Under the pieces are notes generated by a model, which ran no database searches, was not told where the DNA came from, and saw nothing but the letters and a program-made list of their open reading frames with translations. From the NCBI GenBank assembly GCA_965215015.1, contig OZ244042.1:2880001-2944000 (forward strand): DNA of 64,000 bases, in the 5' to 3' direction. Below, piece after piece: positions 1 through 64,000 of the stretch. Numbering within the stretch: position 1 is the stretch's first letter; every line of letters begins with the position of its first letter. A program made the position numbers and the translations under genes. The DNA is from Candidatus Poribacteria bacterium (GTDB lineage: Bacteria > Poribacteria > WGA-4E > PCPOR2b).

Positions 1-3000
1 TTCAATCGTGACGCTGCCTTCGGTAATGGCTATGACAGAGGTTGTGACCGTCACCGGATGGCTTGCCATCGTCAGTCCCGGTGCAGTCGCGGTAATCGTT
101 GCCATCCCGGGAGTCGAATCTTGATAGTAGACCATCGCTGAGACGTCGCCGCCTGCAACGGTCACGGTGATGCTTTCGGTTCCCGTCCCTTCAGCGAGCT
201 CAGAGAAGGTGCCTGCGGAGCTGGAGGTCAGGGTGACCGCCACATCGGACGCCATCGCTACCTCATGCCCCTCGGCATCTCTCAATCCAACGGTGATACC
301 TAACGGCATCGCCCCGTCGTCGGCAGAAACCGTGCCGGCACTGCTGAGTGTCAGTTGGCTCGGTGTCGAGGCTTGGACGCGGACCGACACGTTGGAATCT
401 ACCGGTCGCCCATCAAAAAGCATGACGAAGTTAGAGACCTCACGGTTGGCTGGGGCGTCGGCATTGTGGTAGGTGAAGCTGATTTCATCCCCCGCTTCGA
501 CCTCAAGCCCCCCTAATTTCACCCGCGCCACCATGTCTCGACCGACTGGTGCCAGTTTCTCGACACTCACCGTCGTCGTAACCCCCATATGCCGGTGTGC
601 AACGGTGTAGGTTCCCTTATTTTCAGGGTCCATCGCCGCACTGCTCGGCGCAGTCCACCCGGGGGGCACCTGCACCCGGAACTCCCGCGGCGCGTTGACG
701 AGGCCGACAGCAGTGTAGGTAAAGGTCAGGTTCACCCCTGTCGCACCGGCGTCTACAATCCTCGGTGCAACCTCACCGGAACCGGCACCCTGTCTCGCCT
801 CGTCGACGTCGACGGTCAGCATGGTCTCATCGCCGGAGACATCGTCAAAATCATCGGCTGCATCGCCCCCGTGGACTCCAACCGCAAAGGCGACACCGGT
901 GCCCACGTTGGGCTGCACATCACCTGTATAGACAAAGGTCACCGTCCCGTTGGCACTCAAGTTGACCCCTTCGACGATAGCCATTTGACCACTAAAGGTG
1001 GGGGCGATTGCGGGTGTAATCGTCACCGTATCCGCCGTCGGTGCAGACCAACCGGCGGGGACCGCGAGCCGCACCTTGCCACCGACCATTTGACCGGCTG
1101 CCGTGTAGGTCACGGTCAGCTCCCTGCCGGTATCACCGGTATGAAGCGTACCCTCCCCATCGGTCACAGCAATGACCGCTTTGCCTTTACCACTGGCTTG
1201 CGGGTTGACTGTGACGGTCGGCTGCGTTCTAATCGGTGCCAGGTTACCGCTTTCACCGCCCCGAACCGCAAACCGAAACGCATCAACCCCGGTCGTGGCA
1301 GACGCTACCGCGCGCCCGGCATCGGTCGCACCGTAGGTAATCGTTATCTCATTGGCTTTGTCAAGCGAAAAGATAGGCACGGTGACAGAGAATCTATCAT
1401 CGTCCGTGACGCTGCCAAGCCCCACGCCATCCACCTCAGTATACCCCGGCAGACTGACCTCTTCGACCTGCGGTTGACTCCAGCTCGACGGGACGGTGAA
1501 TTTCAGCTCCCCATCTTCAATTGTCTGACTCGGTTTGTAGGTAAACACCAATACCACATCGTCGGACGCCGCACGGACGGAGGAGGTATCCAATGTAACC
1601 GTTCCCGTCCCGTCCAATGCGCTCGTCACTTTGACTTGTAAGATACCGGCGGCATCTTTATAAAGAAACTGGGTCTTGTCCGGGTTTCTTATCTTCTCCC
1701 GGCCGGTGTGTTCCAAGGTGCTGGTAATAGCCTCGAAAACGCCGTCGCCGTCCCCGTCGGATCTAATCACGAACTGGGCGGTGCCAACATTGTCCTGGAC
1801 CTCCGCACCGACGTCAGAACCGGTGCCACCCCCATAGATAAATCGGAAACTCCCCCCTTCGGCAAGCGTATCGATGGTCGCTATCGCATAGCGGTCGGCT
1901 ATCTCCACGGCGGAGACTCCCGCACCGCGCGTCGTCACATAATTCCGCTTGGTCGGATCCTCCTGCAGCGACCCCCAACCGTCTGGAATTTCAAGGCTCA
2001 CGGCACCGCCGTCCATCGTGCCGGCTGCGGTGAACTCCACCTCAATCGCCCGATTGCTACTACCCGCCTCAATCGACCCCGGCGACAACCGTGCTGTCCC
2101 CGTACCGTCTTCGACGTTGCTCAGCGTGACGGTGGCGGTTCCAGCGGTCCGGGTGCTGGCACCCGATGACGTTCTAAAGGTGCCGGACACTTGGACTGCA
2201 CCGGCGGCATGATGTAAGACTGCTTTACTATCATCGGCAGCACCATACGTAATCGTGACGGATTCATCGACATCGAGCCGACCGATTGCAACGGTGATGG
2301 TGCGACCGGAGATGGTTATCTGGTCCGCACCAATACCCCCGGCACCCCCGCTCTTTAGGGCCTCGCCGGAGACGGACACCTCACCGGCAGTCGCGTCTGC
2401 CGTGGTTGGTTTACTGCCCAAAGTGGGCGGGATGGTCAACCGCACCTCACCGTCCCGTATGGGGGTCGAATCCGCTATAAACTTAAACTTGATAGTCGCT
2501 TTACTTCCGGCACGGAAAGTGTTCTCGCCATCAACTTCAAATCGAACCGCATCGCCTGAGGTCTTCACAACCGAGAGGATGGGGCGATCATCAATGTCGG
2601 TCCCCTGGCCCGCCTGAAGTGGTTCATCATCAACGTTCACCTTCCAGAGATACTCGTCGGCTTCTGCGAGGATATTGACCCTGCGGATTCTGGCGGTCAC
2701 GGTTTTCCCTTTTTCAAGGTCGAGCCCGGACCACTCAATCTTGTTTCCATCAGCGTTTACCACTAACCCTTCAGAACCCGAAACATACCCATAGTCCGTC
2801 GAGGTGTCGGTTTGGAGTTTCTGATCATCATCGAGAACAATACCATCCGGCTCAATCGTTAGCGTGGCATTCTCAAGATCGGTATAGGCTTCATACGTCA
2901 GGGTGATATCTCTCCGTTGAGAACCCGCCTCCACAGACGCTGGTACCAAGTCCAACTTACCAGAACCCGCCACATCAACCCACTCCCCACCAATGATTTC

Positions 3001-5163
3001 TTCTACATGAGCTCCTAGCCTTGTTCTGCGCGCTATAGAGAACCAGGCAGCACCGGTAACAACGGTCCTCGCGGTGATACTCGGGGCGATAAAATCATCA
3101 CCGGCACCCGTCCCGGGACCAATCCCCTCCTCACGAGTATACGAAACAATAATTTGCTGACCCTTATCAAGCGTAATGGAGTTAATTTTTAGCTTCGCGG
3201 GATCCGTGGCCGTACCGAGCGTAACAGACAAATCATCTTGAGTTGGATCGTCTGCCCCGCCCCTGCCTCTCACAGTAAAATCAGTCTTATCAAACGTGTC
3301 CATAGGCCCTAAATGTGCCATATCTACGCCTTCGGGGCCAAATAATAACTCTAGGTCACTATCGTGCATCGGCCCAGGAGCTGTGAAGGTGAGAGTGAAT
3401 TCGGTATTTGTCTCACCCGAAAATACCCGCCCCGGTTCAATTGTCAGCTTTCTTTTGAGGGAGTCACGGGCACCCCCTCCTATAATATTACCAACTCTGA
3501 CCTTGGGCCGACTGAACAGACCAAGCACATCATTCCGGGTACTCTCACTACATAGGAATTCATAGGTCTCATAAGCAGTACCCCGGTTGTCTGTAGCAGG
3601 TAGACGAGAAGGAACCGGAGTCGTTACATCACCCAATTGGATGATGAGGTATCTATCAACCCGCTGGGGCCCCCACGCCGAATCGAGGGCGACGGTTATC
3701 CGCTTGTCCGCTTCAAAGTCCACCCTACTCGTATCAGTACCTGAGACGGTGCCATCCTTATCCGTTTTGTATATTTCTGTGTCACCATCCATGACCGATA
3801 GAAACTTGTTAGACACCTCCCAACCGGATGGAAACGCTATCCGAAAGCGGCCACCAGACAGGTTCTCAGCCGTTGGTCTGTAGGTAAATTCCAGAACGTT
3901 CCGAAGACTGCCAGCAGCAAGCGGATACGTGCTGGCCGCCTCATCCGCATCAGTGGCAACAGTAATATACGGAGGCTCATCGGCAGCCGCTGCTCGGAAA
4001 TCCCAACCTACTTGTACTTGTACACTTGGAGCCCGGACTGTTACATAAAAGTTGGCATCACTGGGGGTGCCTGTTTGTCTCCTGTTTTCAATATATTGGG
4101 TAGTACTAACACCAGCGGGCCTCCCTGCAGCTCCATGAGGGCCATATACGGGCGCACGGTTCTCGGGACTATATATCTCGTTGCGTGAGTTGGCCGCAAG
4201 TGCCGCAAAGTCTGCTGGTGTTCTTACAATAAAATGATGGAAGCGGGACGGGAGATTTTGTATATCTAGGGACGTCGTGTCCAGCTCCCTCCAGCCGTCG
4301 TCTTCGGTCTCGACCTCGTAGCTGAATGTATAGGTCGCATCATCGGTATTGACAGGGAAACGGACCTTATAGGTGAGTAGGTAGTGAACTCTTACTACCG
4401 GAGCATCCATTTTATGGTCATTATTTCTTTGATCCGCAGCTTCACCCAAAGCTTCCAAATCGTCAACTGATTGTCTGATTGTTATCCTATTGTCTATAAC
4501 GAATATACCCTTCTGATTCTGATCGCTTAGGGCAAGCGGATCCTCACTATAATCCATCTCATATGCATAGGGGTTCTCCGCGAACCAGCCCGTATGATAG
4601 CCTCGTGAAATCGCGATTTCATTGCCGTAAATCACCCCATCACCTTCATCACCCGGTGGAGTGCCGCGCGACCTCCATAAACGACCAGGCCGTACATTGG
4701 TGTGATCCCTGGCTAGGGTGTATCTAGGTAGATAGTCAACCGCGCCCGGGAACCAACCATCGACTACATTTGGTGGAGGAGTTGATGAACTAAGTTCATC
4801 GTTGCTATAACTTGTGTGGAAAGCACGCACCCGGACGGACAGGGTGCCTTTCGGGTCCACCAACTCAACCTCGGGTGGGATGTCCAACCGAAACCCTTTC
4901 TTACCGTCGTCGTTGTGCGTTGTATAAAGAGCTCTCATCCAGTAAGTGGAGCCAGGCTCAATAGCGTCTAGTGGAATTATCGTACCTGATAGTGGAGCCT
5001 CCTCATCGGCCCCGCGGATCGGGTGAAATTGGAAACTTATCAGGTCCGAAAATATCAAACCTTGCGGCGCGGCCTCGTTAATAAACAACCCCACAAACAA
5101 CACCAAACCGATAACAAAAAATACGCTTAATTTCCGAAAATTTACATTTCTTGGTTTAATCAC
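1..5163 (-). CDS. Giant secreted/surface protein with repeated Ig-like beta-sandwich domains, >1720 aa, runs off the window edge
   Basis: GTG at 5163 after SD AAAGGA; N-terminus MIKPRNVNFRKLSVFFVIGLVLFVGLFINEAAPQ is a signal peptide. Frame checked at 751-822 and 1-42. The track lists no stop-terminated minus ORF here, consistent with one open frame. Recurring G(S/T)G-x4-P-x2-V-x-AG...T(F/Y)T...GG-x-V...P-x-GW modules. Confidence 0.85.
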   Translation of the reverse strand, partial: MIKPRNVNFRKLSVFFVIGLVLFVGLFINEAAPQGLIFSDLISFQFHPIRGADEEAPLSGTIIPLDAIEPGSTYWMRALYTTHNDDGKKGFRLDIPPEVELVDPKGTLSVRVRAFHTSYSNDELSSSTPPPNVVDGWFPGAVDYLPRYTLARDHTNVRPGRLWRSRGTPPGDEGDGVIYGNEIAISRGYHTGWFAENPYAYEMDYSEDPLALSDQNQKGIFVIDNRITIRQSVDDLEALGEAADQRNNDHKMDAPVVRVHYLLTYKVRFPVNTDDATYTFSYEVETEDDGWRELDTTSLDIQNLPSRFHHFIVRTPADFAALAANSRNEIYSPENRAPVYGPHGAAGRPAGVSTTQYIENRRQTGTPSDANFYVTVRAPSVQVQVGWDFRAAAADEPPYITVATDADEAASTYPLAAGSLRNVLEFTYRPTAENLSGGRFRIAFPSGWEVSNKFLSVMDGDTEIYKTDKDGTVSGTDTSRVDFEADKRITVALDSAWGPQRVDRYLIIQLGDVTTPVPSRLPATDNRGTAYETYEFLCSESTRNDVLGLFSRPKVRVGNIIGGGARDSLKRKLTIEPGRVFSGETNTEFTLTFTAPGPMHDSDLELLFGPEGVDMAHLGPMDTFDKTDFTVRGRGGADDPTQDDLSVTLGTATDPAKLKINSITLDKGQQIIVSYTREEGIGPGTGAGDDFIAPSITARTVVTGAAWFSIARRTRLGAHVEEIIGGEWVDVAGSGKLDLVPASVEAGSQRRDITLTYEAYTDLENATLTIEPDGIVLDDDQKLQTDTSTDYGYVSGSEGLVVNADGNKIEWSGLDLEKGKTVTARIRRVNILAEADEYLWKVNVDDEPLQAGQGTDIDDRPILSVVKTSGDAVRFEVDGENTFRAGSKATIKFKFIADSTPIRDGEVRLTIPPTLGSKPTTADATAGEVSVSGEALKSGGAGGIGADQITISGRTITVAIGRLDVDESVTITYGAADDSKAVLHHAAGAVQVSGTFRTSSGASTRTAGTATVTLSNVEDGTGTARLSPGSIEAGSSNRAIEVEFTAAGTMDGGAVSLEIPDGWGSLQEDPTKRNYVTTRGAGVSAVEIADRYAIATIDTLAEGGSFRFIYGGGTGSDVGAEVQDNVGTAQFVIRSDGDGDGVFEAITSTLEHTGREKIRNPDKTQFLYKDAAGILQVKVTSALDGTGTVTLDTSSVRAASDDVVLVFTYKPSQTIEDGELKFTVPSSWSQPQVEEVSLPGYTEVDGVGLGSVTDDDRFSVTVPIFSLDKANEITITYGATDAGRAVASATTGVDAFRFAVRGGESGNLAPIRTQPTVTVNPQASGKGKAVIAVTDGEGTLHTGDTGRELTVTYTAAGQMVGGKVRLAVPAGWSAPTADTVTITPAIAPTFSGQMAIVEGVNLSANGTVTFVYTGDVQPNVGTGVAFAVGVHGGDAADDFDDVSGDETMLTVDVDEARQGAGSGEVAPRIVDAGATGVNLTFTYTAVGLVNAPREFRVQVPPGWTAPSSAAMDPENKGTYTVAHRHMGVTTTVSVEKLAPVGRDMVARVKLGGLEVEAGDEISFTYHNADAPANREVSNFVMLFDGRPVDSNVSVRVQASTPSQLTLSSAGTVSADDGAMPLGITVGLRDAEGHEVAMASDVAVTLTSSSAGTFSELAEGTGTESITVTVAGGDVSAMVYYQDSTPGMATITATAPGLTMASHPVTVTTSVIAITEGSVTIE

Positions 5164-5664
5164 AATAAAATCCTTTCGTGAAAAAATTTAATTTCAGATT
5201 AACTCAATAACAATAGTACCCTTTTCACGTCTTACAACCCCTACTGCAAAAGATAACGTTCTGCCTATTGGTCCTCTTGTCATTCATTAGGTCAATTATG
5301 CACCAAAACGTTGTTGAAGACAGAAAAGACTAATGGTGAAATAAAGGGTTTTGAATACCCAGTCCTGTATTATAATAGTATCGATAGAAAGGTTTGTCGA
5401 TCGCAATCGCTCATTTTTTTTAGAGAATCTGTGGATAGAACCCCGTCTTTTAAGACGGGTATACAGATTGGCAAAGGGTATTCAGTCAAACAACGGTTGA
5501 AATTGTCAGATTGTTAGGCTCTTGAATCCATCAGGCTATCAAGTCCCTAACAATCGCAAAATGGGGTATACTTGTTTTGTCTTTAGCCGGCGATCATCGC
5601 TTATTTCCGTGAGCAAGAGGGGCAGCAGGAGAATGGGGAGAGGGTCAGTGAAAAGCAATCAGGA

Positions 5665-6033
5665 TTGCCTGTTAGCGCATCTGGTAGCGTTCCGCTAACA
5701 GAGAGGCTAACAAGCGAGGATGAGGTGCCAGTAGCCGTTGACTGCGAGTCGATGGTTGTTAGTAGCGGACAAAAAATGTCTGAATCAGGATTAAATGTTA
5801 GGCTATCCCCGGCAGCACTCAGCCTGCTCAAACGGTTGATCCGTGAAAGGGATTTGGTGTATCGGGGGATGGGCTTAGGTGGCTTTGACTTGAAGATTGA
5901 CGGCGTAGGGGCGGAGGTACTGGCCTCCTATATAGACCATCTGACACGGTGCCGTCCTGAGATGTTAGCAAAAGCTGTAGCGATACGGGACGCTAAAAAA
6001 AATCTGAATCATAATCAGGATTCTCAGGATTAG
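5665..6033 (+). pseudogene. Degenerate hypothetical ORF invaded by palindromic repeats
   Basis: Frame is open from 5587 without a good start; contains nested GTTAGCG..CGCTAAC palindromes and ends within a TCTGAATCAGGATT repeat. Confidence 0.3.
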
Positions 6034-6280
6034 AGGATTTTCAGGAGCTTGTTAGCGGAACGCTAACAGGCGAAGCTTGTCTGAATCAAGATTCTCAAGA
6101 TTAAAGGATTTTCAGGATAAGGATTTACTGGGATAACAATCTTCCTGATTCAGACATTCACGCCCGTTAGAAGTTGGTAAGGCCTCTAATAACCGAATGA
6201 GGCATACCCCCCCCTCCTGAAAATCCTTTAATCCTGACGCTTGTTAGCGTTCCGCTAACAAGCCATCCTGATTCAGACAT
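5669..6280. repeat. Cluster of two interspersed repeat families: ~21-23 bp palindrome TGTTAGCG(GAA/TTC)CGCTAACA and a TGTCTGAATCAGGATT...AGGATTTTCAGGA element
   Basis: Palindromes at ~5681-5701, ~6048-6070, ~6240-6262, variant at ~7734-7754. AGGATT-periodic element forward at ~5777, ~6003, ~6078 and inverted at ~6143 and ~6216-6279. Confidence 0.8.
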
Positions 6281-6332
6281 TTTTGTATGCTACTAATAAC
6301 CGTTATCTAGGAGTGAACGGTGAACCGCCTGT

Positions 6333-7596
6333 ATTGTGGGAACACTGGCATTGCTAAACGGGCTGCACTTTATTTTTCCTGTTATCCCCGAACTTCGGAC
6401 ACGGATCCGGAGTTTCCAGCTGTTTACCGAATAATCCCTGGAATGCCATGGGGCGAATTCCCCTCTCGTTCTACCCATTTGCCATCGGACTCGGATTTTT
6501 TATTCCGCTTGATCTATCGTTTTCGTGTTGGTTTTTCTTTTGGTTTTGGCGGTTGATGCGCGTTGCTGGGACGGTAATGGGCTTACGAAGTCTGCCGCAC
6601 TTTCCTTACATGAGAGAACAGGCATCGGGGGGCTATATCGCGCTTGCTGTCGTTGCGCTCTGGGCAAGCCGCAGGCACTTGACAGCGGCCATTAGAAAGG
6701 CGTTCGGTGGAGCAGGGGGGCTGGATGATTCAAACGAACCGATGGGCTATCGTGCGGCGGTGTTGGGACTAATCGGGGTGATGGTGTTCCTTGTCTGTTT
6801 CTGCTATCGCGGTGGAGCAACGGTAGCCATCACGATCAGTTTCTTCTGCTTCTATTACGCTATCTCCATCGCCATTACCCGTATGCGAGCGGAGTTAGGG
6901 ACACCTGTCCATGACCTGCACTATTCTGGTCCCGACGAAATCCTCACACGAACAATCGGCACGCGAACGCTGGGGCGCGGGAATCTGGTAATGTTTTCAA
7001 TGTTTTGGTTCATCAATCGAGCCTATCGCAGCCATCCGATGCCGCATCAACTGGAAGGGTTCAAAATGGCGGAGCGAACACGCATGAATCTGCGGCACCT
7101 CGCACTTGCACTGATGCTTGCCGCATTGCTCGGCTCACTCTCCGGCTTTTGGGCACTGATTGATCGTGGCTATCGCCTGGGAATGGAAACGCGTGCCTTT
7201 TGGCCCTCGTTGAGTGCCTTCGGCATCGAACCGTATCGACGGCTTGACCGTTGGCTGAGTACACCGACAGATACATTGATTGCTGAGAGTGGCTTCATGG
7301 TCTGCGATTTTATTATCGCCAGTTTCCTGATGCTCTTCCGCATGCGGTTTGTGGGGTGGCCCCTCCATCCCGCCGGTTTTGCTATCTCGACGAGCTGGGG
7401 GATGAATGTGACATGGAGTTGTCTTTTTATCAGTTGGCTCATCAAGTGGCTGCTATTGCGGCATGGTGGAATTGGGCTGCATCGTCGCGTTGCTCCCTTC
7501 TTCTTGGGGCTTATTCTCGGTGAGTTCACTGTTGATAGTCTCTGGACAATCTTCGGTATTCTAGGGAAGATGTCGACCTACGGTTTTTGGGTATGA
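6333..7596 (+). pseudogene. 5'-truncated, frameshifted polytopic membrane protein (DUF6785/DUF6784-like)
   Basis: Frame 6333-6431 reads IVGTLALLNGLHFIFPVIPELRTRIRSFQLFTE*, then a +1 shift into PWNAMGRIPLSFYPF. Motifs RMRAELG.PVHDLH, MPHQLEGFK and WPLHPAGF; N-terminal part absent. Confidence 0.7.
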
Positions 7597-7768
7597 GGCA
7601 TAGGAACAGGTCTGAACCGCCGATTGATACAGCGTATTGGATTTTGTTAATTTTAGCAGTAGTCTCCTTTAGGGTTAACCCCCAAAGGTTTACCTTTGGG
7701 GGTAACACACTCGCTTTAGCAGATTTTTACCGTCTGTTAGTGTACTGCTAACAGACAGGATAGAGCCG

Positions 7769-7826
7769 TTCCACTCCTAAAGGAACAAGTAAGAATCCCA
7801 AGCCTTTAGGGGTGGGAGTAGGTCAA
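7769..7826 (+). mobile_element. IS200/IS605-family right-end (omegaRNA 3'-end-like) remnant
   Basis: AGAATCCCAAGCCTTTAGGGGTGGGAGTAGGTCAA: subterminal hairpin ending in TCAA, typical of IS605/TnpB right ends; no tnpA/tnpB adjacent. Confidence 0.6.
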
Positions 7827-7905
7827 TGATAACCTACACCGCTATGTCAAAGGAGAACCGCTGATCAACGTAGCGTACAAGGAAAAGGGGTATTAAACAA
7901 TTCAT

Positions 7906-8652
7906 TTACCGCGTAGAGATTGTGCCCCGAACATACGAAGCAGCGTCGGACGCGAGGAATGTCAGCACACGGGCAACTCCCTCCGGTTCACCTAAAGATG
8001 TGCGGGCATTTTCAACTGCTGCTTCGGGGGAGCTGCCTGTTCGTTCAGCGGATTCGGCGATTTGTCGGAGTTTCAGGGGGGTTGCAATACTACCGGGACA
8101 GATTGTGTGAACGCGGATATTAAGTGGCGCCAGCTGTGGTGTGATAGTTAATACCATCCCATTGACACCGCCCTTGCTTGAACCGTAAGCCACCGATGAG
8201 CTGCCGCCGTGCACACCGGCACCGGAAGCGATGCACAATATCACGCCACCACCGCTTCGTTCCATAATTGGCACAGCGTGCTTAACCGATAGAAAAGTAC
8301 CTCTGAGATTTGTATTAATAACCGACTCAAACACCGCTTGCTCAAATTCATCTACCCGGATGCTTGGACCGCTCAAGATGCCCGCGGAGGTTACCAGCAC
8401 GTTGAGCTGACCAAAAGCTTCGTCCGCTATTTTCATTAGATTGGCGACTTCGGATTCTACGTTGACATCGGTGCGGACAAATTGGGCGATGCCACCTTCA
8501 GATTGAATAGTTGCTACCGTTTGTTCACCGCCTTCGACGTTTATATCGCCAACGACGACCTTCGCACCCGCTCGGGCATAGAGAATTGCTGATGCTGCGC
8601 CGATTCCCGTTGCTCCCCCGGCAATCACAGCGGCTTTGTTTGTTAACTCCAT
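7906..8652 (-). CDS. Short-chain dehydrogenase/reductase
   Basis: GGATGIG Rossmann motif, YGSSK catalytic motif. Confidence 0.9.
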   Translation of the reverse strand: MELTNKAAVIAGGATGIGAASAILYARAGAKVVVGDINVEGGEQTVATIQSEGGIAQFVRTDVNVESEVANLMKIADEAFGQLNVLVTSAGILSGPSIRVDEFEQAVFESVINTNLRGTFLSVKHAVPIMERSGGGVILCIASGAGVHGGSSSVAYGSSKGGVNGMVLTITPQLAPLNIRVHTICPGSIATPLKLRQIAESAERTGSSPEAAVENARTSLGEPEGVARVLTFLASDAASYVRGTISTR

Positions 8653-8696
8653 ATCTTTCTCCTAATTAGTAAGATTTGAGAAATAGTGCGTTTGGA

Positions 8697-8780
8697 ATTG
8701 TAGCACGGTGGGTATCTGTTGTCAATTTGTAAGTTAAGCTCGGAGATTTCCTTGTCCGGCGGCTTAACACATGATAAAAT
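8697..8780. promoter_or_regulatory. Divergent sigma70-type promoters
   Basis: Minus: TTGACA-17-TACAAT (8725-8697). Plus: TTGTCC-17-TAAAAT with extended TG (8752-8780). Confidence 0.6.
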
Positions 8781-8853
8781 GGTATCTATCAATACAATTT
8801 TTTAGAAGGCTTATAACCTTTCATGTCCCGTATTAATCGGATCTGGAGGAAAA

Positions 8854-9378
8854 ATGCAGATAGCTTATAAAGATATATTACCGAAGATTCACTCCTCTGC
8901 GTTCATTGCCCCCGGTGCAATGATTATCGGTGCCGTTACCATTGGTGAAGAAGCGAGTGTCTGGTTTAACTGTGTTTTGCGAGGTGATTTGGAATACATC
9001 GAGGTCGGTGAGCGCACGAACATTCAAGATGGTACGGTTGTGCATCTTGATCCGGGCTTTCCCTGTGTGATCGGAGCCGATGTCACAATCGGTCATGGGG
9101 CAATCGTTCATGGCTGCACAGTTGGCGATGGTGCAATGATTTCAATGGGAGCAACAATCCTGACGGGTGCCAAGATTGGTGATCGGGCAATCATCGCCGC
9201 GGGTGCAGTTGTACGAGAAGGCCAGGAAATTCCACCGGACGCATTGGCAATGGGAATTCCAGCACAAGTTAGGCGAGAGGTTACTGAGGCAGATTTGGAG
9301 CGTGTACGGCTTGGACGGGAGGGGTACGTTGCGCGGGGACAGTTGATGCGGCAGTCGTTGAGCGAGCGTACCAATTAG
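8854..9378 (+). CDS. Gamma-carbonic-anhydrase family hexapeptide-repeat protein (YrdA/PaaY-like)
   Basis: LRGD, NIQDG.VVH, IGH.AIVHGC motifs; SD GGAGG. Confidence 0.9.
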   Translation: MQIAYKDILPKIHSSAFIAPGAMIIGAVTIGEEASVWFNCVLRGDLEYIEVGERTNIQDGTVVHLDPGFPCVIGADVTIGHGAIVHGCTVGDGAMISMGATILTGAKIGDRAIIAAGAVVREGQEIPPDALAMGIPAQVRREVTEADLERVRLGREGYVARGQLMRQSLSERTN

Positions 9379-9434
9379 TAACAAATCAGATGTGCTGACG
9401 CAGCTGGGGCAAGGGAACGGGTCTCGTACTGCAC

Positions 9435-11165
9435 TTAGCAGGCACCACATTTCTTACAAACGGTGGTATCGCACGGACTCGTCATGAACCGCTTTTCGTG
9501 CTTATTGTGTTCGAGGCGTAGAAACTCTGGCTTGACATTTAGATCGAGGTAATCCCACGGATTGAACTCACCGATAGAACGTGGACGCAGGGCGTAAAAA
9601 TCGGGATCCAAACCATGTTTGCGGAAGGTGGCTTTCCACGCTCGCCCTTTGGCAAGATCCAAAATAACCCGACTCAGTCGTCGGTCGCCTCTGGCAAATA
9701 CTGCTTCCTGATACGCAAGTCGTGCGCTTGCTGAAGAGAACTTCATTCCACCAATGCGTCCCAACTCTTTTTTTAGGAAGGTGAGTTTGCGAGAGATTGT
9801 CTTCGGATCTTCCATCGCAACCCATTGGAAGGGCGTGTGGGGTTTAGGGACCATCGGCGAAATGGTGAAACCGATCCGTGCCATCCGTCCAGACTTTTTG
9901 GCGTAAGGGAGAATAATAGATCGCATCTCCGTCGCCATGTCAACAATGGCTTCAACATCGGCGGAGGTTTCGTGGGGCACACCAATTAAGAAATAGAGGC
10001 GGAGGTTGAGGATGTCCCGTTTGACAGCTTCTTCGAGGACATGATATAGACGTTCACGGGGGATTGCTTTGTTGACAACTTTTTGTAGATTTTCGGTGGC
10101 GACTTCCGGTGCAATCGTGATGGTGCCTTGTTCGCTGTCAGCAAGCGCGTCGAGCAAGGGGGGACGAACGGTTTCTGCCCGCAGGGAAGCACAGGAGATG
10201 CGGAAGCCTCTCTCTACCAAGCCTGTCGCAATCTTATCGATATCCGGGTGATCTGAGATTGACGCTCCGACTAGACCGATCCGGTCCGTGATACCACGGG
10301 CTTGTTCGGCGAGTTGAAGCGTGTTCTCTACAGATCGATGTCTTGGCCATCGCCGAGCATAGTCCGCCACGCAAAAGCGGCATTGCCGCCCGCAGCCACG
10401 TACAATCTCAATCAGGTGTGCGTTAGAAAATTCCGTATTCGGTGTAAAGATTTTCGTACAAGTTTCGGCGTCATCAAGGCTCGGAATCGCCCCAGAACGG
10501 ATGCGAGCGGGTGCAGGTGATTTTGCTCGCATCTCTTCAATGCCGCCTTCATCATTATAATTGACTTCATAAAAGCGCGGGACATACAGCCCGGGTACTG
10601 TTGCCAGCTCCCATAACAACTCTTCTTTAGATGCTTCTTCCTCCTTCCACTTCCCAAAAATATCCATAAGATAATGAATGGTCATCTCTGCTTCGCCAAC
10701 AACAAAAACATCAATGAAATCGGCAATAGGTTCGGGGTTATAGGAGATATTGATACCGCCCGCAATAACGAGTGGGTCGGCATCCGACCTATCAGCAGCA
10801 AGAGGCTCAAGTCTCGCCATCTCTAGCGTGGTCGGAATATTAACGTAATCCGATTCAAATGAGACGGAAAATCCAAGTAGATCGAACTGATTGAGTGGGG
10901 TTTGTGTTTCAAAGGAAAATAGCGTGGCCCGGCGGTCGTCGAGTTGATGTACCATCCGCGGTTCAGGAAGGAATGCGCGTTCGCAGGAGGTATCCTCGCG
11001 CTGATTGAGGAGAGAGTAGATGACTTGAAGTCCAAGGCTCGACATGCCGAGGGAATAGGCCCCCGGGTAAATCAGCGCAAACCGATTTTCCTTTCTAAAA
11101 TTGAAGGGTGGGCGGTGCTCCGCCTTGAGAAGTTCTCGGTAGGTTTGGCGTAAAACTCGTTGCAT
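9435..11165 (-). CDS. B12-binding-domain radical SAM protein (TIGR03960-like)
   Basis: YP..Y.LGMSSLG, RGCGRQCRFC motif, C-terminal C-x4-C-x2-C-x2-C. Confidence 0.85.
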   Translation of the reverse strand: MQRVLRQTYRELLKAEHRPPFNFRKENRFALIYPGAYSLGMSSLGLQVIYSLLNQREDTSCERAFLPEPRMVHQLDDRRATLFSFETQTPLNQFDLLGFSVSFESDYVNIPTTLEMARLEPLAADRSDADPLVIAGGINISYNPEPIADFIDVFVVGEAEMTIHYLMDIFGKWKEEEASKEELLWELATVPGLYVPRFYEVNYNDEGGIEEMRAKSPAPARIRSGAIPSLDDAETCTKIFTPNTEFSNAHLIEIVRGCGRQCRFCVADYARRWPRHRSVENTLQLAEQARGITDRIGLVGASISDHPDIDKIATGLVERGFRISCASLRAETVRPPLLDALADSEQGTITIAPEVATENLQKVVNKAIPRERLYHVLEEAVKRDILNLRLYFLIGVPHETSADVEAIVDMATEMRSIILPYAKKSGRMARIGFTISPMVPKPHTPFQWVAMEDPKTISRKLTFLKKELGRIGGMKFSSASARLAYQEAVFARGDRRLSRVILDLAKGRAWKATFRKHGLDPDFYALRPRSIGEFNPWDYLDLNVKPEFLRLEHNKHEKRFMTSPCDTTVCKKCGAC

Positions 11166-11188
11166 AACAATTTTGGCGAGGCCACCCC

Positions 11189-12442
11189 CTATTTTTTGTC
11201 CTTCATATTGCGGACTCGCAAAAACGCTGGGATATCCAGTAAATCCTCATCATCTGTCGCAATGTCAGGTTTGACTACACCACTTTTGGGTTGCTCTGGC
11301 ATCGCCTGTGCCCCCGGCGCAAATGAATCTGACCGTCCTCTATCATAATTGGTTTGCCTTGCGTCTCCTGAACCACGTGCCCCCCGGTCAACCCGTGGGA
11401 AATTACGTCCCAAGAACTCTTCCAGATTCACAATATCGGCTTGCCCTGCTGCCTGCCTATTGCTTCGAGTTTGTGGGTCAAATCCTGTTGCGATTACAGT
11501 CACACGTAGTTCGTCTTCCAAACTGTCGTCATAAGCCAGCCCAAAAATTACTTGCTCTGTATCCGAAGCCTCCCGGATAACCTCCATGGCATCTTCCAAT
11601 TCGTGCATCGCCATGTCGCTCGGCCCCGTGATATTCACGATAATTCCTGTTGCGCCCTCAATGGAGTTTTCTTCCAACAATGGCGAGAGGATAGCTCGTT
11701 TTGCTGCACCTTGGGCACGATTGTCGCCTGTTCCGGCACCAATTCCCATCAATGCCCCCCCCGCTTTAGACATAATCGTTCTGACATCGGCAAAGTCAAG
11801 ATTAATTTCGCCAGGGACCATAATCAGATCGGAAATACTCTGGACAGCGTGTAGTAAGATTTGATCTCCCATCCGAAATCCCATTTGTATCGGCATATTC
11901 CGATCCGCTTCCTCAATAAGGCGTTGGTTCGGAATAACAATAACGGAGTCAGTGTTCTCGCGCATCTCATTTACACCTGCTTCCGCTTGGATGGCTCGCC
12001 GCCTTCCCTCAAAGGTAAATGGACGTGTAACAACACCGATTGTCAAGGCTTCCGTCTCCGTGGCAAGGTTTGCAATGATAGGGGCTGCGCCTGTGCCGGT
12101 ACCGCCTCCCATGCCTGCGGTAACGAATACCATATCCGCGTCTTCGACAATACTTCGGAGGTTTTCCTTGCTCTCCTCTGCTGCCTTACGTCCTACCTCC
12201 GGGTTCGATCCAGCACCGAGCCCTCCTGTTGTATTTTCGCCAATCTTCACCCGGGTTGCATTATGACACGTTCTTAGTGCCTGAACATCGGTATTGACTA
12301 CATAGAATTCCACACCCGCTAATTCGGCCTCAATCATGCGCCGGACAGCGTTGCTTCCGCCGCCGCCAACACCGATGACTTTAATACGAGCGACATTTGC
12401 AAATTCATCCTGTTCAACAAATTCGATCACATTATCATTCAT
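11189..12442 (-). CDS. ftsZ: Cell division protein FtsZ
   Basis: GVGGGGSNA, GGGTGTG tubulin signature, C-terminal LDIPAFLR. Confidence 0.98.
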   Translation of the reverse strand: MNDNVIEFVEQDEFANVARIKVIGVGGGGSNAVRRMIEAELAGVEFYVVNTDVQALRTCHNATRVKIGENTTGGLGAGSNPEVGRKAAEESKENLRSIVEDADMVFVTAGMGGGTGTGAAPIIANLATETEALTIGVVTRPFTFEGRRRAIQAEAGVNEMRENTDSVIVIPNQRLIEEADRNMPIQMGFRMGDQILLHAVQSISDLIMVPGEINLDFADVRTIMSKAGGALMGIGAGTGDNRAQGAAKRAILSPLLEENSIEGATGIIVNITGPSDMAMHELEDAMEVIREASDTEQVIFGLAYDDSLEDELRVTVIATGFDPQTRSNRQAAGQADIVNLEEFLGRNFPRVDRGARGSGDARQTNYDRGRSDSFAPGAQAMPEQPKSGVVKPDIATDDEDLLDIPAFLRVRNMKDKK

Positions 12443-12899
12443 GATTTTCGGTTAGACTCCTGTTGACGAAGTAACCTAATTCCTCCTTTGTCTTATACAT
12501 ACCCGAGCGTCAAGATGTGAGTGCAACGCGGCCTAAAATCTGACCATCTCTAAACTCCACCTGGTAAACCGAAAATCCGAATCTCATGAGCACGGGTTGA
12601 TTTCTCCCATACTTATAGGAATTTGGCTCTCGTGTGGGGAAGGAGGATTGGGATGACTCAAGACTTGCACCGAAGTGTACTCAATTTTGACATTAGAAAT
12701 TTCTTCCCTACCCAATTTGGCTCCAATTTCAATTCCATCAGAGCGGAATCTTTGGTCAAGCCGGAACCAGCCGGAGCTTGGAAATTGTGAATTCATCTCG
12801 GATCGACGTTTCTATATTTTTAACGGAAAACTACAATACATATCAAAGCAGCAGGCCGCAAACAATGCACGAAACATCTGGGCCACACACTATTTTCAG

Positions 12900-12928
12900 A
12901 TTATAGAGAATCGGTAAATTAAAGTCAA
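12900..12928 (-). promoter_or_regulatory. Consensus sigma70 promoter upstream of ftsZ
   Basis: TTGACT-17-TATAAT on the minus strand, ~450 nt before the ftsZ ATG. Confidence 0.7.
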
Positions 12929-12970
12929 TACTTTTTTGTAGATACTACAAAATCTCGACTGGACTTTGCA

Positions 12971-14212
12971 CTACAACCAATCTTGAAACCAATGTTTCAT
13001 ACGTTTGAAAATTTGATCAAATAGGTTTGTTCCTTTGATGAAGGTCCTTTTGGGGGCCCGGTAGTGTTCCATCGCACCCGCAAGGACAAGCCCAACCCCT
13101 GTTGCATAAACTGGACTGTGTATTTTCTCGGTTAATCCTTTCAGTGGGCAGGGGTACCCAATCCGCACTGGACAAGGAAAAGTCTGTTCAGCAGATTCAA
13201 GCAGCCCATCAAGGAGTGCAGTGCCACCGGTAAGCACGACCCCGGCCGGAATGGTGAGATTGCAATTGTAAATTTCCTGACCAATTAGACTTAAGAATTC
13301 GTCCATACGACACTGAATAATTTCTGCCAGATCTCGTCGAGTGATGAAACGCGGTTTGTGCATACCTCCAACTGTCGAAATCTGAATGGCGTCATTCTGA
13401 TCCACAAAGTCAACCGATGCACAACCGTAGCGCAGTTTAATCTTGTCTGCATCTTGTGGTGTTATTTTTAACAGTTGTGCGATATCATTGGTGATATGAT
13501 GCCCGCCCAGTGAGAGCACTGCGGAATGATGGAGAGCACCGTCCTTATAAACGACCACATCTGTGGTTCCTCCACCCATGTCGGCGAGCGCAACGCCCGC
13601 TGCTTTTTCCTCAGTGGTCAAGACTGCTTCCGCGGAGGCGATAGGTTCTAAAATAATATCTTCAACAGAAACCCCCGCATTATAAATACTTTTGACAAGG
13701 TTTTGTGCGGATGCCACGGCCCCGGTAATGATGTGAACATAAGCTTCAAGACGAACTCCAGACATACCGACTGGATCTTTAATACCATCCTGATCATCAA
13801 CGATAAAACCTTGTGGAACCACATGAAGGATCTCCCGTTCAACAGGAATTTTCATCGCTTGGGCAGCGTTGATTGCGCGTTCGACATCGGACTGTGTAAT
13901 CTCGTGTCCTTCTCCTGACACTGCAACGAGTCCGTGGGAAGTTTGTCCGGTGATATGTCCACCTGCAATGCCGGCATATACAGATCCAATCTGCACGCCT
14001 GCCATGAGTTCAGCGATTTCAATGGCTTGACGAATCCCCGTTGTTGTGAGATCTATATCAACAACAACCCCCTTCCGCAACCCTTCGGAAGGGGCGGTTC
14101 CAACACCTATTATTTCAATTTTTTCTGGATCGCCCTGCCAAGTATTCCCGATAATAGCAGCAATTTTGCTAGTACCGATATCTAGGCCAACGATGATCTC
14201 TTCTGCCGCCAT
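12971..14212 (-). CDS. ftsA: Cell division protein FtsA
   Basis: GLDIGTSKI, DMGGGTTD, VLTGG motifs; ATG at 14212 follows the ftsQ stop with SD GGAGG. Confidence 0.97.
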   Translation of the reverse strand: MAAEEIIVGLDIGTSKIAAIIGNTWQGDPEKIEIIGVGTAPSEGLRKGVVVDIDLTTTGIRQAIEIAELMAGVQIGSVYAGIAGGHITGQTSHGLVAVSGEGHEITQSDVERAINAAQAMKIPVEREILHVVPQGFIVDDQDGIKDPVGMSGVRLEAYVHIITGAVASAQNLVKSIYNAGVSVEDIILEPIASAEAVLTTEEKAAGVALADMGGGTTDVVVYKDGALHHSAVLSLGGHHITNDIAQLLKITPQDADKIKLRYGCASVDFVDQNDAIQISTVGGMHKPRFITRRDLAEIIQCRMDEFLSLIGQEIYNCNLTIPAGVVLTGGTALLDGLLESAEQTFPCPVRIGYPCPLKGLTEKIHSPVYATGVGLVLAGAMEHYRAPKRTFIKGTNLFDQIFKRMKHWFQDWL

Positions 14213-14213
14213 C

Positions 14214-15053
14214 TTATTGCCCTCCCCAATATATAGCGTCTTCAAACCGAGCGTCCAAATAGCCATTCAGAGGATTTGGAGCGTGTTGTCCTTTCTTCAT
14301 AAGCGCCGGTTGATTTTTCATAAATAGATTAATGTGATAAATGCCAGTTTTAATCAAATCCGATGAAATCCATGCTATAGGAATATTGCTGAATTCGAGA
14401 GTTATCTTATCCGGGTGATTTGCATCAATTTTTTGTAGCGTAGGGACAATCTCCGGTGTTAGATTCAGCACTAAGTTGAGCACATTCAGGGCAAGTTGAA
14501 CACTATCAGAATCAACTCGATCTCCCACGTCGGGAATGTACTGTTCATTACCGATAATCGTAACAACTGAATCGGGAGCTGGTAGGGAGTTTACATATTC
14601 TAACACATACCCCTCAAGGTCAATCAACACCAAGGAAATACGACTATTTTCAGGATATTTCAATAATGCAACAGGTTCTCTTTCAGTTATCTCAAGCTTT
14701 AACGAGCGTTTTAGAATATTTTTTGAAATGTGTGCTTGTTTGACGTAACTCAGTTTTTGTTTGAGACGTTCTTCAATTACAGACCTTGAAATGGTATGTA
14801 CATCACTTTGTCGAGGGCTTAAATCTAAAGCGGCAATCACTTCCTTTTGCGTATAGTGCGCGTTGCCGGAAACGGCAATTTGTTTCACACGAAAGAAACC
14901 AACCTTTAATGTCAAGTAGTGAATGAAAAGCAACCCAATTATACATACTATGCCAATTATTAAATACCGTCCAACATGGCAAGGAGAATCTTCAGGTGCT
15001 GAAAGTAGCCGGTCTTTAAACCGATTAGAAAATTGAAGTGATGAAAATCGCAC
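14214..15053 (-). CDS. ftsQ: Cell division protein FtsQ/DivIB
   Basis: Single TM, POTRA (VKQIAVSGN...EREPVA), C-terminal YLDARF; directly upstream of ftsA. Confidence 0.85.
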   Translation of the reverse strand: MRFSSLQFSNRFKDRLLSAPEDSPCHVGRYLIIGIVCIIGLLFIHYLTLKVGFFRVKQIAVSGNAHYTQKEVIAALDLSPRQSDVHTISRSVIEERLKQKLSYVKQAHISKNILKRSLKLEITEREPVALLKYPENSRISLVLIDLEGYVLEYVNSLPAPDSVVTIIGNEQYIPDVGDRVDSDSVQLALNVLNLVLNLTPEIVPTLQKIDANHPDKITLEFSNIPIAWISSDLIKTGIYHINLFMKNQPALMKKGQHAPNPLNGYLDARFEDAIYWGGQ

Positions 15054-15317
15054 GAAATATAGACCGAGTAGATGCGTATGTTAGATGTAAATCTCCATAG
15101 CAAATGAAAGCCTGCTCTCGAGCTGCTAAAAAGTAATCCCTATAACATTTTAATCTGGATACCTCTGGGATGGGGCACAGTTTTCACGATCAGGATTCAT
15201 CATAAATCCTTAGAATCTGTTCCGAAGGTTGGTTCTACCAATACCCGGGTAATGACACTTGAATTTATATTTGAGCGGGGCTGCTCGTTTTCTTTTGCTA
15301 GCATCCCGGGTACATCG

Positions 15318-15515
15318 TCAGGCTTGATCTTGATTTGTCGAATCAGAAACATCATTCACCTCCGCCAGATCTTCTTCCTCTTGATATTCTTCGTAAAACT
15401 CAAGGACACAAAGTCGTATGACCTGACTGATGGACATACGTTTGAGCTTGGCATATTTCTTCACGAAATCGTGCAAATCCTTATCCAATCGAAATTGTAC
15501 AACTTGTTTAGCCAT
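15318..15515 (-). CDS. Small ribbon-helix-helix (CopG-like) DNA-binding protein with acidic tail
   Basis: MAKQVVQFRLDKDLHDFVKKYAKLKRMSISQVIR fits the RHH pattern; own promoter TTGATA-17-TATAAT at 15554-15526. Confidence 0.7.
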   Translation of the reverse strand: MAKQVVQFRLDKDLHDFVKKYAKLKRMSISQVIRLCVLEFYEEYQEEEDLAEVNDVSDSTNQDQA

Positions 15516-15800
15516 GATGTAATTGATTATACGACAAACAATTGCAAATATCAACTAAAATTTAACGCAATTTACCCCCAATCGTGCTTTTTGTGCGATT
15601 TTTTGTGTGTTTTCAAAAAAACACACAATATCTCGTAGCTTCCCCATCTAAGAAGGCATCTCCGCTAACAAAAATCTATCTTTCTCTGCGAATGATGCGA
15701 AGGAGAATCAAAGGAAAATCTAGGGATTTTGCGTCTTCTTAACAAACACAACATACCGGTGCACTCTATTCAAAAGATTTGAATCGAGCGAAAATTCTGT

Positions 15801-17189
15801 TCAATCTCTGTTCGACACCCCATTGGCGTCATCCAGTTTTTCCAATAATTCACGGCCAACCTGCCAAATGTCGCCAGCCCCAACTGTGATAACAATATCA
15901 TTCGGACGAACGATTTCTACCAGAGTTTCTATAATCTTATTTTTATTAGGAATATAAATTACATGCCGATGTCCGTATGCTTGAATCGCATGTGCTAGTT
16001 TTTCTGCAGTCACTCCTTCGACGGGGGCCTCCCCGGCACCATAGATTGAGGTAACGATGAGCACGTCCGTTTGATAGAACGATCTCGAAAACTCTTCAGC
16101 AAGATGCTTTACCCGCTGATAACGGTGTGGCTGAAAAACAGCAACGATACGGCGATTATAGCTTTCACGGGCCGCACTAAAGGTTGCTTTTAATTTCGAT
16201 GGATTGTGTGCATAATCGTCAACCACAATGATGTCGTTGATCTGACCAATAATTTCAAAACGACGATGGACCCCTCGAAAAGATTCTAAGGCCTCTCGAA
16301 TGGCATCGAATGGCACCCCTAACTCCAAGCCAACGGCGACCGCCGCCAGTGAGTTTAAGATATTGTGGTTGCCCGGCATTTTGAGATGGATTGTTCCCAA
16401 TACTGCTCCGTGTGCATGGATGCGGTAGTGAGAAGTGGGGCCATCAACACTCAACCGTTCTGCCCTCAGGTCTGCACGGGTGTCAATTCCATAAGTCAGA
16501 TAGCGTTTTTCGATTCGAGGAATTAGCTGCTGGATATTTTCCTGATCCAAACATAGTACCGCAGTGCCGTAAAAGGGGACTTTGTTGATAAATTGTAGAA
16601 ACGTCTCCCCAATTTCTTCGACGCTGTTATAATAGTCAAGATGATCGGCATCGACCGATGTCACTACGGCGATTGTTGGGAAGAATTTTTCAATGGAACC
16701 GTAGGCTTCGTCCGCCTCAACAACCATCATCTCTCCTCGCCCGATTCGAGCATGACTGCCCAAACTGACCAGTTTCCCACCGACAACAACGGTTGGATCC
16801 AGTTTGTCCAGTACAGCTGCTGTCATCGCGGTTGTCGTAGTTTTTCCGTGCGTGCCGCTCACTGCGATACTGAACTTCATCCGCATAATCTCCGCGAGCA
16901 TTTCTGCCCCGCGAATAACAGGGATCTTGCGTTCCTTTGCTGAGACCACCTCAGGGTTCTGAAGTGAAACGGCGGGAGACATCACCACAACATCTGCACC
17001 GGCAATCTGTTCTGCCGCGTGACCATAATACACACGTGCCCCTAATGCTGCTAAGCGTTCGGTGGCCTCTGTTTCGCGCAAATCAGATCCGGACACCTGA
17101 AAATTGAGATTCAACAAAATTTCAGCAATCCCGCTGAGTCCTGCACCACCAATGCCGATGATGTGAATGTGCCGAGTTTTTCCAAACAT
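15801..17189 (-). CDS. murC: UDP-N-acetylmuramate--L-alanine ligase
   Basis: GIGGAGLS, GTHGKTTT, EADE, DDYAHNP, FQPHRY. Confidence 0.97.
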   Translation of the reverse strand: MFGKTRHIHIIGIGGAGLSGIAEILLNLNFQVSGSDLRETEATERLAALGARVYYGHAAEQIAGADVVVMSPAVSLQNPEVVSAKERKIPVIRGAEMLAEIMRMKFSIAVSGTHGKTTTTAMTAAVLDKLDPTVVVGGKLVSLGSHARIGRGEMMVVEADEAYGSIEKFFPTIAVVTSVDADHLDYYNSVEEIGETFLQFINKVPFYGTAVLCLDQENIQQLIPRIEKRYLTYGIDTRADLRAERLSVDGPTSHYRIHAHGAVLGTIHLKMPGNHNILNSLAAVAVGLELGVPFDAIREALESFRGVHRRFEIIGQINDIIVVDDYAHNPSKLKATFSAARESYNRRIVAVFQPHRYQRVKHLAEEFSRSFYQTDVLIVTSIYGAGEAPVEGVTAEKLAHAIQAYGHRHVIYIPNKNKIIETLVEIVRPNDIVITVGAGDIWQVGRELLEKLDDANGVSNRD

Positions 17190-17208
17190 GGGTGTAAACT
17201 TTCTAAAT

Positions 17209-18351
17209 TTAAGGATTATGTTTCAGAAAAGAAAAGATTGATTGGGCAATTTCTTCGCCGGCGTGCGGATTGCCTAACTGGCGACTTCGATATGCCATCT
17301 GTTGATGCTTTTCTGGATCGTCTATAATTTTGATAATTGCTTCAGCAAGTTTGCTGCCCGTTAATGTGCGTTGATTCAGCACAACCCCTCCACCTGCGTC
17401 TGCAATTGCTTGGGCATTCAATCTCTGATGATCTCCGGCAGCGGTTGGTAAAGGAATAAAAATTGCTGGAATACCACACGCGGTGATTTCGGCAATTGTC
17501 ATACCCCCCGCTCGACATACCATCAAATCAGCAATACTGTAGATTGTTTCAATAGGATCAAAGTACGGTTGCACCCAATGTTGTATTGAGGAGGTTTGAT
17601 ACCGCGCTTTAACTGCTTCATAATCAGTCTGACCTGTCTGATGGACGAACTGAAGCTGTTGATGGAATGACTCTAAAGTATCTAGGGCCTCCCTCACATT
17701 TTGGTTAATTGCTTGTGCGCCTTGGCTGCCGCCCATCACAAATACAGTTTTTCGTTCCGGGTCTAGTCCAAGTGAATCGTAAGTTTCACGGTTTCGTTCA
17801 ATAGATCCGATTGTTCGGCGGATAGGGTTCCCCACCACCACCGTTTTCTCAGTTAGAAAGTGTGTGCCAGCAGTTTCAAGCGCAAGATAAATCGTTTTTG
17901 TCCAACGCGCTAGGATGCGATTTGTCAGTCCAGGTACAGCATTCTGTTCCTGTATGACTGCCGGGATACCGAGTAAAATAGCTGCCAAAAGCACAGGGCC
18001 GCAGACATATCCCCCTGTTCCCACCACAACGCTGGGTTTCAAGTTTTTGAGCAGCCCTAATGATTTTACAAAACCGGAACAGACCTTGTAAATAACAGGT
18101 ATCCATTGCCATGTTAATTTGCGCGGAAAACCGGCAACGGAAATCGGTAGGAAGCGAAAACCGTGCTGCGGGACGAGGGTTGATTCGAGCCGGTCTGCTC
18201 CACCGATGAAAACAACTTCGGTCTTTGCGTCGAGTTGTATCAGTTCTTTAGCAATACCGATTGCCGGATAGATGTGACCGCCTGTACCACCCCCCGAAAT
18301 CACAATTCGCGACATCAACTTAGACCTCATTCGTACTATGTGTGCTCCCAC
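17209..18351 (-). CDS. murG: Undecaprenyl-PP-MurNAc-pentapeptide GlcNAc transferase
   Basis: GGGTGGHIYP, GGY, GNPIR, GGSQGA; true start probably slightly downstream. Confidence 0.97.
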   Translation of the reverse strand: MGAHIVRMRSKLMSRIVISGGGTGGHIYPAIGIAKELIQLDAKTEVVFIGGADRLESTLVPQHGFRFLPISVAGFPRKLTWQWIPVIYKVCSGFVKSLGLLKNLKPSVVVGTGGYVCGPVLLAAILLGIPAVIQEQNAVPGLTNRILARWTKTIYLALETAGTHFLTEKTVVVGNPIRRTIGSIERNRETYDSLGLDPERKTVFVMGGSQGAQAINQNVREALDTLESFHQQLQFVHQTGQTDYEAVKARYQTSSIQHWVQPYFDPIETIYSIADLMVCRAGGMTIAEITACGIPAIFIPLPTAAGDHQRLNAQAIADAGGGVVLNQRTLTGSKLAEAIIKIIDDPEKHQQMAYRSRQLGNPHAGEEIAQSIFSFLKHNP

Positions 18352-18444
18352 AGCCTACTGCGTAAAGCGTAACGGTTTGTCAGATAAGGGGTCCTCTCGC
18401 GACAGTGGGAACCGTTGAACCGGCCGAGACACTTGCCGATAAAC

Positions 18445-19611
18445 TTATCTCGATTGGCTCATGTGGCGTGAGATGTTCAACAAAATTCCAATGCTGAACA
18501 GGCTGACTAAGAGTGATGAACCACCGTAGCTTATGAAAGGCAGCGTAATCCCTTTCGCAGGCAACATACCGGTTACCACACCAATATTGAAAACTGTTTG
18601 TAATCCGATGAGTGTGGTAATTCCGATAGCAATCAAACATCCAAAGGCATCCGTGGTATGTTGGGCAATATGAATGCCCCTCCAGATGAGCAACATAAAC
18701 AGGGCAATAATACCAACTCCACCAACGAAACCGAGTTCTTCACCGAGAATCGCAAAAATGAAATCGGTATGCGGATAAGGGAGATGAAAGAGCTTAAAAA
18801 TGCTATTGCCAATGCCCGCACCGAATAATCCACCAAGAGCAAGGGCATTTAAGGATTGGTTAATCTGATAGTGCCCTTCATACGGAAATTTCAGCGAGCT
18901 CAGAAAACCGTGAATTCGCTGCATTTTATAGGTGTCGCCCTGTATCAAGGAATAAATGAAAAAACAGGCAATTCCGACAACAAGAATAATCTGTGACGGA
19001 CGCGCGCCTCCTACGAATAGCAGCGCGAGGACCAATAGGCTTAATAAAATCGCTGATCCAAAATCAGGTTGTTTGTATAAGAGGATAAATGTGATTGACA
19101 GGATAACAATGGTCGGCAGTACGCCTCGAGTGAAGCTATGAATCTGGTTACGTTTGTTGACGAGAAAGTGAGACACATAAATTATCATCCCAAGTTTTGT
19201 CAGCTCAACGGGTTGAAATTGAAAACCAGCAACCCGAATCCATCTATGAAATCGAATACCATCCGCCGAACGAACATTGAGTCCAATCGGAGAAAATACC
19301 AGCAACAAACCAATCAACGACAGGACCAAAATCAGCTTCGCGTACTTTTGATAATACTGATAAGGGAAGTGTGACGCGGCAAACATGCTAATCAAACCGA
19401 GCATGCAGGCGATTAGTTGCATCTTCAGATAGTGATAACTGTCTTTGCTATACAGTTCATAAGCAAGCATGTTGCTTGAACTGTAGACCATCACAATTCC
19501 GATTGCAACAAGACATAGCGTGATGAACAGTAGGACATGGTCTATCCCTCCTTTAATCGGATAATTTGTCCAGCTAAGTATCGGATTTTGGGATTGCTTC
19601 TGTTGATTCAA
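18445..19611 (-). CDS. ftsW: Peptidoglycan glycosyltransferase FtsW
   Basis: MVYSSS, FQPVE, QPDFGS, HTDFIF, LPFISYGGSS; probable TTG start at 19611 behind GGGAGG. Confidence 0.93.
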   Translation of the reverse strand: MNQQKQSQNPILSWTNYPIKGGIDHVLLFITLCLVAIGIVMVYSSSNMLAYELYSKDSYHYLKMQLIACMLGLISMFAASHFPYQYYQKYAKLILVLSLIGLLLVFSPIGLNVRSADGIRFHRWIRVAGFQFQPVELTKLGMIIYVSHFLVNKRNQIHSFTRGVLPTIVILSITFILLYKQPDFGSAILLSLLVLALLFVGGARPSQIILVVGIACFFIYSLIQGDTYKMQRIHGFLSSLKFPYEGHYQINQSLNALALGGLFGAGIGNSIFKLFHLPYPHTDFIFAILGEELGFVGGVGIIALFMLLIWRGIHIAQHTTDAFGCLIAIGITTLIGLQTVFNIGVVTGMLPAKGITLPFISYGGSSLLVSLFSIGILLNISRHMSQSR

Positions 19612-20974
19612 GGTAGTTAACAGCCTCCCGAAACGCTTGACCCCGTGCCTTATAATCTGTGAACATATCAAAACTTGCATTCGCCGGAGACAAAAGCACG
19701 ACATCGCCCGATGCAGCGTATGAGTACGCGCGTTCGACAGCGTCGCTCATTGTTGCTGCATTCTGTATAATAACGACGTGCGCCGCAAGCGCGTTTCGTA
19801 TTATTCCTGTGTGTGCCCCTAGCAGAATTAACCCTTTGACCTTCGATCGGACGCATTCGATCAGCGGTTGGTAATTATTTCCCTTATCGTATCCACCCAT
19901 AATCAACAAAATCGGATCTGACAATGATTCGAGTGCTGCCTTAACCGCGGCGACATTCGTGGCTTTGGAATCGTTAATAAACCGGATACCATTAATCGTC
20001 TTGACCGGCTCAAAGGCGTGTTCAAGGGGGGGATGCTCGGCAGGGGAGAAATCGCAAATCGCGGAACGCATTATATTTGGCGAAATGCCGAAAATCTGCC
20101 CTACTGCTACAGCAGCGAGAACATTTTGGAGATTATGCCTTCCGGGCAAGGGGCTGTCTCCAACATCACAAATCCAGTGAGATTTGCCCTCCCATTTGGC
20201 AAAAATCTTGCCTTCCTCTACATAGGTGCCCATTTCAACAGTAGCGGCGTCTGTGAAGTAAACACCTTTCGCTTGTGTCCCATCAGCAAAGGTTGTAATG
20301 TTTTCATCCGAAGCATTCAGAACAATCCAATCCGTTGATGTTTGGTTCGCACAGATTTTCATTTTCGCTGCCCGATAGGCCTCCATTGTTCTATGCCGAT
20401 CTAGGTGATCGCGCGACAAATTTAGAACGACACTGACGACGGGGCGAAATCTCGTCGTCGTTTCAAGCTGAAAACTGCTGGCTTCGATGACAACGAGGTC
20501 CTCAGCCGTTAACTGCTGGACTTCGCTCGACAGTGGTACTCCAATATTACCCGCGGCACAAACCCTGCGGAAATTCCCACACTTGAGGAGTTCGGCTGTT
20601 AAAATTGTGGTCGTTGACTTGCCTTTGGTCCCTGTAATCGCAACCATCGGCGCAGCGCAGCGGCTAGCAGCAACTTCCAGTTCACCAGTGATTGGGATAC
20701 CTGCTGAACGCGCTTCTTGCAAAATTGGGAGGTCTAACGGCACGCCCGGCGAAAGGACAATCAGATCCGCCTTCTCAATGCAGCGTTGATTGTGGCCGCC
20801 GAGAATGAAATCAATTTCTCGATCGTTTAGGGCATCAATGTCCGCTTGGAGCTGGTCGCTGGATTTTGGATCTGTCACAAGAACCTTAGCTCCGAGATCA
20901 TCTAGTAATTTGGCAACAGCAATGCCGCTGCGATGGAGTCCGAAGACGGTAATTCGTTTATCAGCAAATGTCAT
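19574..20974 (-). CDS. murD: UDP-MurNAc-L-Ala--D-Glu ligase
   Basis: SPGVP, ITGTKGKSTT, EASSFQLE, NDSKATN, LSPANASFD. Confidence 0.96.
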   Translation of the reverse strand: MTFADKRITVFGLHRSGIAVAKLLDDLGAKVLVTDPKSSDQLQADIDALNDREIDFILGGHNQRCIEKADLIVLSPGVPLDLPILQEARSAGIPITGELEVAASRCAAPMVAITGTKGKSTTTILTAELLKCGNFRRVCAAGNIGVPLSSEVQQLTAEDLVVIEASSFQLETTTRFRPVVSVVLNLSRDHLDRHRTMEAYRAAKMKICANQTSTDWIVLNASDENITTFADGTQAKGVYFTDAATVEMGTYVEEGKIFAKWEGKSHWICDVGDSPLPGRHNLQNVLAAVAVGQIFGISPNIMRSAICDFSPAEHPPLEHAFEPVKTINGIRFINDSKATNVAAVKAALESLSDPILLIMGGYDKGNNYQPLIECVRSKVKGLILLGAHTGIIRNALAAHVVIIQNAATMSDAVERAYSYAASGDVVLLSPANASFDMFTDYKARGQAFREAVNYLESTEAIPKSDT

Positions 20975-21036
20975 TTATATTGACCCTACACACGGAACAA
21001 CGCTGGCATAATATGGGAGGATACACAGGTATTCTC

Positions 21037-21789
21037 CTACGAGCGGGACACAATTTTTTCTACCCAAGCTGCCACGACTGCATCTACCATTGCATGCCCA
21101 TGTTCGGCGTTGGCGGTCCAGCTATTCTTCTTCTCATCTTGACGACAGTACCAAGGGGCGGTATCGTCCAAGCGATCTTGCTCTACTAATTCGGGACGGG
21201 TTGCCAACAGAAAAGAGGTCTCATTATAGCCGGCGTGGTCACCTCCAGCCGGCGGCGATGTCTCGGGGAGAATCATCGGTTGGACGTCGATCTGACCGGA
21301 CAGGGGTCCCGCTTCATCCTTCAAGGATTCCACACCCCACCAACCGCGCGGATAACCTCGCTCCAAGATGCTCTCGAAGGCAAGTTCTGCTGCTGCTTTT
21401 TTGAAAGCCAACGCAAGCGGTGCCTCCATGCCCTGATGCATGATAATCACGTAGATGGTCTTGAAGCCCATCTCACGGAAATTTCTCAGAATCGCTTTGA
21501 CGTGCCCCCCAAATGCAGCATAATCCGGATCAATGGTGCCCTCGGCGGGCCCACCAAGTGCATACCCGGTGGGACCGTAGTCGAAGGATGGGGCGATGAC
21601 GATTTCTACTTTTTCGGCGATTCGGGCGCAAATTTCTTCAACAATGATTGTGTCGTGTCCAATCGCCATGTGGGGGCCGTGAGTCTCAATGCAGCCTGCT
21701 GGTACGAGCAGGGGATGCCCACGCTCTACAGCTTCCTTTAATTGGTAGGGACGTATATGTTTTAAGTACATGGTATCTCCACTTCTCAA
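21037..21789 (-). CDS. Creatininase / creatinine amidohydrolase family
   Basis: P.GCIETHGPH..IGHD and DHAG..ETS motifs. Confidence 0.85.
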   Translation of the reverse strand: MRSGDTMYLKHIRPYQLKEAVERGHPLLVPAGCIETHGPHMAIGHDTIIVEEICARIAEKVEIVIAPSFDYGPTGYALGGPAEGTIDPDYAAFGGHVKAILRNFREMGFKTIYVIIMHQGMEAPLALAFKKAAAELAFESILERGYPRGWWGVESLKDEAGPLSGQIDVQPMILPETSPPAGGDHAGYNETSFLLATRPELVEQDRLDDTAPWYCRQDEKKNSWTANAEHGHAMVDAVVAAWVEKIVSRS

Positions 21790-21840
21790 ATTCGAGGGTT
21801 TCTACCGGATTTTATTTCAAATTTAATTTTTGGATTCGTG

Positions 21841-21935
21841 TTAGGACTTACGCGGTTGAACGTTCAAACCCTCGTAGTTCGGTGCCTTATTAAAGACCAG
21901 GTGTGTCCCTCGACAGTGTTTGGTGAATTGAAAAG
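21841..21935 (+). repeat. MITE-like repeat remnant (TAGGACTTACGC family)
   Basis: TAGGACTTACGCGGTTGAACGTTCAAA and GTGTTTGGTGAATTGAA are shared with the minus-strand copy at ~44105-44261. Confidence 0.6.
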
Positions 21936-22164
21936 ATCTAGTATGTTGCGCGATGTTCCGGGTATATTTGCACTTTCTTTTTATATGAGTCTTAATTTTT
22001 TAGTAATTAAAGAAATGGTTGGAATACCTAAATAGTAACACGATTCAGCCATTAGATCAACTGACTTTTCTTGATTGAATTCCTAATTGATGTTAAACTT
22101 TAGTGGGAATTGAGAGCGTGTGCGGTGAGATGCCAGCAGAAATTTCATGGAGGATGAATAGATA

Positions 22165-23397
22165 ATGAAAAAACGACCCGATATACACAGCAAAGCCAGC
22201 CCTGATGGATTGGAAATTATCCAACTGACAACGGAGGAGGTGCCCAGTTCACACATCTATATGGAGGCGCAAATTTTTACGCCGGATTCAAAGCGATTTA
22301 TCCTGCACCGCTCCGCGCACCCACACGGTTCAGATCCGCAAGACCCCGAACATCAATACCTGATCTGTGATCTGGAGAACAACTGTGAGCTGATTCCAAT
22401 TACCGAAGAAATCGGTGCGACCGCTCCCGCTGTCTCACCCGATGGGTTGACCCTCTACTATTTTATTGATGAGACCCACCCCGGCGGTGGGAGACTGACG
22501 CTCAAGCGAGTTGGTATGGAGGGCACTGGCAGAGAGACACTATTGACAATTGACGCGCCGCTGCCTGGCACTAATTTTCGTCCGAGCCGCCCCTATCCAC
22601 TATCTACAATAGCCTCTGATGGAAAGCGGTTGGCGATTTCTGCCTTTTTTGGCGATGGCAAAACAACGGACGCACCTTGGGGCTTGATGGTTTTTAACCT
22701 AGAGGAGGCATCCGTCAAACTGATTATTCATGGACAGACATGGTGTAACATGCACCCACAGTACAGCCGATCCCTCAATGTTGAGGAAACACACGATATT
22801 CTAATCCAAGAGAATCATGACAATACCTGCGATCCGGCAGGGAAAGTCACTCAGCTGGTTGGAGGAGATGGAGCAGATATCCATGTCATCCGCGATGATG
22901 GGACCAGACTCAGAGATCTGCCTTGGGGGCGCAATGGGGTTGAATTCTGTCAAGGTCACCAGTGCTGGATTGGGCGGAGTGCACGGGCACTTACCAGCAC
23001 TTCTACGCGGGAACCCAAAAGTTGTCAACTTATTGAGGGACAGGCACTGTCTCATGTGGGACATTTGGGCCTCAACACACCGGGCGGTAGGCGTAACGAC
23101 CTATCGCGAAATTTCCCTAACCCTGACTTCTATCATTTTGCCACAGATCTCGCTGGCCAGCGTCTGATTACGGATGCCGGACCTAGAGATGATGGTGGCG
23201 CAATTTACCTCGCCGAGCTGCCCACTGATGAAATGGGTCCGTTAGAAAATATCACTTTCTTGCTCAACCCACGCTCTTCTTGGCAGAAAGGGAGCCATAT
23301 CCACCCATTTCTCTCGCCAGATGGCAGGACAGGATTTTTCAATTCCGACGAGAGTGGCATATTGCAGGCATACATGGTGAAAGGTTGGGCGGTCTGA
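22165..23397 (+). CDS. Oligogalacturonate-lyase-like / TolB-like beta-propeller protein
   Basis: HIYME..IFTPDS, HPQYS, HIHPFLSPDG..FFNSD motifs. Confidence 0.6.
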   Translation: MKKRPDIHSKASPDGLEIIQLTTEEVPSSHIYMEAQIFTPDSKRFILHRSAHPHGSDPQDPEHQYLICDLENNCELIPITEEIGATAPAVSPDGLTLYYFIDETHPGGGRLTLKRVGMEGTGRETLLTIDAPLPGTNFRPSRPYPLSTIASDGKRLAISAFFGDGKTTDAPWGLMVFNLEEASVKLIIHGQTWCNMHPQYSRSLNVEETHDILIQENHDNTCDPAGKVTQLVGGDGADIHVIRDDGTRLRDLPWGRNGVEFCQGHQCWIGRSARALTSTSTREPKSCQLIEGQALSHVGHLGLNTPGGRRNDLSRNFPNPDFYHFATDLAGQRLITDAGPRDDGGAIYLAELPTDEMGPLENITFLLNPRSSWQKGSHIHPFLSPDGRTGFFNSDESGILQAYMVKGWAV

Positions 23398-23576
23398 CTC
23401 AGCGAAGGCATCCACTTTCTTGCAAGAATTAATGGATTCTGCTCTCTCACCAGTCATTTCTTGAACAACTTTGGGAAATCTGCTAATATATCGTTGAGCG
23501 AGAATAACTAAAGTATATTTTTCTTCCTTGAATATAGTTTTTATGCGAATTGAAGCCGCCCTATACGAGGAGGGTT

Positions 23577-24827
23577 ATGATGAAAATTACCAACATCGAA
23601 GTGATTCCGATTTATCCCCGCCTAGCAGAACGCTACGAAAATCGCAAGGTTGATTTATACGGCATAGACCACCGCACTGTCTTCAAAGTGGAAACAGATG
23701 CCGGAATAGTCGGCTACGGCGACCAGCGCGTCCGCCCCGGTGGACAGCCGGACCCAGCAATCGCAGCATCACTTATCGGCCGCAACCCATTTGACTTTAT
23801 CAACAACCATCTCCCCTACGGCTCCGCCTTGAATTGCGCCCTCTACGACGTGATGGGAAAATATCTTGGGGTGCCCGTCTATAAGTTAATCGGACAGAAA
23901 GTGCGGGATGCGGTGCCGGTTGCAGCGTGGACTCGTCCCGCATCACCGGAGACATTCAGAGCCGAAATCAGCCGGGCGGCGGACCAAGGTTATACCATCT
24001 TTAAGATGCACACCTGCGATTACCACGACGTAATGGAACAGACACGCCTCGCCGAAGAAGTTGCTCCAGAGGGTTTTAAGATTCATTATGACTTCAACGG
24101 TAACCGGAGCCTAGCGGCGGTCCTGCCCATCATTCAGGAATTGGAGCGCAACCACCCGATTGTCGGTTATATTGAGGACCCGCTTGTGAAGAACGATATA
24201 AACGGTTGGCGTCAATTGCGCGAACAGACCCGTCTGCCGATTATCATGCACGGCACACCGCTCGGAAGCGTCCAAGAAATTATCCACAGTGTTGCCGACA
24301 TCTATATGATTGGGGGTTCGATTGGCGATACTGTTGCCACCGGCTTTGCTTGTGGAAAAGCGAATATCCAGACAATACTTCAGTTTGAGTCCGGCACCCT
24401 TGGCAAGGCGATGGCACTGCATATAGCAGCTGTCCTACCCACCCACACGGCGCACTCCATCAATCTCGACGACCAATATGAGGAGGATTACACTACCGAG
24501 CGGATTCCTGTTATTGAAGGGTCATCACCTGTTCCAGATGGTCCGGGCCTCGGATACGAAGTAGACGAAGACGCACTGGCACGTATCGCAGCGAACAAAC
24601 CGATTGAACCGCCCAAACACGTAGGTGTGCTGCACATGCCGGGCGGGAATACGTTCTACGGTCGCTCCTATGTGTCACCTACCAGAGTGACAGGACGTGA
24701 GGAAGGCACGATTCGGGGGATCAGGTCTGAAATATGGGAAGATGATGGCTCAGCGGAATTCACTCGTATCTTTGAACGGGTGCAGAAGGAAGGAACGTTC
24801 CGTGTAGATTCGCAAGGCAGCTTGTAG
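23577..24827 (+). CDS. Mandelate racemase / muconate lactonizing (enolase superfamily) enzyme
   Basis: MKITNIEV, ALYDVMGK.LGVPVYKL, DFN, IEDP, PDGPGLG. Confidence 0.85.
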   Translation: MMKITNIEVIPIYPRLAERYENRKVDLYGIDHRTVFKVETDAGIVGYGDQRVRPGGQPDPAIAASLIGRNPFDFINNHLPYGSALNCALYDVMGKYLGVPVYKLIGQKVRDAVPVAAWTRPASPETFRAEISRAADQGYTIFKMHTCDYHDVMEQTRLAEEVAPEGFKIHYDFNGNRSLAAVLPIIQELERNHPIVGYIEDPLVKNDINGWRQLREQTRLPIIMHGTPLGSVQEIIHSVADIYMIGGSIGDTVATGFACGKANIQTILQFESGTLGKAMALHIAAVLPTHTAHSINLDDQYEEDYTTERIPVIEGSSPVPDGPGLGYEVDEDALARIAANKPIEPPKHVGVLHMPGGNTFYGRSYVSPTRVTGREEGTIRGIRSEIWEDDGSAEFTRIFERVQKEGTFRVDSQGSL

Positions 24828-24868
24828 GATAGGTCGAGCCTCGAAAATTGAGGGAGGACGGAACACCA

Positions 24869-25450
24869 ATGACTGCATTTAATCAGGTATTACAAGAGGT
24901 CGATGAACAATGCCGAGAACAGCACATCCCGATGCTTGGCTCGGAAAAAGCCGAGTTTCTCGTGAATCTCGTTCAAAAAGCGGGGCCGACCTTGATTGTT
25001 GAATGTGGCACCGCTATCGGCTATTCGGGACTTTGGCTGGTCTCCGCACTCAAATCGGCGGGCAAGGGCAGATTAATCACGGTTGAAATTGATACGGGAC
25101 GCGCCCACGAAGCACAGGCAAACTTTAGACGCGCCAACGTTAAAAATATAGTTGATTCGCGGATTGGAGATGCCGCGGAGGTGCTGAAAACTATCCATGA
25201 GCCGGTTGATTTTCTGCTGCTGGACAATAACTACAGCAATTATTTCCCCTGTTTTCGGGCAATTGAATCGCAGCTGACGGATGGGGCAACTGTTGTTGCA
25301 GATAACGTGGGAATCGGGGCAGCGGGTATGGCGGACTATCTCAACCATGTCCGTTCTCACTATGAGAGTCGAACTCATTGGTTTGAGACAGACCTGCCCT
25401 GGGTCAAGCGTGATGCCATGGAAGCAACTATCTACCGTAAGTCCCGCTAA
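24869..25450 (+). CDS. Class I SAM-dependent O-methyltransferase
   Basis: ECGTAIGYS, VADN motifs. Confidence 0.85.
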   Translation: MTAFNQVLQEVDEQCREQHIPMLGSEKAEFLVNLVQKAGPTLIVECGTAIGYSGLWLVSALKSAGKGRLITVEIDTGRAHEAQANFRRANVKNIVDSRIGDAAEVLKTIHEPVDFLLLDNNYSNYFPCFRAIESQLTDGATVVADNVGIGAAGMADYLNHVRSHYESRTHWFETDLPWVKRDAMEATIYRKSR

Positions 25451-25644
25451 ACCATCGAACAGGTAGCTTAACTGACACGCTTATCAACTAATGGTGCTAG
25501 TTTGCAACTGTTGATACCTAACGTGAAACTTGAAAACTATCTGTTCATGGGTTCATCAATGGACTTCTGAACTAGTGAACTCTTGAACGATGTGGAAACG
25601 AAATCCTCACCAACTTGCACCAAAGATTATCAGGAGGCTGTATT

Positions 25645-26433
25645 ATGGCGAACCTACACGGACCCGTTTTGACCGATGACGAACTCGCAACATTTCACGA
25701 GCAGGGATATGTGCGTTTGGGCAAAGTTGCGCCGGAGGGAGAGATTGAGGCTCTCTGTCAGCGGATCGACGATATTATGCTGGGGAAGATCCGCTACGAC
25801 AATATGCTCATGCAGCTATGTCCGTCAGCCGGTCGCCCGGAATTATCGAAGCAGACAAAAGAGTTTAAGGGATCTACGCTGAAATACCGAAAAATTCAGG
25901 ACCTTGATCAGGATCCACTGTTTCTGCCGTACATACGACACCCGCTGTTTCGGGACATCACACAGAAGATTATTGGAGAAGAAGTTTCCGCTTTTCGGAC
26001 GATGTTTTTCAACAAGCCGGCACAGCAAGGGGTCCTCATCAATTGGCATCAGGACGGTGCCGGTGGCTGGGGGCTAAGCATTCCTCCAAAGGTGACAATC
26101 TGGACCGCCCTAGATCCGACCGGTATCGCCAACGGCTGTCTACAGATTATTCCGGGGTCGCACAAAAGCCTCATTCCCGAAAAAGGCGACCAATTATCTC
26201 CGGAGGAACGGGCGATTCACGCCCCGGACGAAAAGCGAATCTATCTGGAAATGGAGATGGGAGAGGTGGTGCTGCTCCATAATTGGACCTTACATCGCTC
26301 AGAGATTAACACCACAAACCGTCCACGGCGCGGATTCAGCGTGTGTTACATTGATGCAGCAACCTGTCAAGTCTCCACCGGACGGGGGTATCCGAAAGTG
26401 TTTCCGGAGTATGTGCCGGTGGAGGAGGTATAA
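25645..26433 (+). CDS. Phytanoyl-CoA dioxygenase (PhyH) family Fe/2OG enzyme
   Basis: WHQD, NGCLQIIPGSH, LHRS. Confidence 0.9.
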   Translation: MANLHGPVLTDDELATFHEQGYVRLGKVAPEGEIEALCQRIDDIMLGKIRYDNMLMQLCPSAGRPELSKQTKEFKGSTLKYRKIQDLDQDPLFLPYIRHPLFRDITQKIIGEEVSAFRTMFFNKPAQQGVLINWHQDGAGGWGLSIPPKVTIWTALDPTGIANGCLQIIPGSHKSLIPEKGDQLSPEERAIHAPDEKRIYLEMEMGEVVLLHNWTLHRSEINTTNRPRRGFSVCYIDAATCQVSTGRGYPKVFPEYVPVEEV

Positions 26434-26454
26434 AATAGGCAAATTGACTAGGCC

Positions 26455-26790
26455 TCGTTGTGAATCCGAAAGTGCTCCCCTATATTGATGAGATAGTGGA
26501 TCGTCCTAGACTCAAGTCAACGTGGTTGACATTTAAGTGGAATGGAGGCAGGACGGTTTATCACTCCAACCATACCCCGTCAGTAACGCACAATTTTTAT
26601 CATTTTAACGGCCGTATCCATCACACCCTCCTCGCAGGTGTTTTACGCAATGCGTGACATCAACCCCGGCGAGGGTGGGTTGCAGGTGATTCCGGGGAGC
26701 CACACAGCAAACTACCCATCGCCCCCGATGAGGTATTGAAGGGTATGTACATTGCAATTCCGATGAAGGCGATACGCTTTACCAAAGCCC
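26455..26790 (+). pseudogene. Frameshifted PhyH-family fragment
   Basis: PKVLPYIDEIVDRPRLKSTW...YHSNHTP then, in a shifted frame, VFYAMRDINPGEGGLQVIPGSH.ANYP; truncated at both ends. Confidence 0.65.
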
Positions 26791-26959
26791 CTTTGAAGAT
26801 GCCCCGGACGGGAGCTGGTTAAAGGATCTCCCCCGCACTTTGAACGGTTGCCCAGAAACATACCCAAAGCCTGAAGGTATGCCGGCGATCAAAATAAAAA
26901 TAGAGTCGCGGAATTTAGGCACCATCTCAGGTTTGATAACTCTATAGGGTTAAATTATC

Positions 26960-27760
26960 TTATGTCAAACAGATTGTGATTGTGTCCCCCCGCCTGAGTC
27001 CTAGGACTTGTGCCGCATTACCTTGGTTGATTGAGATTTCGAGCCGATTAAAGCTGCCAACGATTGCTAGCACCTCGCCAACTGCCGATTCAGCGTAGGA
27101 TCGGTTGAGATGATTTATCTCTGTACCTCCCGCATGGATAGTAACACCGTTTTGTCCTTTCAGTGATTCCAAGATTTCCTGAGAAATGTTTGTGACCAAA
27201 TTCCCGAAGGAATCGATCCAGATGATATGACCGATAACCCCTTTGTCCGTCACTTCTGGTCTTGGAACGGGGAGTTGAACGGGATGTGTAATAGGGTTTC
27301 CCAAGTTATCAATTGGTATACCGCGTGAGAGGTACGCTGCGATGGGGGCGAAAATGTCCCTGCCATGAAACGTGTTACTCACCTGCGGCAGAAAGTAAGT
27401 CGAGTTCTCCACTGCTAGGGTGCGGGTACGCTTTTCATTGCAGAGGATATGGGTCAAAATACCGTTATCCGGGCAGACGAAATAGGCTATGTCTGTTTGG
27501 CAGACGATGGCTCGGCGTTCACCGCCCACCCCGGGATCTACGACGATCACATGAATCGTTCCGGTTGGGAAATAGCGATACGTGGAATCAATCAGGAATG
27601 CAGCACCGTGGATATCCTGCGGCGGAATGGCGTGCGTGATGTCAACGATTTGGACTTGCGGATTAATATTCAGCAGCACACCTTTCATAACACCGACATA
27701 GTGGTCGCTTGTCCCAAAATCGGTCATCAGTGTGATAGTACGGGATGGTGCAAGATTCAT
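26960..27760 (-). CDS. SAM hydroxide adenosyltransferase (DUF62; chlorinase/fluorinase superfamily)
   Basis: TDFG..D.YVG, VVDPGVG..RR, TFHGRDIFAP, IDSFGN. Confidence 0.9.
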   Translation of the reverse strand: MNLAPSRTITLMTDFGTSDHYVGVMKGVLLNINPQVQIVDITHAIPPQDIHGAAFLIDSTYRYFPTGTIHVIVVDPGVGGERRAIVCQTDIAYFVCPDNGILTHILCNEKRTRTLAVENSTYFLPQVSNTFHGRDIFAPIAAYLSRGIPIDNLGNPITHPVQLPVPRPEVTDKGVIGHIIWIDSFGNLVTNISQEILESLKGQNGVTIHAGGTEINHLNRSYAESAVGEVLAIVGSFNRLEISINQGNAAQVLGLRRGDTITICLT

Positions 27761-27850
27761 TCTGGCTTACCTCACAAATATAGACAGGTAGATTACATAG
27801 ACCCAAAAGTCTACCAGAGCGAACAACCGTAAGCAAGACGAAATATTCGC

Positions 27851-27879
27851 TTGCACTGTCCCATGCGCTGGGCTATAAT
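27851..27879 (+). promoter_or_regulatory. sigma70 promoter of the methyltransferase
   Basis: TTGCAC-17-TATAAT. Confidence 0.6.
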
Positions 27880-27937
27880 ACTGATATAAGATTTTGAGAA
27901 CTTGTGTGGAGCACCTAACGAAAAGGCGAACTAAAAA

Positions 27938-29524
27938 ATGATGGAAGACAGAGATTTAATGACAATTCCTGAAGCCAGCAAATGGGCAACGGATTATCTT
28001 AAAAAAAACGTAACCGTTTCCAATATCTCCTATCTAATTCAGTATGGAAGAATCCGAAAATATGATAACAATGGTTCCACACGGGTTTCAAAACAGGACT
28101 TGCTTAAATATTATCATTCATATCTAGGAACACGAGAAGTCGACTGGAAGGCGCAACTAGGCGAAGACATCAATTGGGGGTTGTCATTTGATTATCTGAA
28201 AGAAGCTGATACAACGAAACATGTCCATAGGCTCCATCCATATAAAGGCAAATTCATCCCCCAACTGGTTGAATACTTCTTAGACAATCACACAGATGAT
28301 TTCAAAAAAGATGTGTGTTTCAAACAAGGTGATATTATCCTCGATCCGTTTTGTGGTAGCGGCACAACACTGGTGCAAGCTAACGAACTTGGAATGCGCG
28401 CTATCGGTATTGACATTTCCGCATTTAATACGCTCATCAGCAACATTAAAATAGAAAAACATAATCTTGTTGATGTACAGAATGAAATTCACAACATCAC
28501 AAACGGTCTTAAACGATTTATCAGCGAATCCAATATCGCTCAATTTGAAGCCCAACTCACCGCGGAACTTAACGAGTTTAATCACGAATATTTCCCCTCC
28601 CCTGATTTCAAATACCAAGTTAGGCAGGGACTGATTAATCAAGAAAAATACGGGAAAGAAAAAGAGGAGCAATTCTCACTCAGATATTTTCAACTCATTA
28701 ACCGATATGGAGTCAAATTAGGGCAAAGACAATCAGAGAATTTCCTCGATATGTGGTATTTATTGCCTGTAAGGGAAGAGATCGACTTTGTCTTTGAGCG
28801 CGTTAAACACATCCAAAACCGTGAAACACAACGGGTAGTCCAGATCATTTTGAGTCGAACGATTCGCACTTGCCGAGCAACAATGCATGCAGATTTGGGC
28901 ACCTTAAAAGAACCTGTAACAGCGGCTTACTACTGTGCTAAACACGGTAAAATGTGCAAGCCGTTGTTTTCAATATTAAGTTGGTGGGAGCGATACAGTC
29001 AAGATACAATTCAACGCCTTGTTCAGTTTGGTAAATTGAAAACTGGTACGTTTCAAACCTGTCTAACCGGAAATTCCCGGACAATTGATATTATTGAAGC
29101 ACTAAAGGCAGATAACCCAGGTTTTGCCCAATTCGTGAGGGAACAGAAGATTAAAGGGGTTTTCTCTAGCCCACCGTATGTTGGGCTTATCAACTATCAC
29201 GAACAACACGCCTACGCCTATGATTTATTTGAATTTGATCGAAAGGATGAACTAGAGATTGGGCCGCTCTCTAAGGGTAAAGGAAAAGAAGCCAGAGAAC
29301 AATATATCAAAGGTATTTCAGAAGTGTTGAGGAATTGCACGAAATTCTTAGCCCGAGATTATGATGTTTTTCTGGTGGCAAATGATAAGTTCAATATGTA
29401 TCCAACGATTGCGGAGTGTTCGGGGATGCGAATCGCTAATCAATATAAACGCCCCGTTCTCAACAGGACAGAAAAGGACAAAGGCGCGTACTCCGAAAGT
29501 ATTTTCCATCTGAAATCAAAATAG
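27938..29524 (+). CDS. N4-cytosine DNA methyltransferase with N-terminal HTH (M.MjaII-like)
   Basis: HPYKGKFIPQLV, DPFCGSGTT (motif I), SPPY (motif IV); AT-richer than neighbours; adjacent TdeIII-family REase remnant. Confidence 0.85.
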   Translation: MMEDRDLMTIPEASKWATDYLKKNVTVSNISYLIQYGRIRKYDNNGSTRVSKQDLLKYYHSYLGTREVDWKAQLGEDINWGLSFDYLKEADTTKHVHRLHPYKGKFIPQLVEYFLDNHTDDFKKDVCFKQGDIILDPFCGSGTTLVQANELGMRAIGIDISAFNTLISNIKIEKHNLVDVQNEIHNITNGLKRFISESNIAQFEAQLTAELNEFNHEYFPSPDFKYQVRQGLINQEKYGKEKEEQFSLRYFQLINRYGVKLGQRQSENFLDMWYLLPVREEIDFVFERVKHIQNRETQRVVQIILSRTIRTCRATMHADLGTLKEPVTAAYYCAKHGKMCKPLFSILSWWERYSQDTIQRLVQFGKLKTGTFQTCLTGNSRTIDIIEALKADNPGFAQFVREQKIKGVFSSPPYVGLINYHEQHAYAYDLFEFDRKDELEIGPLSKGKGKEAREQYIKGISEVLRNCTKFLARDYDVFLVANDKFNMYPTIAECSGMRIANQYKRPVLNRTEKDKGAYSESIFHLKSK

Positions 29525-29543
29525 CGTACAGGTTGAGACAAAT

Positions 29544-29762
29544 ATGCCGCTATCCAAGTAACAAGCAACATCGCCGGAACCCTATAAGCGTTGGACAGCA
29601 AAAGGGATGTTGGATTTAGGACAAGAGTTAAGGGTTGCCGATGAATTTTGGGATTTCTTAAGTGGAGATAGCGCGTATCAGGATTTATTAGATTGTTTTG
29701 AAAGAGTTGGTATTGAATTATGGACTGAGATTAATCACTATTTTGAGAAATTTAGAAATTGA
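29544..29762 (+). pseudogene. Internally deleted TdeIII/MjaII-family type II restriction endonuclease
   Basis: One frame reads MPLSK*QATS fused to PEPYKRWTAKGMLDLGQELRVADEFWDFLSGDSAYQDLLDCFERVGIEL...; recognised from memory as the RE_TdeIII C-terminus. Confidence 0.75.
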
Positions 29763-29786
29763 TTCAAAACTGAAACAGGAGCGACA

Positions 29787-30923
29787 ATGGAAAGATTTTT
29801 ACCGATCGCAGACTCAACGCTTTACCCCGTCTACGAGAAAGTTCAGGCGGATGAACGCCTCTCTTTTGAAGATGGGGTAAGGCTCTATGAAAGCCCGGAT
29901 ATCAACGGCGTTGGCTATCTCGCCAACATCGTGCGAGAACGACAGAACGGGAATCTTGCCTACTATAACCTGAACCAACATATCGACTACTCGAATGTGT
30001 GTATCTTACATGCACGTTGTCACTTTTGTGCGTTTGCACGGAAAAACATACAGACCGCCGGGGCATGGGAGATGAGCATTGATGAATTTCTGGATAAGGC
30101 GATGTATTCCATTGACCACGGCTGCACAGAAATTCACAGCGTCGGCGGCCTGCATCCGAAGCTACCGTTTGAATACTATCTCGACATGCTTCGCGGATTG
30201 AAGCAGCGGATGCCACAGGTTCATCTCAAGTTTTTCACGGCTGTGGAAATTCATCATTTTTCACGGATATTCAAGATGTCAATTGAGGAGGTCCTGATTG
30301 CATTGCGCGAGGCAGGGCTAGATTCGCTGCCCGGCGGCGGGGCGGAGATTTTCGCGGAAGAGACACGAGAAAAAATCTGTCCCGGCAAATTGAGCGCGGA
30401 AGGGTGGCTTGAGGTACATGACATTGCTCACCGGCTGGATATCCCAACGAATGCGACGATGCTCTATGGACATCTCGAAACGACTGAAGATCGGGTGGAT
30501 CACCTGATTCGCCTTCGCGAGCAGCAGGACAAATCGGGCGGTTTTGTCACCTTTATTCCGCTTGCCTTCCATCCCGAAAACACGCGAATGGATTATCTAC
30601 CGAGCACATCCGGTTTGACCGATTTGCAAAATGTAGCGGTGTCGCGTCTATTGCTTGACAATTTCCCACACATCAAAGTGTATTGGATTATGACCGGACT
30701 GAAGACCGCCCAAATCGCGCTGAGTTTTGGGGCAGATGACATTGACGGCACCGTAACGGAAGAGAAGATTACACACATGGCAGGTGCCGACACCCCAGAG
30801 GCAATCTCAGCAGAAGAGATTACCCAGCTAATTGAGGAGGCCGGTCGCATATCCGTTGAGCGCGACACGCTCTATAACGAAATTATCCGAGAAGGAAATC
30901 AATGGCACAGAAAAGCCGCGTGA
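29787..30923 (+). CDS. mqnE: Aminofutalosine synthase (radical SAM, futalosine menaquinone pathway)
   Basis: EIHSVGGLHP, TAVEI, LPGGGAEIF, ATMLYGH, GADDIDGTV.EEKI.HMAG; adjacent mqnA. Confidence 0.9.
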   Translation: MERFLPIADSTLYPVYEKVQADERLSFEDGVRLYESPDINGVGYLANIVRERQNGNLAYYNLNQHIDYSNVCILHARCHFCAFARKNIQTAGAWEMSIDEFLDKAMYSIDHGCTEIHSVGGLHPKLPFEYYLDMLRGLKQRMPQVHLKFFTAVEIHHFSRIFKMSIEEVLIALREAGLDSLPGGGAEIFAEETREKICPGKLSAEGWLEVHDIAHRLDIPTNATMLYGHLETTEDRVDHLIRLREQQDKSGGFVTFIPLAFHPENTRMDYLPSTSGLTDLQNVAVSRLLLDNFPHIKVYWIMTGLKTAQIALSFGADDIDGTVTEEKITHMAGADTPEAISAEEITQLIEEAGRISVERDTLYNEIIREGNQWHRKAA

Positions 30924-31714
30924 AAGTTGGGGCGGTTTCGTTTCTCAACACGAAACCACTGATTCACTCCCTTGTGGAAGACCCTCAATTCCCCGGCAGC
31001 GAGGCAATAGAACTTAGCTTAGCAGTACCAAGTCGTTTAGCAACGGAATTAAAGGACGGAGCTCTTGACGTTGGATTGATTCCAATCATTGAATACTTCC
31101 GAACGGACAACGAATATAGAATTATACCGGACATTTCAATCTGCTCGCGGGGCCCCGTTTTGAGCATCCAACTGTTCAGTCATGTGCCTATTCCTGCTAT
31201 CCGTCACGTTGCGCTTGACACCAGTTCACGCTCATCTCGTGCGCTTGTACAGATTGTGCTCGCCGAGAAATATAACCTACATCCCGAATTTTATTCCTGT
31301 CCACCCACGATCAATCCGCAAGCGGCAGATACAGACGCAGTGCTATTAATCGGGGATGCGGCATTGCGAAGACTCGGTGCAACGGATTATACCGTAGATC
31401 TTGGTGAGGAATGGACTACATTGACAGGGCTACCGTTTGTTTATGCTTGCTGGGTAGCACGGGGAGAGGTTGAGTTAGGACAAGCTCCCCAAACGCTTTT
31501 GAAGGCAAAAGAATGTGGCATTAATAAAGTGCCTGAGATTGCCCGAATCGAGTCCCAAAGACTCGGTTTTCCCGAAACGCTCTGTCGAGATTATCTGACC
31601 AAGCATATTTTCTACGAACTTAGTGATTCAGAAATTGTTGGATTGATGAGGTTCTATGAGCTTGCGGTGAAATATGATCTTGCCCAACCCGATGTGAAAC
31701 TGAGGTTTGTATGA
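30902..31714 (+). CDS. mqnA: Chorismate dehydratase
   Basis: VSFLNTKPL, SSRSS, LLIGDAAL, DLGEEW...TGLPFVYA. Confidence 0.92.
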   Translation: MAQKSRVKVGAVSFLNTKPLIHSLVEDPQFPGSEAIELSLAVPSRLATELKDGALDVGLIPIIEYFRTDNEYRIIPDISICSRGPVLSIQLFSHVPIPAIRHVALDTSSRSSRALVQIVLAEKYNLHPEFYSCPPTINPQAADTDAVLLIGDAALRRLGATDYTVDLGEEWTTLTGLPFVYACWVARGEVELGQAPQTLLKAKECGINKVPEIARIESQRLGFPETLCRDYLTKHIFYELSDSEIVGLMRFYELAVKYDLAQPDVKLRFV

Positions 31715-31724
31715 ATTTCTGACG

Positions 31725-31826
31725 ATGTGGGCACCTAACTGGAGGTTGGTCTCCGAACGGCTTTTCGAGACAGCAGAACCGAATTGAATGAAGAAGATTC
31801 AACTATTGAAGGAATTGGAGTTGTGA
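31725..31826 (+). pseudogene. 102-bp gene-tail remnant, diverged direct repeat of 37079-37180
   Basis: MWAPNWRLVSERLFETAEPN*MKKIQLLKELEL* vs MWLCNTGWLISDRLFETAEPGRMKQIQPQRELG*. Confidence 0.6.
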
Positions 31827-31895
31827 AGAGTAACCCCCCGCCTACAGCTCGCATCAATACAAACATATAGGATTCATTCTAACTTCTCAGTGCTA

Positions 31896-32834
31896 TTATG
31901 AGTTTGACTTGATATCTCCCCACGGCTTTGGAGCCACCCCCTGCACCGAGACCGGCAGCTGGCTATTCCATTCGCTGGGGGAGGTATCATTCGCCGGATG
32001 ATTGGTCAACTGGGTTAGTTGACCGTCTGAGAGACGGAACCTGTAGATATCCCATTTCTCACCTTCCTTCCTCAAAGCAACGAGAATTGACTTCCCATCG
32101 GCGCCCCATGCGGCGGCTGTCAAATCCATTTTCGGCAGCGGCACCGGCTCACGCTTGACCACCTCACGCCTTATCGGTGCGAGTGTAGCGATAATCATGG
32201 TTGTGTCTGTCACCAAAGCCCCGATGGCTTCAGCATACAGAATCTGTTTCCCATCGGGCGACCACCCGTCCACAAACATCACGGCACCGGGTCTCGGTTG
32301 GCTGACCTGCCATCGCTGGGTGCCGTCGGCGTTCATCACATAGACCTGGCGTCCCTGGTCTATGACCCCCTCAAAGGTGATGTGCTTCCCATCAGGAGAC
32401 CACCGAGGACGTGAGGCAAACGCCAAACGAGTCAGTTGCTTCACGTTGCTGCCATCGGTGTCCATCACATAAATGTTCAGGGCACCATCCCTGTCGCTTG
32501 CAAAGGCAATCTGCTTCCCATCGGGCGACCAGTTAGGGGAGGACTCAAACGCTGGATGACGGCTCAGGTTGCGCGGGTTGCTGCCATCGGCGTCCATCAC
32601 ATAAATCTCCTGATTCTCATCCCGCAGACTCGCAAAGACAATCTCGCGACCGGTGGGGGACCAGGAGCATTGAAAATCCCCTGCCTCGTTGTGTGTCAGT
32701 CGGGTTTGACCTTTTCCCGTTGAACTCATCACGTAGATTTCAGAATTTCCATCCCGAGAAGCTTTAAACACGATTTTGCTGTGGATGGTGCTCGTTATCA
32801 ACCAAAGGCTGATAACGAGAGCTGGGAATCGCAT
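31896..32834 (-). CDS. Secreted TolB-like (PD40) beta-propeller, array copy 4
   Basis: Signal peptide, repeated P.WSPDG..I.F.S.RDG..EIYVM, C-terminal PVS.QG..PKPWGDIK. Confidence 0.9.
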   Translation of the reverse strand: MRFPALVISLWLITSTIHSKIVFKASRDGNSEIYVMSSTGKGQTRLTHNEAGDFQCSWSPTGREIVFASLRDENQEIYVMDADGSNPRNLSRHPAFESSPNWSPDGKQIAFASDRDGALNIYVMDTDGSNVKQLTRLAFASRPRWSPDGKHITFEGVIDQGRQVYVMNADGTQRWQVSQPRPGAVMFVDGWSPDGKQILYAEAIGALVTDTTMIIATLAPIRREVVKREPVPLPKMDLTAAAWGADGKSILVALRKEGEKWDIYRFRLSDGQLTQLTNHPANDTSPSEWNSQLPVSVQGVAPKPWGDIKSNS

Positions 32835-32836
32835 AA

Positions 32837-33019
32837 CTAATCCTCTTTTGTAAATCGGACGTTTACAGCATTTACCTGTCCATCCCCCAGATGGTCATTT
32901 CCGTCAAAGAGTGAAACCCGTGTATACGCTGTAATATCATATTGTACGCCCTCATCTAAATTAGCCACACTGACTCCCCGCCAAGCTGAAAATTTTTCTG
33001 TTCGCATCAATACGAACAT
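32837..33019 (-). other. Orphan C-terminal cassette of the 176-aa gene (allele LDEGVQY), 60-aa ORF
   Basis: Last ~48 codons match 36310-36840; stop abuts the propeller ATG. Confidence 0.85.
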
Positions 33020-33048
33020 ATAGGATTCATTCTAACTTCTCAGTGTTA

Positions 33049-33987
33049 TTATGAGTTTGACTTGATATCTCCCCACGGCTTTGGAGCCACCCCCTGTGTC
33101 GAGACCGGCAGCTGGCTATTCCATTCGTTGGGGGAGCCGTCACCCGCCGGATGATTGGTCAACTGTGTCAGTTGACCGTCTGAGAGGCGGAACCTGTAGA
33201 TATCCCATTTCTCACCCTCCTTCCTCAAAGCAACGAGAATTGACTTCCCATCGGCACCCCATGCGGCGGTTGTCGAATCCATCTTCGGCAGCGGCACCGG
33301 TTCATGCTTGACCACCTCACGCCTTATCGGTGCGAGTGTAGCGATAATCACGGTTGTGTCTGTCACCAGGCCGCCGACGGATGCCTTATACAGAATCTGT
33401 GTTCCATCGGGCGACCATCCCGCCGTAAACATCAAGGTGCCGGGTCTGGGTTGGCTGACCTGCCATCGCTGGGTGCCGTCGGCGTTCATCACATAGACCT
33501 GGCGTCCCTGGTCTATGACCCCCTCAAAGGTGATTTGCTTCCCGTCAGGAGACCACCGAGGACGTGAAGCAAACGCCAAACGAGTCAGTTGCTTCACGTT
33601 GCTGCCATCGGTGTCCATCACATAAATGTTCAGGGCTCCATCCCTATCGCTTGAAAAGGCAATCTGTTTCCCATCAGGCGCCCAGTCGGGGGAAGACTCA
33701 AATGCTGGATGACGGCTCAGGTTGTGCGGGTTGCTGCCATCGGCGTCCATCACATAAATCTCCTGATTGTCATCCCGTAGACTGACAAAGACAATCTCTC
33801 GTCCGTTGGGAGACCAATCGGGGATAAAATCCGCGGCCTCGTTGTGCGTCAACCGTGTTTGAGCTCTTCCCGTTGAACTCATCACGTAGATTTCATTGTT
33901 TCCATCCCGAGAAGACCCGAACACGATTTTGCTGTGGACTTGATTCGTGACCAGCAAAAAGCTGGTCACGAGAATTGAGAGGCGCAT
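33049..33987 (-). CDS. Secreted TolB-like (PD40) beta-propeller, array copy 3 (distinct signal peptide)
   Basis: As copy 4; N-terminus MRLSILVTSFLLVTNQ differs from the other three. Confidence 0.9.
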   Translation of the reverse strand: MRLSILVTSFLLVTNQVHSKIVFGSSRDGNNEIYVMSSTGRAQTRLTHNEAADFIPDWSPNGREIVFVSLRDDNQEIYVMDADGSNPHNLSRHPAFESSPDWAPDGKQIAFSSDRDGALNIYVMDTDGSNVKQLTRLAFASRPRWSPDGKQITFEGVIDQGRQVYVMNADGTQRWQVSQPRPGTLMFTAGWSPDGTQILYKASVGGLVTDTTVIIATLAPIRREVVKHEPVPLPKMDSTTAAWGADGKSILVALRKEGEKWDIYRFRLSDGQLTQLTNHPAGDGSPNEWNSQLPVSTQGVAPKPWGDIKSNS

Positions 33988-33989
33988 CG

Positions 33990-34199
33990 CTATTCTCTCC
34001 TCTTTGTAAATCGGACGTTTACAGCATTCACCTGTCCATCCCCCAGATGGTCGTTTCCATCAAACAGCGAAATGGTCGTTTCCATCAAAGAGCGAAACCC
34101 GTGTATATGCTGTGATATCATAATCCGTGCCATTCTGTAAATTAGCAACACTGACTCCTTGCCAGCCTGAAAATTTTTCTGTTCGATCAATACAAACAT
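33990..34199 (-). pseudogene. Orphan C-terminal cassette (allele LQNGTDY) frameshifted by a 25-bp tandem duplication
   Basis: GWQGVSVANLQNGTDYDITAYTRVSLFDGNDH; duplication 34047-34071/34072-34096. Confidence 0.85.
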
Positions 34200-34215
34200 A
34201 TAGGATTCAGTGATA

Positions 34216-35154
34216 TTATGAGTTTGATTTGATATCCCCCCACGGCTTTGGAGCCACTCCCTGTGTCGAGACCGGCAGCTGGCTATTCCATTCGCTGGGG
34301 GAGCCGTCACCCGCCGGATGATTGGTCAACTGGGTCAGTTGACCGTCTGAGAGACGGAACCTGTAGATATCCCATTTCTCACCTTCCTTCCTCAAAGCAA
34401 CGAGAATTGACTTCCCATCGGCACCCCATGCGGCGGATGTCAAATCCATCTTCGGCAGCGGCACCGGCTCACGCTTGACCACCTCACGCCTTATCGGTGC
34501 GAGTGTGGCGATAATCATGGTTGTGTCTGTCACCAAAGCCCCGATGGCTTCAGCATACAGAATCTGTGTTCCATCGGGCGACCACCCGTCCACAAACATC
34601 ACGGCACCGGGTCTCGGTTGGCTGACCTGCCATCGCCGGGTGCCGTCGGCGTTCATCACATAGACCTGGCGTCCCTGGTCTATGACCCCCTCAAAGGTGA
34701 TACGCTTCCCGTCAGGAGACCACTGGGGGCGTGAAGCAAACGCCAAACGAGTCAGTTGTTTCACGTTGCTGCCATCGGTGTCCATCACATAAATGTTCAG
34801 GGCTCCATCCCTATCGCTTGAAAAGGCAATCTGCTTCCCATCAGGCGACCAATAGGGGGCAGCATCAAACGCCGGATGACGGCTCAGGTTGCGCGGGTTG
34901 CTGCCATCGGCGTCCATCACATAAATCTCATCGTTCCCGTCCCGGAGACTGACAAAGACAATCTCTCGTCCGTTGGGAGACCAATCGGGGGTAAAATCCG
35001 CGGCCTCGTTGTGCGTTAACCGTGTTTGACCTTTTCCCGTTGAACTCATCACGTAGATTTCAGAATTTCCATCCCGAGAGGCTTTAAACACGATTTTGCT
35101 GTGGACGGTGCTCGTTATCAACCAAAGGCTGATAACGAGAGCTGGGAATCGCAT
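34216..35154 (-). CDS. Secreted TolB-like (PD40) beta-propeller, array copy 2
   Basis: As above. Confidence 0.9.
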   Translation of the reverse strand: MRFPALVISLWLITSTVHSKIVFKASRDGNSEIYVMSSTGKGQTRLTHNEAADFTPDWSPNGREIVFVSLRDGNDEIYVMDADGSNPRNLSRHPAFDAAPYWSPDGKQIAFSSDRDGALNIYVMDTDGSNVKQLTRLAFASRPQWSPDGKRITFEGVIDQGRQVYVMNADGTRRWQVSQPRPGAVMFVDGWSPDGTQILYAEAIGALVTDTTMIIATLAPIRREVVKREPVPLPKMDLTSAAWGADGKSILVALRKEGEKWDIYRFRLSDGQLTQLTNHPAGDGSPSEWNSQLPVSTQGVAPKPWGDIKSNS

Positions 35155-35156
35155 AA

Positions 35157-35339
35157 CTAATCCTCTTTTGTAAATCGGACGTTTACAGCATTCACCTGTC
35201 CATCGCCCAGATGGTCATTTCCATCAAAGAGCGAAACCCGTGTATACGCTGTGATATCATAATCCGTGTCATCCCGTAAATTAGCAACACTGACTCCCTG
35301 CCAAGCTGAAAATTTTTCTGTTCGCATCAATACGAACAT
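35157..35339 (-). other. Orphan C-terminal cassette (allele LRDDTDY), 60-aa ORF
   Basis: Homologous to the 3' end of 36310-36840 except for a 5-codon patch. Confidence 0.85.
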
Positions 35340-35368
35340 ATAGGATTCATTCTAACTTCTCAGTGTTA

Positions 35369-36307
35369 TTATGAGTTTGACTTGATATCTCCCCACGGCT
35401 TTGGAGCCACTCCCTGTGTCGAGACCGGCAGCTGGCTATTCCATTCGCTGGGGAAGGTATCATTCGCCGGATGATCGGTCAACTGGGTTAGTTGACCGTC
35501 TGAGAGACGGAACCTGTAGATATCCCATTTCTCACCCGCCTTCCTCAAAGCAACAAGAATTGACTTCCCATCGGCACCCCATGCGACGGTTGTCGAATCC
35601 ATCTTCGGCAGCGGCACCGGTTCATGCTTGACCACCTCACGCCTTATCGGTGCGAGTGTAGCGATAATCACGGTTGAGTTTGTCACCAGGCCGCCAACGG
35701 ATGCCTTATACAGAATCTGTGTTCCATCGGGCGACCATCCCGACGTAAACATCAAGGTGCCGGGTCTGGGTTGGCTGACCTGCCATCGCTGGGTGCCGTC
35801 GGCGTTCATCACATAGACCTGGCGTCCCTGGTCTGTGACCCCCTCAAAGGTGATACGCTTCCCATCAGGAGACCACTGGGGACGTGAAGCAAACGCCAAA
35901 CGAGTCAGTTGCTTCACGTTGCTGCCATCGGCGTCCATCACATAAATGTTCAGGGCTCCATCCCTATCGCTTGAAAAGGCAATCTGTTTCCCATCAGGCG
36001 ACCAATAGGGGGCAGCATCAAACGCCGGATGACGGCTCAGGTTGCGCGGGTTGCTGCCATCGGCGTCCATCACATAAATCTCATCGTTCCCGTCCCGCAG
36101 ACTGACAAAGACAATCTCTTGTCCGTTGGGAGACCAATCGGGAGTAAAATCCCCTGCCTCATTGTGTGTCAGTCGTGTTTGACCTCTTCCCGTTGAACTC
36201 ATCACGTAGATTTCAGAATTTCCATCCCGAGAAGCTTTAAACACGATTTTGCTGTGGACGGTGCTCGTTATCAACCAAAGGCTGATAACGAGAGCTGGGA
36301 ATCGCAT
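35369..36307 (-). CDS. Secreted TolB-like (PD40) beta-propeller, array copy 1
   Basis: As above; directly coupled to the 176-aa gene. Confidence 0.9.
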   Translation of the reverse strand: MRFPALVISLWLITSTVHSKIVFKASRDGNSEIYVMSSTGRGQTRLTHNEAGDFTPDWSPNGQEIVFVSLRDGNDEIYVMDADGSNPRNLSRHPAFDAAPYWSPDGKQIAFSSDRDGALNIYVMDADGSNVKQLTRLAFASRPQWSPDGKRITFEGVTDQGRQVYVMNADGTQRWQVSQPRPGTLMFTSGWSPDGTQILYKASVGGLVTNSTVIIATLAPIRREVVKHEPVPLPKMDSTTVAWGADGKSILVALRKAGEKWDIYRFRLSDGQLTQLTDHPANDTFPSEWNSQLPVSTQGVAPKPWGDIKSNS

Positions 36308-36309
36308 AA

Positions 36310-36840
36310 CTAATCCTCTTTTGTAAATCGGACGTTTACAGCATTCACCTGTCCATCCCCCAGATGGTCATTTCCGTCAAAGAGTGAAACCCGTGTATAC
36401 GCTGTAATATCATATTGTACGCCCTCATCTAAATTAGCCACACTGACCCCCTGCCAGCCCCAATGGTCGCTGTATCCATTTGCAGGCACATCTGGTCCGA
36501 ATTCTTCGATGATATCCTGCTTAGGGCTGCCATCTGTGTTGTAAGTATTCGTGCCGTCGGTATTGACGATAGTATGATTAAACTCATACTTCACATCGAT
36601 TGCAAAGGGGCCATTTTCGATCAGATAGTGATGGAAACTCTCCGTGCGTTGGGTTGAGCCGCCGATATACCTGAGCTGGCTCGCTGTGGCACTCCAACTG
36701 ATACCGTCAATGGTGCCGCCGTTCGGTGATCCGGGGATGTTTCTAACAATCAACACACCTGCCATCCCCAAGACCAATATGCCGAGACCTATAAACACTT
36801 TAGGGTATTTCTTTGCCAATTTCATGAATTGTTGGTTCAT
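36310..36840 (-). CDS. Membrane-anchored beta-rich (Fn3/Ig-like) hypothetical protein, head gene of the array
   Basis: N-terminal basic + TM segment KKYPKVFIGLGILVLGMAGVLIVR; NLDEGVQYDITAY resembles an Fn3 tyrosine corner. Confidence 0.75.
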   Translation of the reverse strand: MNQQFMKLAKKYPKVFIGLGILVLGMAGVLIVRNIPGSPNGGTIDGISWSATASQLRYIGGSTQRTESFHHYLIENGPFAIDVKYEFNHTIVNTDGTNTYNTDGSPKQDIIEEFGPDVPANGYSDHWGWQGVSVANLDEGVQYDITAYTRVSLFDGNDHLGDGQVNAVNVRFTKED

Positions 36841-37012
36841 AAGTGCCAGATGGTAAGCTCAAACCTTCTATGCGGCAAAAGGTTTAAGCCCGATAGATAT
36901 ACCCAAACCGTAACTGTTTTACGTTGGGGTATATGACAGCGTACATCAGACATATGCTTCTAGTCAAGCAAAAAAATAGGGTTCTCGTTTTAGTATGTGA
37001 AGATTTTTTCTA

Positions 37013-37040
37013 TTGACAACATTTGTCCATTGGGTATAAT
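37013..37040 (+). promoter_or_regulatory. Consensus sigma70 promoter
   Basis: TTGACA-16-TATAAT. Confidence 0.6.
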
Positions 37041-37046
37041 GAACGA

Positions 37047-37180
37047 ACTGGCAGCACCCGGACCTGACTTGGGCAAAGATGTGGCTGTGCAATACCGGAT
37101 GGTTGATCTCCGACCGGCTTTTCGAGACAGCAGAGCCGGGGCGGATGAAGCAGATTCAACCGCAGAGGGAATTGGGGTAA
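37047..37180 (+). pseudogene. Gene-tail remnant (possibly PhyH C-terminus), homologous to 31725-31826
   Basis: NWQHPDLTWAKMWLCNTGWLISDRLFETAEPGRMKQIQ; shared nt core CGGCTTTTCGAGACAGCAGA. Confidence 0.55.
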
Positions 37181-37228
37181 ATTACTGCACACAAAAATTT
37201 AATTGAATCTATACCTGTTTATTAGAAC

Positions 37229-37456
37229 CTAATTGGAGAGGCTACCAAGTTGTTAGGGGTTAATCCTCAAACATTACGGCGTTGGGTGGAGTGTATATGA
37301 CCTCAAGCGTGGGTTCAACAGCGTCAAAGATGAGCTCTTCCCATGATGGTGCCGCAACTTTCACAGAATGCGTCAAAGAATGTTATTCATGACCTTGCTG
37401 ATGTTATTAAACGCTGGAGAAAAGGACAGAACCAGTTTCCCCGTTGCAAAAAATGA
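37229..37456 (+). mobile_element. Collapsed IS607-family remnant (tnpA HTH fragment joined to tnpB N-terminal fragment)
   Basis: LIGEATKLLGVNPQTLRRW (IS607 TnpA HTH) followed by SVYDLKRGFNSVKDELFP* and QLSQNASKNVIHDLADVIKRWRKGQNQFPRCKK (TnpB-like). Confidence 0.7.
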
Positions 37457-37588
37457 TTGTAGTAAGAGGATACCAGACAAAAGCTGAGGGGCACTGCAAA
37501 AGGACTTCGCCTCTGGGAAAGGTTAGCCGCTGGCAGGCAGTCGGAATACCACTGACAAAAAACTTCGCAAATCGAAGGTATAAACAGC

Positions 37589-38866
37589 ATGATCGAAACG
37601 ACACTCTTTGATTTAACCTACGAAAGTCGGAAGCGTCCCCTGTTGAAACAGGTATTGGAGAGATTACGTCCAATCTACTCTACGGACGAACTGAAGGTCT
37701 TACGCATTGACAGTGAAAGTCGAGATGTTCTCTCTCTCCGTTCTGGGCGAGGATTTGTCAATCGAGATATTCTCGAAACGGTGCTCGGCAACCTATTGGA
37801 ATGTGTAGCCCCCGGTTCCCACAACGCCCCGCGTCCAGAAAATCATAAGGGCGAACTGTCGGAAGCAATCGAAGAGGTCGCGGACCAACTGTACGCGGTG
37901 ATTGCCCAATCCTTCTTGGCAGTCACCGACGAAAGCGAGTTGGAAAGCCGTGCATTGGACACAACGTTTGCGCTGCTCTGGGAGTTGCCTCGACTGAAAC
38001 AGCGCGCCCTATGGAACCGTTTTGCCTCGCTGAAAGATCCGGCGGTGTGGGATGCCTATCTGCTCCACAGTGGAGTTTCCCGTGAAAAACTTGTCGAATT
38101 GGACATCAGGGCGCAGGTAGATGAAGCCATTCTAAAACGGGAGTTCCAACCCTATCGAAATCTCTTGGACACTCTTGATTTGGCTTTCGCTTTTGACTAC
38201 CAGATGCAGTTGGTTGTCAGTACGTACCCCGGTTGGCGAGTGCTCTTCTACCACGATGTTGGCTATCTCTTAACTCGATCCGGTCCCATTAAGGGCACCA
38301 TCAATCTCTACCGAACCCCTGTACCGCTTTTACCCCGCGCGATTTCTGAACTTGGGGGCCGTTACTACCAAGCAGATCTCCACCCCGAAACACAGATTGG
38401 TGATGCTAATTTCTTGGAGCATCCCCATCGCGGCTTCACCACCGGACAAACCGGGGTTATTGGCTCTGGCTGCGTCATCTATCCGTGTACGCTTGGTGGC
38501 TTGAGTGTGAGGGTCAAACAGCGTCACCCGATTCTTGGCGACTTCGTGCAGATTGGCACGGACGCAAGTCTGCTGGGGCCGGTACGAATCGGGGACCACT
38601 CTACCGTCGGCACAAATACAGAGATCTACGGTTTTGTTGAGATAGATACCAGCTGCCATATCGGTTCTTCAGTGGTCATCGGGACCATCCGGAGCGAATC
38701 CATCAAACCGGGCGTGATTCGTCTTGGCAAGAACGTTTCGGTGGGCGACGGGACGATTATCGAAAACACCTTGGCGATAGATTTGATTATTCCGGATCAG
38801 TCAGAGATTCCCGCACGCAGCCATGTCTCTAACGATGGTTTTGGACATCCCAGATATGTCGCATAA
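37589..38866 (+). CDS. Divergent serine O-acetyltransferase-like (LbH) protein with long N-terminal domain
   Basis: YPGW, LPRAISE, DLHPETQIG...LEH, TLGG...QRHPILGD, extended hexapeptide repeats. Confidence 0.7.
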   Translation: MIETTLFDLTYESRKRPLLKQVLERLRPIYSTDELKVLRIDSESRDVLSLRSGRGFVNRDILETVLGNLLECVAPGSHNAPRPENHKGELSEAIEEVADQLYAVIAQSFLAVTDESELESRALDTTFALLWELPRLKQRALWNRFASLKDPAVWDAYLLHSGVSREKLVELDIRAQVDEAILKREFQPYRNLLDTLDLAFAFDYQMQLVVSTYPGWRVLFYHDVGYLLTRSGPIKGTINLYRTPVPLLPRAISELGGRYYQADLHPETQIGDANFLEHPHRGFTTGQTGVIGSGCVIYPCTLGGLSVRVKQRHPILGDFVQIGTDASLLGPVRIGDHSTVGTNTEIYGFVEIDTSCHIGSSVVIGTIRSESIKPGVIRLGKNVSVGDGTIIENTLAIDLIIPDQSEIPARSHVSNDGFGHPRYVA

Positions 38867-38877
38867 AGGGAGGATGC

Positions 38878-40443
38878 ATGAAAAAGATACAACGCGCCCT
38901 AATCAGTACCTATGATAAAACGGACCTCATAAATCTTGCCAAAAACCTTGTTCAGAAAGGGGTGGAAATCTTTTCCACAGGCGGCACCGCAAACACGCTC
39001 CGCGAATCGGGGATTGAGATTCATGAGGTGTCCGACTATACCGGTTTCCCGGAAATGCTTGATGGGCGGGTGAAAACGCTCCACCCGAAGATTCACGGTG
39101 GTTTGTTAGCAATCCGGGATAATCCCGACCATGTGGCTCAGGCATCAAACCAGGGAATTGAATTTATCGATCTCGTCGTTTCCAATCTCTATCCATTTGA
39201 GGCAACAATTGCTAAGGAAGGGGTCGAACTCGCCGAGGCGATTGAAAACATTGACATCGGCGGGCCCGCAATGATTCGGGCGGCTGCCAAAAATTATCGT
39301 GATGTCGCCATCCTCACGGATCCACAGCAGTACCTCGATATCATCGCAGAACTTGACGCAAACGATGGTTGCCTTTCAGAGGGGACCCGGTTTCAATTGG
39401 CTAAAGCAGCGTTTGCACATACCGCCCATTATGACGCAGCGATTTCGCGTTACCTCGCTAATTTGGATGCTCCCGATGCGGCCTTTCCAGATGCGCTCGA
39501 TCTGCAGTATGAGAGGGCCCAAAGCCTCCGGTATGGTGAAAATCCCCATCAGCGTGCGGCGTTCTATCGGACCCATGCTTCACCTGAACCGTGTGCGGCG
39601 TGGGCAAATCAACTGAGTGGTCAACCGCTTTCGTTTAATAACATCCTCGACTTGGAGGCGGCGATCGAAATCGTTAAGGACTTCTCCGAACCGACCTGCG
39701 TGATTATCAAGCACAACACCCCGTGCGGATTGGCAACTGCCGCTAGTTTGGAAGGGGCATTTAACGATGCCCTCGATTGCGATCGAACCTCCGCGTTTGG
39801 TTCCATCATCGGTTTGAATCAAAAAGTCTCCTTAAAAGTGGCAAACACCATTCGTAAGGCAGCAAACGCAGGCATCAAAGTTGATGCTATTATCGCTTCA
39901 AGCTACACGCCGAAAGCATTGAGTGCGCTCTCCCGCGTGAAGCGTCGACCAATTCTCGAAATAGGTGAACTTCGGCAAGATTCCTCAATTAAGCAGATTC
40001 GGAACGTTATCGGCGGAGTCCTTGTCCAGGACCGGGACCTCCATGAAATGACACCCGATGACCTAAAGGTTGTCACAGAGCGTCAACCGACAAACGAGGA
40101 GATTAAATCCCTGTTGTTTGCGTGGAAAGCGTGTAAGCATGTCAAATCAAACTGTGTGTTGCTTGCTCAAGGCTCAAAGACGGTCGGCATTGGTGCTGGG
40201 CAGATGAGTCGCGTTGATTCGTGTATCATCGCGGCGCGGAAGGCAGGGGACCGGGCGAAAGCATCCGTCCTCGCTTCCGATGCCTACTTTCCATTCCCGG
40301 ATGGCGTTGAAATCGCCGGTGAGGCAGGCGTGCGGGCAATCATTCAACCCGGTGGCTCGGTGGGCGATCCGCCTGTGATTGAGACCGCAGATCGGTATGG
40401 TATGGCGATGGTCTTCACCGGCGTCCGGCATTTCCGGCATTAG
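38878..40443 (+). CDS. purH: Bifunctional AICAR transformylase / IMP cyclohydrolase
   Basis: [40 protein letters not shown]. Confidence 0.98.
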
Positions 40444-40526
40444 GAAGTTATGTGAGAAGGTGACACCGCTAATTAAATCATCAAACTTAACAATAGAGAT
40501 AATCCCAACACTGTGAGGAAGAATAG

Positions 40527-41300
40527 ATGGAGACAATCCGACTTGTATCAGGTTATGAAATCCCCGTTCTGGGGCTTGGGACATGGAACTTGCGGGACGA
40601 ACAGTGCAAAACAGTTGTAAAAAAAGCCCTTGAACTCGGTTATAACCATATTGACACCGCTTGGATGTACGCCAATCAAAAGGAAATTGGGGATGCCTTG
40701 CGGGAAATCGGTGCGGTCAGGGAGGTGCTTTTTATTACGTCCAAGATTTGGCACACGCACCTAAAGTACGACGAAGTGCACTCCCAGTTTGATGAATGCC
40801 TAGCGGATTTACAAACCGATTATGTAGATCTGTTGCTGGTTCACCATCCCGGCGATGGAACTGTCCCGATGGAGGAAACCCTGTCCGCATTCAACGAGAT
40901 ACATGATGCAGGCAAGGCAAAAAATATCGGTATTAGTAACTTTAGTATTGAACAGGTGGATCAGGCAAGGGCCATTTCTCAGGCACCTATCACTACCAAT
41001 CAGGTGGAATATCACGTCCATAGTCAACACGAAAATCTCTTGCAGCATTGTCATGCACTCCAGATTCCCTTGACCGCCCATCGCCCATTAGCAGTCGGTA
41101 AAATCGTTAGCGATCCGGTTCTAGAGAGGATTGGGAGTGAACGTGGAAAAACAGCAGCACAGGTCGCCTTGCGATGGCTGCTCCAGAAAGGCTTAATTGT
41201 CATTCCCAAAGCCAGCTCTGACCCCCATTTGAGAGAAAATCTTGACCTATTTGATTGGGAGCTAACCCCTGAAGAGATGGAAACAGTCAATAATCTTTGA
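40527..41300 (+). CDS. Aldo/keto reductase (DkgB-like)
   Basis: GLGTW, IDTA.MY.N, IGISNF, NQVEYH, IPKAS. Confidence 0.92.
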   Translation: METIRLVSGYEIPVLGLGTWNLRDEQCKTVVKKALELGYNHIDTAWMYANQKEIGDALREIGAVREVLFITSKIWHTHLKYDEVHSQFDECLADLQTDYVDLLLVHHPGDGTVPMEETLSAFNEIHDAGKAKNIGISNFSIEQVDQARAISQAPITTNQVEYHVHSQHENLLQHCHALQIPLTAHRPLAVGKIVSDPVLERIGSERGKTAAQVALRWLLQKGLIVIPKASSDPHLRENLDLFDWELTPEEMETVNNL

Positions 41301-41363
41301 AAAGGCAAGCAGTATAAGGACTTCTCACTACCTTCACATTGATTTAACAATAGGAGGGACTCC

Positions 41364-42080
41364 ATGATCAGACCCACCGAAGCCCAAACGACGCAATGGG
41401 AAGACAAAGGTTACCTTGTCTTCGAGAACGCGATTCAGGGTGATGAGTTGAAGCGACTTCAAGATGCTTTTGATTATTGGGCGGATGAGTGCAAGCCCGC
41501 GTGGTTAGACCGCGTGGAGGCAGGCGAAGCGGCTGCATCGTTTTATGACATCTCCGATCCCTTTGCAAAAGATGAAATCTTTGTAGATATAATCGATCAC
41601 CCTAGCTATTACGGCAGCCTGATGGCATTTACAGATGATGATCTGATTCTGCTAGGCCCGCAGGTTCGCACTGTCCCGCCGGGCCCCGTCTGTTATTCCG
41701 GTTGGCACCCCGATGTCCCACAGAGCAATCCGCTGCACATCAAAGTCCAAGTTTACGTGAACGATGTCGAACCCGGGGCAGGAGAATTTGCTTTTGTGCC
41801 CGGGAGCCACAAACCCGATGCGGGCCCTTACTCCAGAACGCATCGGCTAGAAGCGATGCCCGGTCATAAACGGTTTCCGGGAAAAGCAGGCACCGCTATC
41901 ATGTTCAACTCATACGGTTGGCATACCGCCATGGACAACCACACAGACACGCCACGAAAATCGATCATCCTCATTTACGAGAAACGGACGCCGGGCCGCG
42001 TAGGTCCAAAGCGGTTTGTCTCGATTGCTCACCTCTGCACGACACCGGAACGGCGCAAACTTTTCGGTTTGGAGGAATGA
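41364..42080 (+). CDS. PhyH-family dioxygenase
   Basis: WHPD, FVPGSH, WHT. Confidence 0.88.
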   Translation: MIRPTEAQTTQWEDKGYLVFENAIQGDELKRLQDAFDYWADECKPAWLDRVEAGEAAASFYDISDPFAKDEIFVDIIDHPSYYGSLMAFTDDDLILLGPQVRTVPPGPVCYSGWHPDVPQSNPLHIKVQVYVNDVEPGAGEFAFVPGSHKPDAGPYSRTHRLEAMPGHKRFPGKAGTAIMFNSYGWHTAMDNHTDTPRKSIILIYEKRTPGRVGPKRFVSIAHLCTTPERRKLFGLEE

Positions 42081-42976
42081 TGACTCGAATAGATTCCCAT
42101 CTCCACGTTTTCGCCAAGGTTTCCGCAGAATTTCCGAGAGAACCGACCCCGGTCTGCCCGCCGGATCGGGAAGAGACTGCCGAAAAACTATTGGGCGAAA
42201 TGGAAGCAAATGGCATTGACCAAGCAATGCTAGTGCAGACCGGCGGTACTGAGATTAAATACCATGCTTACCTGCTGCACTGTTTGAAAACGTATCCCGA
42301 CCGTTTCCTCGGTATTGGGCTCATACCCCCAGATCTCACTGAACCGGCAGATCACATGGACAGGCTTACAGACGGGACCGGGATTATCGGTTTTCGGCTC
42401 TCTTCGATTGGTGGTCCAAGAGATCCGTTTGCTCGAATCAACGTCAAAGAAATCAAAACCTACCGTGTCTGGAAGCATGCTGCGGAGGAGGACTATGTCC
42501 TCTGGCTCTACCCACGAGCGGTTGATGCACACCTGCTTCCTTATCTGATGGCAGCCTTTCCCCAAGTCCGGGTCGTCCTGAACCATCTTGGCATCTGTCC
42601 CGGCAAAGGTAAATTCTCTTGGGATGCGAAGGGGCGTCCGCGGATTGAAACCGTTGAGTATAATCCTGCCTTTCACACGACGCACCGGCTCGCCTGCTTT
42701 GAAAATGTAACGATGCATATATCAGGTCAATACGCCTTCAGCAATGAAGTGTATCCCTATCGGGATCTTGCCCGATGGCACCAGCGAATTCTCGACCTTT
42801 TCGGTGCAAAGCGTCTAATGTGGGCAACCGATTTTCCGTGGATTTTGGAAGACCCCGGTTACAGTCAGCTTACCGGTATCCTCAAAGTGTTATTGCCAGA
42901 TTTACTCGACAACGAATACGATGACATCATGGGCGGGAATGCGAAGCGGTTTCTAAGGTTTCCCGACCATGCGTGA
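42077..42976 (+). CDS. Amidohydrolase_2 family metallohydrolase
   Basis: IDSHLH, LNHLG, RLMWATDFP; start overlaps the PhyH stop. Confidence 0.88.
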   Translation: MMTRIDSHLHVFAKVSAEFPREPTPVCPPDREETAEKLLGEMEANGIDQAMLVQTGGTEIKYHAYLLHCLKTYPDRFLGIGLIPPDLTEPADHMDRLTDGTGIIGFRLSSIGGPRDPFARINVKEIKTYRVWKHAAEEDYVLWLYPRAVDAHLLPYLMAAFPQVRVVLNHLGICPGKGKFSWDAKGRPRIETVEYNPAFHTTHRLACFENVTMHISGQYAFSNEVYPYRDLARWHQRILDLFGAKRLMWATDFPWILEDPGYSQLTGILKVLLPDLLDNEYDDIMGGNAKRFLRFPDHA

Positions 42977-44124
42977 TAGTGCGTCCAACCCCCCTCAGTC
43001 CCCCCGCAAGCGGGGGGAGGGACAAACAGGATCTAATTCGAGCCTTGCTTGGAACCAAACTCAGTCCCCCCGCAAGTGGGGGGAGGGACGCGGAGCGTGT
43101 CTACTCCTGTCGGATTAATTGGAGTTGCCGGATTCATCGGGCGTCGTGAGTCGTTTAGATACCAACGACGTTGCAGGACGGATCCAGGTTCAATTCACCA
43201 AACACGAGTGTATCCCTATCGGGATCTTGCCCGATGGCACCAGCGAATTCTCGACCTTTTCGGTGCAAAGCGTCTAATGTGGGCAACCGATTTTCCGTGG
43301 ATTTTGGAAGACCCCGGTTACAGTCAGCTTACCGGTATCCTCAAAGTGTTATTGCCAGATTTACTCGACAACGAATACGATGACATCATGGGCGGGAATG
43401 CGAAGCGGTTTCTAAGGTTTCCCGACCATGCGTGATAGTGCGTCCAACCCCCCTCAGTCCCCCCGCAAGTGGGGGGAGGGACAAACAGGATCTAATTCGA
43501 GCCTTGCTTGGAATCAAACTCAGTCCCCCCGCAAGTGGAGGGAGGGACGCGGAGCGTGTCTACTCCTGTCGGATTAATTGGAGTTGCCGGATTCCTCGGG
43601 CGTCGTGAGTCGTTTAGATACCAACGACGTTGCAGGACGGATCCAGGTTCAATTCACCAAACACGAGTGTATCCCTATCGGGATCTTGCCCGATGGCACC
43701 AGCGAATTCTCGACCTTTTCGGTGCAAAGCGTCTAATGTGGGCAACCGATTTTCCGTGGATTTTGGAAGATCCCGGTTACAGTCAGCTTACCGGTATCCT
43801 CAAAGTGTTATTGTCAGATTTACTCGACAACGAATACGATGGCATCATGGGCGGGAATGCGAAGCGGTTTCTAAGGTTTCCCGACCATGCGTGATAGTGC
43901 GTCCAACCCCCCTCAGTCCCCCCGCAAGCGGGGGGAGGAACAAACAGGATCTAATTCGAGCCTTGCTTGGAACCAAACTCAGTCCCCCCGCAAGTGGGGG
44001 GAGGGATGCGGAGCGTGTCTACTCCTGTCGGATTAATTGGAGTTGCCGGATTCATCGGGCGTCGTGAGTCGTTTAGATACCAACGACGTTGCAGGACGGA
44101 TCCAGGTTCAATTCACCAAACACG
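42748..44124 (+). repeat. Three tandem copies of a 459-bp unit (amidohydrolase 3' end plus REP-like hairpins)
   Basis: Units start at 42748, 43207 and 43666; a few SNPs between copies; each has two CAGTCCCCCCGCAAGYGGGGGGA hairpins. Confidence 0.95.
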
Positions 44125-44261
44125 GTCGCACAACATACCGGGTATTTGATGAATCACCGAGGATACCGGGACTCTTGCGCTATAATCATGGCTTAACCCA
44201 TCATAAACATTGCGCGCCCTTTTCTGGTGTTGGCTTTGAGCGTTCAACTGCGTAAGTCCTA
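44105..44261 (-). repeat. MITE-like repeat (TAGGACTTACGC family)
   Basis: Terminal TAGGACTTACGCAGTTGAACGCTCAAA; internal block homologous to 21890-21932. Confidence 0.6.
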
Positions 44262-44436
44262 CCTGGTATTACATTGCGCGCGAGAGTCCGGGTGTTTTGG
44301 CGAAATATGAATCTCAACCTACTAATGAACTCTTGAACTCAATAGCAAGTTGCCCTACTGTCGGTTGATTTTCCAAAATTGACAGTATTGCTCCCCCCTC
44401 ATCATGTATCCCATACAGCCTTAGGTTCACGTATCC

Positions 44437-45861
44437 ATGAGACAACAGACACAAGCCACAGCACCGAATATTGTTAAGGAAATTCAAGCCGGCAAGGTGC
44501 GTCCTGTCTATTTGTTGTGCGGCGAAGAACAGTTTCTTGTAGAGAGCACCCTCAAGCAGATGCTTGAGAATCTTCTGTCACCTGAGACTCGTGACTTCAA
44601 TCTGACCCGCCTTGATGGCGCGGAAGCCTCTGTTCGCGAGATTCTCAGTGCCGTGGAAGTTTACCCCGTGATGGCAGATTGGCGCGTTGTTATTGTAAGC
44701 GAGGCTACAGTATTCATGCGGCAGCAAGGTCCATCACCACCGGAGATAATACAGAATGCCGCTGAAGCCGCCGAAGAAGGAAATCCGCGGAAGGCAATCG
44801 CACTGATGGTCAAAGTTTTGGGCGTTTCAGCACAGGATATTGCTGATGAGAATAGTGTCTTTAGAGACGCCCTCAGCGGTTTCCTTGAAGAAAACGAAGC
44901 AGGCTTGAGTCCCGAAGACCTCGAATTTCTCCGTGATCTACCACAAATCATCACGCAGGTTGATGATTTCCCACATATATCAGGCGCAGCTGACGATACC
45001 GAAATCCTGATCGAGTGGCTAGATGGGAAGTTACCCCAAGCGAGCGTTCTAATCTTTACTGTCAAGGGAAACGTTGATAGACGAAGCCGGCTTGTTAAAT
45101 TGATTGGTCGTGTCGGCAGGTACGTTTCGTTTGCTTCGCTAGAATCCGGAAGATCGAGTCGGCAAAATCGGGTCTACCAAGGTGTTGCCAGAAAACTCGA
45201 AACATTCGGGAAGAAGATTTCGCCCAGTGTCTTTAATCTCCTTCAGAAGCGGACAGGAAACGACATGCACCTGATCGCTGAGGCCATCGAAAAGATAATC
45301 GCTTTTGTTGGGGACAGGACGCGGATCGACGAACGAGATATCGAAACCGTCATTACCCAGAGCAGTTTTGAAAACATTTTCGCGCTTACAGATGCGCTTG
45401 GAAAAAGATCCGTTTCGCAAGCGTTGTCGAGTCTCCACAGTGTTCTAGAAAGCGGCGAACCACCGATTAAAGTCAACGCGCTCATCGCGCGGCAAATCAG
45501 GCTCACACTCCAAGCAAAATTGCTTGCTGAGAAGGGAGAACTAAAACCGACGGTGGATCGAATGAATTACCAACGCTTCGCAGATACTGTCTTCAAACCG
45601 CTTGCCGCAAAGATGTCCAATTGTCTCCCGAATGTAGCGCAAGTCAACCTTCTCAAGCAGAATCCTTATGCCGCTTATAAAGTTATCCAAGCGATTCCTT
45701 TTTTTAGAACGGAAGAGCTAATCCGCGGATTGGAGCAAACACTGGAGGCGGATGTACAACTCAAGAGTAGTCAATTGGCCCCGGAATGCATTTTAGAACA
45801 GCTAGTCTATGAGCTTTGTACAAAGCCGGATACCAGGAGATTGGCGAGAAACAGAATATGA
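44437..45861 (+). CDS. holA: DNA polymerase III delta subunit, with insertions
   Basis: PVYLLCGEEQFL, DFNL..LDG, RVVIV, IEKII.F.G, IFALTDAL, ADVQLKSS..PE..LE.L. Confidence 0.9.
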   Translation: MRQQTQATAPNIVKEIQAGKVRPVYLLCGEEQFLVESTLKQMLENLLSPETRDFNLTRLDGAEASVREILSAVEVYPVMADWRVVIVSEATVFMRQQGPSPPEIIQNAAEAAEEGNPRKAIALMVKVLGVSAQDIADENSVFRDALSGFLEENEAGLSPEDLEFLRDLPQIITQVDDFPHISGAADDTEILIEWLDGKLPQASVLIFTVKGNVDRRSRLVKLIGRVGRYVSFASLESGRSSRQNRVYQGVARKLETFGKKISPSVFNLLQKRTGNDMHLIAEAIEKIIAFVGDRTRIDERDIETVITQSSFENIFALTDALGKRSVSQALSSLHSVLESGEPPIKVNALIARQIRLTLQAKLLAEKGELKPTVDRMNYQRFADTVFKPLAAKMSNCLPNVAQVNLLKQNPYAAYKVIQAIPFFRTEELIRGLEQTLEADVQLKSSQLAPECILEQLVYELCTKPDTRRLARNRI

Positions 45862-46026
45862 GATGGGTATGTTCCAGCTAAACAGCAGAACCTCAAGTGA
45901 TTGGACCGTACGCTTTCTCTCGATGCAACCGAAGGTCTGCTTCCGAGCACTTATATATTTTCTTTTCGCTGATGTGTGCCCAGATTGTACTAATCACTTC
46001 AAGAGTGGCAAAAACCTTATATCCTA

Positions 46027-46156
46027 TAGGGCTTACGCAGTTGAAGGTAGCACCCCCCGGTATTTAGCGGGGGAAGGGGGGAGCATAGGGGGAATGCCGT
46101 AACCCTTACAGAGGCGCGATGAACGCGCGACTACAAACTCAGGGGCGTAACTCCTA
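46027..46156. mobile_element. Complete MITE with imperfect TIRs and 5-bp target duplication
   Basis: TAGGGCTTACGC...GCGTAACTCCTA flanked by TCCTA (46022-46026, 46157-46161). Confidence 0.65.
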
Positions 46157-46250
46157 TCCTAATCCTAAAAGTGTTTGTAAGGAAATTGGTGAACCTTGAT
46201 GATTGGGCTGCACGATTCTAACCGTTAACATTATCAATGGAGGTTTGAAA

Positions 46251-46481
46251 ATGCCGGAATTAATTTTCTTTATCGGCGTGTTTATTGTTGTAATTGTAGC
46301 TATTCAAACTATTGGCGATATAGCGAAAAGGAAGTATCAATTCAAAAACGGAGCCGAAGTCAGTCAGGAGGTACTCGCACAAATCCAAGCAGACCTCAAC
46401 ATGCTCCAAAAGAGTGTGGATGAGATGAAGGAGTATCTCACAGACCTTTACATTCAACAGCACGATGAAAAATTAAAATAG
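46251..46481 (+). CDS. Small TM + coiled-coil protein (paralog 1)
   Basis: SD GGAGG, N-terminal TM, heptads, ends LTDLYIQQHDEKLK. Confidence 0.75.
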   Translation: MPELIFFIGVFIVVIVAIQTIGDIAKRKYQFKNGAEVSQEVLAQIQADLNMLQKSVDEMKEYLTDLYIQQHDEKLK

Positions 46482-46542
46482 CGGAGTGAGCAACGCCATG
46501 TAAGGGATATATTGTTTTTTAAATAAGATGGAGGGTCAAAAC

Positions 46543-46782
46543 ATGGTAGAAGTTGTTGCAATTATCACATGTGCTACTGTTATAATTGTAGTCCTTACCT
46601 ATATTAAGGATTTACTTGAAAGCAAACGCAGTGCAAAAATCAAAGCGGTAGAAAAAGAGTCTGCACAGATGCAAGCGAATATTGACGATCTCCAAATAGA
46701 ATATCGTAAACTCCAAAAAAAAGTTGCCGAACTGCAAGAACAGATTGCTGAGCTCTACATTCAGCAGCACGATAAACGCTGA
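46543..46782 (+). CDS. Small TM + coiled-coil protein (paralog 2)
   Basis: SD GGAGG, N-terminal TM, heptads, ends IAELYIQQHDKR. Confidence 0.75.
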   Translation: MVEVVAIITCATVIIVVLTYIKDLLESKRSAKIKAVEKESAQMQANIDDLQIEYRKLQKKVAELQEQIAELYIQQHDKR

Positions 46783-46888
46783 ATTGGCAAACGGTCACAG
46801 CAACTGAAGTCTCCACATACAAAGGAAATTCGCAGCCATCAATCCGAATTTGCTATTAACCGAAAATAGACCGGCTAGCACCTTTATT

Positions 46889-48225
46889 TCATTTACCCCC
46901 ATTTTTTTTTGGTTATAGATTTGAGATATTTTTATGATTTAGGATAGTGAGAATACCTGTCATTAAGGGTGTTTGCATGTATCTCCCCTGCACAGTGGGA
47001 GTGTGAACCATGGATTGAGACACCACCCGCTCCACGCCTCAGCCACCACTCGCTTTATCACGGTAATGAGTGAGTATATTTTAGTCCGTGTGTTGAATGT
47101 TTTTGCCCATCGATCGCCTGACTTTTGATAGGTGATAAACAGTAAGCCATAACTGATACAAGCTAAGAGCCATAACAGGTTGATGCGGGCTTTTGACGGT
47201 TTTTTGAGTCTCAAGCTGCCAAAGCCAAAACCGGTCTTGATGTCCCGAAAGCCGTGTTCAATCTGCATTCTTCGCTTATAATAGTGGTATATTTGACGCC
47301 CCGTCAGATGACTTGAAATCAGATACATCGGTTCAGCCAACCGCGCCTCTCTGACGACATACAGGTTGAGTCGAATCGGCTCGGTTAAGTGATAGAGAAT
47401 CTGTGGATAGAACCCCGTTTCCTGCAACTGTTCTGCCTTTTTAACAGTGCCCCAGACGGTCATGCGCGCGTTACGACACACGCGGATGATAAACGGAATC
47501 CGTTGTGTCTTGAGAAACTTTATCACATATTTAGCACGCGCGAAGCCTCTATCGAATATCAACGTGGCTTCACACGGGGGCGGTAAAATCGCTTCTGTCT
47601 TTTGATACAGTGTGAGACAAAAGCGTTGGATAATCTCATTATGGCTGGTATAGGTCAACTGTTGAATCTCAGCATCGGTGTAGAGGTGCCAGTAGATAGG
47701 AACCGCCCGGCGGCGGAACGGCACCGCGGCAACAATCGCTTTGAAATGGCCAAACACCTGGGTTTCATCCACTAAAATCAACCGGCGTCCGGCGTGACGT
47801 TCACAGACCCGGCGGAGCACAAAGCCCAACCAGCACCCCATCACCGCGTCAATAGGAAAGCGACGAGCTAAGAATCGAAGCAGGCGTTTCTGTTTCGTCT
47901 TTTGATGTTTGACGGCTACTGGCAAGCGTAAAGCAATTTCGTTTATCCGAAACTTCTGGGCCAACACAATGGCTAGGATCGTGAGTATCAGGTTTTTTAA
48001 CGCCGGTTTTTTCAATACGGGGTTGAAAATCTCGGTCAGAGTGGTTATCATAGAACTGGGATTCACCCGCTTATGGCGGTGGGTGCCTTTCATAATACCT
48101 CCTTGTTTAAAACAATGGTTATTTTATACAGGGAGGTATTTTACCATATTTGATAACCCTTTCTCACATCTAGACCTCGCAAAAACAACCAACATTACAA
48201 CTCTAAAAAAAATGGGGGTAAGTGA
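46889..48225 (-). mobile_element. IS4-family insertion sequence
   Basis: TIRs TCA(T/C)TTACCCCCATTTTTTT at both ends enclosing the transposase; no target duplication seen. Confidence 0.85.
46963..48093 (-). CDS. IS4-family DDE transposase
   Basis: VDET, FDRGF, Y-x2-R-x3-E-x6-K (YKRRMQIEHGFRDIK). Confidence 0.9.
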   Translation of the reverse strand: MKGTHRHKRVNPSSMITTLTEIFNPVLKKPALKNLILTILAIVLAQKFRINEIALRLPVAVKHQKTKQKRLLRFLARRFPIDAVMGCWLGFVLRRVCERHAGRRLILVDETQVFGHFKAIVAAVPFRRRAVPIYWHLYTDAEIQQLTYTSHNEIIQRFCLTLYQKTEAILPPPCEATLIFDRGFARAKYVIKFLKTQRIPFIIRVCRNARMTVWGTVKKAEQLQETGFYPQILYHLTEPIRLNLYVVREARLAEPMYLISSHLTGRQIYHYYKRRMQIEHGFRDIKTGFGFGSLRLKKPSKARINLLWLLACISYGLLFITYQKSGDRWAKTFNTRTKIYSLITVIKRVVAEAWSGWCLNPWFTLPLCRGDTCKHP

Positions 48226-48327
48226 GGGGGGTCTGATGGGTTGTCAATAGTGACAACTTGGGTTATAATAACTTGTGCTGCACATAAATAGGCTTTGATG
48301 GGTATACTTCTCAACACCTCTCCATGC

Positions 48328-48375
48328 GTAGGATGTGGGTCTACCAACCCATCGGGCTTGGCAACCAAGCCCTAC
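48328..48375. repeat. REP-like GTAGG...CCTAC palindrome
   Basis: GTAGGATGTGGGTCTACCAACCCATCGGGCTTGGCAACCAAGCCCTAC. Confidence 0.5.
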
Positions 48376-48612
48376 CATTGACCCAGGCCTCCTCGCTTGA
48401 ATTCCGCTATAATGTGTCTCGAATTATGCACACCCATCAGAATAACTTGTGCTGCCTTTTAAAAAAAAGAGAGCTTGCTATAGAGAAACGGTGTACACCC
48501 GCTTTTAACTTTATAGACACTTACCCTGACAAATTAGAATTTAGCTGTGCCTGATAACCTTATGAAGGGCGTAACCCTCACAAGGTTTTGGGACGCTCGA
48601 CATTGACACGAT

Positions 48613-49905
48613 ATGACAAGCGATTTAAATTCTTTCATTGAAACACTCGGACGAGAAGCATTGGTGCAGATCCAGCTAAAGAAGCTGCAGGTGATGCTTG
48701 CTCCGGTGTTAGCAACTAACCCTTTCTATCGGCGAAAATTGGGCAAGGCAGGAATAGGAAAACCGGAGGATATACAAACGCTTGAAGATTACCAGCAGCT
48801 GCCCTTTACTACAAAGGACGAACTCTCTGCGGATGGGAAGGCACACCCACCGTACGGCACAAATCTCACATTTCCCCTCGAACAGTATATCCGTATCCAT
48901 CAAACCTCTGGCACAACAGGCGAACCGCTGCGCTGCTTGGATACCGATGAGAGTTGGAATTGGTGGGCGCGCTGCTGGGAGGCGGTATATAACGCCGCCG
49001 GTGTGACTTCGAGGGATCGAATCTTCTTCGCTTTTTCTTTTGGTCCCTTTATCGGCTTCTGGAGTGCTTACGAAGGTGCACGGCGGATTGGCACACTGTC
49101 TGTTCCGGGTGGTGGAATGACTTCGCTTCAGCGGGTGCGTGCTATTTGCTCTAACGATATTTCGACACTAATCTGTACCCCCACATATGCCTTGCATCTC
49201 GCTGAAGTTGCCAAAGCAGAGGAGATTGATATCGCCAACGCTAGCGTCCGCGTGACTATCCATGCCGGTGAGCCGGGCGCAAGCCTACCGTGGACGAAAC
49301 ATCGCATCGAAAACGCTTGGAATGCCCGCTGTTACGATCACGCCGGTGCGACGGAGGTGGGGGCTTGGGGGTTTGAGTGTCAGGCACAAGCGGGAGTACA
49401 CCTGAACGAGGGGGAATTCATCTGCGAAGTTATTGACCCCGCGACCGGCGAACCCGCCAAAGAGGGCGAGTTAGTCATCACTAATCTGGGCAGGGTTGGG
49501 ACGCCGGTTATTCGATACCGCACCGGTGATCAGGTCAAGCTGGAAACGGAACCGTGTGAATGTGGACGAACATTTTGGCGTCTTGAAGGCGGTGTCATCG
49601 GGCGCATTGACGACGCGTTAATTATACGCGGCGTGAATATCTATCCGAGCACCATTGAAAACATCATCCGCCGTTTCGCTGAAGTCGGAGAATTTGCGGT
49701 AGATGTCTATCGGCAGGGGGCACTTGATGAGATGGAGATTCGGATCCAGACCAACAGCAGGGATCCCGACATGACTGCCCAAGCTGTCACCAAGGCAATT
49801 CGTGAATCTCTGGGATTGCGCATAGTGGTAAAGCCGGTGCCGCACGGGACATTGCCCAGCTTTGAGTTGAAGGCGCGACGGTTTACAGATCACCGCCGGA
49901 ATTAA
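48613..49905 (+). CDS. Phenylacetate-CoA ligase family protein (PaaK-like)
   Basis: LPFTTKDEL, TSGTTG, HAGEP, GATE, RYRTGD, GRIDD. Confidence 0.88.
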   Translation: MTSDLNSFIETLGREALVQIQLKKLQVMLAPVLATNPFYRRKLGKAGIGKPEDIQTLEDYQQLPFTTKDELSADGKAHPPYGTNLTFPLEQYIRIHQTSGTTGEPLRCLDTDESWNWWARCWEAVYNAAGVTSRDRIFFAFSFGPFIGFWSAYEGARRIGTLSVPGGGMTSLQRVRAICSNDISTLICTPTYALHLAEVAKAEEIDIANASVRVTIHAGEPGASLPWTKHRIENAWNARCYDHAGATEVGAWGFECQAQAGVHLNEGEFICEVIDPATGEPAKEGELVITNLGRVGTPVIRYRTGDQVKLETEPCECGRTFWRLEGGVIGRIDDALIIRGVNIYPSTIENIIRRFAEVGEFAVDVYRQGALDEMEIRIQTNSRDPDMTAQAVTKAIRESLGLRIVVKPVPHGTLPSFELKARRFTDHRRN

Positions 49906-50005
49906 AATCGGTTTGCACTATATCTTCAGGTGATTTGAGATAACTGCGGTATCTATATTGCTAGTGAGGAGAAAAAGGAAATATTTGAAACAGACAATTG
50001 GGGCT

Positions 50006-50908
50006 TTATTGAGCCAGCACCGACTTTCTTTTAGGCACCTCCACCCCTGATCGCCGCATGAAATCTCGCATGATTTCCAACTGGTCCTCTTGCCCACGGC
50101 CTGCATTGCAGAACCGCCTGAAAATATCTTCTACAAGTGGACCAAGTTCTATCGGTATATCGAGTTCTCTGCCAAGCTCAACCGCCAAGTGCACGTCTTT
50201 AACAGCAAGATCCGCAGCAGAATTGACATCTTCTCCCTCTAAGAGCAACCCAATTGTTCGGCGCAGGTACATGCTATCGCCTGTGCTGGTTTTAATCACA
50301 TCGAGCAGGGCTTGTGGGTGGATGCCCGCCTTGGCCCCCATCGCTATCCCCTCGTAGACACCGGCGAAATTGATGAACATTATGAAGTTGTTTACCAGCT
50401 TGGTCACGTGTCCGCTGCCTACCGGTCCCATGTAAGCGATATGGTCCCCGATGCTCTGAAATAGCGGTTGAAACCGTTCAAAATCTTCTTGTTCTCCGCC
50501 CACAAATATAGTGAGTGCCCCATCTCTCGCACCAAACACACCACCACTAACCGGCGCGTCGAGAACGTGAAACCCTTTTGACTCTCCAATTTCGGCGATT
50601 TTGTGCAGGGTTGCAGGTGAATTGGTGCTCAGATCGATATAAGCGCAACCCCTGTTCAATCCCGCGAAAATACCGTTTTCGCTCAGAACAACTGCTTCGA
50701 CCTCTTTGGGACCCGGTAGGGAGGTAAGCACCACGTCAGATTGGGCTGCTACTTTCTGTGGGCTTGTCTCCCACCTTGCACCGGCAGCTTCGAGGGAATG
50801 CCCCATCTCGCGGCGGCTGTCGTAGACCGTTAAGTTGTATTGAGCTTTAAGGAGGTTTGCTGCCATCGGATTGCCCATATTACCCAGACCGATGAAACCA
50901 ACTTTCAT
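50006..50908 (-). CDS. Beta-hydroxyacid dehydrogenase (3-hydroxyisobutyrate/tartronate semialdehyde family)
   Basis: GFIGLGNMG.PMA, DAPVSGG, KLVNN. Confidence 0.9.
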   Translation of the reverse strand: MKVGFIGLGNMGNPMAANLLKAQYNLTVYDSRREMGHSLEAAGARWETSPQKVAAQSDVVLTSLPGPKEVEAVVLSENGIFAGLNRGCAYIDLSTNSPATLHKIAEIGESKGFHVLDAPVSGGVFGARDGALTIFVGGEQEDFERFQPLFQSIGDHIAYMGPVGSGHVTKLVNNFIMFINFAGVYEGIAMGAKAGIHPQALLDVIKTSTGDSMYLRRTIGLLLEGEDVNSAADLAVKDVHLAVELGRELDIPIELGPLVEDIFRRFCNAGRGQEDQLEIMRDFMRRSGVEVPKRKSVLAQ

Positions 50909-51047
50909 ATCAATCCTTCCAAGGTGTGTTGTTAATTATTTTGACCGCGCCGCACGTCCATTGTTCCTGATAACCAAGCATTAGTCCCCCACATTCCCAA
51001 TGGCAGTTAGGAGTTTTGACGCCTTGTTTTAAATTTGTCAAGAATAC

Positions 51048-51434
51048 CTAACGCGATTCATCCTGTGTGGGAAACTCGGCGGGCATGGTGATTTCAATGA
51101 CCTCAAAGTCATCGGAATACTCTAACACCTCATGCTTGATTCCGGGCGGTTGATACCAAGCATCACCCGCCTCAACGCGAATCTCGCCGATGTCTTCAAA
51201 GTCAAGTCGTGCCCAACCCTTGAGCAGGTAATTCATCTGAAATTCGAGGGCATGGGAGTGGTAGCCCATGGGACCTTCACAAGATTGATTGGCGCGGATG
51301 ACGTGCGCCAGTACCTTGCCATTGGTGGCGGTGGTAATTCCCAGATCTCGGTAGACGAAATAGGGGCGTAACCCCTCGGTCCAGTTGGCCTCTTTTATAT
51401 ACGCAGCAAACGCTTTGGCTGTTTTTTCACTCAT
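51048..51434 (-). CDS. Cupin-domain protein
   Basis: YRDLG, HSH..EFQ..Y.LKGW, QPPGIKH. Confidence 0.85.
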   Translation of the reverse strand: MSEKTAKAFAAYIKEANWTEGLRPYFVYRDLGITTATNGKVLAHVIRANQSCEGPMGYHSHALEFQMNYLLKGWARLDFEDIGEIRVEAGDAWYQPPGIKHEVLEYSDDFEVIEITMPAEFPTQDESR

Positions 51435-51736
51435 GTTGTAACTCCTTTTTGTATAAGATGGTAATATCCAATGCCTTTCATAAAATGGTGCTATTCCTGA
51501 TTGTGTTGTCCCGACCTGACTTACACAATCGTGGACTCACAATTTCGTTTGTCCCGCAAATACCAATACTATCAAACGACACTTCATCGTTCGTTGAGTC
51601 TAGAATATAGCACAATGTGCTAGGTGCCTTCGAGACAACGAAATCGGAATTTGCAGCTGTTGATAACGTAAAACGTGATGCGTGAAAACAGTTCTAATGC
51701 AGATTCTATAGGAGTGTCTTCCTTCAAATCAACGGG

Positions 51737-52711
51737 TTAGGTATTGAGGAATGTCTCAATTTCCGATGTCCTTGGTAAAGCAGGGATAACGCCGATTTTC
51801 TGTGTTGTCAAGGCGCCAGCTGCGTTGGCGTATCTCATGATTTCTTGGAGTTGATTATCATCGAGTTTAGGCAGTTCCCCCCCACCTCCGGCGGAACGCA
51901 TTATCTGTGTCAGCATTGCTGCGACAAATCCGTCGCCCGCCCCGAGTGGATCAACCACTTCAACCTTGAATCCATCGACATATCCTTGATGCGCGCCGTT
52001 ATTGTAATAACAACCGTACTCGCCTAGCGTCACAATGACCAGTTCCACGCCAGTCTCCAAGATACGCTCACTTCCACTTTCCAGTTCAGGGGTATCTGTG
52101 ATAAACTCCCACTCCTCGTCTGCGGCTTTGACGACATTCGCATAGGGCATGACCTCCCAGATCCAGCGTTTGGCCTCCTCTGGTGTATCCCACATCATCA
52201 GGCGCAGATTTGGATCGTAGGAGATGAATGCGTCGGAGGCCTTTGCATACTGAATCGCCCTCAACGTGGCATCGCGAACGGGTTGGTGACTTAAACTACA
52301 TGAACCGTAGTGAAATACCTCCGCAGATTGAACATATGCTGCATCAATTTCGTCAGGTCTGAGCAGTATATCTGCCCCCGGATTGCGATAAAAAAAGATG
52401 TCCTTCGCGCCATCTAAGCGGGTAGCAATAAACGCTAATGTTGTCCGGCGACCGGTTTCTGAGATAAGGTGAGCGGCATCAACACGGTTCTGTTCAAGCG
52501 TTTCTCGCAGGAAATCACCGAAGGGGTCATCGCCGATTTTGCCGATAAACCCTGAATCAACACCAAGTTTTGCCAAGCCAACAGCGACGTTCGCAGTTGC
52601 ACCGCCCGCTGCTTTCGCAAATCCCGGTGCTTCTGCAAGCGTAACATCAACTGTTGTGGAAACGAAATCAATGAGTAATTCACCGATACAAAGTGCTCTG
52701 GGCATCTCCAT
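51737..52711 (-). CDS. PfkB-family carbohydrate kinase (fructokinase-like)
   Basis: GELLID, GGATANVA, YDPNLR, DPLGAGDGF. Confidence 0.92.
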   Translation of the reverse strand: MEMPRALCIGELLIDFVSTTVDVTLAEAPGFAKAAGGATANVAVGLAKLGVDSGFIGKIGDDPFGDFLRETLEQNRVDAAHLISETGRRTTLAFIATRLDGAKDIFFYRNPGADILLRPDEIDAAYVQSAEVFHYGSCSLSHQPVRDATLRAIQYAKASDAFISYDPNLRLMMWDTPEEAKRWIWEVMPYANVVKAADEEWEFITDTPELESGSERILETGVELVIVTLGEYGCYYNNGAHQGYVDGFKVEVVDPLGAGDGFVAAMLTQIMRSAGGGGELPKLDDNQLQEIMRYANAAGALTTQKIGVIPALPRTSEIETFLNT

Positions 52712-52761
52712 CCCCTCTGCCGGGACCTATTCCTATCTTTGTATTAAGATTGACGCTTGTG

Positions 52762-53325
52762 TTATTTTCCCTGATGTTGATCAACCGATATGAAAGATGA
52801 CGTTCGCCGATTAGAAGATAGGTGTGGTTTAGGGTATTGATTGATTGGGACAATCTCAAACTCTACGAGCAGTGCTTGTTCATCTCTCGGCGATTGGACA
52901 AGCGTCAGCACATTGTCCGACAGAAGCGGGAGTTGCGGTTGGTACAATGTGATACTTACAACTGTCGCAATCAACGCTAATGAGGTTACAACAGCATAGG
53001 GACGAACCCGTGTTCGGAAACTGTAACGCATCCATGCAAACGACGATTCCAATCGCCGTAAGATACGACGCACCGCAGAGATTTGCTCCTTTTCAATTAC
53101 AGTGATTGCTGCAGCTCGACACATCAGGTCCGGCAGGAAATTGTCAGATGGCTTCACTGGATCGAGCTGGTGAAGGATCTCGCTTGTCTGCCGGAGGCGC
53201 ATTACTTCATGTGCACAACTTGGACACCGCTTGAGGTGCCACTGAATCAGTTGAATCGTCCACAAGGGCATCTCACGGTCTATATAAGCGGATAGCTGTG
53301 GTTGAACATTTTCACACTTTAGCAT
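52762..53325 (-). CDS. Zinc-finger (HxxxCxxC) anti-sigma factor with TM
   Basis: CENV...LSAYIDRE...HLKRCPSC; single TM; downstream of the ECF sigma. Confidence 0.85.
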   Translation of the reverse strand: MLKCENVQPQLSAYIDREMPLWTIQLIQWHLKRCPSCAHEVMRLRQTSEILHQLDPVKPSDNFLPDLMCRAAAITVIEKEQISAVRRILRRLESSFAWMRYSFRTRVRPYAVVTSLALIATVVSITLYQPQLPLLSDNVLTLVQSPRDEQALLVEFEIVPINQYPKPHLSSNRRTSSFISVDQHQGK

Positions 53326-53983
53326 GGGAACTCTCTCCAATTCCAACTTCTGTTAGGAGTGTTTTCATATTTTGGCGGGCGCGATGGATAAGTGATTTCA
53401 CGGCACTAACAGAGCACTCAAGAACTTCTGCGATTTCATCGTACCTTAGATTTTGATAACTGACAAGCGTCAATGCTAAACGCTGATTTTCAGGCAAGCG
53501 GTTAATTGTTTGTTGAATGATGATTTGTTGTTCCTTTTTTTCGTAGACTTCGTCGGGCAGCTGGCTGACATCCTGCATTAGCTCAAGATAGCTGAGGTCC
53601 TCATTGTCAGATACAAGATCATCGAGATAAGCCATATTCCGTCGCTTCCGATTCCGAATTTCGTTCCGGCATAAATTCGTTGCAATGAGATAGAGCCAAT
53701 TTTTGAATCGACACTTGGGCTCATACCGGTCCGCACTCCTGAAAACTCGCAGAAATGTCTCCTGCGCTAAGTCTTCAGCACGGTGATAGTCGCCTATAGA
53801 TCGATAGATGAAATTGGTGATGAGATCTTTATAACGCATCACAATTAGCTCGAAAGCACTCATGTCGCCGTTTCGACACTTCATCATCAATTCTTCGTCG
53901 GAGGTACGCAAAACGCCTGCTCCTTCTTTTCGGTAGTAGGAATTTTGAGGCATTGATACAAAATTATAACATCTAAATAGCAA
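53312..53983 (-). CDS. ECF RNA polymerase sigma factor
   Basis: SDEELM, AEDLAQETF, WLYLIATN, YDEIAEVL.CS..AVKSLIHRAR; real start probably ~53911. Confidence 0.93.
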   Translation of the reverse strand: MLFRCYNFVSMPQNSYYRKEGAGVLRTSDEELMMKCRNGDMSAFELIVMRYKDLITNFIYRSIGDYHRAEDLAQETFLRVFRSADRYEPKCRFKNWLYLIATNLCRNEIRNRKRRNMAYLDDLVSDNEDLSYLELMQDVSQLPDEVYEKKEQQIIIQQTINRLPENQRLALTLVSYQNLRYDEIAEVLECSVSAVKSLIHRARQNMKTLLTEVGIGESSHAKV

Positions 53984-54160
53984 CAGATCAATAATTTTAT
54001 AAACACCGTTGTCCCGCTAAAAGTTTCGCTCGGTGATTTTTGTTGACCAGCGTTTGATAAATTGGTAAGATAATTGTGTGTTCATTTCTAACTATAAAAT
54101 ATAACGTTGTCCGATGCTACACCCAAATCATAAAGTGTGAGAGTTAAAGGAGAGGTAGTA

Positions 54161-55636
54161 ATGAGAGTTGTTACTGGCGGGATCAGCCACGAGACCAGTA
54201 CCTTCACCACAGTCCAAACAGATTGGCAGAGCTACACGGAACGGTTTTATTTGCGGGGTGAAGATATGTTAAACACGTTCCGCGGCACCAACACCCCAAT
54301 TGGCGGATTCATTGACGGTGCGGAAACTCATGGCTTTGAACTGATTCCGACTGTTCTTGCCGAGGCACACCCCAGTGGACCCACCTCTCGAAATATCTTT
54401 GATGCCATTCTGGAGGAGATATTAAACGGAATTACTGAAGCTGGTACAATAGATGGGGTACTGTTTGAGTTGCATGGCTCGATGGTGGTTGGAGACCTTG
54501 AGGGACCAGATGGCATTGATGACCCTGAAGGTCATATACTGGCAGCGATTCGTAAGGCGGTCGGTCCGGAGGTGCCTATCCTTGCCCAATTGGATATTCA
54601 TTCCAACGTCTCTCCACAGATGGTTGATGCTGCAGATGTGTTGATTGGGCGAGAGACCTATCCGGAGATTGATATGGCGGAGCGTAGCCGTGAATGCGCC
54701 GATGTGCTGATGTCCATTGTGAATGACGGCAGACGCCCGACCATGGCACTGCATCAGATTCCAATGATCTGGGGAATACACCAAGTTACGGCGCACCCGC
54801 CGATGCGGGAGGCGATTGAAGAACTTCATCGTATCGAAGCCCAACCCAACGTCATTTGTGGTTCAATTGCGACCTGCTACTATTTGGCGGATGTGCCAAA
54901 TATGGGGGCATCGGTTTACATTGTGACCGATAACGATCGAGCGTTAGCCCAGACCTACGCCGACCAATTGGGGGAGTGGCTCTTTGAGCGGCGCGAAGTG
55001 TGGCACGGTCCCGCCCCTACAACCCGTGAAGCGTTGCAGATAGCGGAAGCAGAGGGAAAATTTCCGGTGATTTTTGCGGATCGTAACGATAACACCGGCG
55101 GCGGTTCTCCGGGTGATAGCACCGGCATGTTGCAGTGTTTCATAGAAGCGGGACTTCAGGATGCGTGCCTACTTTACATCGTCGATCCGGAGGCGATTGC
55201 ACAGTGCCAGAGGGCTGGTGTAGGCGCAACCTTAACCCTAGATGTCGGTGCTAAATCAACCCTTGCACAGGGGCAACCTATCCGCATGACAGCTGAGGTG
55301 ATTGCACTATCGGATGGCAGTTTCCGTTACGATGGACCGATGCTCGCTGGTTTGAGCAGCACCATGGGACCATCAGCGCATATTAAGCAGGATGGTATTC
55401 ACGTTCTGTTAGTCACACAACGGGAACAACCCTTTGATACCGCTTTTTCTCGAACGCTTGGACTGGAGCCGCGTCAGATGCGCTATATCGGCGTCAAATC
55501 TTCCGCTCACTTTCGCGCAGGATTTGAGGCGTGGGCGAGGGCAATCCATGTTGTGTCTGAACCTAGCGTCCACACACTGAGCAATCTGACTTTCAAACGA
55601 CTGGGTCGTAAGTTGTATCCCTTTGATAATATTTAA
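54161..55636 (+). CDS. M81 (MlrC-like) metallopeptidase
   Basis: GISHETSTF, ELHGSM, LDIHSN, TYPEID, DNTGGG, VKSSAHFRA. Confidence 0.9.
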   Translation: MRVVTGGISHETSTFTTVQTDWQSYTERFYLRGEDMLNTFRGTNTPIGGFIDGAETHGFELIPTVLAEAHPSGPTSRNIFDAILEEILNGITEAGTIDGVLFELHGSMVVGDLEGPDGIDDPEGHILAAIRKAVGPEVPILAQLDIHSNVSPQMVDAADVLIGRETYPEIDMAERSRECADVLMSIVNDGRRPTMALHQIPMIWGIHQVTAHPPMREAIEELHRIEAQPNVICGSIATCYYLADVPNMGASVYIVTDNDRALAQTYADQLGEWLFERREVWHGPAPTTREALQIAEAEGKFPVIFADRNDNTGGGSPGDSTGMLQCFIEAGLQDACLLYIVDPEAIAQCQRAGVGATLTLDVGAKSTLAQGQPIRMTAEVIALSDGSFRYDGPMLAGLSSTMGPSAHIKQDGIHVLLVTQREQPFDTAFSRTLGLEPRQMRYIGVKSSAHFRAGFEAWARAIHVVSEPSVHTLSNLTFKRLGRKLYPFDNI

Positions 55637-55915
55637 CACAAGTTGCTAGGTGCTGCTGATATTTGGGTGTCGAGATATAAATATAGATCCACAGGATAGC
55701 TGCCGGTATTAAACCGAGCGGGAGGAGTAGGCAGGTTAGGGTATACGGAGGACACCTACTACCTTCAGCCTACAGTACGATCACAGATTGGGAAACCTGT
55801 CAAGGGACTTTGGTCCGGGTAAGATGACCGTCCTACGGATATAGGGGATTGACTTTCAAACTAGCAACTTAGGTGATATTTAAGTAGCCATAACCCGACT
55901 TTTAAGGAGGACCTT

Positions 55916-56926
55916 ATGAAAATTCCAATTCTATACGGAGCGCGAGATCTCCGCATGGAGGAGCACCCCCTTGATACGGATAACTTGAAACCAACAGACG
56001 TTTGGATCGAGACTGAGATCTCCGCCCTGAAAATCGGGACAGATCGTGGCAACTATGAAGGTGCGGAACAGGTTCCGGGCGCACCTAACTACCCCCGATG
56101 GGTAGGGGACAGCAACTTGGGGGTTGTTCGTGGTGTGGGCAGCGACGTGACCCGCGTGCAGGTTGGTGACCGGGTTGTGACCCGTCAACCTCATCAATCC
56201 GAATACATCACAGATGAATCGGCGAGCATTGTCAAAGTTCCCGATGGTGTACATCCAGAGGATGCTGTATACACCCATCTTTATGCCCTCAGTGGTCACT
56301 GTTATCGTAAAGCGCATTTCCAGCCTGGTGAAACTGTGGCGGTTGTCGGGCTAGGGGTGCTTGGATTGGGGGCGGTTGGGTTGGGACAACCCTTTGGAGC
56401 ACGGGTTGTTGGAATTGGTAATAGCCCTATCCGGTTGGAGATGGCAGAACGCATGGGTGCTCATGCCGCGTTCCTGTACGATGCCCCTGACCTTGATGCA
56501 AAGCTAGACGCATTTACCAACGGCATCGGTATTGATTTAGTTATCCTTACGGCAAACCCATGGACCGCTTTCCGAACGTCTGTACAGATTGTTCGGGATA
56601 ATGGTCGTGTATCTGTGGTCAGTCTACTTGGTCGTGGTGAACCCCCTCTCGATTTTAACCCGCTAGCGATGGAATGGTTCTATAACAAGGGGATTTCAAT
56701 CATTGCGGTGTCGGGGCCTCCGGGCTATCTGTATCCTACACCTGAGGACCGCTTTGGCAATGATCGGCACGGGGATTATATCATTTCTTTAATGGCAGAT
56801 GGGCTCGTTGAGCCGAAGCGGTTAATCACCCATCGCTTCCATTACACAGAGATAGTCAAGGCTTATGAGATGGCGTACCATCGGGAAAAATCAATGTTGG
56901 GCGTCATTTTTAATTGGAAAGATTAG
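55916..56926 (+). CDS. Medium-chain (Zn-ADH-like) dehydrogenase
   Basis: VQVGDRV, GLGVLG, LITHRF. Confidence 0.85.
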   Translation: MKIPILYGARDLRMEEHPLDTDNLKPTDVWIETEISALKIGTDRGNYEGAEQVPGAPNYPRWVGDSNLGVVRGVGSDVTRVQVGDRVVTRQPHQSEYITDESASIVKVPDGVHPEDAVYTHLYALSGHCYRKAHFQPGETVAVVGLGVLGLGAVGLGQPFGARVVGIGNSPIRLEMAERMGAHAAFLYDAPDLDAKLDAFTNGIGIDLVILTANPWTAFRTSVQIVRDNGRVSVVSLLGRGEPPLDFNPLAMEWFYNKGISIIAVSGPPGYLYPTPEDRFGNDRHGDYIISLMADGLVEPKRLITHRFHYTEIVKAYEMAYHREKSMLGVIFNWKD

Positions 56927-56934
56927 GAGAATTC

Positions 56935-58356
56935 ATGTCCAGTACAGAGATATGCTTCCTAACCGCCACAGAGTTGGTGCGTTGTATCCGTGCAAAGGAA
57001 CTTTCTGTCAGAGAGGTCATGGAAGCACATTTGGCTCAAATCGAGCGCGTCAATCCAAAGGTGAATGCTATTGTCACCCACTCGGATCCTGCCGAAGTGA
57101 TAGATCTGGCAGATGCTGCCGATGCAGTGTTGGCAGGTGGTGAAGATGTGGGTCTACTGCACGGACTTCCCATCGCACATAAAGATCTCGTCGAAACCAA
57201 GGACATACGTACCACCTACGGTTCTCCAATTTTCAAGGACTTTGTGCCTGAACACGACGCTTTGATTGTGGAACGCCTGAAGAAAGCTGGAGCGATCACC
57301 ATTGGCAAGACAAATACGCCGGAGTTTGGTGCGGGATCGCAAACTTACAACGAGGTGTTCGGAGAGACGCTCAATCCGTATGATACAACCAAGACTTGTG
57401 GTGGCAGCAGCGGTGGTGCTGCGGTGGCGTTAGCGTGTGGTATGATTCCAATCGCAGATGGGAGTGACATGGGCGGCTCGCTACGAAATCCCGCCAACTT
57501 TTGTAATGTTGTGGGCTTCCGTACTTCGCCCGGCAGGGTACCTGTGTGGCCCGCCCTATTGGGTTGGTTTCCGATATCGGTGGAGGGGCCCATGGCACGA
57601 ACGGTACAGGATGCCGCATTGATGTTAAGCGCAATCGCCGGTCCCGATCGCCGTGCGCCTATTTCTATCAGTGAGTCGGGGGAGATGTTTTCTCGACCCC
57701 TTGAGCGTGATTTTAGTAGTGTGCATATCGCTTGGGATCGGGATTTGGGAGGCCTGCCCATTAATCCGCAGGTGACTGCCACTATTGACGCGCAACGCAG
57801 TACCTTTGAATCGTTGGGCTGTGTAATCATGGACGACGTACCGGATTTTACGGATGCGGATGAAGTCTTTAAGGTATGGCGTGCATGGCGTTTTGAACTC
57901 GCTTATGCTAAACTGTTAGAAACTCACCCGGACCAGATAAAGGATACTGTAGTCTGGAACATCAAAGCAGGTAGTGAGTTAGGTGGGCCACAGATTGGGC
58001 AAACAGAGATTAAACGGACAGCACTCTATCAGCGCGTACGAGAATTTATGGAGACTTACGAGTTCCTAATCCTTCCCGTGAACCAAACGCTTCCCTTTGA
58101 CGTAAAGCAACGCTATGTTACTGAAATCAACGGTGTGAAAATGGAGACGTATATCGATTGGATGCGATCCTGCTATTACCTCAGTGTCCTCGGTCTGCCT
58201 GCGATTTCGGTGCCCTGCGGTTTCACTCCGGAAGGTTTGCCGGTGGGTGTCCAAATTGTCGGACGACACCAAGATGATTTTGGTGTGCTTCAATTAGCTC
58301 ATGCCTTTGAACAAGCTACAGGTTTTTGGAAACAGAGGCCAACCGTGGTCAAATAA
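56935..58356 (+). CDS. Amidase signature family enzyme
   Basis: KD, GKTNTPEF, GGSSGG, GSDMGGSLR. Confidence 0.93.
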   Translation: MSSTEICFLTATELVRCIRAKELSVREVMEAHLAQIERVNPKVNAIVTHSDPAEVIDLADAADAVLAGGEDVGLLHGLPIAHKDLVETKDIRTTYGSPIFKDFVPEHDALIVERLKKAGAITIGKTNTPEFGAGSQTYNEVFGETLNPYDTTKTCGGSSGGAAVALACGMIPIADGSDMGGSLRNPANFCNVVGFRTSPGRVPVWPALLGWFPISVEGPMARTVQDAALMLSAIAGPDRRAPISISESGEMFSRPLERDFSSVHIAWDRDLGGLPINPQVTATIDAQRSTFESLGCVIMDDVPDFTDADEVFKVWRAWRFELAYAKLLETHPDQIKDTVVWNIKAGSELGGPQIGQTEIKRTALYQRVREFMETYEFLILPVNQTLPFDVKQRYVTEINGVKMETYIDWMRSCYYLSVLGLPAISVPCGFTPEGLPVGVQIVGRHQDDFGVLQLAHAFEQATGFWKQRPTVVK

Positions 58357-58412
58357 CATAACCTTCAAAGAAGGAAGTTTGTCTTACGCTCGTTACACAG
58401 AAAGGAGTTACA

Positions 58413-59753
58413 ATGTCTCAACTTACCCATCACGTTACCCGTTCTAATCAACTTTATAAGCGGGCTGGCGAAATTATCCCCGGCTGGACGCAACTGATCA
58501 GCCGACGTGCCAGCCAATTTGCCAATGGTGTCAGTCCTACCTATGCCCAACGTGCCAAAGGCTCCCGTTTCATTGATGTCGATGGAAATGAATACATTGA
58601 TTGGGTCAACGCTGTTGGGGCGATCATCCTCGGTCATGCGGATCCGGTCGTAGACATGGCGGTCAAAGACCAAATCGATCGCGGTAGCCTTTACACGCTG
58701 AATGGGCCGGTGGAAATCGAATTGGCGGAAGAACTGCTAGAGACCATTCCGAGTGCTGAGATGGTGCGGTATACCAAAGGCGGCGGCGAAGCTTGTGCCG
58801 TTGCGGCGCGCATCGCACGAGGTACAACCGGCAAAGATAAAATTGTGTTCTGCGGCTACCACGGTTGGCACGATTGGTATCAAGCAGCGAATTATGGTGT
58901 CGATCCTGAAAGCGGCGAATACCCGTTTGCAGGGATTGAACCAATCGGTGTGCCGCAAGCACTCGCCGGGACCGCAATCCCCTTTGTTTATGGCGATCTT
59001 GCTATGTTAGAGAGACTACTAGAGGAGCATCAAGGTGAGGTTGCAGCGGTTATGATGGAACCCGCCCGTTCCGAGTTGCCTGAGCCGGGATACCTAGAAG
59101 GGGTCAAAGCCCTTGCCCATAAGCATGAGGCTATTTTTATCTTTGACGAGGTATCTTGTGGTTGGCGGTACTCGGTTGGTGGTATGCAAAAACCTCTAGG
59201 CGTTATTCCAGATATGACTGTCGTCGCAAAGGCGATGTCAAACGGCTATCCGATGGGGGCTGTGGTTGGTTCACGAGAGGTGATGGAGCCGGCCAGTCGT
59301 ATGTTTATCTCCAGCTCCTATTGGAGCGATAATATTGGAGCTGTTGCTGCACTGACCACGATTCGTGAGCTGAGACGCCGGAATTCTGAGATTCGTTTTA
59401 AGGAACTTGGCGAGAATTTGCGTTCCGTCCTCAACGAAGTAATTGCCGCTAATGGGCTATCAGGTGCCTGTACCGGTCTCCATACCAGCCTTGCTGTTTC
59501 CATTGATTTACCGGATGAAACGCTGGCACCCGAAGTCAAAACACTATTTATCCAAGAAATGGCAAAGCGTGGTGTTCATTGTTATATGGGATTTAAGGGA
59601 ACTCTTGCTCACACTGAGGAAGATATCCGTTTGACTGCTGATGCGGTGGCGGGGGCATTGGGCGTAATTAAATCTGCTCTGGACGCAGGCGATGTGGACA
59701 GTTTGCTGGAATCTGACCTGAAGAAGGATCCGTTTCGCCGTTTGGTCCGGTAG
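58413..59753 (+). CDS. Class III aminotransferase (GSA-aminomutase-like)
   Basis: DVDGNEYID, GYHGWHDW, FDEV, AKAMSNGYP. Confidence 0.9.
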   Translation: MSQLTHHVTRSNQLYKRAGEIIPGWTQLISRRASQFANGVSPTYAQRAKGSRFIDVDGNEYIDWVNAVGAIILGHADPVVDMAVKDQIDRGSLYTLNGPVEIELAEELLETIPSAEMVRYTKGGGEACAVAARIARGTTGKDKIVFCGYHGWHDWYQAANYGVDPESGEYPFAGIEPIGVPQALAGTAIPFVYGDLAMLERLLEEHQGEVAAVMMEPARSELPEPGYLEGVKALAHKHEAIFIFDEVSCGWRYSVGGMQKPLGVIPDMTVVAKAMSNGYPMGAVVGSREVMEPASRMFISSSYWSDNIGAVAALTTIRELRRRNSEIRFKELGENLRSVLNEVIAANGLSGACTGLHTSLAVSIDLPDETLAPEVKTLFIQEMAKRGVHCYMGFKGTLAHTEEDIRLTADAVAGALGVIKSALDAGDVDSLLESDLKKDPFRRLVR

Positions 59754-59801
59754 TTACTCTTAAATTCTGTTCGTCTTTGATATACTGTTATTGGGAGATT
59801 A

Positions 59802-60881
59802 TTGCTTATGCTAATTGTTGATGCTCACCTTGATCTTTCTTGGAACGCACTTCAAGGAAATCGAGACTTGTTGCGTTCCGCTTATACCATCCGCACACAA
59901 GAGGTCGGCACCCCAGGCAAGGGACGTGCCCAAGGCACCGTTGCGTTCCCGGACATGCGTCAGGGGCGACTTGCGGTATCTGTCGTCACCCTGTTTGCTC
60001 GCTGCACCGGACGACCTGCTCCCCATTCCGATTATGCGTCACCAACCCAGTCTTACGGGGTTGCCCAAGGACAGTTAGCTTACTATCGCGCTTTGGAGCA
60101 CGAGGGTCATATTCGCATTATCAAAAATCGAGCGAATTTGGATAGCCATATAGCGCATTGGGAGGCTTGGGAAAAGACGGGATCAGATGACACCCCACCA
60201 CTTGGGTTTGTAATTAGCATGGAGGGGGCGGATCCGATTCTAAACCCAGATCAGCTGGAGGAGTGGGTCGGAGGGGGCCTGCGTCTGCTCGGACTCACGC
60301 ACTATGGACCAGGACGCTACGCTGGCGGGACAGGCACCGAATTGGGCTTAACTGAATTAGGAGCACCGCTGCTCGCTGAAATGGAGCGGTTAGGCGTTAC
60401 CCTCGATCTCACTCACTGCTCGGATCAGGCGTTCTGGAAAGCGTTGGAGCATTATAAAGGATTGGTGTTGGCAAGCCATAATAACTGTCGTGCGCTGGTC
60501 CCCCATCAACGTCAGTTCAGCGATGAACAATTGCGAGCAATTTTTGAACGAGATGGTGTGATTGGTGCGGCTTTTGACGCGTGGATGTTGCAACCAGGCT
60601 GGGTCTCTGGACAAAGCACTAATGAAGGGGTCACGTTGAACACAGTCGTTGATCACATGGACTACGTATGCCAATTGGCGGGCAATAGCCGTCACGCTGG
60701 CATCGGCACAGATCTTGATGGTGGCTACGGACGTGAACAATCCCCTTCCGATTTGGACACGATTGCCGATCTCCAAAAACTTGCGGGTTTACTGGCGGAT
60801 CGCGGCTATAATGATGACGATATTACAGCCATCATGCACGGAAACTGGCTGCGTCTGCTACGCCAGGCATGGAGCAATTAA
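59802..60881 (+). CDS. M19 membrane-dipeptidase family
   Basis: DAHLD, SMEGAD, DLTH, ASHNN, GTDLDGG, GNW. Confidence 0.9.
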   Translation: MLMLIVDAHLDLSWNALQGNRDLLRSAYTIRTQEVGTPGKGRAQGTVAFPDMRQGRLAVSVVTLFARCTGRPAPHSDYASPTQSYGVAQGQLAYYRALEHEGHIRIIKNRANLDSHIAHWEAWEKTGSDDTPPLGFVISMEGADPILNPDQLEEWVGGGLRLLGLTHYGPGRYAGGTGTELGLTELGAPLLAEMERLGVTLDLTHCSDQAFWKALEHYKGLVLASHNNCRALVPHQRQFSDEQLRAIFERDGVIGAAFDAWMLQPGWVSGQSTNEGVTLNTVVDHMDYVCQLAGNSRHAGIGTDLDGGYGREQSPSDLDTIADLQKLAGLLADRGYNDDDITAIMHGNWLRLLRQAWSN

Positions 60882-60909
60882 CACAGATTGAAATAAACAG
60901 AGGAAAATT

Positions 60910-61713
60910 ATGAGTGCCGATGAACGCAGTGTTATAGATCTATTCAGCTTGCAGGGCAAAGTTGCGGTGATCACAGGGGCGTGTGGTTGGTTAGGGTCAG
61001 CGATGAGCCGGGGCCTCGCAGAAGCAGGGGCGCAGGTAGTAGTTACCAGCCGTGATGGTGGGCCGGCTGCCGAATTTGCTGCCACGCTGCCCGGAGATGG
61101 ACACCTGGGTTTGGGGTTCAGTCAGGGTGACACCGACACGATTCCCGGATTCGTCGCAGAAGTGGTGGAACGGATGGGTAAGATTGATGTGTTGGTCAAT
61201 AACGCTTACGGCGGTACAGCACCGGACATCGACAACGCTACAGCGGAGGACTTTAATCAAGCGTATCATGTCGGCGTAACAGCATATTTTTTGCTGGCGC
61301 GAGATGTGATGCTGCATCTACGCGAGAATCAGCGGCCCGGATCGATTATCAATATCGCCAGTATGTATGGTGTCGTTGCGAGCTATCCGAGCGCATACGA
61401 AGGATTGCCGGCCAACAGTCCGCCCAATTATCACGCGCTCAAGGGTGGTGTGGTACATTTAACCCGTCATCTCGCCGCGTACTGGGCAAGATACAATATT
61501 CGGGTCAATGCCATCGCTCCCGGACCGTTCCCCAAGCCAGCGGTACGCAACAGTGTTGAAGGTTTCATCCCTCGCCTAGAGGAGAAGGTGCCGTTGGGAC
61601 GCATGGGACGGCCAGAGGAATTGAAAGGGGCAGTCGTACTGTTAGCCAGCGACGCTGGCAGTTATATTACCGGACAGAATTTGTTAATTGATGGTGGGTG
61701 GACTGCCTGGTAG
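60910..61713 (+). CDS. SDR oxidoreductase (gluconate 5-dehydrogenase-like)
   Basis: TGACGWLG, NNA, YHALK, TGQNL.IDGG. Confidence 0.9.
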   Translation: MSADERSVIDLFSLQGKVAVITGACGWLGSAMSRGLAEAGAQVVVTSRDGGPAAEFAATLPGDGHLGLGFSQGDTDTIPGFVAEVVERMGKIDVLVNNAYGGTAPDIDNATAEDFNQAYHVGVTAYFLLARDVMLHLRENQRPGSIINIASMYGVVASYPSAYEGLPANSPPNYHALKGGVVHLTRHLAAYWARYNIRVNAIAPGPFPKPAVRNSVEGFIPRLEEKVPLGRMGRPEELKGAVVLLASDAGSYITGQNLLIDGGWTAW

Positions 61714-61837
61714 GAAGCATAGATTGAGGGCGGATAGAATGATGCACCGCAGCGATCATAGGTTAGGAAACTTGTGCAGCGAGAGTGAGAACGAGACCTC
61801 ATATCAAATGCATAAATTCTGATAAATTAACCGTCAC

Positions 61838-62086
61838 TTATGTTGATTGACCATTTTGCAATGCTGCTACCTTCTCCTTCAAGGGACGATAGACATACTC
61901 ATTCATCACTGCGATTGCTCCGCGATCAGACTGGTCACGGACGACACCCGCATACGCCTCTAACGCCTGACGCGCGGTGGTCAATGCGATCTCTGCAGAC
62001 AGGATCGCTTCAGTAGATTTTCCGTCAGCTTCTGCAATCACAGCATGGCGAACTGCGGCGATCATATCTAGATAACCGATGCCAAA
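61838..62086 (-). pseudogene. C-terminal remnant of a larger hypothetical gene
   Basis: Protein-like frame FGIGYLDMIAAVRH...DRGAIAVMNEYVYRPLK without SD or plausible N-terminus. Confidence 0.4.
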
Positions 62087-62208
62087 AGGTCAGGTGAGAT
62101 ATTCGCCAACTTATGCGGTTTTTTCTGCTCATAATCGATACTCTTCCTACTGTCTCCAGACCTACATTTATAATGCTAGGCGGGCTCGAACCGTTGAAAT
62201 AGTTGGCG

Positions 62209-63051
62209 TCAAGGGCATGTTAGGGTGACTGTTTCCTGTTTGACAATCTGTTTGACGTGCTTGTAGGGGGCAACCTCGATTAATTCCAGTGTCTCTGGCG
62301 ACAATTTTTCTTTAATTTTGTCTGGGAAGGAGTCGAAGCTCCCGTAGGCGGTGTACTGTGGCATGTATCGCAGTATCAGAAAGCGACGATCTCGATCTTT
62401 CGGTTTCCAGACGAGGACACCGTGGGTGAGCAGTTCCGAGATAATAACGACATCGCCAGCGCGTGGCGTGATATTGGTCACAGCTGGATGTGCCTCCGGA
62501 TCATTCTCATTATTGTCCGGGACAAACAGATTCGGTGGGCGTAAAAACTCACTTTTGTGAGAACCCGGAATTACAACGAGGCCTCCATCGCCGGGCATCA
62601 CATCGGTCAGGTAGAAGAAGACAACGAAAAAATCACAGTAAACCTGTCCATCTTGGCAGAAATAACGGGGCATTTCCGGTCCACCACCGCCTTCTCGTGC
62701 ACAGTGCAGCGGGTGAAATCCTTGTCCATGGGTATTTCGTCCCAACGTGCCACTGGTGAACCGGGGTTTGTCACCGGTCAACTCCCTAATGATGGGCCAA
62801 GTCCCCGGATGAAAGCAGAGAAACTCCAGTGCCTTATCAAATGCAAAGCCGTGGGAATAGGGGGTAAAGTCTGGACGCTCTAGATTTGCCCCGAATCCAG
62901 GTTCCCATTTTTCGGGTGGAGTGCAGATGTAACGGTCAGCTGCCTCTTGAGCCTGTTTCAATTCTTCAGGACTCAGGACGTTTTCTAGGTGGAGATAGCC
63001 GGTTACATCAAACAAGTAGCGTTGTTTGGGTGTCATTGAAGCCTCCGACAA
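62209..63051 (-). CDS. PhyH-family Fe/2OG enzyme with atypical H-x-A motif
   Basis: QRYLFDVTGYL, LHCA, YLTDV..GDGG..VIPGSHK, LTHG. Confidence 0.85.
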   Translation of the reverse strand: MSEASMTPKQRYLFDVTGYLHLENVLSPEELKQAQEAADRYICTPPEKWEPGFGANLERPDFTPYSHGFAFDKALEFLCFHPGTWPIIRELTGDKPRFTSGTLGRNTHGQGFHPLHCAREGGGGPEMPRYFCQDGQVYCDFFVVFFYLTDVMPGDGGLVVIPGSHKSEFLRPPNLFVPDNNENDPEAHPAVTNITPRAGDVVIISELLTHGVLVWKPKDRDRRFLILRYMPQYTAYGSFDSFPDKIKEKLSPETLELIEVAPYKHVKQIVKQETVTLTCP

Positions 63052-63095
63052 TGGTCAAATAGTGCAGCACTCTGTGGCAAGGGGTTTGGTAAATC

Positions 63096-63950
63096 TCATC
63101 CTGTCATCACTTCCTCTTGATCTGATGGGGAGTAAAAATAGGATCCGGGCTGCCATTCTCCAATATCTCCAAGCAACCTCCGCTGTCGAGGTTTACACCG
63201 CTTCAAAAGTTCTGGGGATGCCTCTTTATAATCGTAAGTACGGAAGCAGTGGTGGTTATAACAGTAAATGAGTGTTTTGCGTGCATAGCTCGATCTATTG
63301 ATCGCTGCACCGTGCCATAACGCATGTGGGAAAACCGCTGCGTCCCCGGCCTCCACGCAGAGCTGTACCGCTTCGGTGCTGTGAGGCCTTTCTGCGTTTC
63401 TAAGTTGTGCTGCTGGGAAGGGGCGGTAATGGCTACCGGGGACAACTGTGAAGTTCCCATGCTCGACAGCAGCGAGCGATGTCAGAAAATATTGAATCTT
63501 AATCTGCAATGGAAGGCTGCTTTTATCAACCCGTATGTGTTGCATTGCTTGACCACCATCTGGGTGAAGCGCATGTGCAAGTCCTTTTCCTTCCGGATTT
63601 GGCGGTCGAATCATGGCTTGAGACATACTCAATTGAATGAAGGGGCCGAGGAGTTCAAGTACAACCGGGAATGTTATGGGATGGTCCATCAGTTCGACGA
63701 AAATATCGTTGTCCTCAATGATATTCAGTTTATTGAGTCCGGTATACGGCTTCACGTCTAATCTATTTTGTGGGTCTTCGGAGCGTAGCTGCTTTCGATG
63801 TTCTTCATCTATCTGATCGATAACAGCTGTCAGGTTCTTGATTTCCTCTGCAGAAAGCACACCTTTTAGAACGAGATAGCCATCTTCTTTCCATTGACAT
63901 TTTTGCTTTTCGGTCAAAACTGCTATTTCCACGACGGTCTCCTCAAGCAT
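63096..63950 (-). CDS. PhyH-family dioxygenase
   Basis: LHPD, GNF.VVPGSH, LWHG. Confidence 0.88.
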   Translation of the reverse strand: MLEETVVEIAVLTEKQKCQWKEDGYLVLKGVLSAEEIKNLTAVIDQIDEEHRKQLRSEDPQNRLDVKPYTGLNKLNIIEDNDIFVELMDHPITFPVVLELLGPFIQLSMSQAMIRPPNPEGKGLAHALHPDGGQAMQHIRVDKSSLPLQIKIQYFLTSLAAVEHGNFTVVPGSHYRPFPAAQLRNAERPHSTEAVQLCVEAGDAAVFPHALWHGAAINRSSYARKTLIYCYNHHCFRTYDYKEASPELLKRCKPRQRRLLGDIGEWQPGSYFYSPSDQEEVMTG

Positions 63951-64000
63951 CTAGCGTTTTATACTTTGTTACGCACAAATCTTTGACTATTTGCTAAGTC

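Follow-up and report, generated by a model that had tools for sequence, protein, structure and literature searches.

An array in the chromosome of Candidatus Poribacteria bacterium consists of one complete gene, here called the head gene, and four genes for secreted beta-propellers, with a partial copy of the 3' end of the head gene (a cassette) in front of each of the last three propellers. The array arose by tandem duplication, its propellers are mosaics of one another, its cassettes have been kept under amino-acid constraint, and cassette alleles are found in the full-length head genes of sister strains. The explanation that we prefer, with slightly more confidence than doubt, is that the locus serves as a cassette store for a two-protein envelope binding module, made of an Ig-like head and a TolB-like propeller, whose tip alleles have been exchanged.

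Anatomy and origin of the array

We analysed the window (the whole 64,000-nucleotide stretch of contig OZ244042.1), in which profile searches identified purH, an acetyltransferase-like gene and mqn genes as neighbours of the array. Open reading frames (ORFs) and repeats confirmed the outline drawn in the first-pass annotation, that is, a minus-strand gene for a 176-aa membrane-anchored head, four 312-aa secreted PD40 propellers, three partial heads and a regular spacing (Table 1). The repeat unit occurs four times, with start-to-start distances of 1153, 1167 and 1153 bp, and the units are 93–96% identical to the reference copy over 300-nt stretches. The head stop and the ATG of propeller 1 are separated by 2 nt. 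Of the ORFs between the propellers, whose last 47–49 codons match the head end, two are 60 aa long (35339..35157 and 33019..32837) and one, with its ATG at 34199 and its stop at 33990, is 69 aa long. The layout that had been claimed, in which a full gene is succeeded by partial 3' copies and every copy has a partner gene of its own downstream, is therefore real. A 78-nt direct repeat brackets the whole module; its two copies are 81% identical and are the only two found in the genome, and in a related species the repeat also flanks the module on both sides.

Table 1. Features of the array and of the repeat that brackets it, in window coordinates.
Feature	Position	Strand	Description
Head gene	36310..36840	minus	176 aa; ORF listing
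Propeller 1	35369..36307	minus	312 aa; ORF and PD40; hydrophobic signal-like N-terminus, TolB-like beta-propeller
Junction 1	35307..35368	minus	47 nt (35368..35322) plus 15 nt of filler (35321..35307); contains the ATG of a 60-aa ORF
Cassette 2	35157..35306	minus	final 49 head codons and stop; loop allele RDDTD
Propeller 2	34216..35154	minus	312 aa; ORF and PD40
Junction 2 and cassette 3	33990..34215	minus	loop allele QNGTD; damaged
Propeller 3	33049..33987	minus	312 aa; most diverged copy; different signal peptide
Junction 3 and cassette 4	32837..33048	minus	loop allele DEGVQ; repeat family D7
Propeller 4	31896..32834	minus	312 aa; ORF and PD40
Terminal 47-nt "linker" copy	31849..31895	minus	original sequence 3' of the propeller; junction similarity stops after it
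78-nt bracketing direct repeat, upstream copy	37101..37178		repeat family D12
78-nt bracketing direct repeat, downstream copy	31744..31821		repeat family D12

The three internal junctions are identical in kind, and their linker is seen once more behind the last propeller, indicating that the units are products of one tandem duplication junction. This linker, which had been described as a conserved element of about 60 nt, is indeed present in the units, but it consists of a 47-nt sequence, found after the last propeller as well, and 15 nt of filler. At the syntenic locus of a related species (L013), the gene order is purH, hexapeptide transferase, head and one propeller, mqnA and mqnC, and the best-matching locus of a second species (L014), for which no flank matched, likewise has one head and one propeller. 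In a phylogenetic tree, the four propellers group together (support 100/99), with the two orthologues as their sisters (98/91). We conclude that tandem amplification, specific to this lineage, produced the array in the Candidatus Poribacteria chromosome. The notion of a conserved, designed system has to be given up, since the array comes from one illegitimate tandem duplication in this lineage and L013 and L014 are single-unit loci. Moreover, the ORF listing gave no head-like ORF between the propellers of arrays A, C, D and G of the same genome, indicating that partial head copies are not required in the family. We propose that a single illegitimate join duplicated a 1153-bp segment, which runs from about head codon 128 to 47 nt beyond the propeller stop, and that unequal crossing-over later raised the number of copies to four; the partial heads would then be by-products of the position of the join, and neither domains nor independent genes.

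It is barely credible that the array is an assembly artefact in which strain variants of one unit have been set side by side. Among the assembled contigs of public sequencing runs, short-read contigs do break within the array and none bridges two units; however, the genome is a single closed contig of 5.94 Mb, and the junction sequence is present as DNA in the run contigs. The unit-specific pieces 33866–34032, 34023–34267 and 35175–35329 occur without a difference in contigs of run X1, and 33866–34032 and 35175–35329 also occur without a difference in run X5, which belongs to another study. Since the runs of two studies yielded unit-specific contigs, the array is no peculiarity of a single assembly. 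Word depths in X1, which are rough, were 7.0–9.5 for the unit-specific pieces versus 9.1–9.5 for the unique flanks, and were thus near those of the flanks rather than fractions of them.

Head, propellers and cassettes

The structural model of the head has an N-terminal membrane helix (residues 13–29) followed by an ectodomain, a nine-strand beta-sandwich (residues 40–176) of the Ig/Fn3 kind, in agreement with the first-pass description of an Fn3-like tip. Profile searches with the head returned no Pfam and no NCBIfam family, and no domain family common to the 78 family members scanned was found at E ≤ 1; these results support the statement that the head has no toxin domain. The head family comprises 137 representative sequences among 1.84 billion and was found in 63 of the 151 Poribacteria genomes sampled, and our best reading is that it is a new, Poribacteria-specific Ig-like family without any annotation. 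The cassette corresponds to half of strand 6 and the last three of the nine strands in the head model, and on that model it is not a domain.

All four propellers match Pfam PD40 (E 3e-30 to 1e-35; 104–121 bits versus a cut-off of 20.9), and the propeller model, with a mean pLDDT of 87.8, consists of repeated four-strand units. PDB TolB chains match the propeller at E 1e-23, and the closest solved chain is the uncharacterised Agrobacterium protein 2ojh (E 1.4e-26). The propellers resemble TolB, which is the periplasmic beta-propeller of the Tol-Pal system, in their PD40 repeats, in their hydrophobic signal-like N-terminus and in having TolB as their best named-family match (TIGR02800, 310.7 bits, with the best stretch at profile positions 247–404 of 418). 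By contrast, this score is below the family cut-off of 343.15, only the propeller half is present and the N-terminal TolB domain is missing, and there are ~31 propeller paralogues per genome, outside any tol-pal operon. The pN/pS ratio of the propellers is below 1 even in their most variable strands (0.61).

Variation in the head is concentrated in a hypervariable loop at residues 138–142 (DEGVQ), for which we counted 17 alleles in 46 distinct sequences of the clade; in these 46 sequences, the five variable residues are bracketed by invariant W[QR]G..VANL and YDI[ST]AYT. In a second array of the same genome (cluster B), it is mainly the homologous loop that sets two truncated heads apart from the full head, and two codons there have three alleles each. 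Comparison of the four head ends over 41 non-loop codons gave 11 synonymous events versus 1 non-synonymous event, for 29 synonymous and 94 non-synonymous sites (binomial P 1.2e-6; 3.2e-4 allowing for mutation bias), and the differing loop codons are all non-synonymous. Synonymous divergence of the head ends is as high as that of the propellers. The 11:1 pattern is impossible in drifting copies, indicating that some regular contact with selected sequence is needed. Cassette 4 differs from the head end by two synonymous changes and one non-synonymous change (Q130R), besides junction codon 128. In cassette 3, the linker has deletions of 13 nt and 1 nt, and a 25-nt internal duplication creates a stop in the head frame, such that this cassette would truncate the head if it were copied whole; its ORF nevertheless stays open up to the stop 2 nt before propeller 3, mostly outside the head frame. 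A scan for promoter consensus sequences listed no site in the junctions and placed the best minus-strand sites upstream of the head, consistent with the partial copies, which lack the 5' end, being promoter-less.

Mosaicism, shared alleles and proposed exchange

A check of the head allele in relatives, which the first-pass annotation had proposed, revealed that full-length genes carry differing alleles that match cassettes. P0138, the full-length head (171 aa) of a sister strain, is 91% identical overall to the head, and its last 49 residues are identical to the cassette 2 protein. P0162 and P0163 are distinguished solely by the loop and the two final residues, and each of the two alleles is found in truncated ORFs as well; overall, five of the seven loop alleles of nine full-length heads are also present in truncated copies. 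In a contig of run X6, head sequence 37130..36462 is joined straight to 35308..35244, skipping exactly 1153 nt, such that sequence of the cassette 2 type is attached to a head. Such shared alleles could stem from inter-strain recombination or common ancestry, without transfer from cassette to head in this genome.

Within the array, units 1 and 4 are 98% identical over 300 nt across the head end and the propeller start (family D7), with unit 2 at 92% identity there, indicating a recent conversion tract common to cassette 4 and the head end. Two-by-two site patterns among the propellers cluster in blocks along the gene, with 14 sites that join propeller 1 to 2 and 3 to 4, 26 that join 1 to 3 and 2 to 4, and 12 that join 1 to 4 and 2 to 3. 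Tips and propellers had been suggested to switch as pairs; however, the loop DEGVQ precedes both propeller 1 and propeller 4, which are 87% identical, indicating that the pairs are not fixed.

We suggest that the head would be a membrane-anchored, Ig-like protein whose partner is a secreted TolB-like PD40 propeller, the two being encoded in a two-gene envelope operon. The partial heads would have escaped decay because gene conversion, through ordinary homologous recombination, keeps trading sequence between them and the expressed head end, perhaps with a contribution from homologous DNA of other strains. The array would thereby act as a passive store in which alleles of the five-residue loop and the C-terminal tail lie silent beside diversified propellers and can be moved into the expressed gene. 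The head tip may bind the propeller, or the two may bind a common ligand, in the periplasm or envelope; the variation may serve recognition of a host, a phage or a neighbour; and the ORFs before each propeller may aid its translation. An extension of this proposal would be a variable recognition system of Poribacteria, in which the acidic five-residue tip loop and the tail are swapped by gene conversion from silent copies and the propeller binds the tip or shares its ligand, strains thus varying their envelope recognition by sponge host, phages or neighbours. We put this extension forward as a rather unlikely speculation.

The chief alternative to a cassette store is that the partial heads are remnants of segmental duplication without a role, and that their conservation and shared alleles come from inter-strain recombination or non-adaptive homogenisation. 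The junction anatomy of one illegitimate event, the lack of an array at the corresponding locus in two related species and the broken cassette 3 all fit such an account. So do N-terminally truncated heads before single propellers, seen in six of six loci from other genomes that were picked because the head profile matched just part of a head, and fragments of sigma-54 activator genes fused to head ends in cluster J and at L044, which indicate rampant untidy duplication. By contrast, the excess of synonymous events in the head ends, at propeller-like synonymous divergence, is incompatible with drift, and the same loop is the variable part in the second, independent array (cluster B); we therefore regard this alternative as possible but doubtful. 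We see far less reason to treat the 60–69-aa ORFs as genes in their own right, encoding small proteins or translated leaders for coupled propeller translation. Each of the three reads without interruption from the linker ATG up to a stop placed 2 nt short of the propeller ATG, the 1-nt deletion and 25-nt duplication of cassette 3 add up to 24 nt and keep its frame open, and the propeller's AAGAGGA sits within the final head codons. However, a fragment with 3.5 of the nine modelled strands could not fold alone, cassette 3 is mostly out of the head frame, and a leader role would leave the amino-acid conservation unexplained. In addition, the linker ATG has no clear ribosome-binding site when read from the sequence, which makes translation of the cassette ORFs doubtful, and beyond the last propeller this ATG starts a 43-aa ORF that runs over unrelated sequence.

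Orphan-module arrays of the Rhs, CdiA and MafB type have a full gene and then partial 3' copies, each with a downstream gene, and recombination can exchange the gene end. The array described here has the same layout, with three partial 3' copies that each have a partner, and it has a hypervariable tip with a variable partner gene directly downstream. It could accordingly be read as a polymorphic toxin–immunity conflict (for the concept of orphan C-terminal modules with immunity genes, see PMC3482391), with the head end as a swappable effector tip, the propeller as the cognate protein that protects against it and the partial copies as orphans that have been displaced. We consider this highly improbable: there is no toxin, secretion, trafficking or large delivery domain in a head of 176 aa with one membrane helix, and no secretion system nearby; the downstream gene encodes a secreted propeller; what is swapped amounts to 3.5 beta-sandwich strands, with variation in five loop residues and the tail; the junction is a duplication scar rather than a conserved pre-toxin motif; and cognate pairing was not seen, loop and propeller alleles not being kept together. 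Targeted diversification by a retroelement (DGR) or a shufflon-like site-specific recombinase would accord with a variable stretch at a gene 3' end and near-identical repeats close by, but we give it practically no weight. No match to RVT_1 was found in the genome, while control genomes gave matches, and the loop differences involve all bases and are not confined to adenines; these two results count against a DGR target. Neither a recombinase nor a reverse transcriptase was found among the 37 window ORFs scanned, in which the sole mobile gene was a DDE transposase 10 kb away.

Known systems and significance

The pilE/pilS system of Neisseria generates variation by gene conversion from silent cassettes. 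In Borrelia, as described in PMC11499132, conversion from the silent vls cassettes feeds vlsE. As in these systems, a single expressed gene lies beside promoter-less partial copies that are ~90% identical to part of it, and variable patches are flanked by invariant sequence able to guide conversion. Cassette alleles also occupy the expression site of other strains (P0138 and the X6 contig). In contrast to vls and pilS, there are only three cassettes here, one of them broken; each brings a complete, presumably expressed propeller gene; the variable part is five residues and a tail; the array is a young tandem duplication that is absent from related species; and the organism is a sponge-associated symbiont rather than a pathogen facing antibodies.

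Metagenome surveys of sponge symbionts list PD40 and TolB-like propellers among the enriched repeat classes (PMC9531527, PMC5735121), a setting that matches the source organism, a member of the Poribacteria. These surveys count domains, and their passages on such repeats describe no head partner, tandem array or partial copy. Diversified beta-propeller lectins are also part of the umbrella toxin particles of Streptomyces (PMC13274773, PMC11062931), where diversified paralogues are reported to give binding specificity. By contrast, umbrella particles use another propeller family, are secreted by Gram-positive bacteria, contain a toxin subunit and are not known to have a store of partial copies. 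We take the likeness as a possible lead for function only.

Antibody-evading pathogens and toxin–immunity conflicts are the main settings in which stores of silent partial copies that supply an expressed gene are known. The same genetic logic is present here in an uncultivated sponge symbiont and in an unannotated protein family, and this head family is tied to the PD40/TolB-like propellers that are enriched in sponge microbiome surveys. An adaptive exchange would reveal how a recognition surface is varied by symbionts and would offer a first clue to the function of the propeller expansions. Otherwise, the array would be a clean natural case of the birth of a cassette system, in which a single untidy tandem duplication sets a gene end with a hypervariable loop beside the expressed copy.

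Layout and assembly of the array

We recovered the head gene, four propeller genes and head-end ORFs between the propellers (see table). A repeat finder identified four unit copies with start-to-start spacings of 1153, 1167 and 1153 nt and 93–96% identity to the reference copy over 300-nt stretches. The inter-propeller ORFs are 60, 69 and 60 aa in length and end in the last 47–49 codons of the head, indicating that the first-pass annotation had described the sequence layout correctly. PD40 repeats were detected in 4/4 propellers (104–121 bits, Pfam cut-off 20.9); the head matched no family in Pfam or NCBIfam.

The same 47 nt follow every propeller stop, including that of the last propeller, and the order at all three internal junctions is identical: these 47 nt, 15 nt of filler, and then head sequence from about codon 128. 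The shared junctions and the recurring 47 nt bear the signature of one illegitimate tandem duplication, expanded afterwards by unequal crossing-over. The duplicated segment would have run from within the head gene to a point 47 nt beyond the propeller. Unit 3 carries a 13-nt deletion and a 1-nt deletion in its linker, and a 25-nt internal duplication in its cassette that introduces a stop in the head frame; these deletions and the duplication account for the spacing of 1167 nt.

The genome is a single closed contig of 5.94 Mb. Unit-specific stretches were present with zero differences in contigs from two public sequencing runs of different studies, at 33866–34032, 34023–34267 and 35175–35329 in run X1, and at 33866–34032 and 35175–35329 in run X5. 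Word depth in X1 was 7.0–9.5 for unit-specific pieces, near the values of 9.1 and 9.5 for the unique flanks. The order of the copies rests on the closed assembly, because no run contig bridges two units. Joints in X5 with sides shorter than 30 letters were discounted as probable repeat artefacts.

A terminator scan detected no terminator-like site between units, the sole such site lying inside the head gene on the opposite strand, and a promoter scan returned only weak promoter-like sites. The array and head probably constitute one operon. We observed no Rfam match at E≤0.1 across 30000–39000, and a scan of 37 window ORFs revealed no recombinase or integrase, the closest mobile gene being that of a DDE transposase. 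RVT_1 had 0 matches in the whole genome but did match control genomes, indicating that no reverse transcriptase was found.

Two copies of a 78-nt direct repeat, 81% identical and the only two found in this genome, bracket the whole head–propeller module, and the repeat also lies on both sides of the single-unit module at L013, a locus of a related species. The repeat has no notable fold (z-scores +1.1 to −1.75), and may be a scar of the entry of the module into the site. The window also contains a sigma factor with its anti-sigma partner, and four PhyH-family dioxygenase paralogues scattered over its length.

Coordinates of the array, its surroundings and related loci (window positions unless a contig or locus is named; G000 C1 is the contig of this genome)
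Feature	Coordinates	Strand	Basis or remark
Head, 176 aa	36840..36310	minus	ORF
Propeller 1, 312 aa	36307..35369	minus	ORF, PD40
Propeller 2, 312 aa	35154..34216	minus	ORF, PD40
Propeller 3, 312 aa	33987..33049	minus	ORF, PD40
Propeller 4, 312 aa	32834..31896	minus	ORF, PD40
Head and propeller array	31849-36840	minus	ORF listing
47 nt after last propeller	31895..31849		
78-nt direct repeat	31744-31821 and 37101-37178		
78-nt repeat, related species	L013: about 4782-4860 and 6657-6741		
DDE transposase	46963-48093	minus	
ECF-type sigma factor and zf-HC2 anti-sigma partner	52762-53983	minus	
Regions listed with the PhyH-family paralogues	25615-26433, 41364-42080, 62209-63950		
Cluster B (L019)	G000 C1:1790800-1796300		
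Cluster C (L020)	G000 C1:4938300-4947800		
Sigma-54/head chimera (L027, L039)	G000 C1:1102200-1104400		
Sigma-54/head chimera, second genome	L044:6587-6853		
Decayed unit (L042)	G000 C1:763730-765105		

Predicted structures of the head and propellers

The head model, built from 78 sequences, has a mean pLDDT of 89.9 (about 96–98 over residues 40–176) and consists of one N-terminal membrane helix followed by a nine-strand beta-sandwich. Fold searches returned only generic Ig/Fn3-like sandwiches, among them the MspA rim domain (Z 9.9, rmsd 3.3 over 120 residues), RbmA (Z 8.5), the RsgI4 sensor domain (Z 7.7) and, with Foldseek, ApaG (E 1.3e-5, TM 0.35–0.45). A PDB sequence search with the head profile gave 0 matches at E≤10, and the best ESM Atlas score of 0.79 is a lead only. 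In the model, the part of the head present in the cassettes (residues 128–176) comprises half of strand 6 and strands 7–9; it is not a domain, and independent folding would not be expected.

In the model of the propeller (mean pLDDT 87.8), units of four strands recur, and residues 296–312 form a disordered tail. By sequence, the nearest solved chain is 2ojh, an uncharacterised Agrobacterium protein (E 1.4e-26), followed by TolB (E 1e-23); the score against the TolB family model (310.7 bits) falls short of the cut-off (343.15), and the propeller lacks the N-terminal TolB domain. Two studies list PD40 and TolB-like propellers among the repeat classes enriched in sponge microbiomes (PMC9531527, PMC5735121).

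The four propellers differ at 60 of 312 residues. Within the mature part, 30 of the 50 variable residues fall in the eight residues before the conserved blade W, a stretch that forms the first strand of each blade in the model, or in the loop that follows the next strand; the same intervals hold 84 of 243 invariant positions (Fisher p 8e-4). The pN/pS ratio is 0.61 before the conserved W and 0.26 elsewhere, a rise that hints at, but does not prove, positive selection. The variable positions overlap the ones that vary in five further arrays of this genome (odds ratios 2.4–4.6, p 0.005–0.05), and by analogy with TolB-like propellers in general they may line the binding face.

Lineage and wider family

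The window belongs to the core chromosome and includes the dcw cluster, mqn genes and purH. L013 is syntenic with the array locus on both flanks and has one head (65% identical) and one propeller (81%); L014, the best-matching locus of a second related species, has one head (71%) and one propeller (82%), with no flank matched. Both loci were found using a 3-sequence alignment as query; a 17-sequence alignment gave no conserved stretch, and a single head found no relative among the genome contigs. A phylogeny of 31 propellers places the four copies in a single clade (100/99) whose sister group is the L013 and L014 orthologues (98/91), indicating that the amplification is specific to this lineage. 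Pairwise dS among the copies is 0.15–0.25, with dN/dS of 0.21–0.44, and the amplification is not very recent.

A tblastn search of the genome with propeller 1 gave 38 matches of at least 280 residues in 18 clusters; by table count, 31 of these, including the four described here, have at least 47% identity to propeller 1 and belong to 13 clusters. Head paralogues are found directly upstream of propellers or propeller arrays at 10 or more places in the genome. A head-family profile matched 137 representatives at E≤0.001 among 1.84 billion proteins, 17/20 genomes of the genus, and 63/151 sampled genomes of the phylum in 9/22 genera, with the most matches in one genome (18) being in this one. An earlier reading from a single-protein search, that the family is confined to the genus, was overturned by the profile search across the phylum. 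Neither protein patterns nor a degenerate DNA pattern spanning the loop region gave any match in metagenome contigs. Directly upstream of the head we found a sigma-54 activator at two loci and a sigma-70 region-4 protein at two others; the remaining head loci examined have unrelated neighbours.

Other loci of the family vary in organisation. Cluster C consists of one head, with a sigma-54 activator directly upstream, and then seven tandem propellers separated by gaps of 214–430 nt; two of these propellers group with other clusters in the tree, and this array thus has a mixed origin. In-frame chimeras in which a sigma-54 activator fragment (Walker A region) is joined to a head end directly before a propeller occur in two genomes, and in cluster F, another propeller locus of this genome, repeated NtrC-type HTH-end fragments follow the propellers. 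A decayed unit has a head remnant (profile positions 76–164) and then a propeller split over two frames.

Constraint and exchange among the partial copies

Comparison of the four head ends covered 41 codons between 129 and 174, with the hypervariable loop (residues 138–142) excluded. We observed 11 synonymous events and 1 non-synonymous event, with 29 and 94 sites available, respectively (binomial P 1.2e-6; 3.2e-4 if 40% of mutations are synonymous). Within the loop (DEGVQ in the head, RDDTD in cassette 2, QNGTD in cassette 3 and DEGVQ in cassette 4), every differing codon is non-synonymous. Drifting copies of such age would hold many replacements, indicating that the cassettes kept contact with sequence under selection. 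This argues against the partial head copies being plain debris, a reading that we consider less likely despite several observations in its favour: two related species lack an array at the corresponding locus; cassette 3 is broken; the ORF listing shows no head-like ORF between the propellers of four further arrays in this genome (A, C, D and G); and truncated heads precede single propellers at 6/6 loci of other genomes, which were chosen for partial matches.

Consistent with maintenance by recombination, our preferred reading, sites along the propeller gene that divide the four copies two versus two fall into blocks. Fourteen sites pairing copies 1 and 2 lie at nt 215–302 and 428–451, with one outlier at nt 896; 26 pairing copies 1 and 3 lie mostly at nt 539–712; and 12 pairing copies 1 and 4 lie at nt 134–154 and 818–850, apart from a single outlier at nt 443. 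Across a 300-nt stretch that takes in the head end and the initial 160 nt of the propeller, identity is 98% between units 1 and 4, as compared with 92% for unit 2, indicating that the expressed head end shared a recent conversion with cassette 4, in either direction. In X6, a run from a diverged strain, compared over 31700–37200, the flanks and the 5′ part of the head are about 95% identical to the window and several pieces inside propellers 2 and 3 are 99–100% identical, such that the array interior is more alike between strains than its surroundings.

Recording which cassette allele the full heads of relatives carry had been proposed as a check, and a search of 5.8 billion proteins gave a positive case: P0138, a 171-aa head that is 91% identical overall, has a final 49 residues identical to cassette 2. 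In line with P0138, an X6 contig joins the 5′ part of the head (37130..36462, 34 differences in 668 letters) directly to 35308..35244, skipping exactly one unit; the protein and the contig may come from the same material. Two 159-aa heads from another species of the clade, P0162 and P0163, are identical outside the loop (TDDID or TNGTD) and the final two residues. Both versions also occur as truncated ORFs, one of them represented by P0159 and P0164 and the other by P0160. The loop motif was present in 46 distinct sequences (43 from other assemblies, the head, and cassettes 2 and 4), with 17 loop alleles among them. Nine full-length heads carry 7 loop alleles, of which 5 also occur in truncated copies; for two of these five, DEGVQ and RDDTD, it is a cassette of this window that supplies the truncated example.

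A 113-aa truncated head with a conserved foreign leader (starting MYAIIYPNAK; P0141, P0142, P0144 and P0169–P0181) recurs in many assemblies, on contigs of up to 9.7 Mb, and carries several loop alleles, which suggests an older partial copy formed at a different junction, about residue 84. Among 29 family genomes, P0169, of this form, matched nothing except the window's two intact cassettes and the full heads in three of the genomes.

Cluster B is a second array in which the whole unit, comprising an upstream region, head and propeller, is triplicated. Its two extra heads have lost the membrane helix and N-terminal half, each by a different in-frame deletion. Across the 64 retained codons, two synonymous and five non-synonymous sites distinguish the three copies; of the latter, three fall within the counterpart of the 138–142 loop, where two codons have three alleles each. 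Cluster B repeats the pattern of the array described here.

Neither the head family nor such arrays were found in the accessible portions of the literature on Poribacteria PD40, TolB and eukaryotic-like proteins and on polymorphic toxin orphan/immunity beta-propellers. The array resembles vls and pilS arrays in logic but is without dedicated machinery, and resembles orphan toxin modules in layout but is without a toxin. We propose that one untidy tandem duplication set a hypervariable head end and a propeller paralogue beside the expressed copy, and that homologous recombination among units, probably with a contribution from recombination with DNA of other strains, would keep the partial copies in good order and move loop alleles between silent and expressed positions. 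On this simplest account of the sequences, the array would be, in effect, a small passive cassette store.

Follow-up and report, generated by a model that had tools for sequence, protein, structure and literature searches.

TolB, the periplasmic propeller of the Tol-Pal system, uses the mouth of its propeller channel to bind Pal and colicin peptides. Bacterial multigene families that undergo gene conversion include opa and pilS of Neisseria, bab/hop of Helicobacter and msp2 of Anaplasma. The locus described here, an array of propeller genes (P1 to P4) in a 64,000-nt stretch of a Candidatus Poribacteria genome (the window), shows likeness to both. It shares PD40 repeats and a six-bladed propeller with TolB, which is also its top structural match; however, TolB has an N-terminal alpha/beta domain and P1 does not, its 312 aa being propeller only, and TolB sits in a tolQRA-tolB-pal cluster, whereas the P genes are multi-copy and have no tol or pal neighbours. 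Like the opa/pilS, bab/hop and msp2 families, the array displays short-tract recombination between paralogs, mosaic genes and a conserved scaffold with variable segments. Unlike antigenic-variation systems, it has no expression site with silent cassettes, all four copies being complete and co-oriented, and the scaffold of its genes is a propeller, not the outer-membrane or pilus protein of opa/pilS-type families. We know of no link between the P array and immune evasion. The eukaryotic-like repeat proteins of sponge symbionts (ankyrin, TPR, LRR, WD40, NHL and PD40) have the PD40 domain in common with it. PMC9531527 and PMC5735121 name PD40 and TolB-like propellers among the domains enriched in sponge microbiomes, and report domain counts. 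Searches of the openly accessible literature found neither S+P cassettes nor tandem PD40 arrays or mosaic PD40 paralogs described.

The ORF listing revealed four intact propeller ORFs of 312 aa on the minus strand, arranged in tandem head-to-tail, and the coordinates given for all four in the original prediction were exact (Table 1). Each is equipped with start codon, ribosome-binding site and signal peptide, and its reading frame is complete. Two nucleotides separate the S1 stop codon from the P1 start, and the GAGGA ribosome-binding site for P1 falls within the last codons of S1. No terminator-like site was found between the copies on the coding strand. The array is the tail of an operon-like cassette consisting of S1, a gene for a small membrane-anchored beta-sandwich protein, and then four propellers, with the copies apparently co-transcribed. 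The repeat units are 1153, 1167 and 1153 bp and have the same junction architecture throughout: at all three internal junctions the P 3′ flank is fused to S1 at about codon 128, and the S1 remnant of junction 1 is an open 57-codon ORF ending 2 nt ahead of the P2 start. Since all three junctions are identical in this respect, a single founding duplication was expanded by unequal homologous recombination. The 78-nt direct repeat occurs in only two copies in the whole genome. The array has genes for MqnE, a hexapeptide acyltransferase and PurH-like proteins as neighbours, as well as an MqnA-like ORF, and an Rfam scan of 31000-38000 gave no match at E ≤ 0.1.

Table 1. Features of the S1-propeller cassette and its surroundings (window positions)
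Feature	Position	Strand	Description
78-nt direct repeat, arm 1	31744..31821	.	Arms 81% identical; bracket the entire S1+4P cassette
P4 propeller paralog	31896..32834	-	Private divergent block nt 163-204 (A strand, blade 2)
Junction 3	32835..33048	-	Open 57-codon S1 remnant, 96% identical to S1 C-terminus
P3 propeller paralog	33049..33987	-	Private, strongly divergent 5′ block nt 1-92, 25 differences vs P1
Junction 2	33988..34215	-	S1 remnant frame-broken by 25-nt tandem duplication (34047-34097) and small deletions
P2 propeller paralog	34216..35154	-	Island C in common with P4; aa 45-52 and C-terminal islands in common with P3
Junction 1	35155..35368	-	46 nt of P 3′ flank, ~17 nt, copy of last 48 codons of S1
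P1 propeller	35369..36307	-	312 aa, secreted, six-bladed PD40; island alleles a-a-a-a-a-a
S1	36310..36840	-	176 aa; N-terminal membrane helix and all-beta domain; first gene of the cassette
78-nt direct repeat, arm 2	37101..37178	.	Other arm

About 31 paralogs, in similar S+P cassettes, are spread across the closed 5.94-Mb genome, and the cassette architecture occurs at no fewer than 10 places. When 19 congeners were searched, with at most 74 candidates scored per genome, the 31 matches found here compared with 17 in the next genome and 1-9 in the rest. The syntenic locus of congener L039 comprises purH, a hexapeptide transferase, S, one P and mqnA, and a second congener, L021, likewise has one S and one P. 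The four-copy array is lineage-specific, and the syntenic locus is single-copy in these two congeners. The copies within the arrays of relatives are only 48-79% identical to each other.

P1 matched PF07676 (PD40) in three stretches with an E value of 1.3e-34 and 117.9 bits (cut-off 20.9). Its AlphaFold model (pLDDT 88.4, pTM 0.85) has six four-stranded blades; the propeller takes up the whole of residues 20-288, with blade 1 closed velcro-fashion by the C-terminal strand 283-288. TolB (2w8b_A) was the best fold match, with an E value of 5.7e-19 and a TM score of 0.77. The best NCBIfam match was the TolB equivalog TIGR02800, at 310.7 bits, which is under the cut-off of 343.15, and over model positions 247-404 only; nothing in the whole genome scored over the TolB cut-off against this model. 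S1 is modelled (pLDDT 83.9) with a helix at 13-33 and strands at 40-173, had no match in Pfam or NCBIfam, and resembles known folds only weakly, the matches being ApaG and arrestin-type sandwiches at TM 0.33-0.45. Its profile found just 119 cluster representatives at E ≤ 1e-3 among 1.84 billion. The predicted complex of S1 (residues 33-176) with P1 (20-296) scored 0.10 against a mark of 0.32 and gives no answer either way; it is the conserved adjacency of the genes that suggests a partnership of S with P.

Comparison of the four genes found 140 of 939 nucleotide sites to be polymorphic, comprising 82 singletons (33 in P3, 28 in P4, 13 in P1 and 8 in P2), 6 multi-allelic sites and 52 parsimony-informative sites. 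The informative sites divide the copies in three ways, with 14 supporting 12|34 (A), 26 supporting 13|24 (B) and 12 supporting 14|23 (C), and their order along the gene is BCCCCCAAAAAAAAAABAACA, then 24 B, then CCCCCCA. The same three divisions had been predicted from protein blocks, and all are present: block B (RDGNDE/FDAAPYW versus RD[D/E]NQE/FESSP[D/N]W) separates P1 and P2 from P3 and P4, block C (GTLMFT/YKASVGGLV/KHEP/MDSTT versus GAVMFVD/YAEAIGALV/KREP/MDLT) separates P1 and P3 from P2 and P4, and the C-terminal block (PANDT versus PAGDG) separates P1 and P4 from P2 and P3. All four combinations of blocks B and C were found among the copies, as had also been claimed. Incompatibility affects 844 of 1326 site pairs. 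In a PHI-type test the neighbour incompatibility was 0.278, where permutation gave a mean of 0.637 (k = 5; 0 of 20,000 permutations as low; p ≤ 5e-5), and the split pattern switches 9 times along the gene, compared with a mean of 32.4 and a minimum of 18 in 100,000 permutations. As 23 of the 52 informative sites are synonymous, the splits are accounted for by recombination and not by convergence. The recombination or gene conversion originally postulated is therefore borne out by the test, the three incompatible splits and the synonymous sites, and we conclude that the four propeller genes are true patchworks produced by recombination between copies. In a five-copy sister array at 4.94 Mb, 347 of 861 site pairs were incompatible, with clustering that was not significant (p = 0.13).

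Synonymous divergence differs markedly between islands and scaffold. Four of the six islands tested have a pS of 0.30-0.44 (the remaining two 0.09 and 0.18), against 0.05-0.10 for the scaffold between copies and 0.38-0.44 for orthologs of congeners. Island values on a par with those between species, together with a low scaffold value, fit old copies under concerted evolution, in which the islands escape homogenisation and are shuffled. The islands are probably as old as the split of the congeneric species, or were imported from outside this genome. A donor within the genome was sought by blastn per repeat unit and nearest-paralog scans per island, but in none of the islands did the identity of another paralog exceed 0.82, which leaves ectopic conversion from a different array unsupported. 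Orthologs of two congeners were rejected as a source of import, with 0.62-0.95 identity per block and nothing near-identical.

The variation had been predicted to fall mainly on the top face of the propeller and in the B-C loops. With top, bottom and channel-lining positions assigned from the strand order of the AlphaFold model and not from measured exposure, 31 of 141 residues in the top half vary among P1-P4 versus 18 of 128 in the bottom half (OR 1.7, p = 0.11), so that the top-face claim is weak and not significant in this array; a family-wide trend does agree with it, each of the 8 within-array groups compared having a higher pN in the top than in the bottom half. The loops are not enriched (B-C 6/32 and D-A 3/39 variable). 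The hotspot is instead the innermost A strands (x-P-x-W), where 18 of 40 positions vary versus 31 of 229 elsewhere (OR 5.2, p = 1.6e-5); next come the B strands in their top halves (9/20). The same positions also vary in other arrays (32/50 versus 95/242, p = 0.001), and position 98 is variable in six of seven other array groups.

Pairwise dN/dS is 0.20-0.41, below one in all six P1-P4 pairs, and it is below one in nearly every structural class, so adaptive diversification or positive selection is not demonstrated. The A-strand class has a ratio of 0.68 here and of 0.25-0.39 in five further groups, while two 2-copy arrays give A-strand pN/pS of 3.57 and 1.67 from tiny counts. The only block of the P1-P4 array with a ratio above one is aa 278-290, at 1.49 (25 nonsynonymous against 4 synonymous differences when the six pairs, which are not independent, are added up). 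Given the low pairwise ratios and islands raised at synonymous sites too, the repertoire-like diversification that had been proposed is not shown.

Other assemblies contain further recombinants, seen as proteins only, on contigs of 19 kb and 70 kb. P0124 carries P4 alleles over aa 1-75 except at position 17 and P3 alleles from aa 97 onward, and P0002 and P0125 resemble P4 except for isolated positions at which they have a P2 or P3 allele. In a run of a separate study, a P4-like gene is fused to a P2/P3-type upstream allele (a loose end at 32941); that run covers only 15 of 30 bins, at 95-99%, and represents a related strain. Logan contigs of four runs, being unitigs of 127-403 nt that give local sequence and are too short to link islands, agree with the local array sequence at 99% or more, and long-range phasing of the islands is that of the assembly alone.

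Could the mosaics be chimaeras joined from reads of different copies or strains? The genome is metagenome-assembled, relatives in the genus bear MAG titles, its contamination estimate is 3.9%, and the unitigs cannot phase the islands. However, the genome is one closed contig, the four ORFs are all intact, every visible local haplotype is found at 99-100% in unitigs of three samples, and unitigs link allele b of island C once to P4-private and once to P2-private sites. Mis-polishing would make the copies more alike instead of producing islands of coherent synonymous divergence, and because the longest identical stretch between any two copies is 111 nt, even short paired reads can phase them. 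We therefore regard an assembly or polishing artefact as very unlikely. A diversity-generating retroelement, or other targeted hypermutation, would also pack variation into short blocks of a ligand-binding-type scaffold, but here the blocks are common to several copies as discrete alleles, no reverse transcriptase ORF was seen among the neighbours examined, and the mismatches are not biased to adenine, which is the "template" base in a fraction of 0.21-0.32 of them in 12 of 12 ordered pairs. On this base spectrum such a mechanism was rejected, and we give it practically no credence.

The choice between neutrality and selection is less clear-cut. Under neutral concerted evolution the mosaic would be real and without repertoire function, with gene conversion evening out the copies bit by bit and the islands being the fastest-evolving and least constrained segments, which resist heteroduplex formation once diverged and so stay in place by default; we give this slightly less than an even chance. 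It agrees with the low dN/dS of all six pairs, with the elevation of islands at synonymous and nonsynonymous sites alike and with the A-strand ratios; sites variable in P1-P4 also vary among orthologs of other genomes, as weakly constrained sites would. It sits less well with the transfer of islands as units, evident from the four combinations of blocks B and C, since divergence has then been no barrier to exchange around them. Nor does it readily explain why variation concentrates on one structural element, at positions that recur in independent arrays, why the family is the largest among the congeners searched, or the high A-strand values, from tiny counts, of the two small arrays. Alternatively, selection may keep several alleles per island while recombination deals new combinations that widen the ligand range. 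The coexistence of island alleles as old as a species split, the recurrence of the putative channel-lining hotspot across seven other array groups, further combinations of the same alleles in other assemblies, the expansion of the family in this genome and the enrichment of PD40/TolB-like domains listed, as domain counts, for sponge microbiomes (PMC9531527, PMC5735121) all speak for such a repertoire; no class and no pair shows a robust dN/dS above one, and the top-face test was not significant in this array. We consider a selected repertoire possible, while leaning against it.

Taken as a whole, we hold with good confidence that the locus is a duplicated array with a homogenised scaffold and shuffled, species-old islands on putative channel-lining strands. 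After the initial expansion, short-tract recombination between copies has homogenised most of the gene but has spared, and reshuffled, no fewer than six divergent islands of two or three alleles each, and owing to this reshuffling no single tree fits P1-P4. The islands appear to prefer the innermost A strands lining the central channel, which correspond to the ligand-binding region of TolB, the nearest solved relative. By this analogy the operon probably delivers four propellers of the same scaffold, with differing predicted binding surfaces, to the periplasm or cell surface. A more far-reaching scheme, which we put forward tentatively and think rather unlikely, is that S+P cassettes serve combinatorial recognition in a sponge-associated bacterium: a membrane-anchored adaptor S would present interchangeable propeller heads, old channel-lining alleles that set specificity would be under balancing selection, and their reshuffling by recombination inside arrays, both within strains and between them, would create strain-specific sets of specificities for ligands or host molecules.

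PD40/TolB-like propellers have been counted as enriched in sponge microbiomes, while their organisation and evolution are little known; this locus gives a concrete case of both. In its architecture, one or more genes for secreted propellers stand behind a small gene for an anchored partner, and the mode of evolution is concerted, with shuffled species-old islands on putative channel-lining strands. If the islands set binding specificity, the array would offer four natural variants on one scaffold for ligand finding and for studying how symbionts may vary recognition in the absence of dedicated hypermutation machinery. If they do not, it still provides a clean case of patchy gene conversion in bacteria.

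Four tandem genes encoding putatively secreted PD40 propellers, P1 to P4, were found as intact ORFs exactly where the original prediction had placed them, headed by S1, a small gene for a predicted membrane-anchored beta-sandwich protein, with a stop codon 2 nt ahead of P1. Repeat-unit lengths are 1153, 1167 and 1153 bp. Every P-P intergenic stretch consists of 46 nt of P 3′ flank, about 17 nt more and a copy of the last 48 S1 codons, and the layout is identical at all three junctions, which points to a single founding duplication that would have been expanded later by unequal homologous recombination. The S1 remnants of units 2 and 4 are mini-ORFs in which a new 8-residue N-terminus is joined to the last 49 residues of S1; they stop 2 nt short of the following propeller gene and, if translated, might for example serve translational coupling. 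In unit 3 the remnant has lost its frame. The GAGGA ribosome-binding site of the propeller gene lies within the final S1 codons, a simple reason for their retention in the array. No terminator-like sites were found on the coding strand between the P copies, so that a single S1-P1-P2-P3-P4 transcript is likely.

Coordinates of the array and of neighbouring features, in window positions
Feature	Coordinates	Strand	Description
N6_N4_Mtase gene	27938-29524		528-aa DNA methyltransferase (E 5.5e-15)
Direct-repeat arm	31744-31821		78 nt
P4	31896-32834	minus	intact 312-aa ORF
Stretch with unit-4 S1 remnant	32835-33048		open 57-codon ORF
P3	33049-33987	minus	intact 312-aa ORF
Stretch with unit-3 S1 remnant	33988-34215		25-nt tandem duplication at 34047-34097 breaks frame
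P2	34216-35154	minus	intact 312-aa ORF
Stretch with unit-2 S1 remnant	35155-35368		open 57-codon ORF
P1	35369-36307	minus	intact 312-aa ORF
S1	36310-36840	minus	176-aa ORF ahead of P1-P4
Sigma-70 site	37013-37040	plus	perfect 12-of-12 consensus (TTGACA, 16 nt, TATAAT)
Direct-repeat arm	37101-37178		78 nt

The whole cassette is flanked by a direct repeat (81% identical), present in two copies only genome-wide, which could be a trace of cassette arrival or of local rearrangement; in three runs, a contig fuses the flank of the upstream arm to sequence matching the other arm. The sigma-70 site is directed away from S1 and faces a hexapeptide acyltransferase gene at 37589, while S1 is faced by weak 9-of-12 sites only. 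The lowest-GC segment near the array (0.408 at 28001-30000 versus about 0.50 around) contains the methyltransferase gene, which may be a foreign insert.

P1 matches PD40 repeats (PF07676, E 1.3e-34) and is confidently predicted to fold as a six-bladed propeller (pLDDT 88.4 from a 69-row alignment), with blade 1 closed in the model by the C-terminal strand 283-288 and disorder at residues 1-17 (a hydrophobic helix) and 296-312. By its sequence, P1 begins with M-R and a hydrophobic segment followed by V-H-S|K, resembling a Sec signal peptide that has no lipobox. Among solved structures, TolB propellers come closest (2w8b_A, E 5.7e-19, TM 0.77). Identity with TolB was rejected: unlike TolB, P1 lacks the N-terminal domain, no tol or pal genes adjoin it, and it scores 310.7 bits against the TolB model TIGR02800, under the curated cut-off of 343.15, over model positions 247-404 only. 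No locus in the whole genome exceeds that cut-off, which the E. coli and Caulobacter control genomes both pass; the top matches in the genome are P4 and P2. S1 has no match in Pfam or NCBIfam. Its model comprises a predicted membrane helix (13-33) and a beta-sandwich (pLDDT 83.9) weakly resembling ApaG and arrestin-type sandwiches. The S family is narrow (119 cluster representatives at E<=1e-3 among 1.84 billion), with a conserved AYTR motif near the C-terminus.

The three conflicting peptide partitions of P1-P4 that had been claimed were all correct, as was the presence of all four combinations of the peptide allele blocks B and C, and the nucleotide alignment bore out recombination. Of 939 nucleotides, 140 are polymorphic and 52 parsimony-informative, and all three possible splits occur: 14 sites group P1P2 against P3P4 (12|34), 26 support 13|24 and 12 support 14|23. 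These lie in runs, with 14|23 at nt 135-155, 12|34 at nt 216-303 and 429-452, 13|24 at nt 540-771, and 14|23 again at nt 819-851; private blocks are found in P3 (nt 1-92) and P4 (nt 163-204). The PHI-type neighbour-incompatibility statistic was 0.278, compared with 0.637 on average after permutation (p<=5e-5), and the pattern switches 9 times along the gene, where permuted series average 32.4 switches (minimum 18 among 100,000 permutations). The mosaic is therefore real and not due to chance. Convergent amino-acid selection was ruled out as its source, since the 52 informative sites include 23 synonymous ones. Elsewhere in the genome, incompatibilities are also clustered in a six-copy array at 0.9 Mb (p=0.0014); in a five-copy group at 4.94 Mb, 347 of 861 site pairs are incompatible and clustering is not significant (p=0.13).

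Synonymous divergence between alleles in the four main islands, the divergent blocks with two or three alleles, is 0.39 (N-terminal block), 0.44 (aa 52-68), 0.30 (aa 72-101) and 0.31 (aa 180-213), with 0.09 and 0.18 in two smaller ones; in the scaffold between islands it is 0.05-0.10. At synonymous sites P1-P4 differ from the single orthologs of two congeneric genomes by 0.38-0.44, on a par with the island values, so that the copies, or at least the island alleles, would be about as old as the species split, and the rest of the gene recently homogenised. No donors for the islands were found elsewhere in the genome (best identity 0.82, no better than background), nor near-identical imports from the two congeners for any island. 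The P3 5′ block has 0.74 identity to the closer congener's ortholog (other copies 0.88-0.89) and the P4 private block 0.71-0.75 to the congener orthologs (other copies 0.82-0.87); both may derive either from an unsampled lineage or from accelerated change.

In one congener the gene order at the syntenic locus is purH, hexapeptide transferase, S, one P, an extra 265-aa ORF and mqnA, and another congener (L021) likewise has one S and one P; the four-copy array is therefore lineage-specific. This genome holds 31 full-length paralogs with 47-64% amino-acid identity to P1 (87-100% within the array), plus more distant ones, and most paralogs sit in tandem arrays, with 82-97% identity inside an array and about 60% between arrays. 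Ten places have an S-like gene of 166-183 aa, hydrophobic near its N-terminus, ahead of the first propeller. A three-copy array (C1:1791156-1795782) also holds internal truncated S remnants, made of the first 12 residues joined to about 64 C-terminal residues; S-cutting duplication units thus arose independently at least twice. A single-copy paralog (C1:5790220-5791194) has an in-frame TGA directly behind its start codon, possibly marking a pseudogene. A search at E<=1e-60 recovered the propeller family from 18/18 congeneric genomes and 0/12 genomes from other families of the order; with up to 74 candidates scored in each, the 31 matches of this genome are the highest count, ahead of 17 in the next and 1-9 in the rest. 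An S homolog lies directly upstream of the first P in 9 of 18 congeneric loci (L021-L038), the other nine of these 3.9-kb loci beginning inside arrays or showing no S. Sixteen more distant loci from Poribacteria-titled MAGs carry 1-7 propeller genes each (at least two in 13) and no S match. Arrays in relatives are far more diverged (48-79%).

The genome is one closed 5.94-Mb contig, which makes a chimaera unlikely, and an assembly artefact behind the mosaic is in our view quite improbable. No identical stretch common to any two copies exceeds 111 nt, so proper reads could phase them. Public contigs from three samples of one study reproduce local array sequences at 99% or more. The assembly may stem from that study, and the agreement is therefore not independent support. 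The pieces within the array, at 127-403 nt, cannot phase the islands. A run from another study joins a P4-like gene to a P2/P3-type upstream allele. Clustering at 90% groups three of the P1-P4 proteins with three from other contigs. On a 19-kb contig, the propeller protein P0124 matches P4 alleles over aa 1-75, position 17 excepted, and P3 alleles from aa 97 onwards, the hybrid expected from unequal P3/P4 exchange, and P0002 is P4-like with P2- or P3-type residues at 8 positions. On a 70-kb contig, P0125 is P4-like with such residues at 6 positions, and the S ortholog carries an allele found here only in the unit-2 and unit-3 remnants. That a diversity-generating retroelement wrote the variable blocks is extremely improbable, as the mismatches show no adenine bias (0.21-0.32).

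In propellers generally, one face, called top, carries the D-A and B-C loops, and the variation had been predicted to concentrate there. With residues classed by their strand's place in the DSSP string for the P1 model (A, the innermost x-P-x-W-S-P strand, then B, C and D), this was not established for these four genes: 31/141 top-half and 18/128 bottom-half residues vary (OR 1.7, p=0.11). Variable residues number 3/39 in D-A loops and 6/32 in B-C loops. A strands vary at 18/40 positions versus 31/229 elsewhere (OR 5.2, p=1.6e-5), so changes described as just before each P-x-WSP strand are better placed within the innermost strand itself; 9/20 residues vary in the top halves of B strands. Positions variable in P1-P4 also vary within seven other close-paralog groups (32/50 versus 95/242, p=0.001; in at least two groups, 18/50 versus 29/242, p=1e-4), position 98 in six of the seven, and nonsynonymous divergence is higher in the top than in the bottom half in 8/8 groups. 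Family-wide, this recurrence and the top-half excess lean towards the top-face claim.

Selection on this diversity is a possibility that we hold tentatively. Pairwise dN/dS of the mature proteins is 0.20-0.41, and positive selection is not demonstrated, though it may act, since class averages are a blunt measure. A strands have the highest pN of any structural class, with a ratio of 0.68 in the array and 0.25-0.39 in five other groups, and rises above 1 only in a pair of two-copy arrays where changes are very few. The block aa 278-290 reaches 1.49, a value based on six non-independent pairs that together show 4 synonymous and 25 nonsynonymous differences. That the diversity is a neutral by-product of patchy homogenisation has close to an even chance.

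In passages of PMC9531527, PD40 is placed among the eukaryotic-like or enriched domains of sponge microbiomes, as are TolB-like and WD40 domains in passages of PMC5735121, where WD40 repeats linked to Tol-system domains are also cited as expressed; the text of PMC13747020 does not mention PD40. Searches of the main texts of freely accessible papers turned up no account of S+P cassettes or of PD40 arrays with mosaic copies. We consider it likely that P1-P4 form a genuine lineage-specific tandem array under concerted evolution, in which one founding duplication and growth by unequal homologous recombination would have been followed by short-tract exchange between copies, most of the gene being homogenised recently and old islands reshuffled, with products whose differences fall mainly on the innermost strands. 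The TolB ligands Pal and colicin peptides dock at the mouth of the propeller channel; by analogy, the differing A strands of P1-P4 plausibly mean differing ligands.
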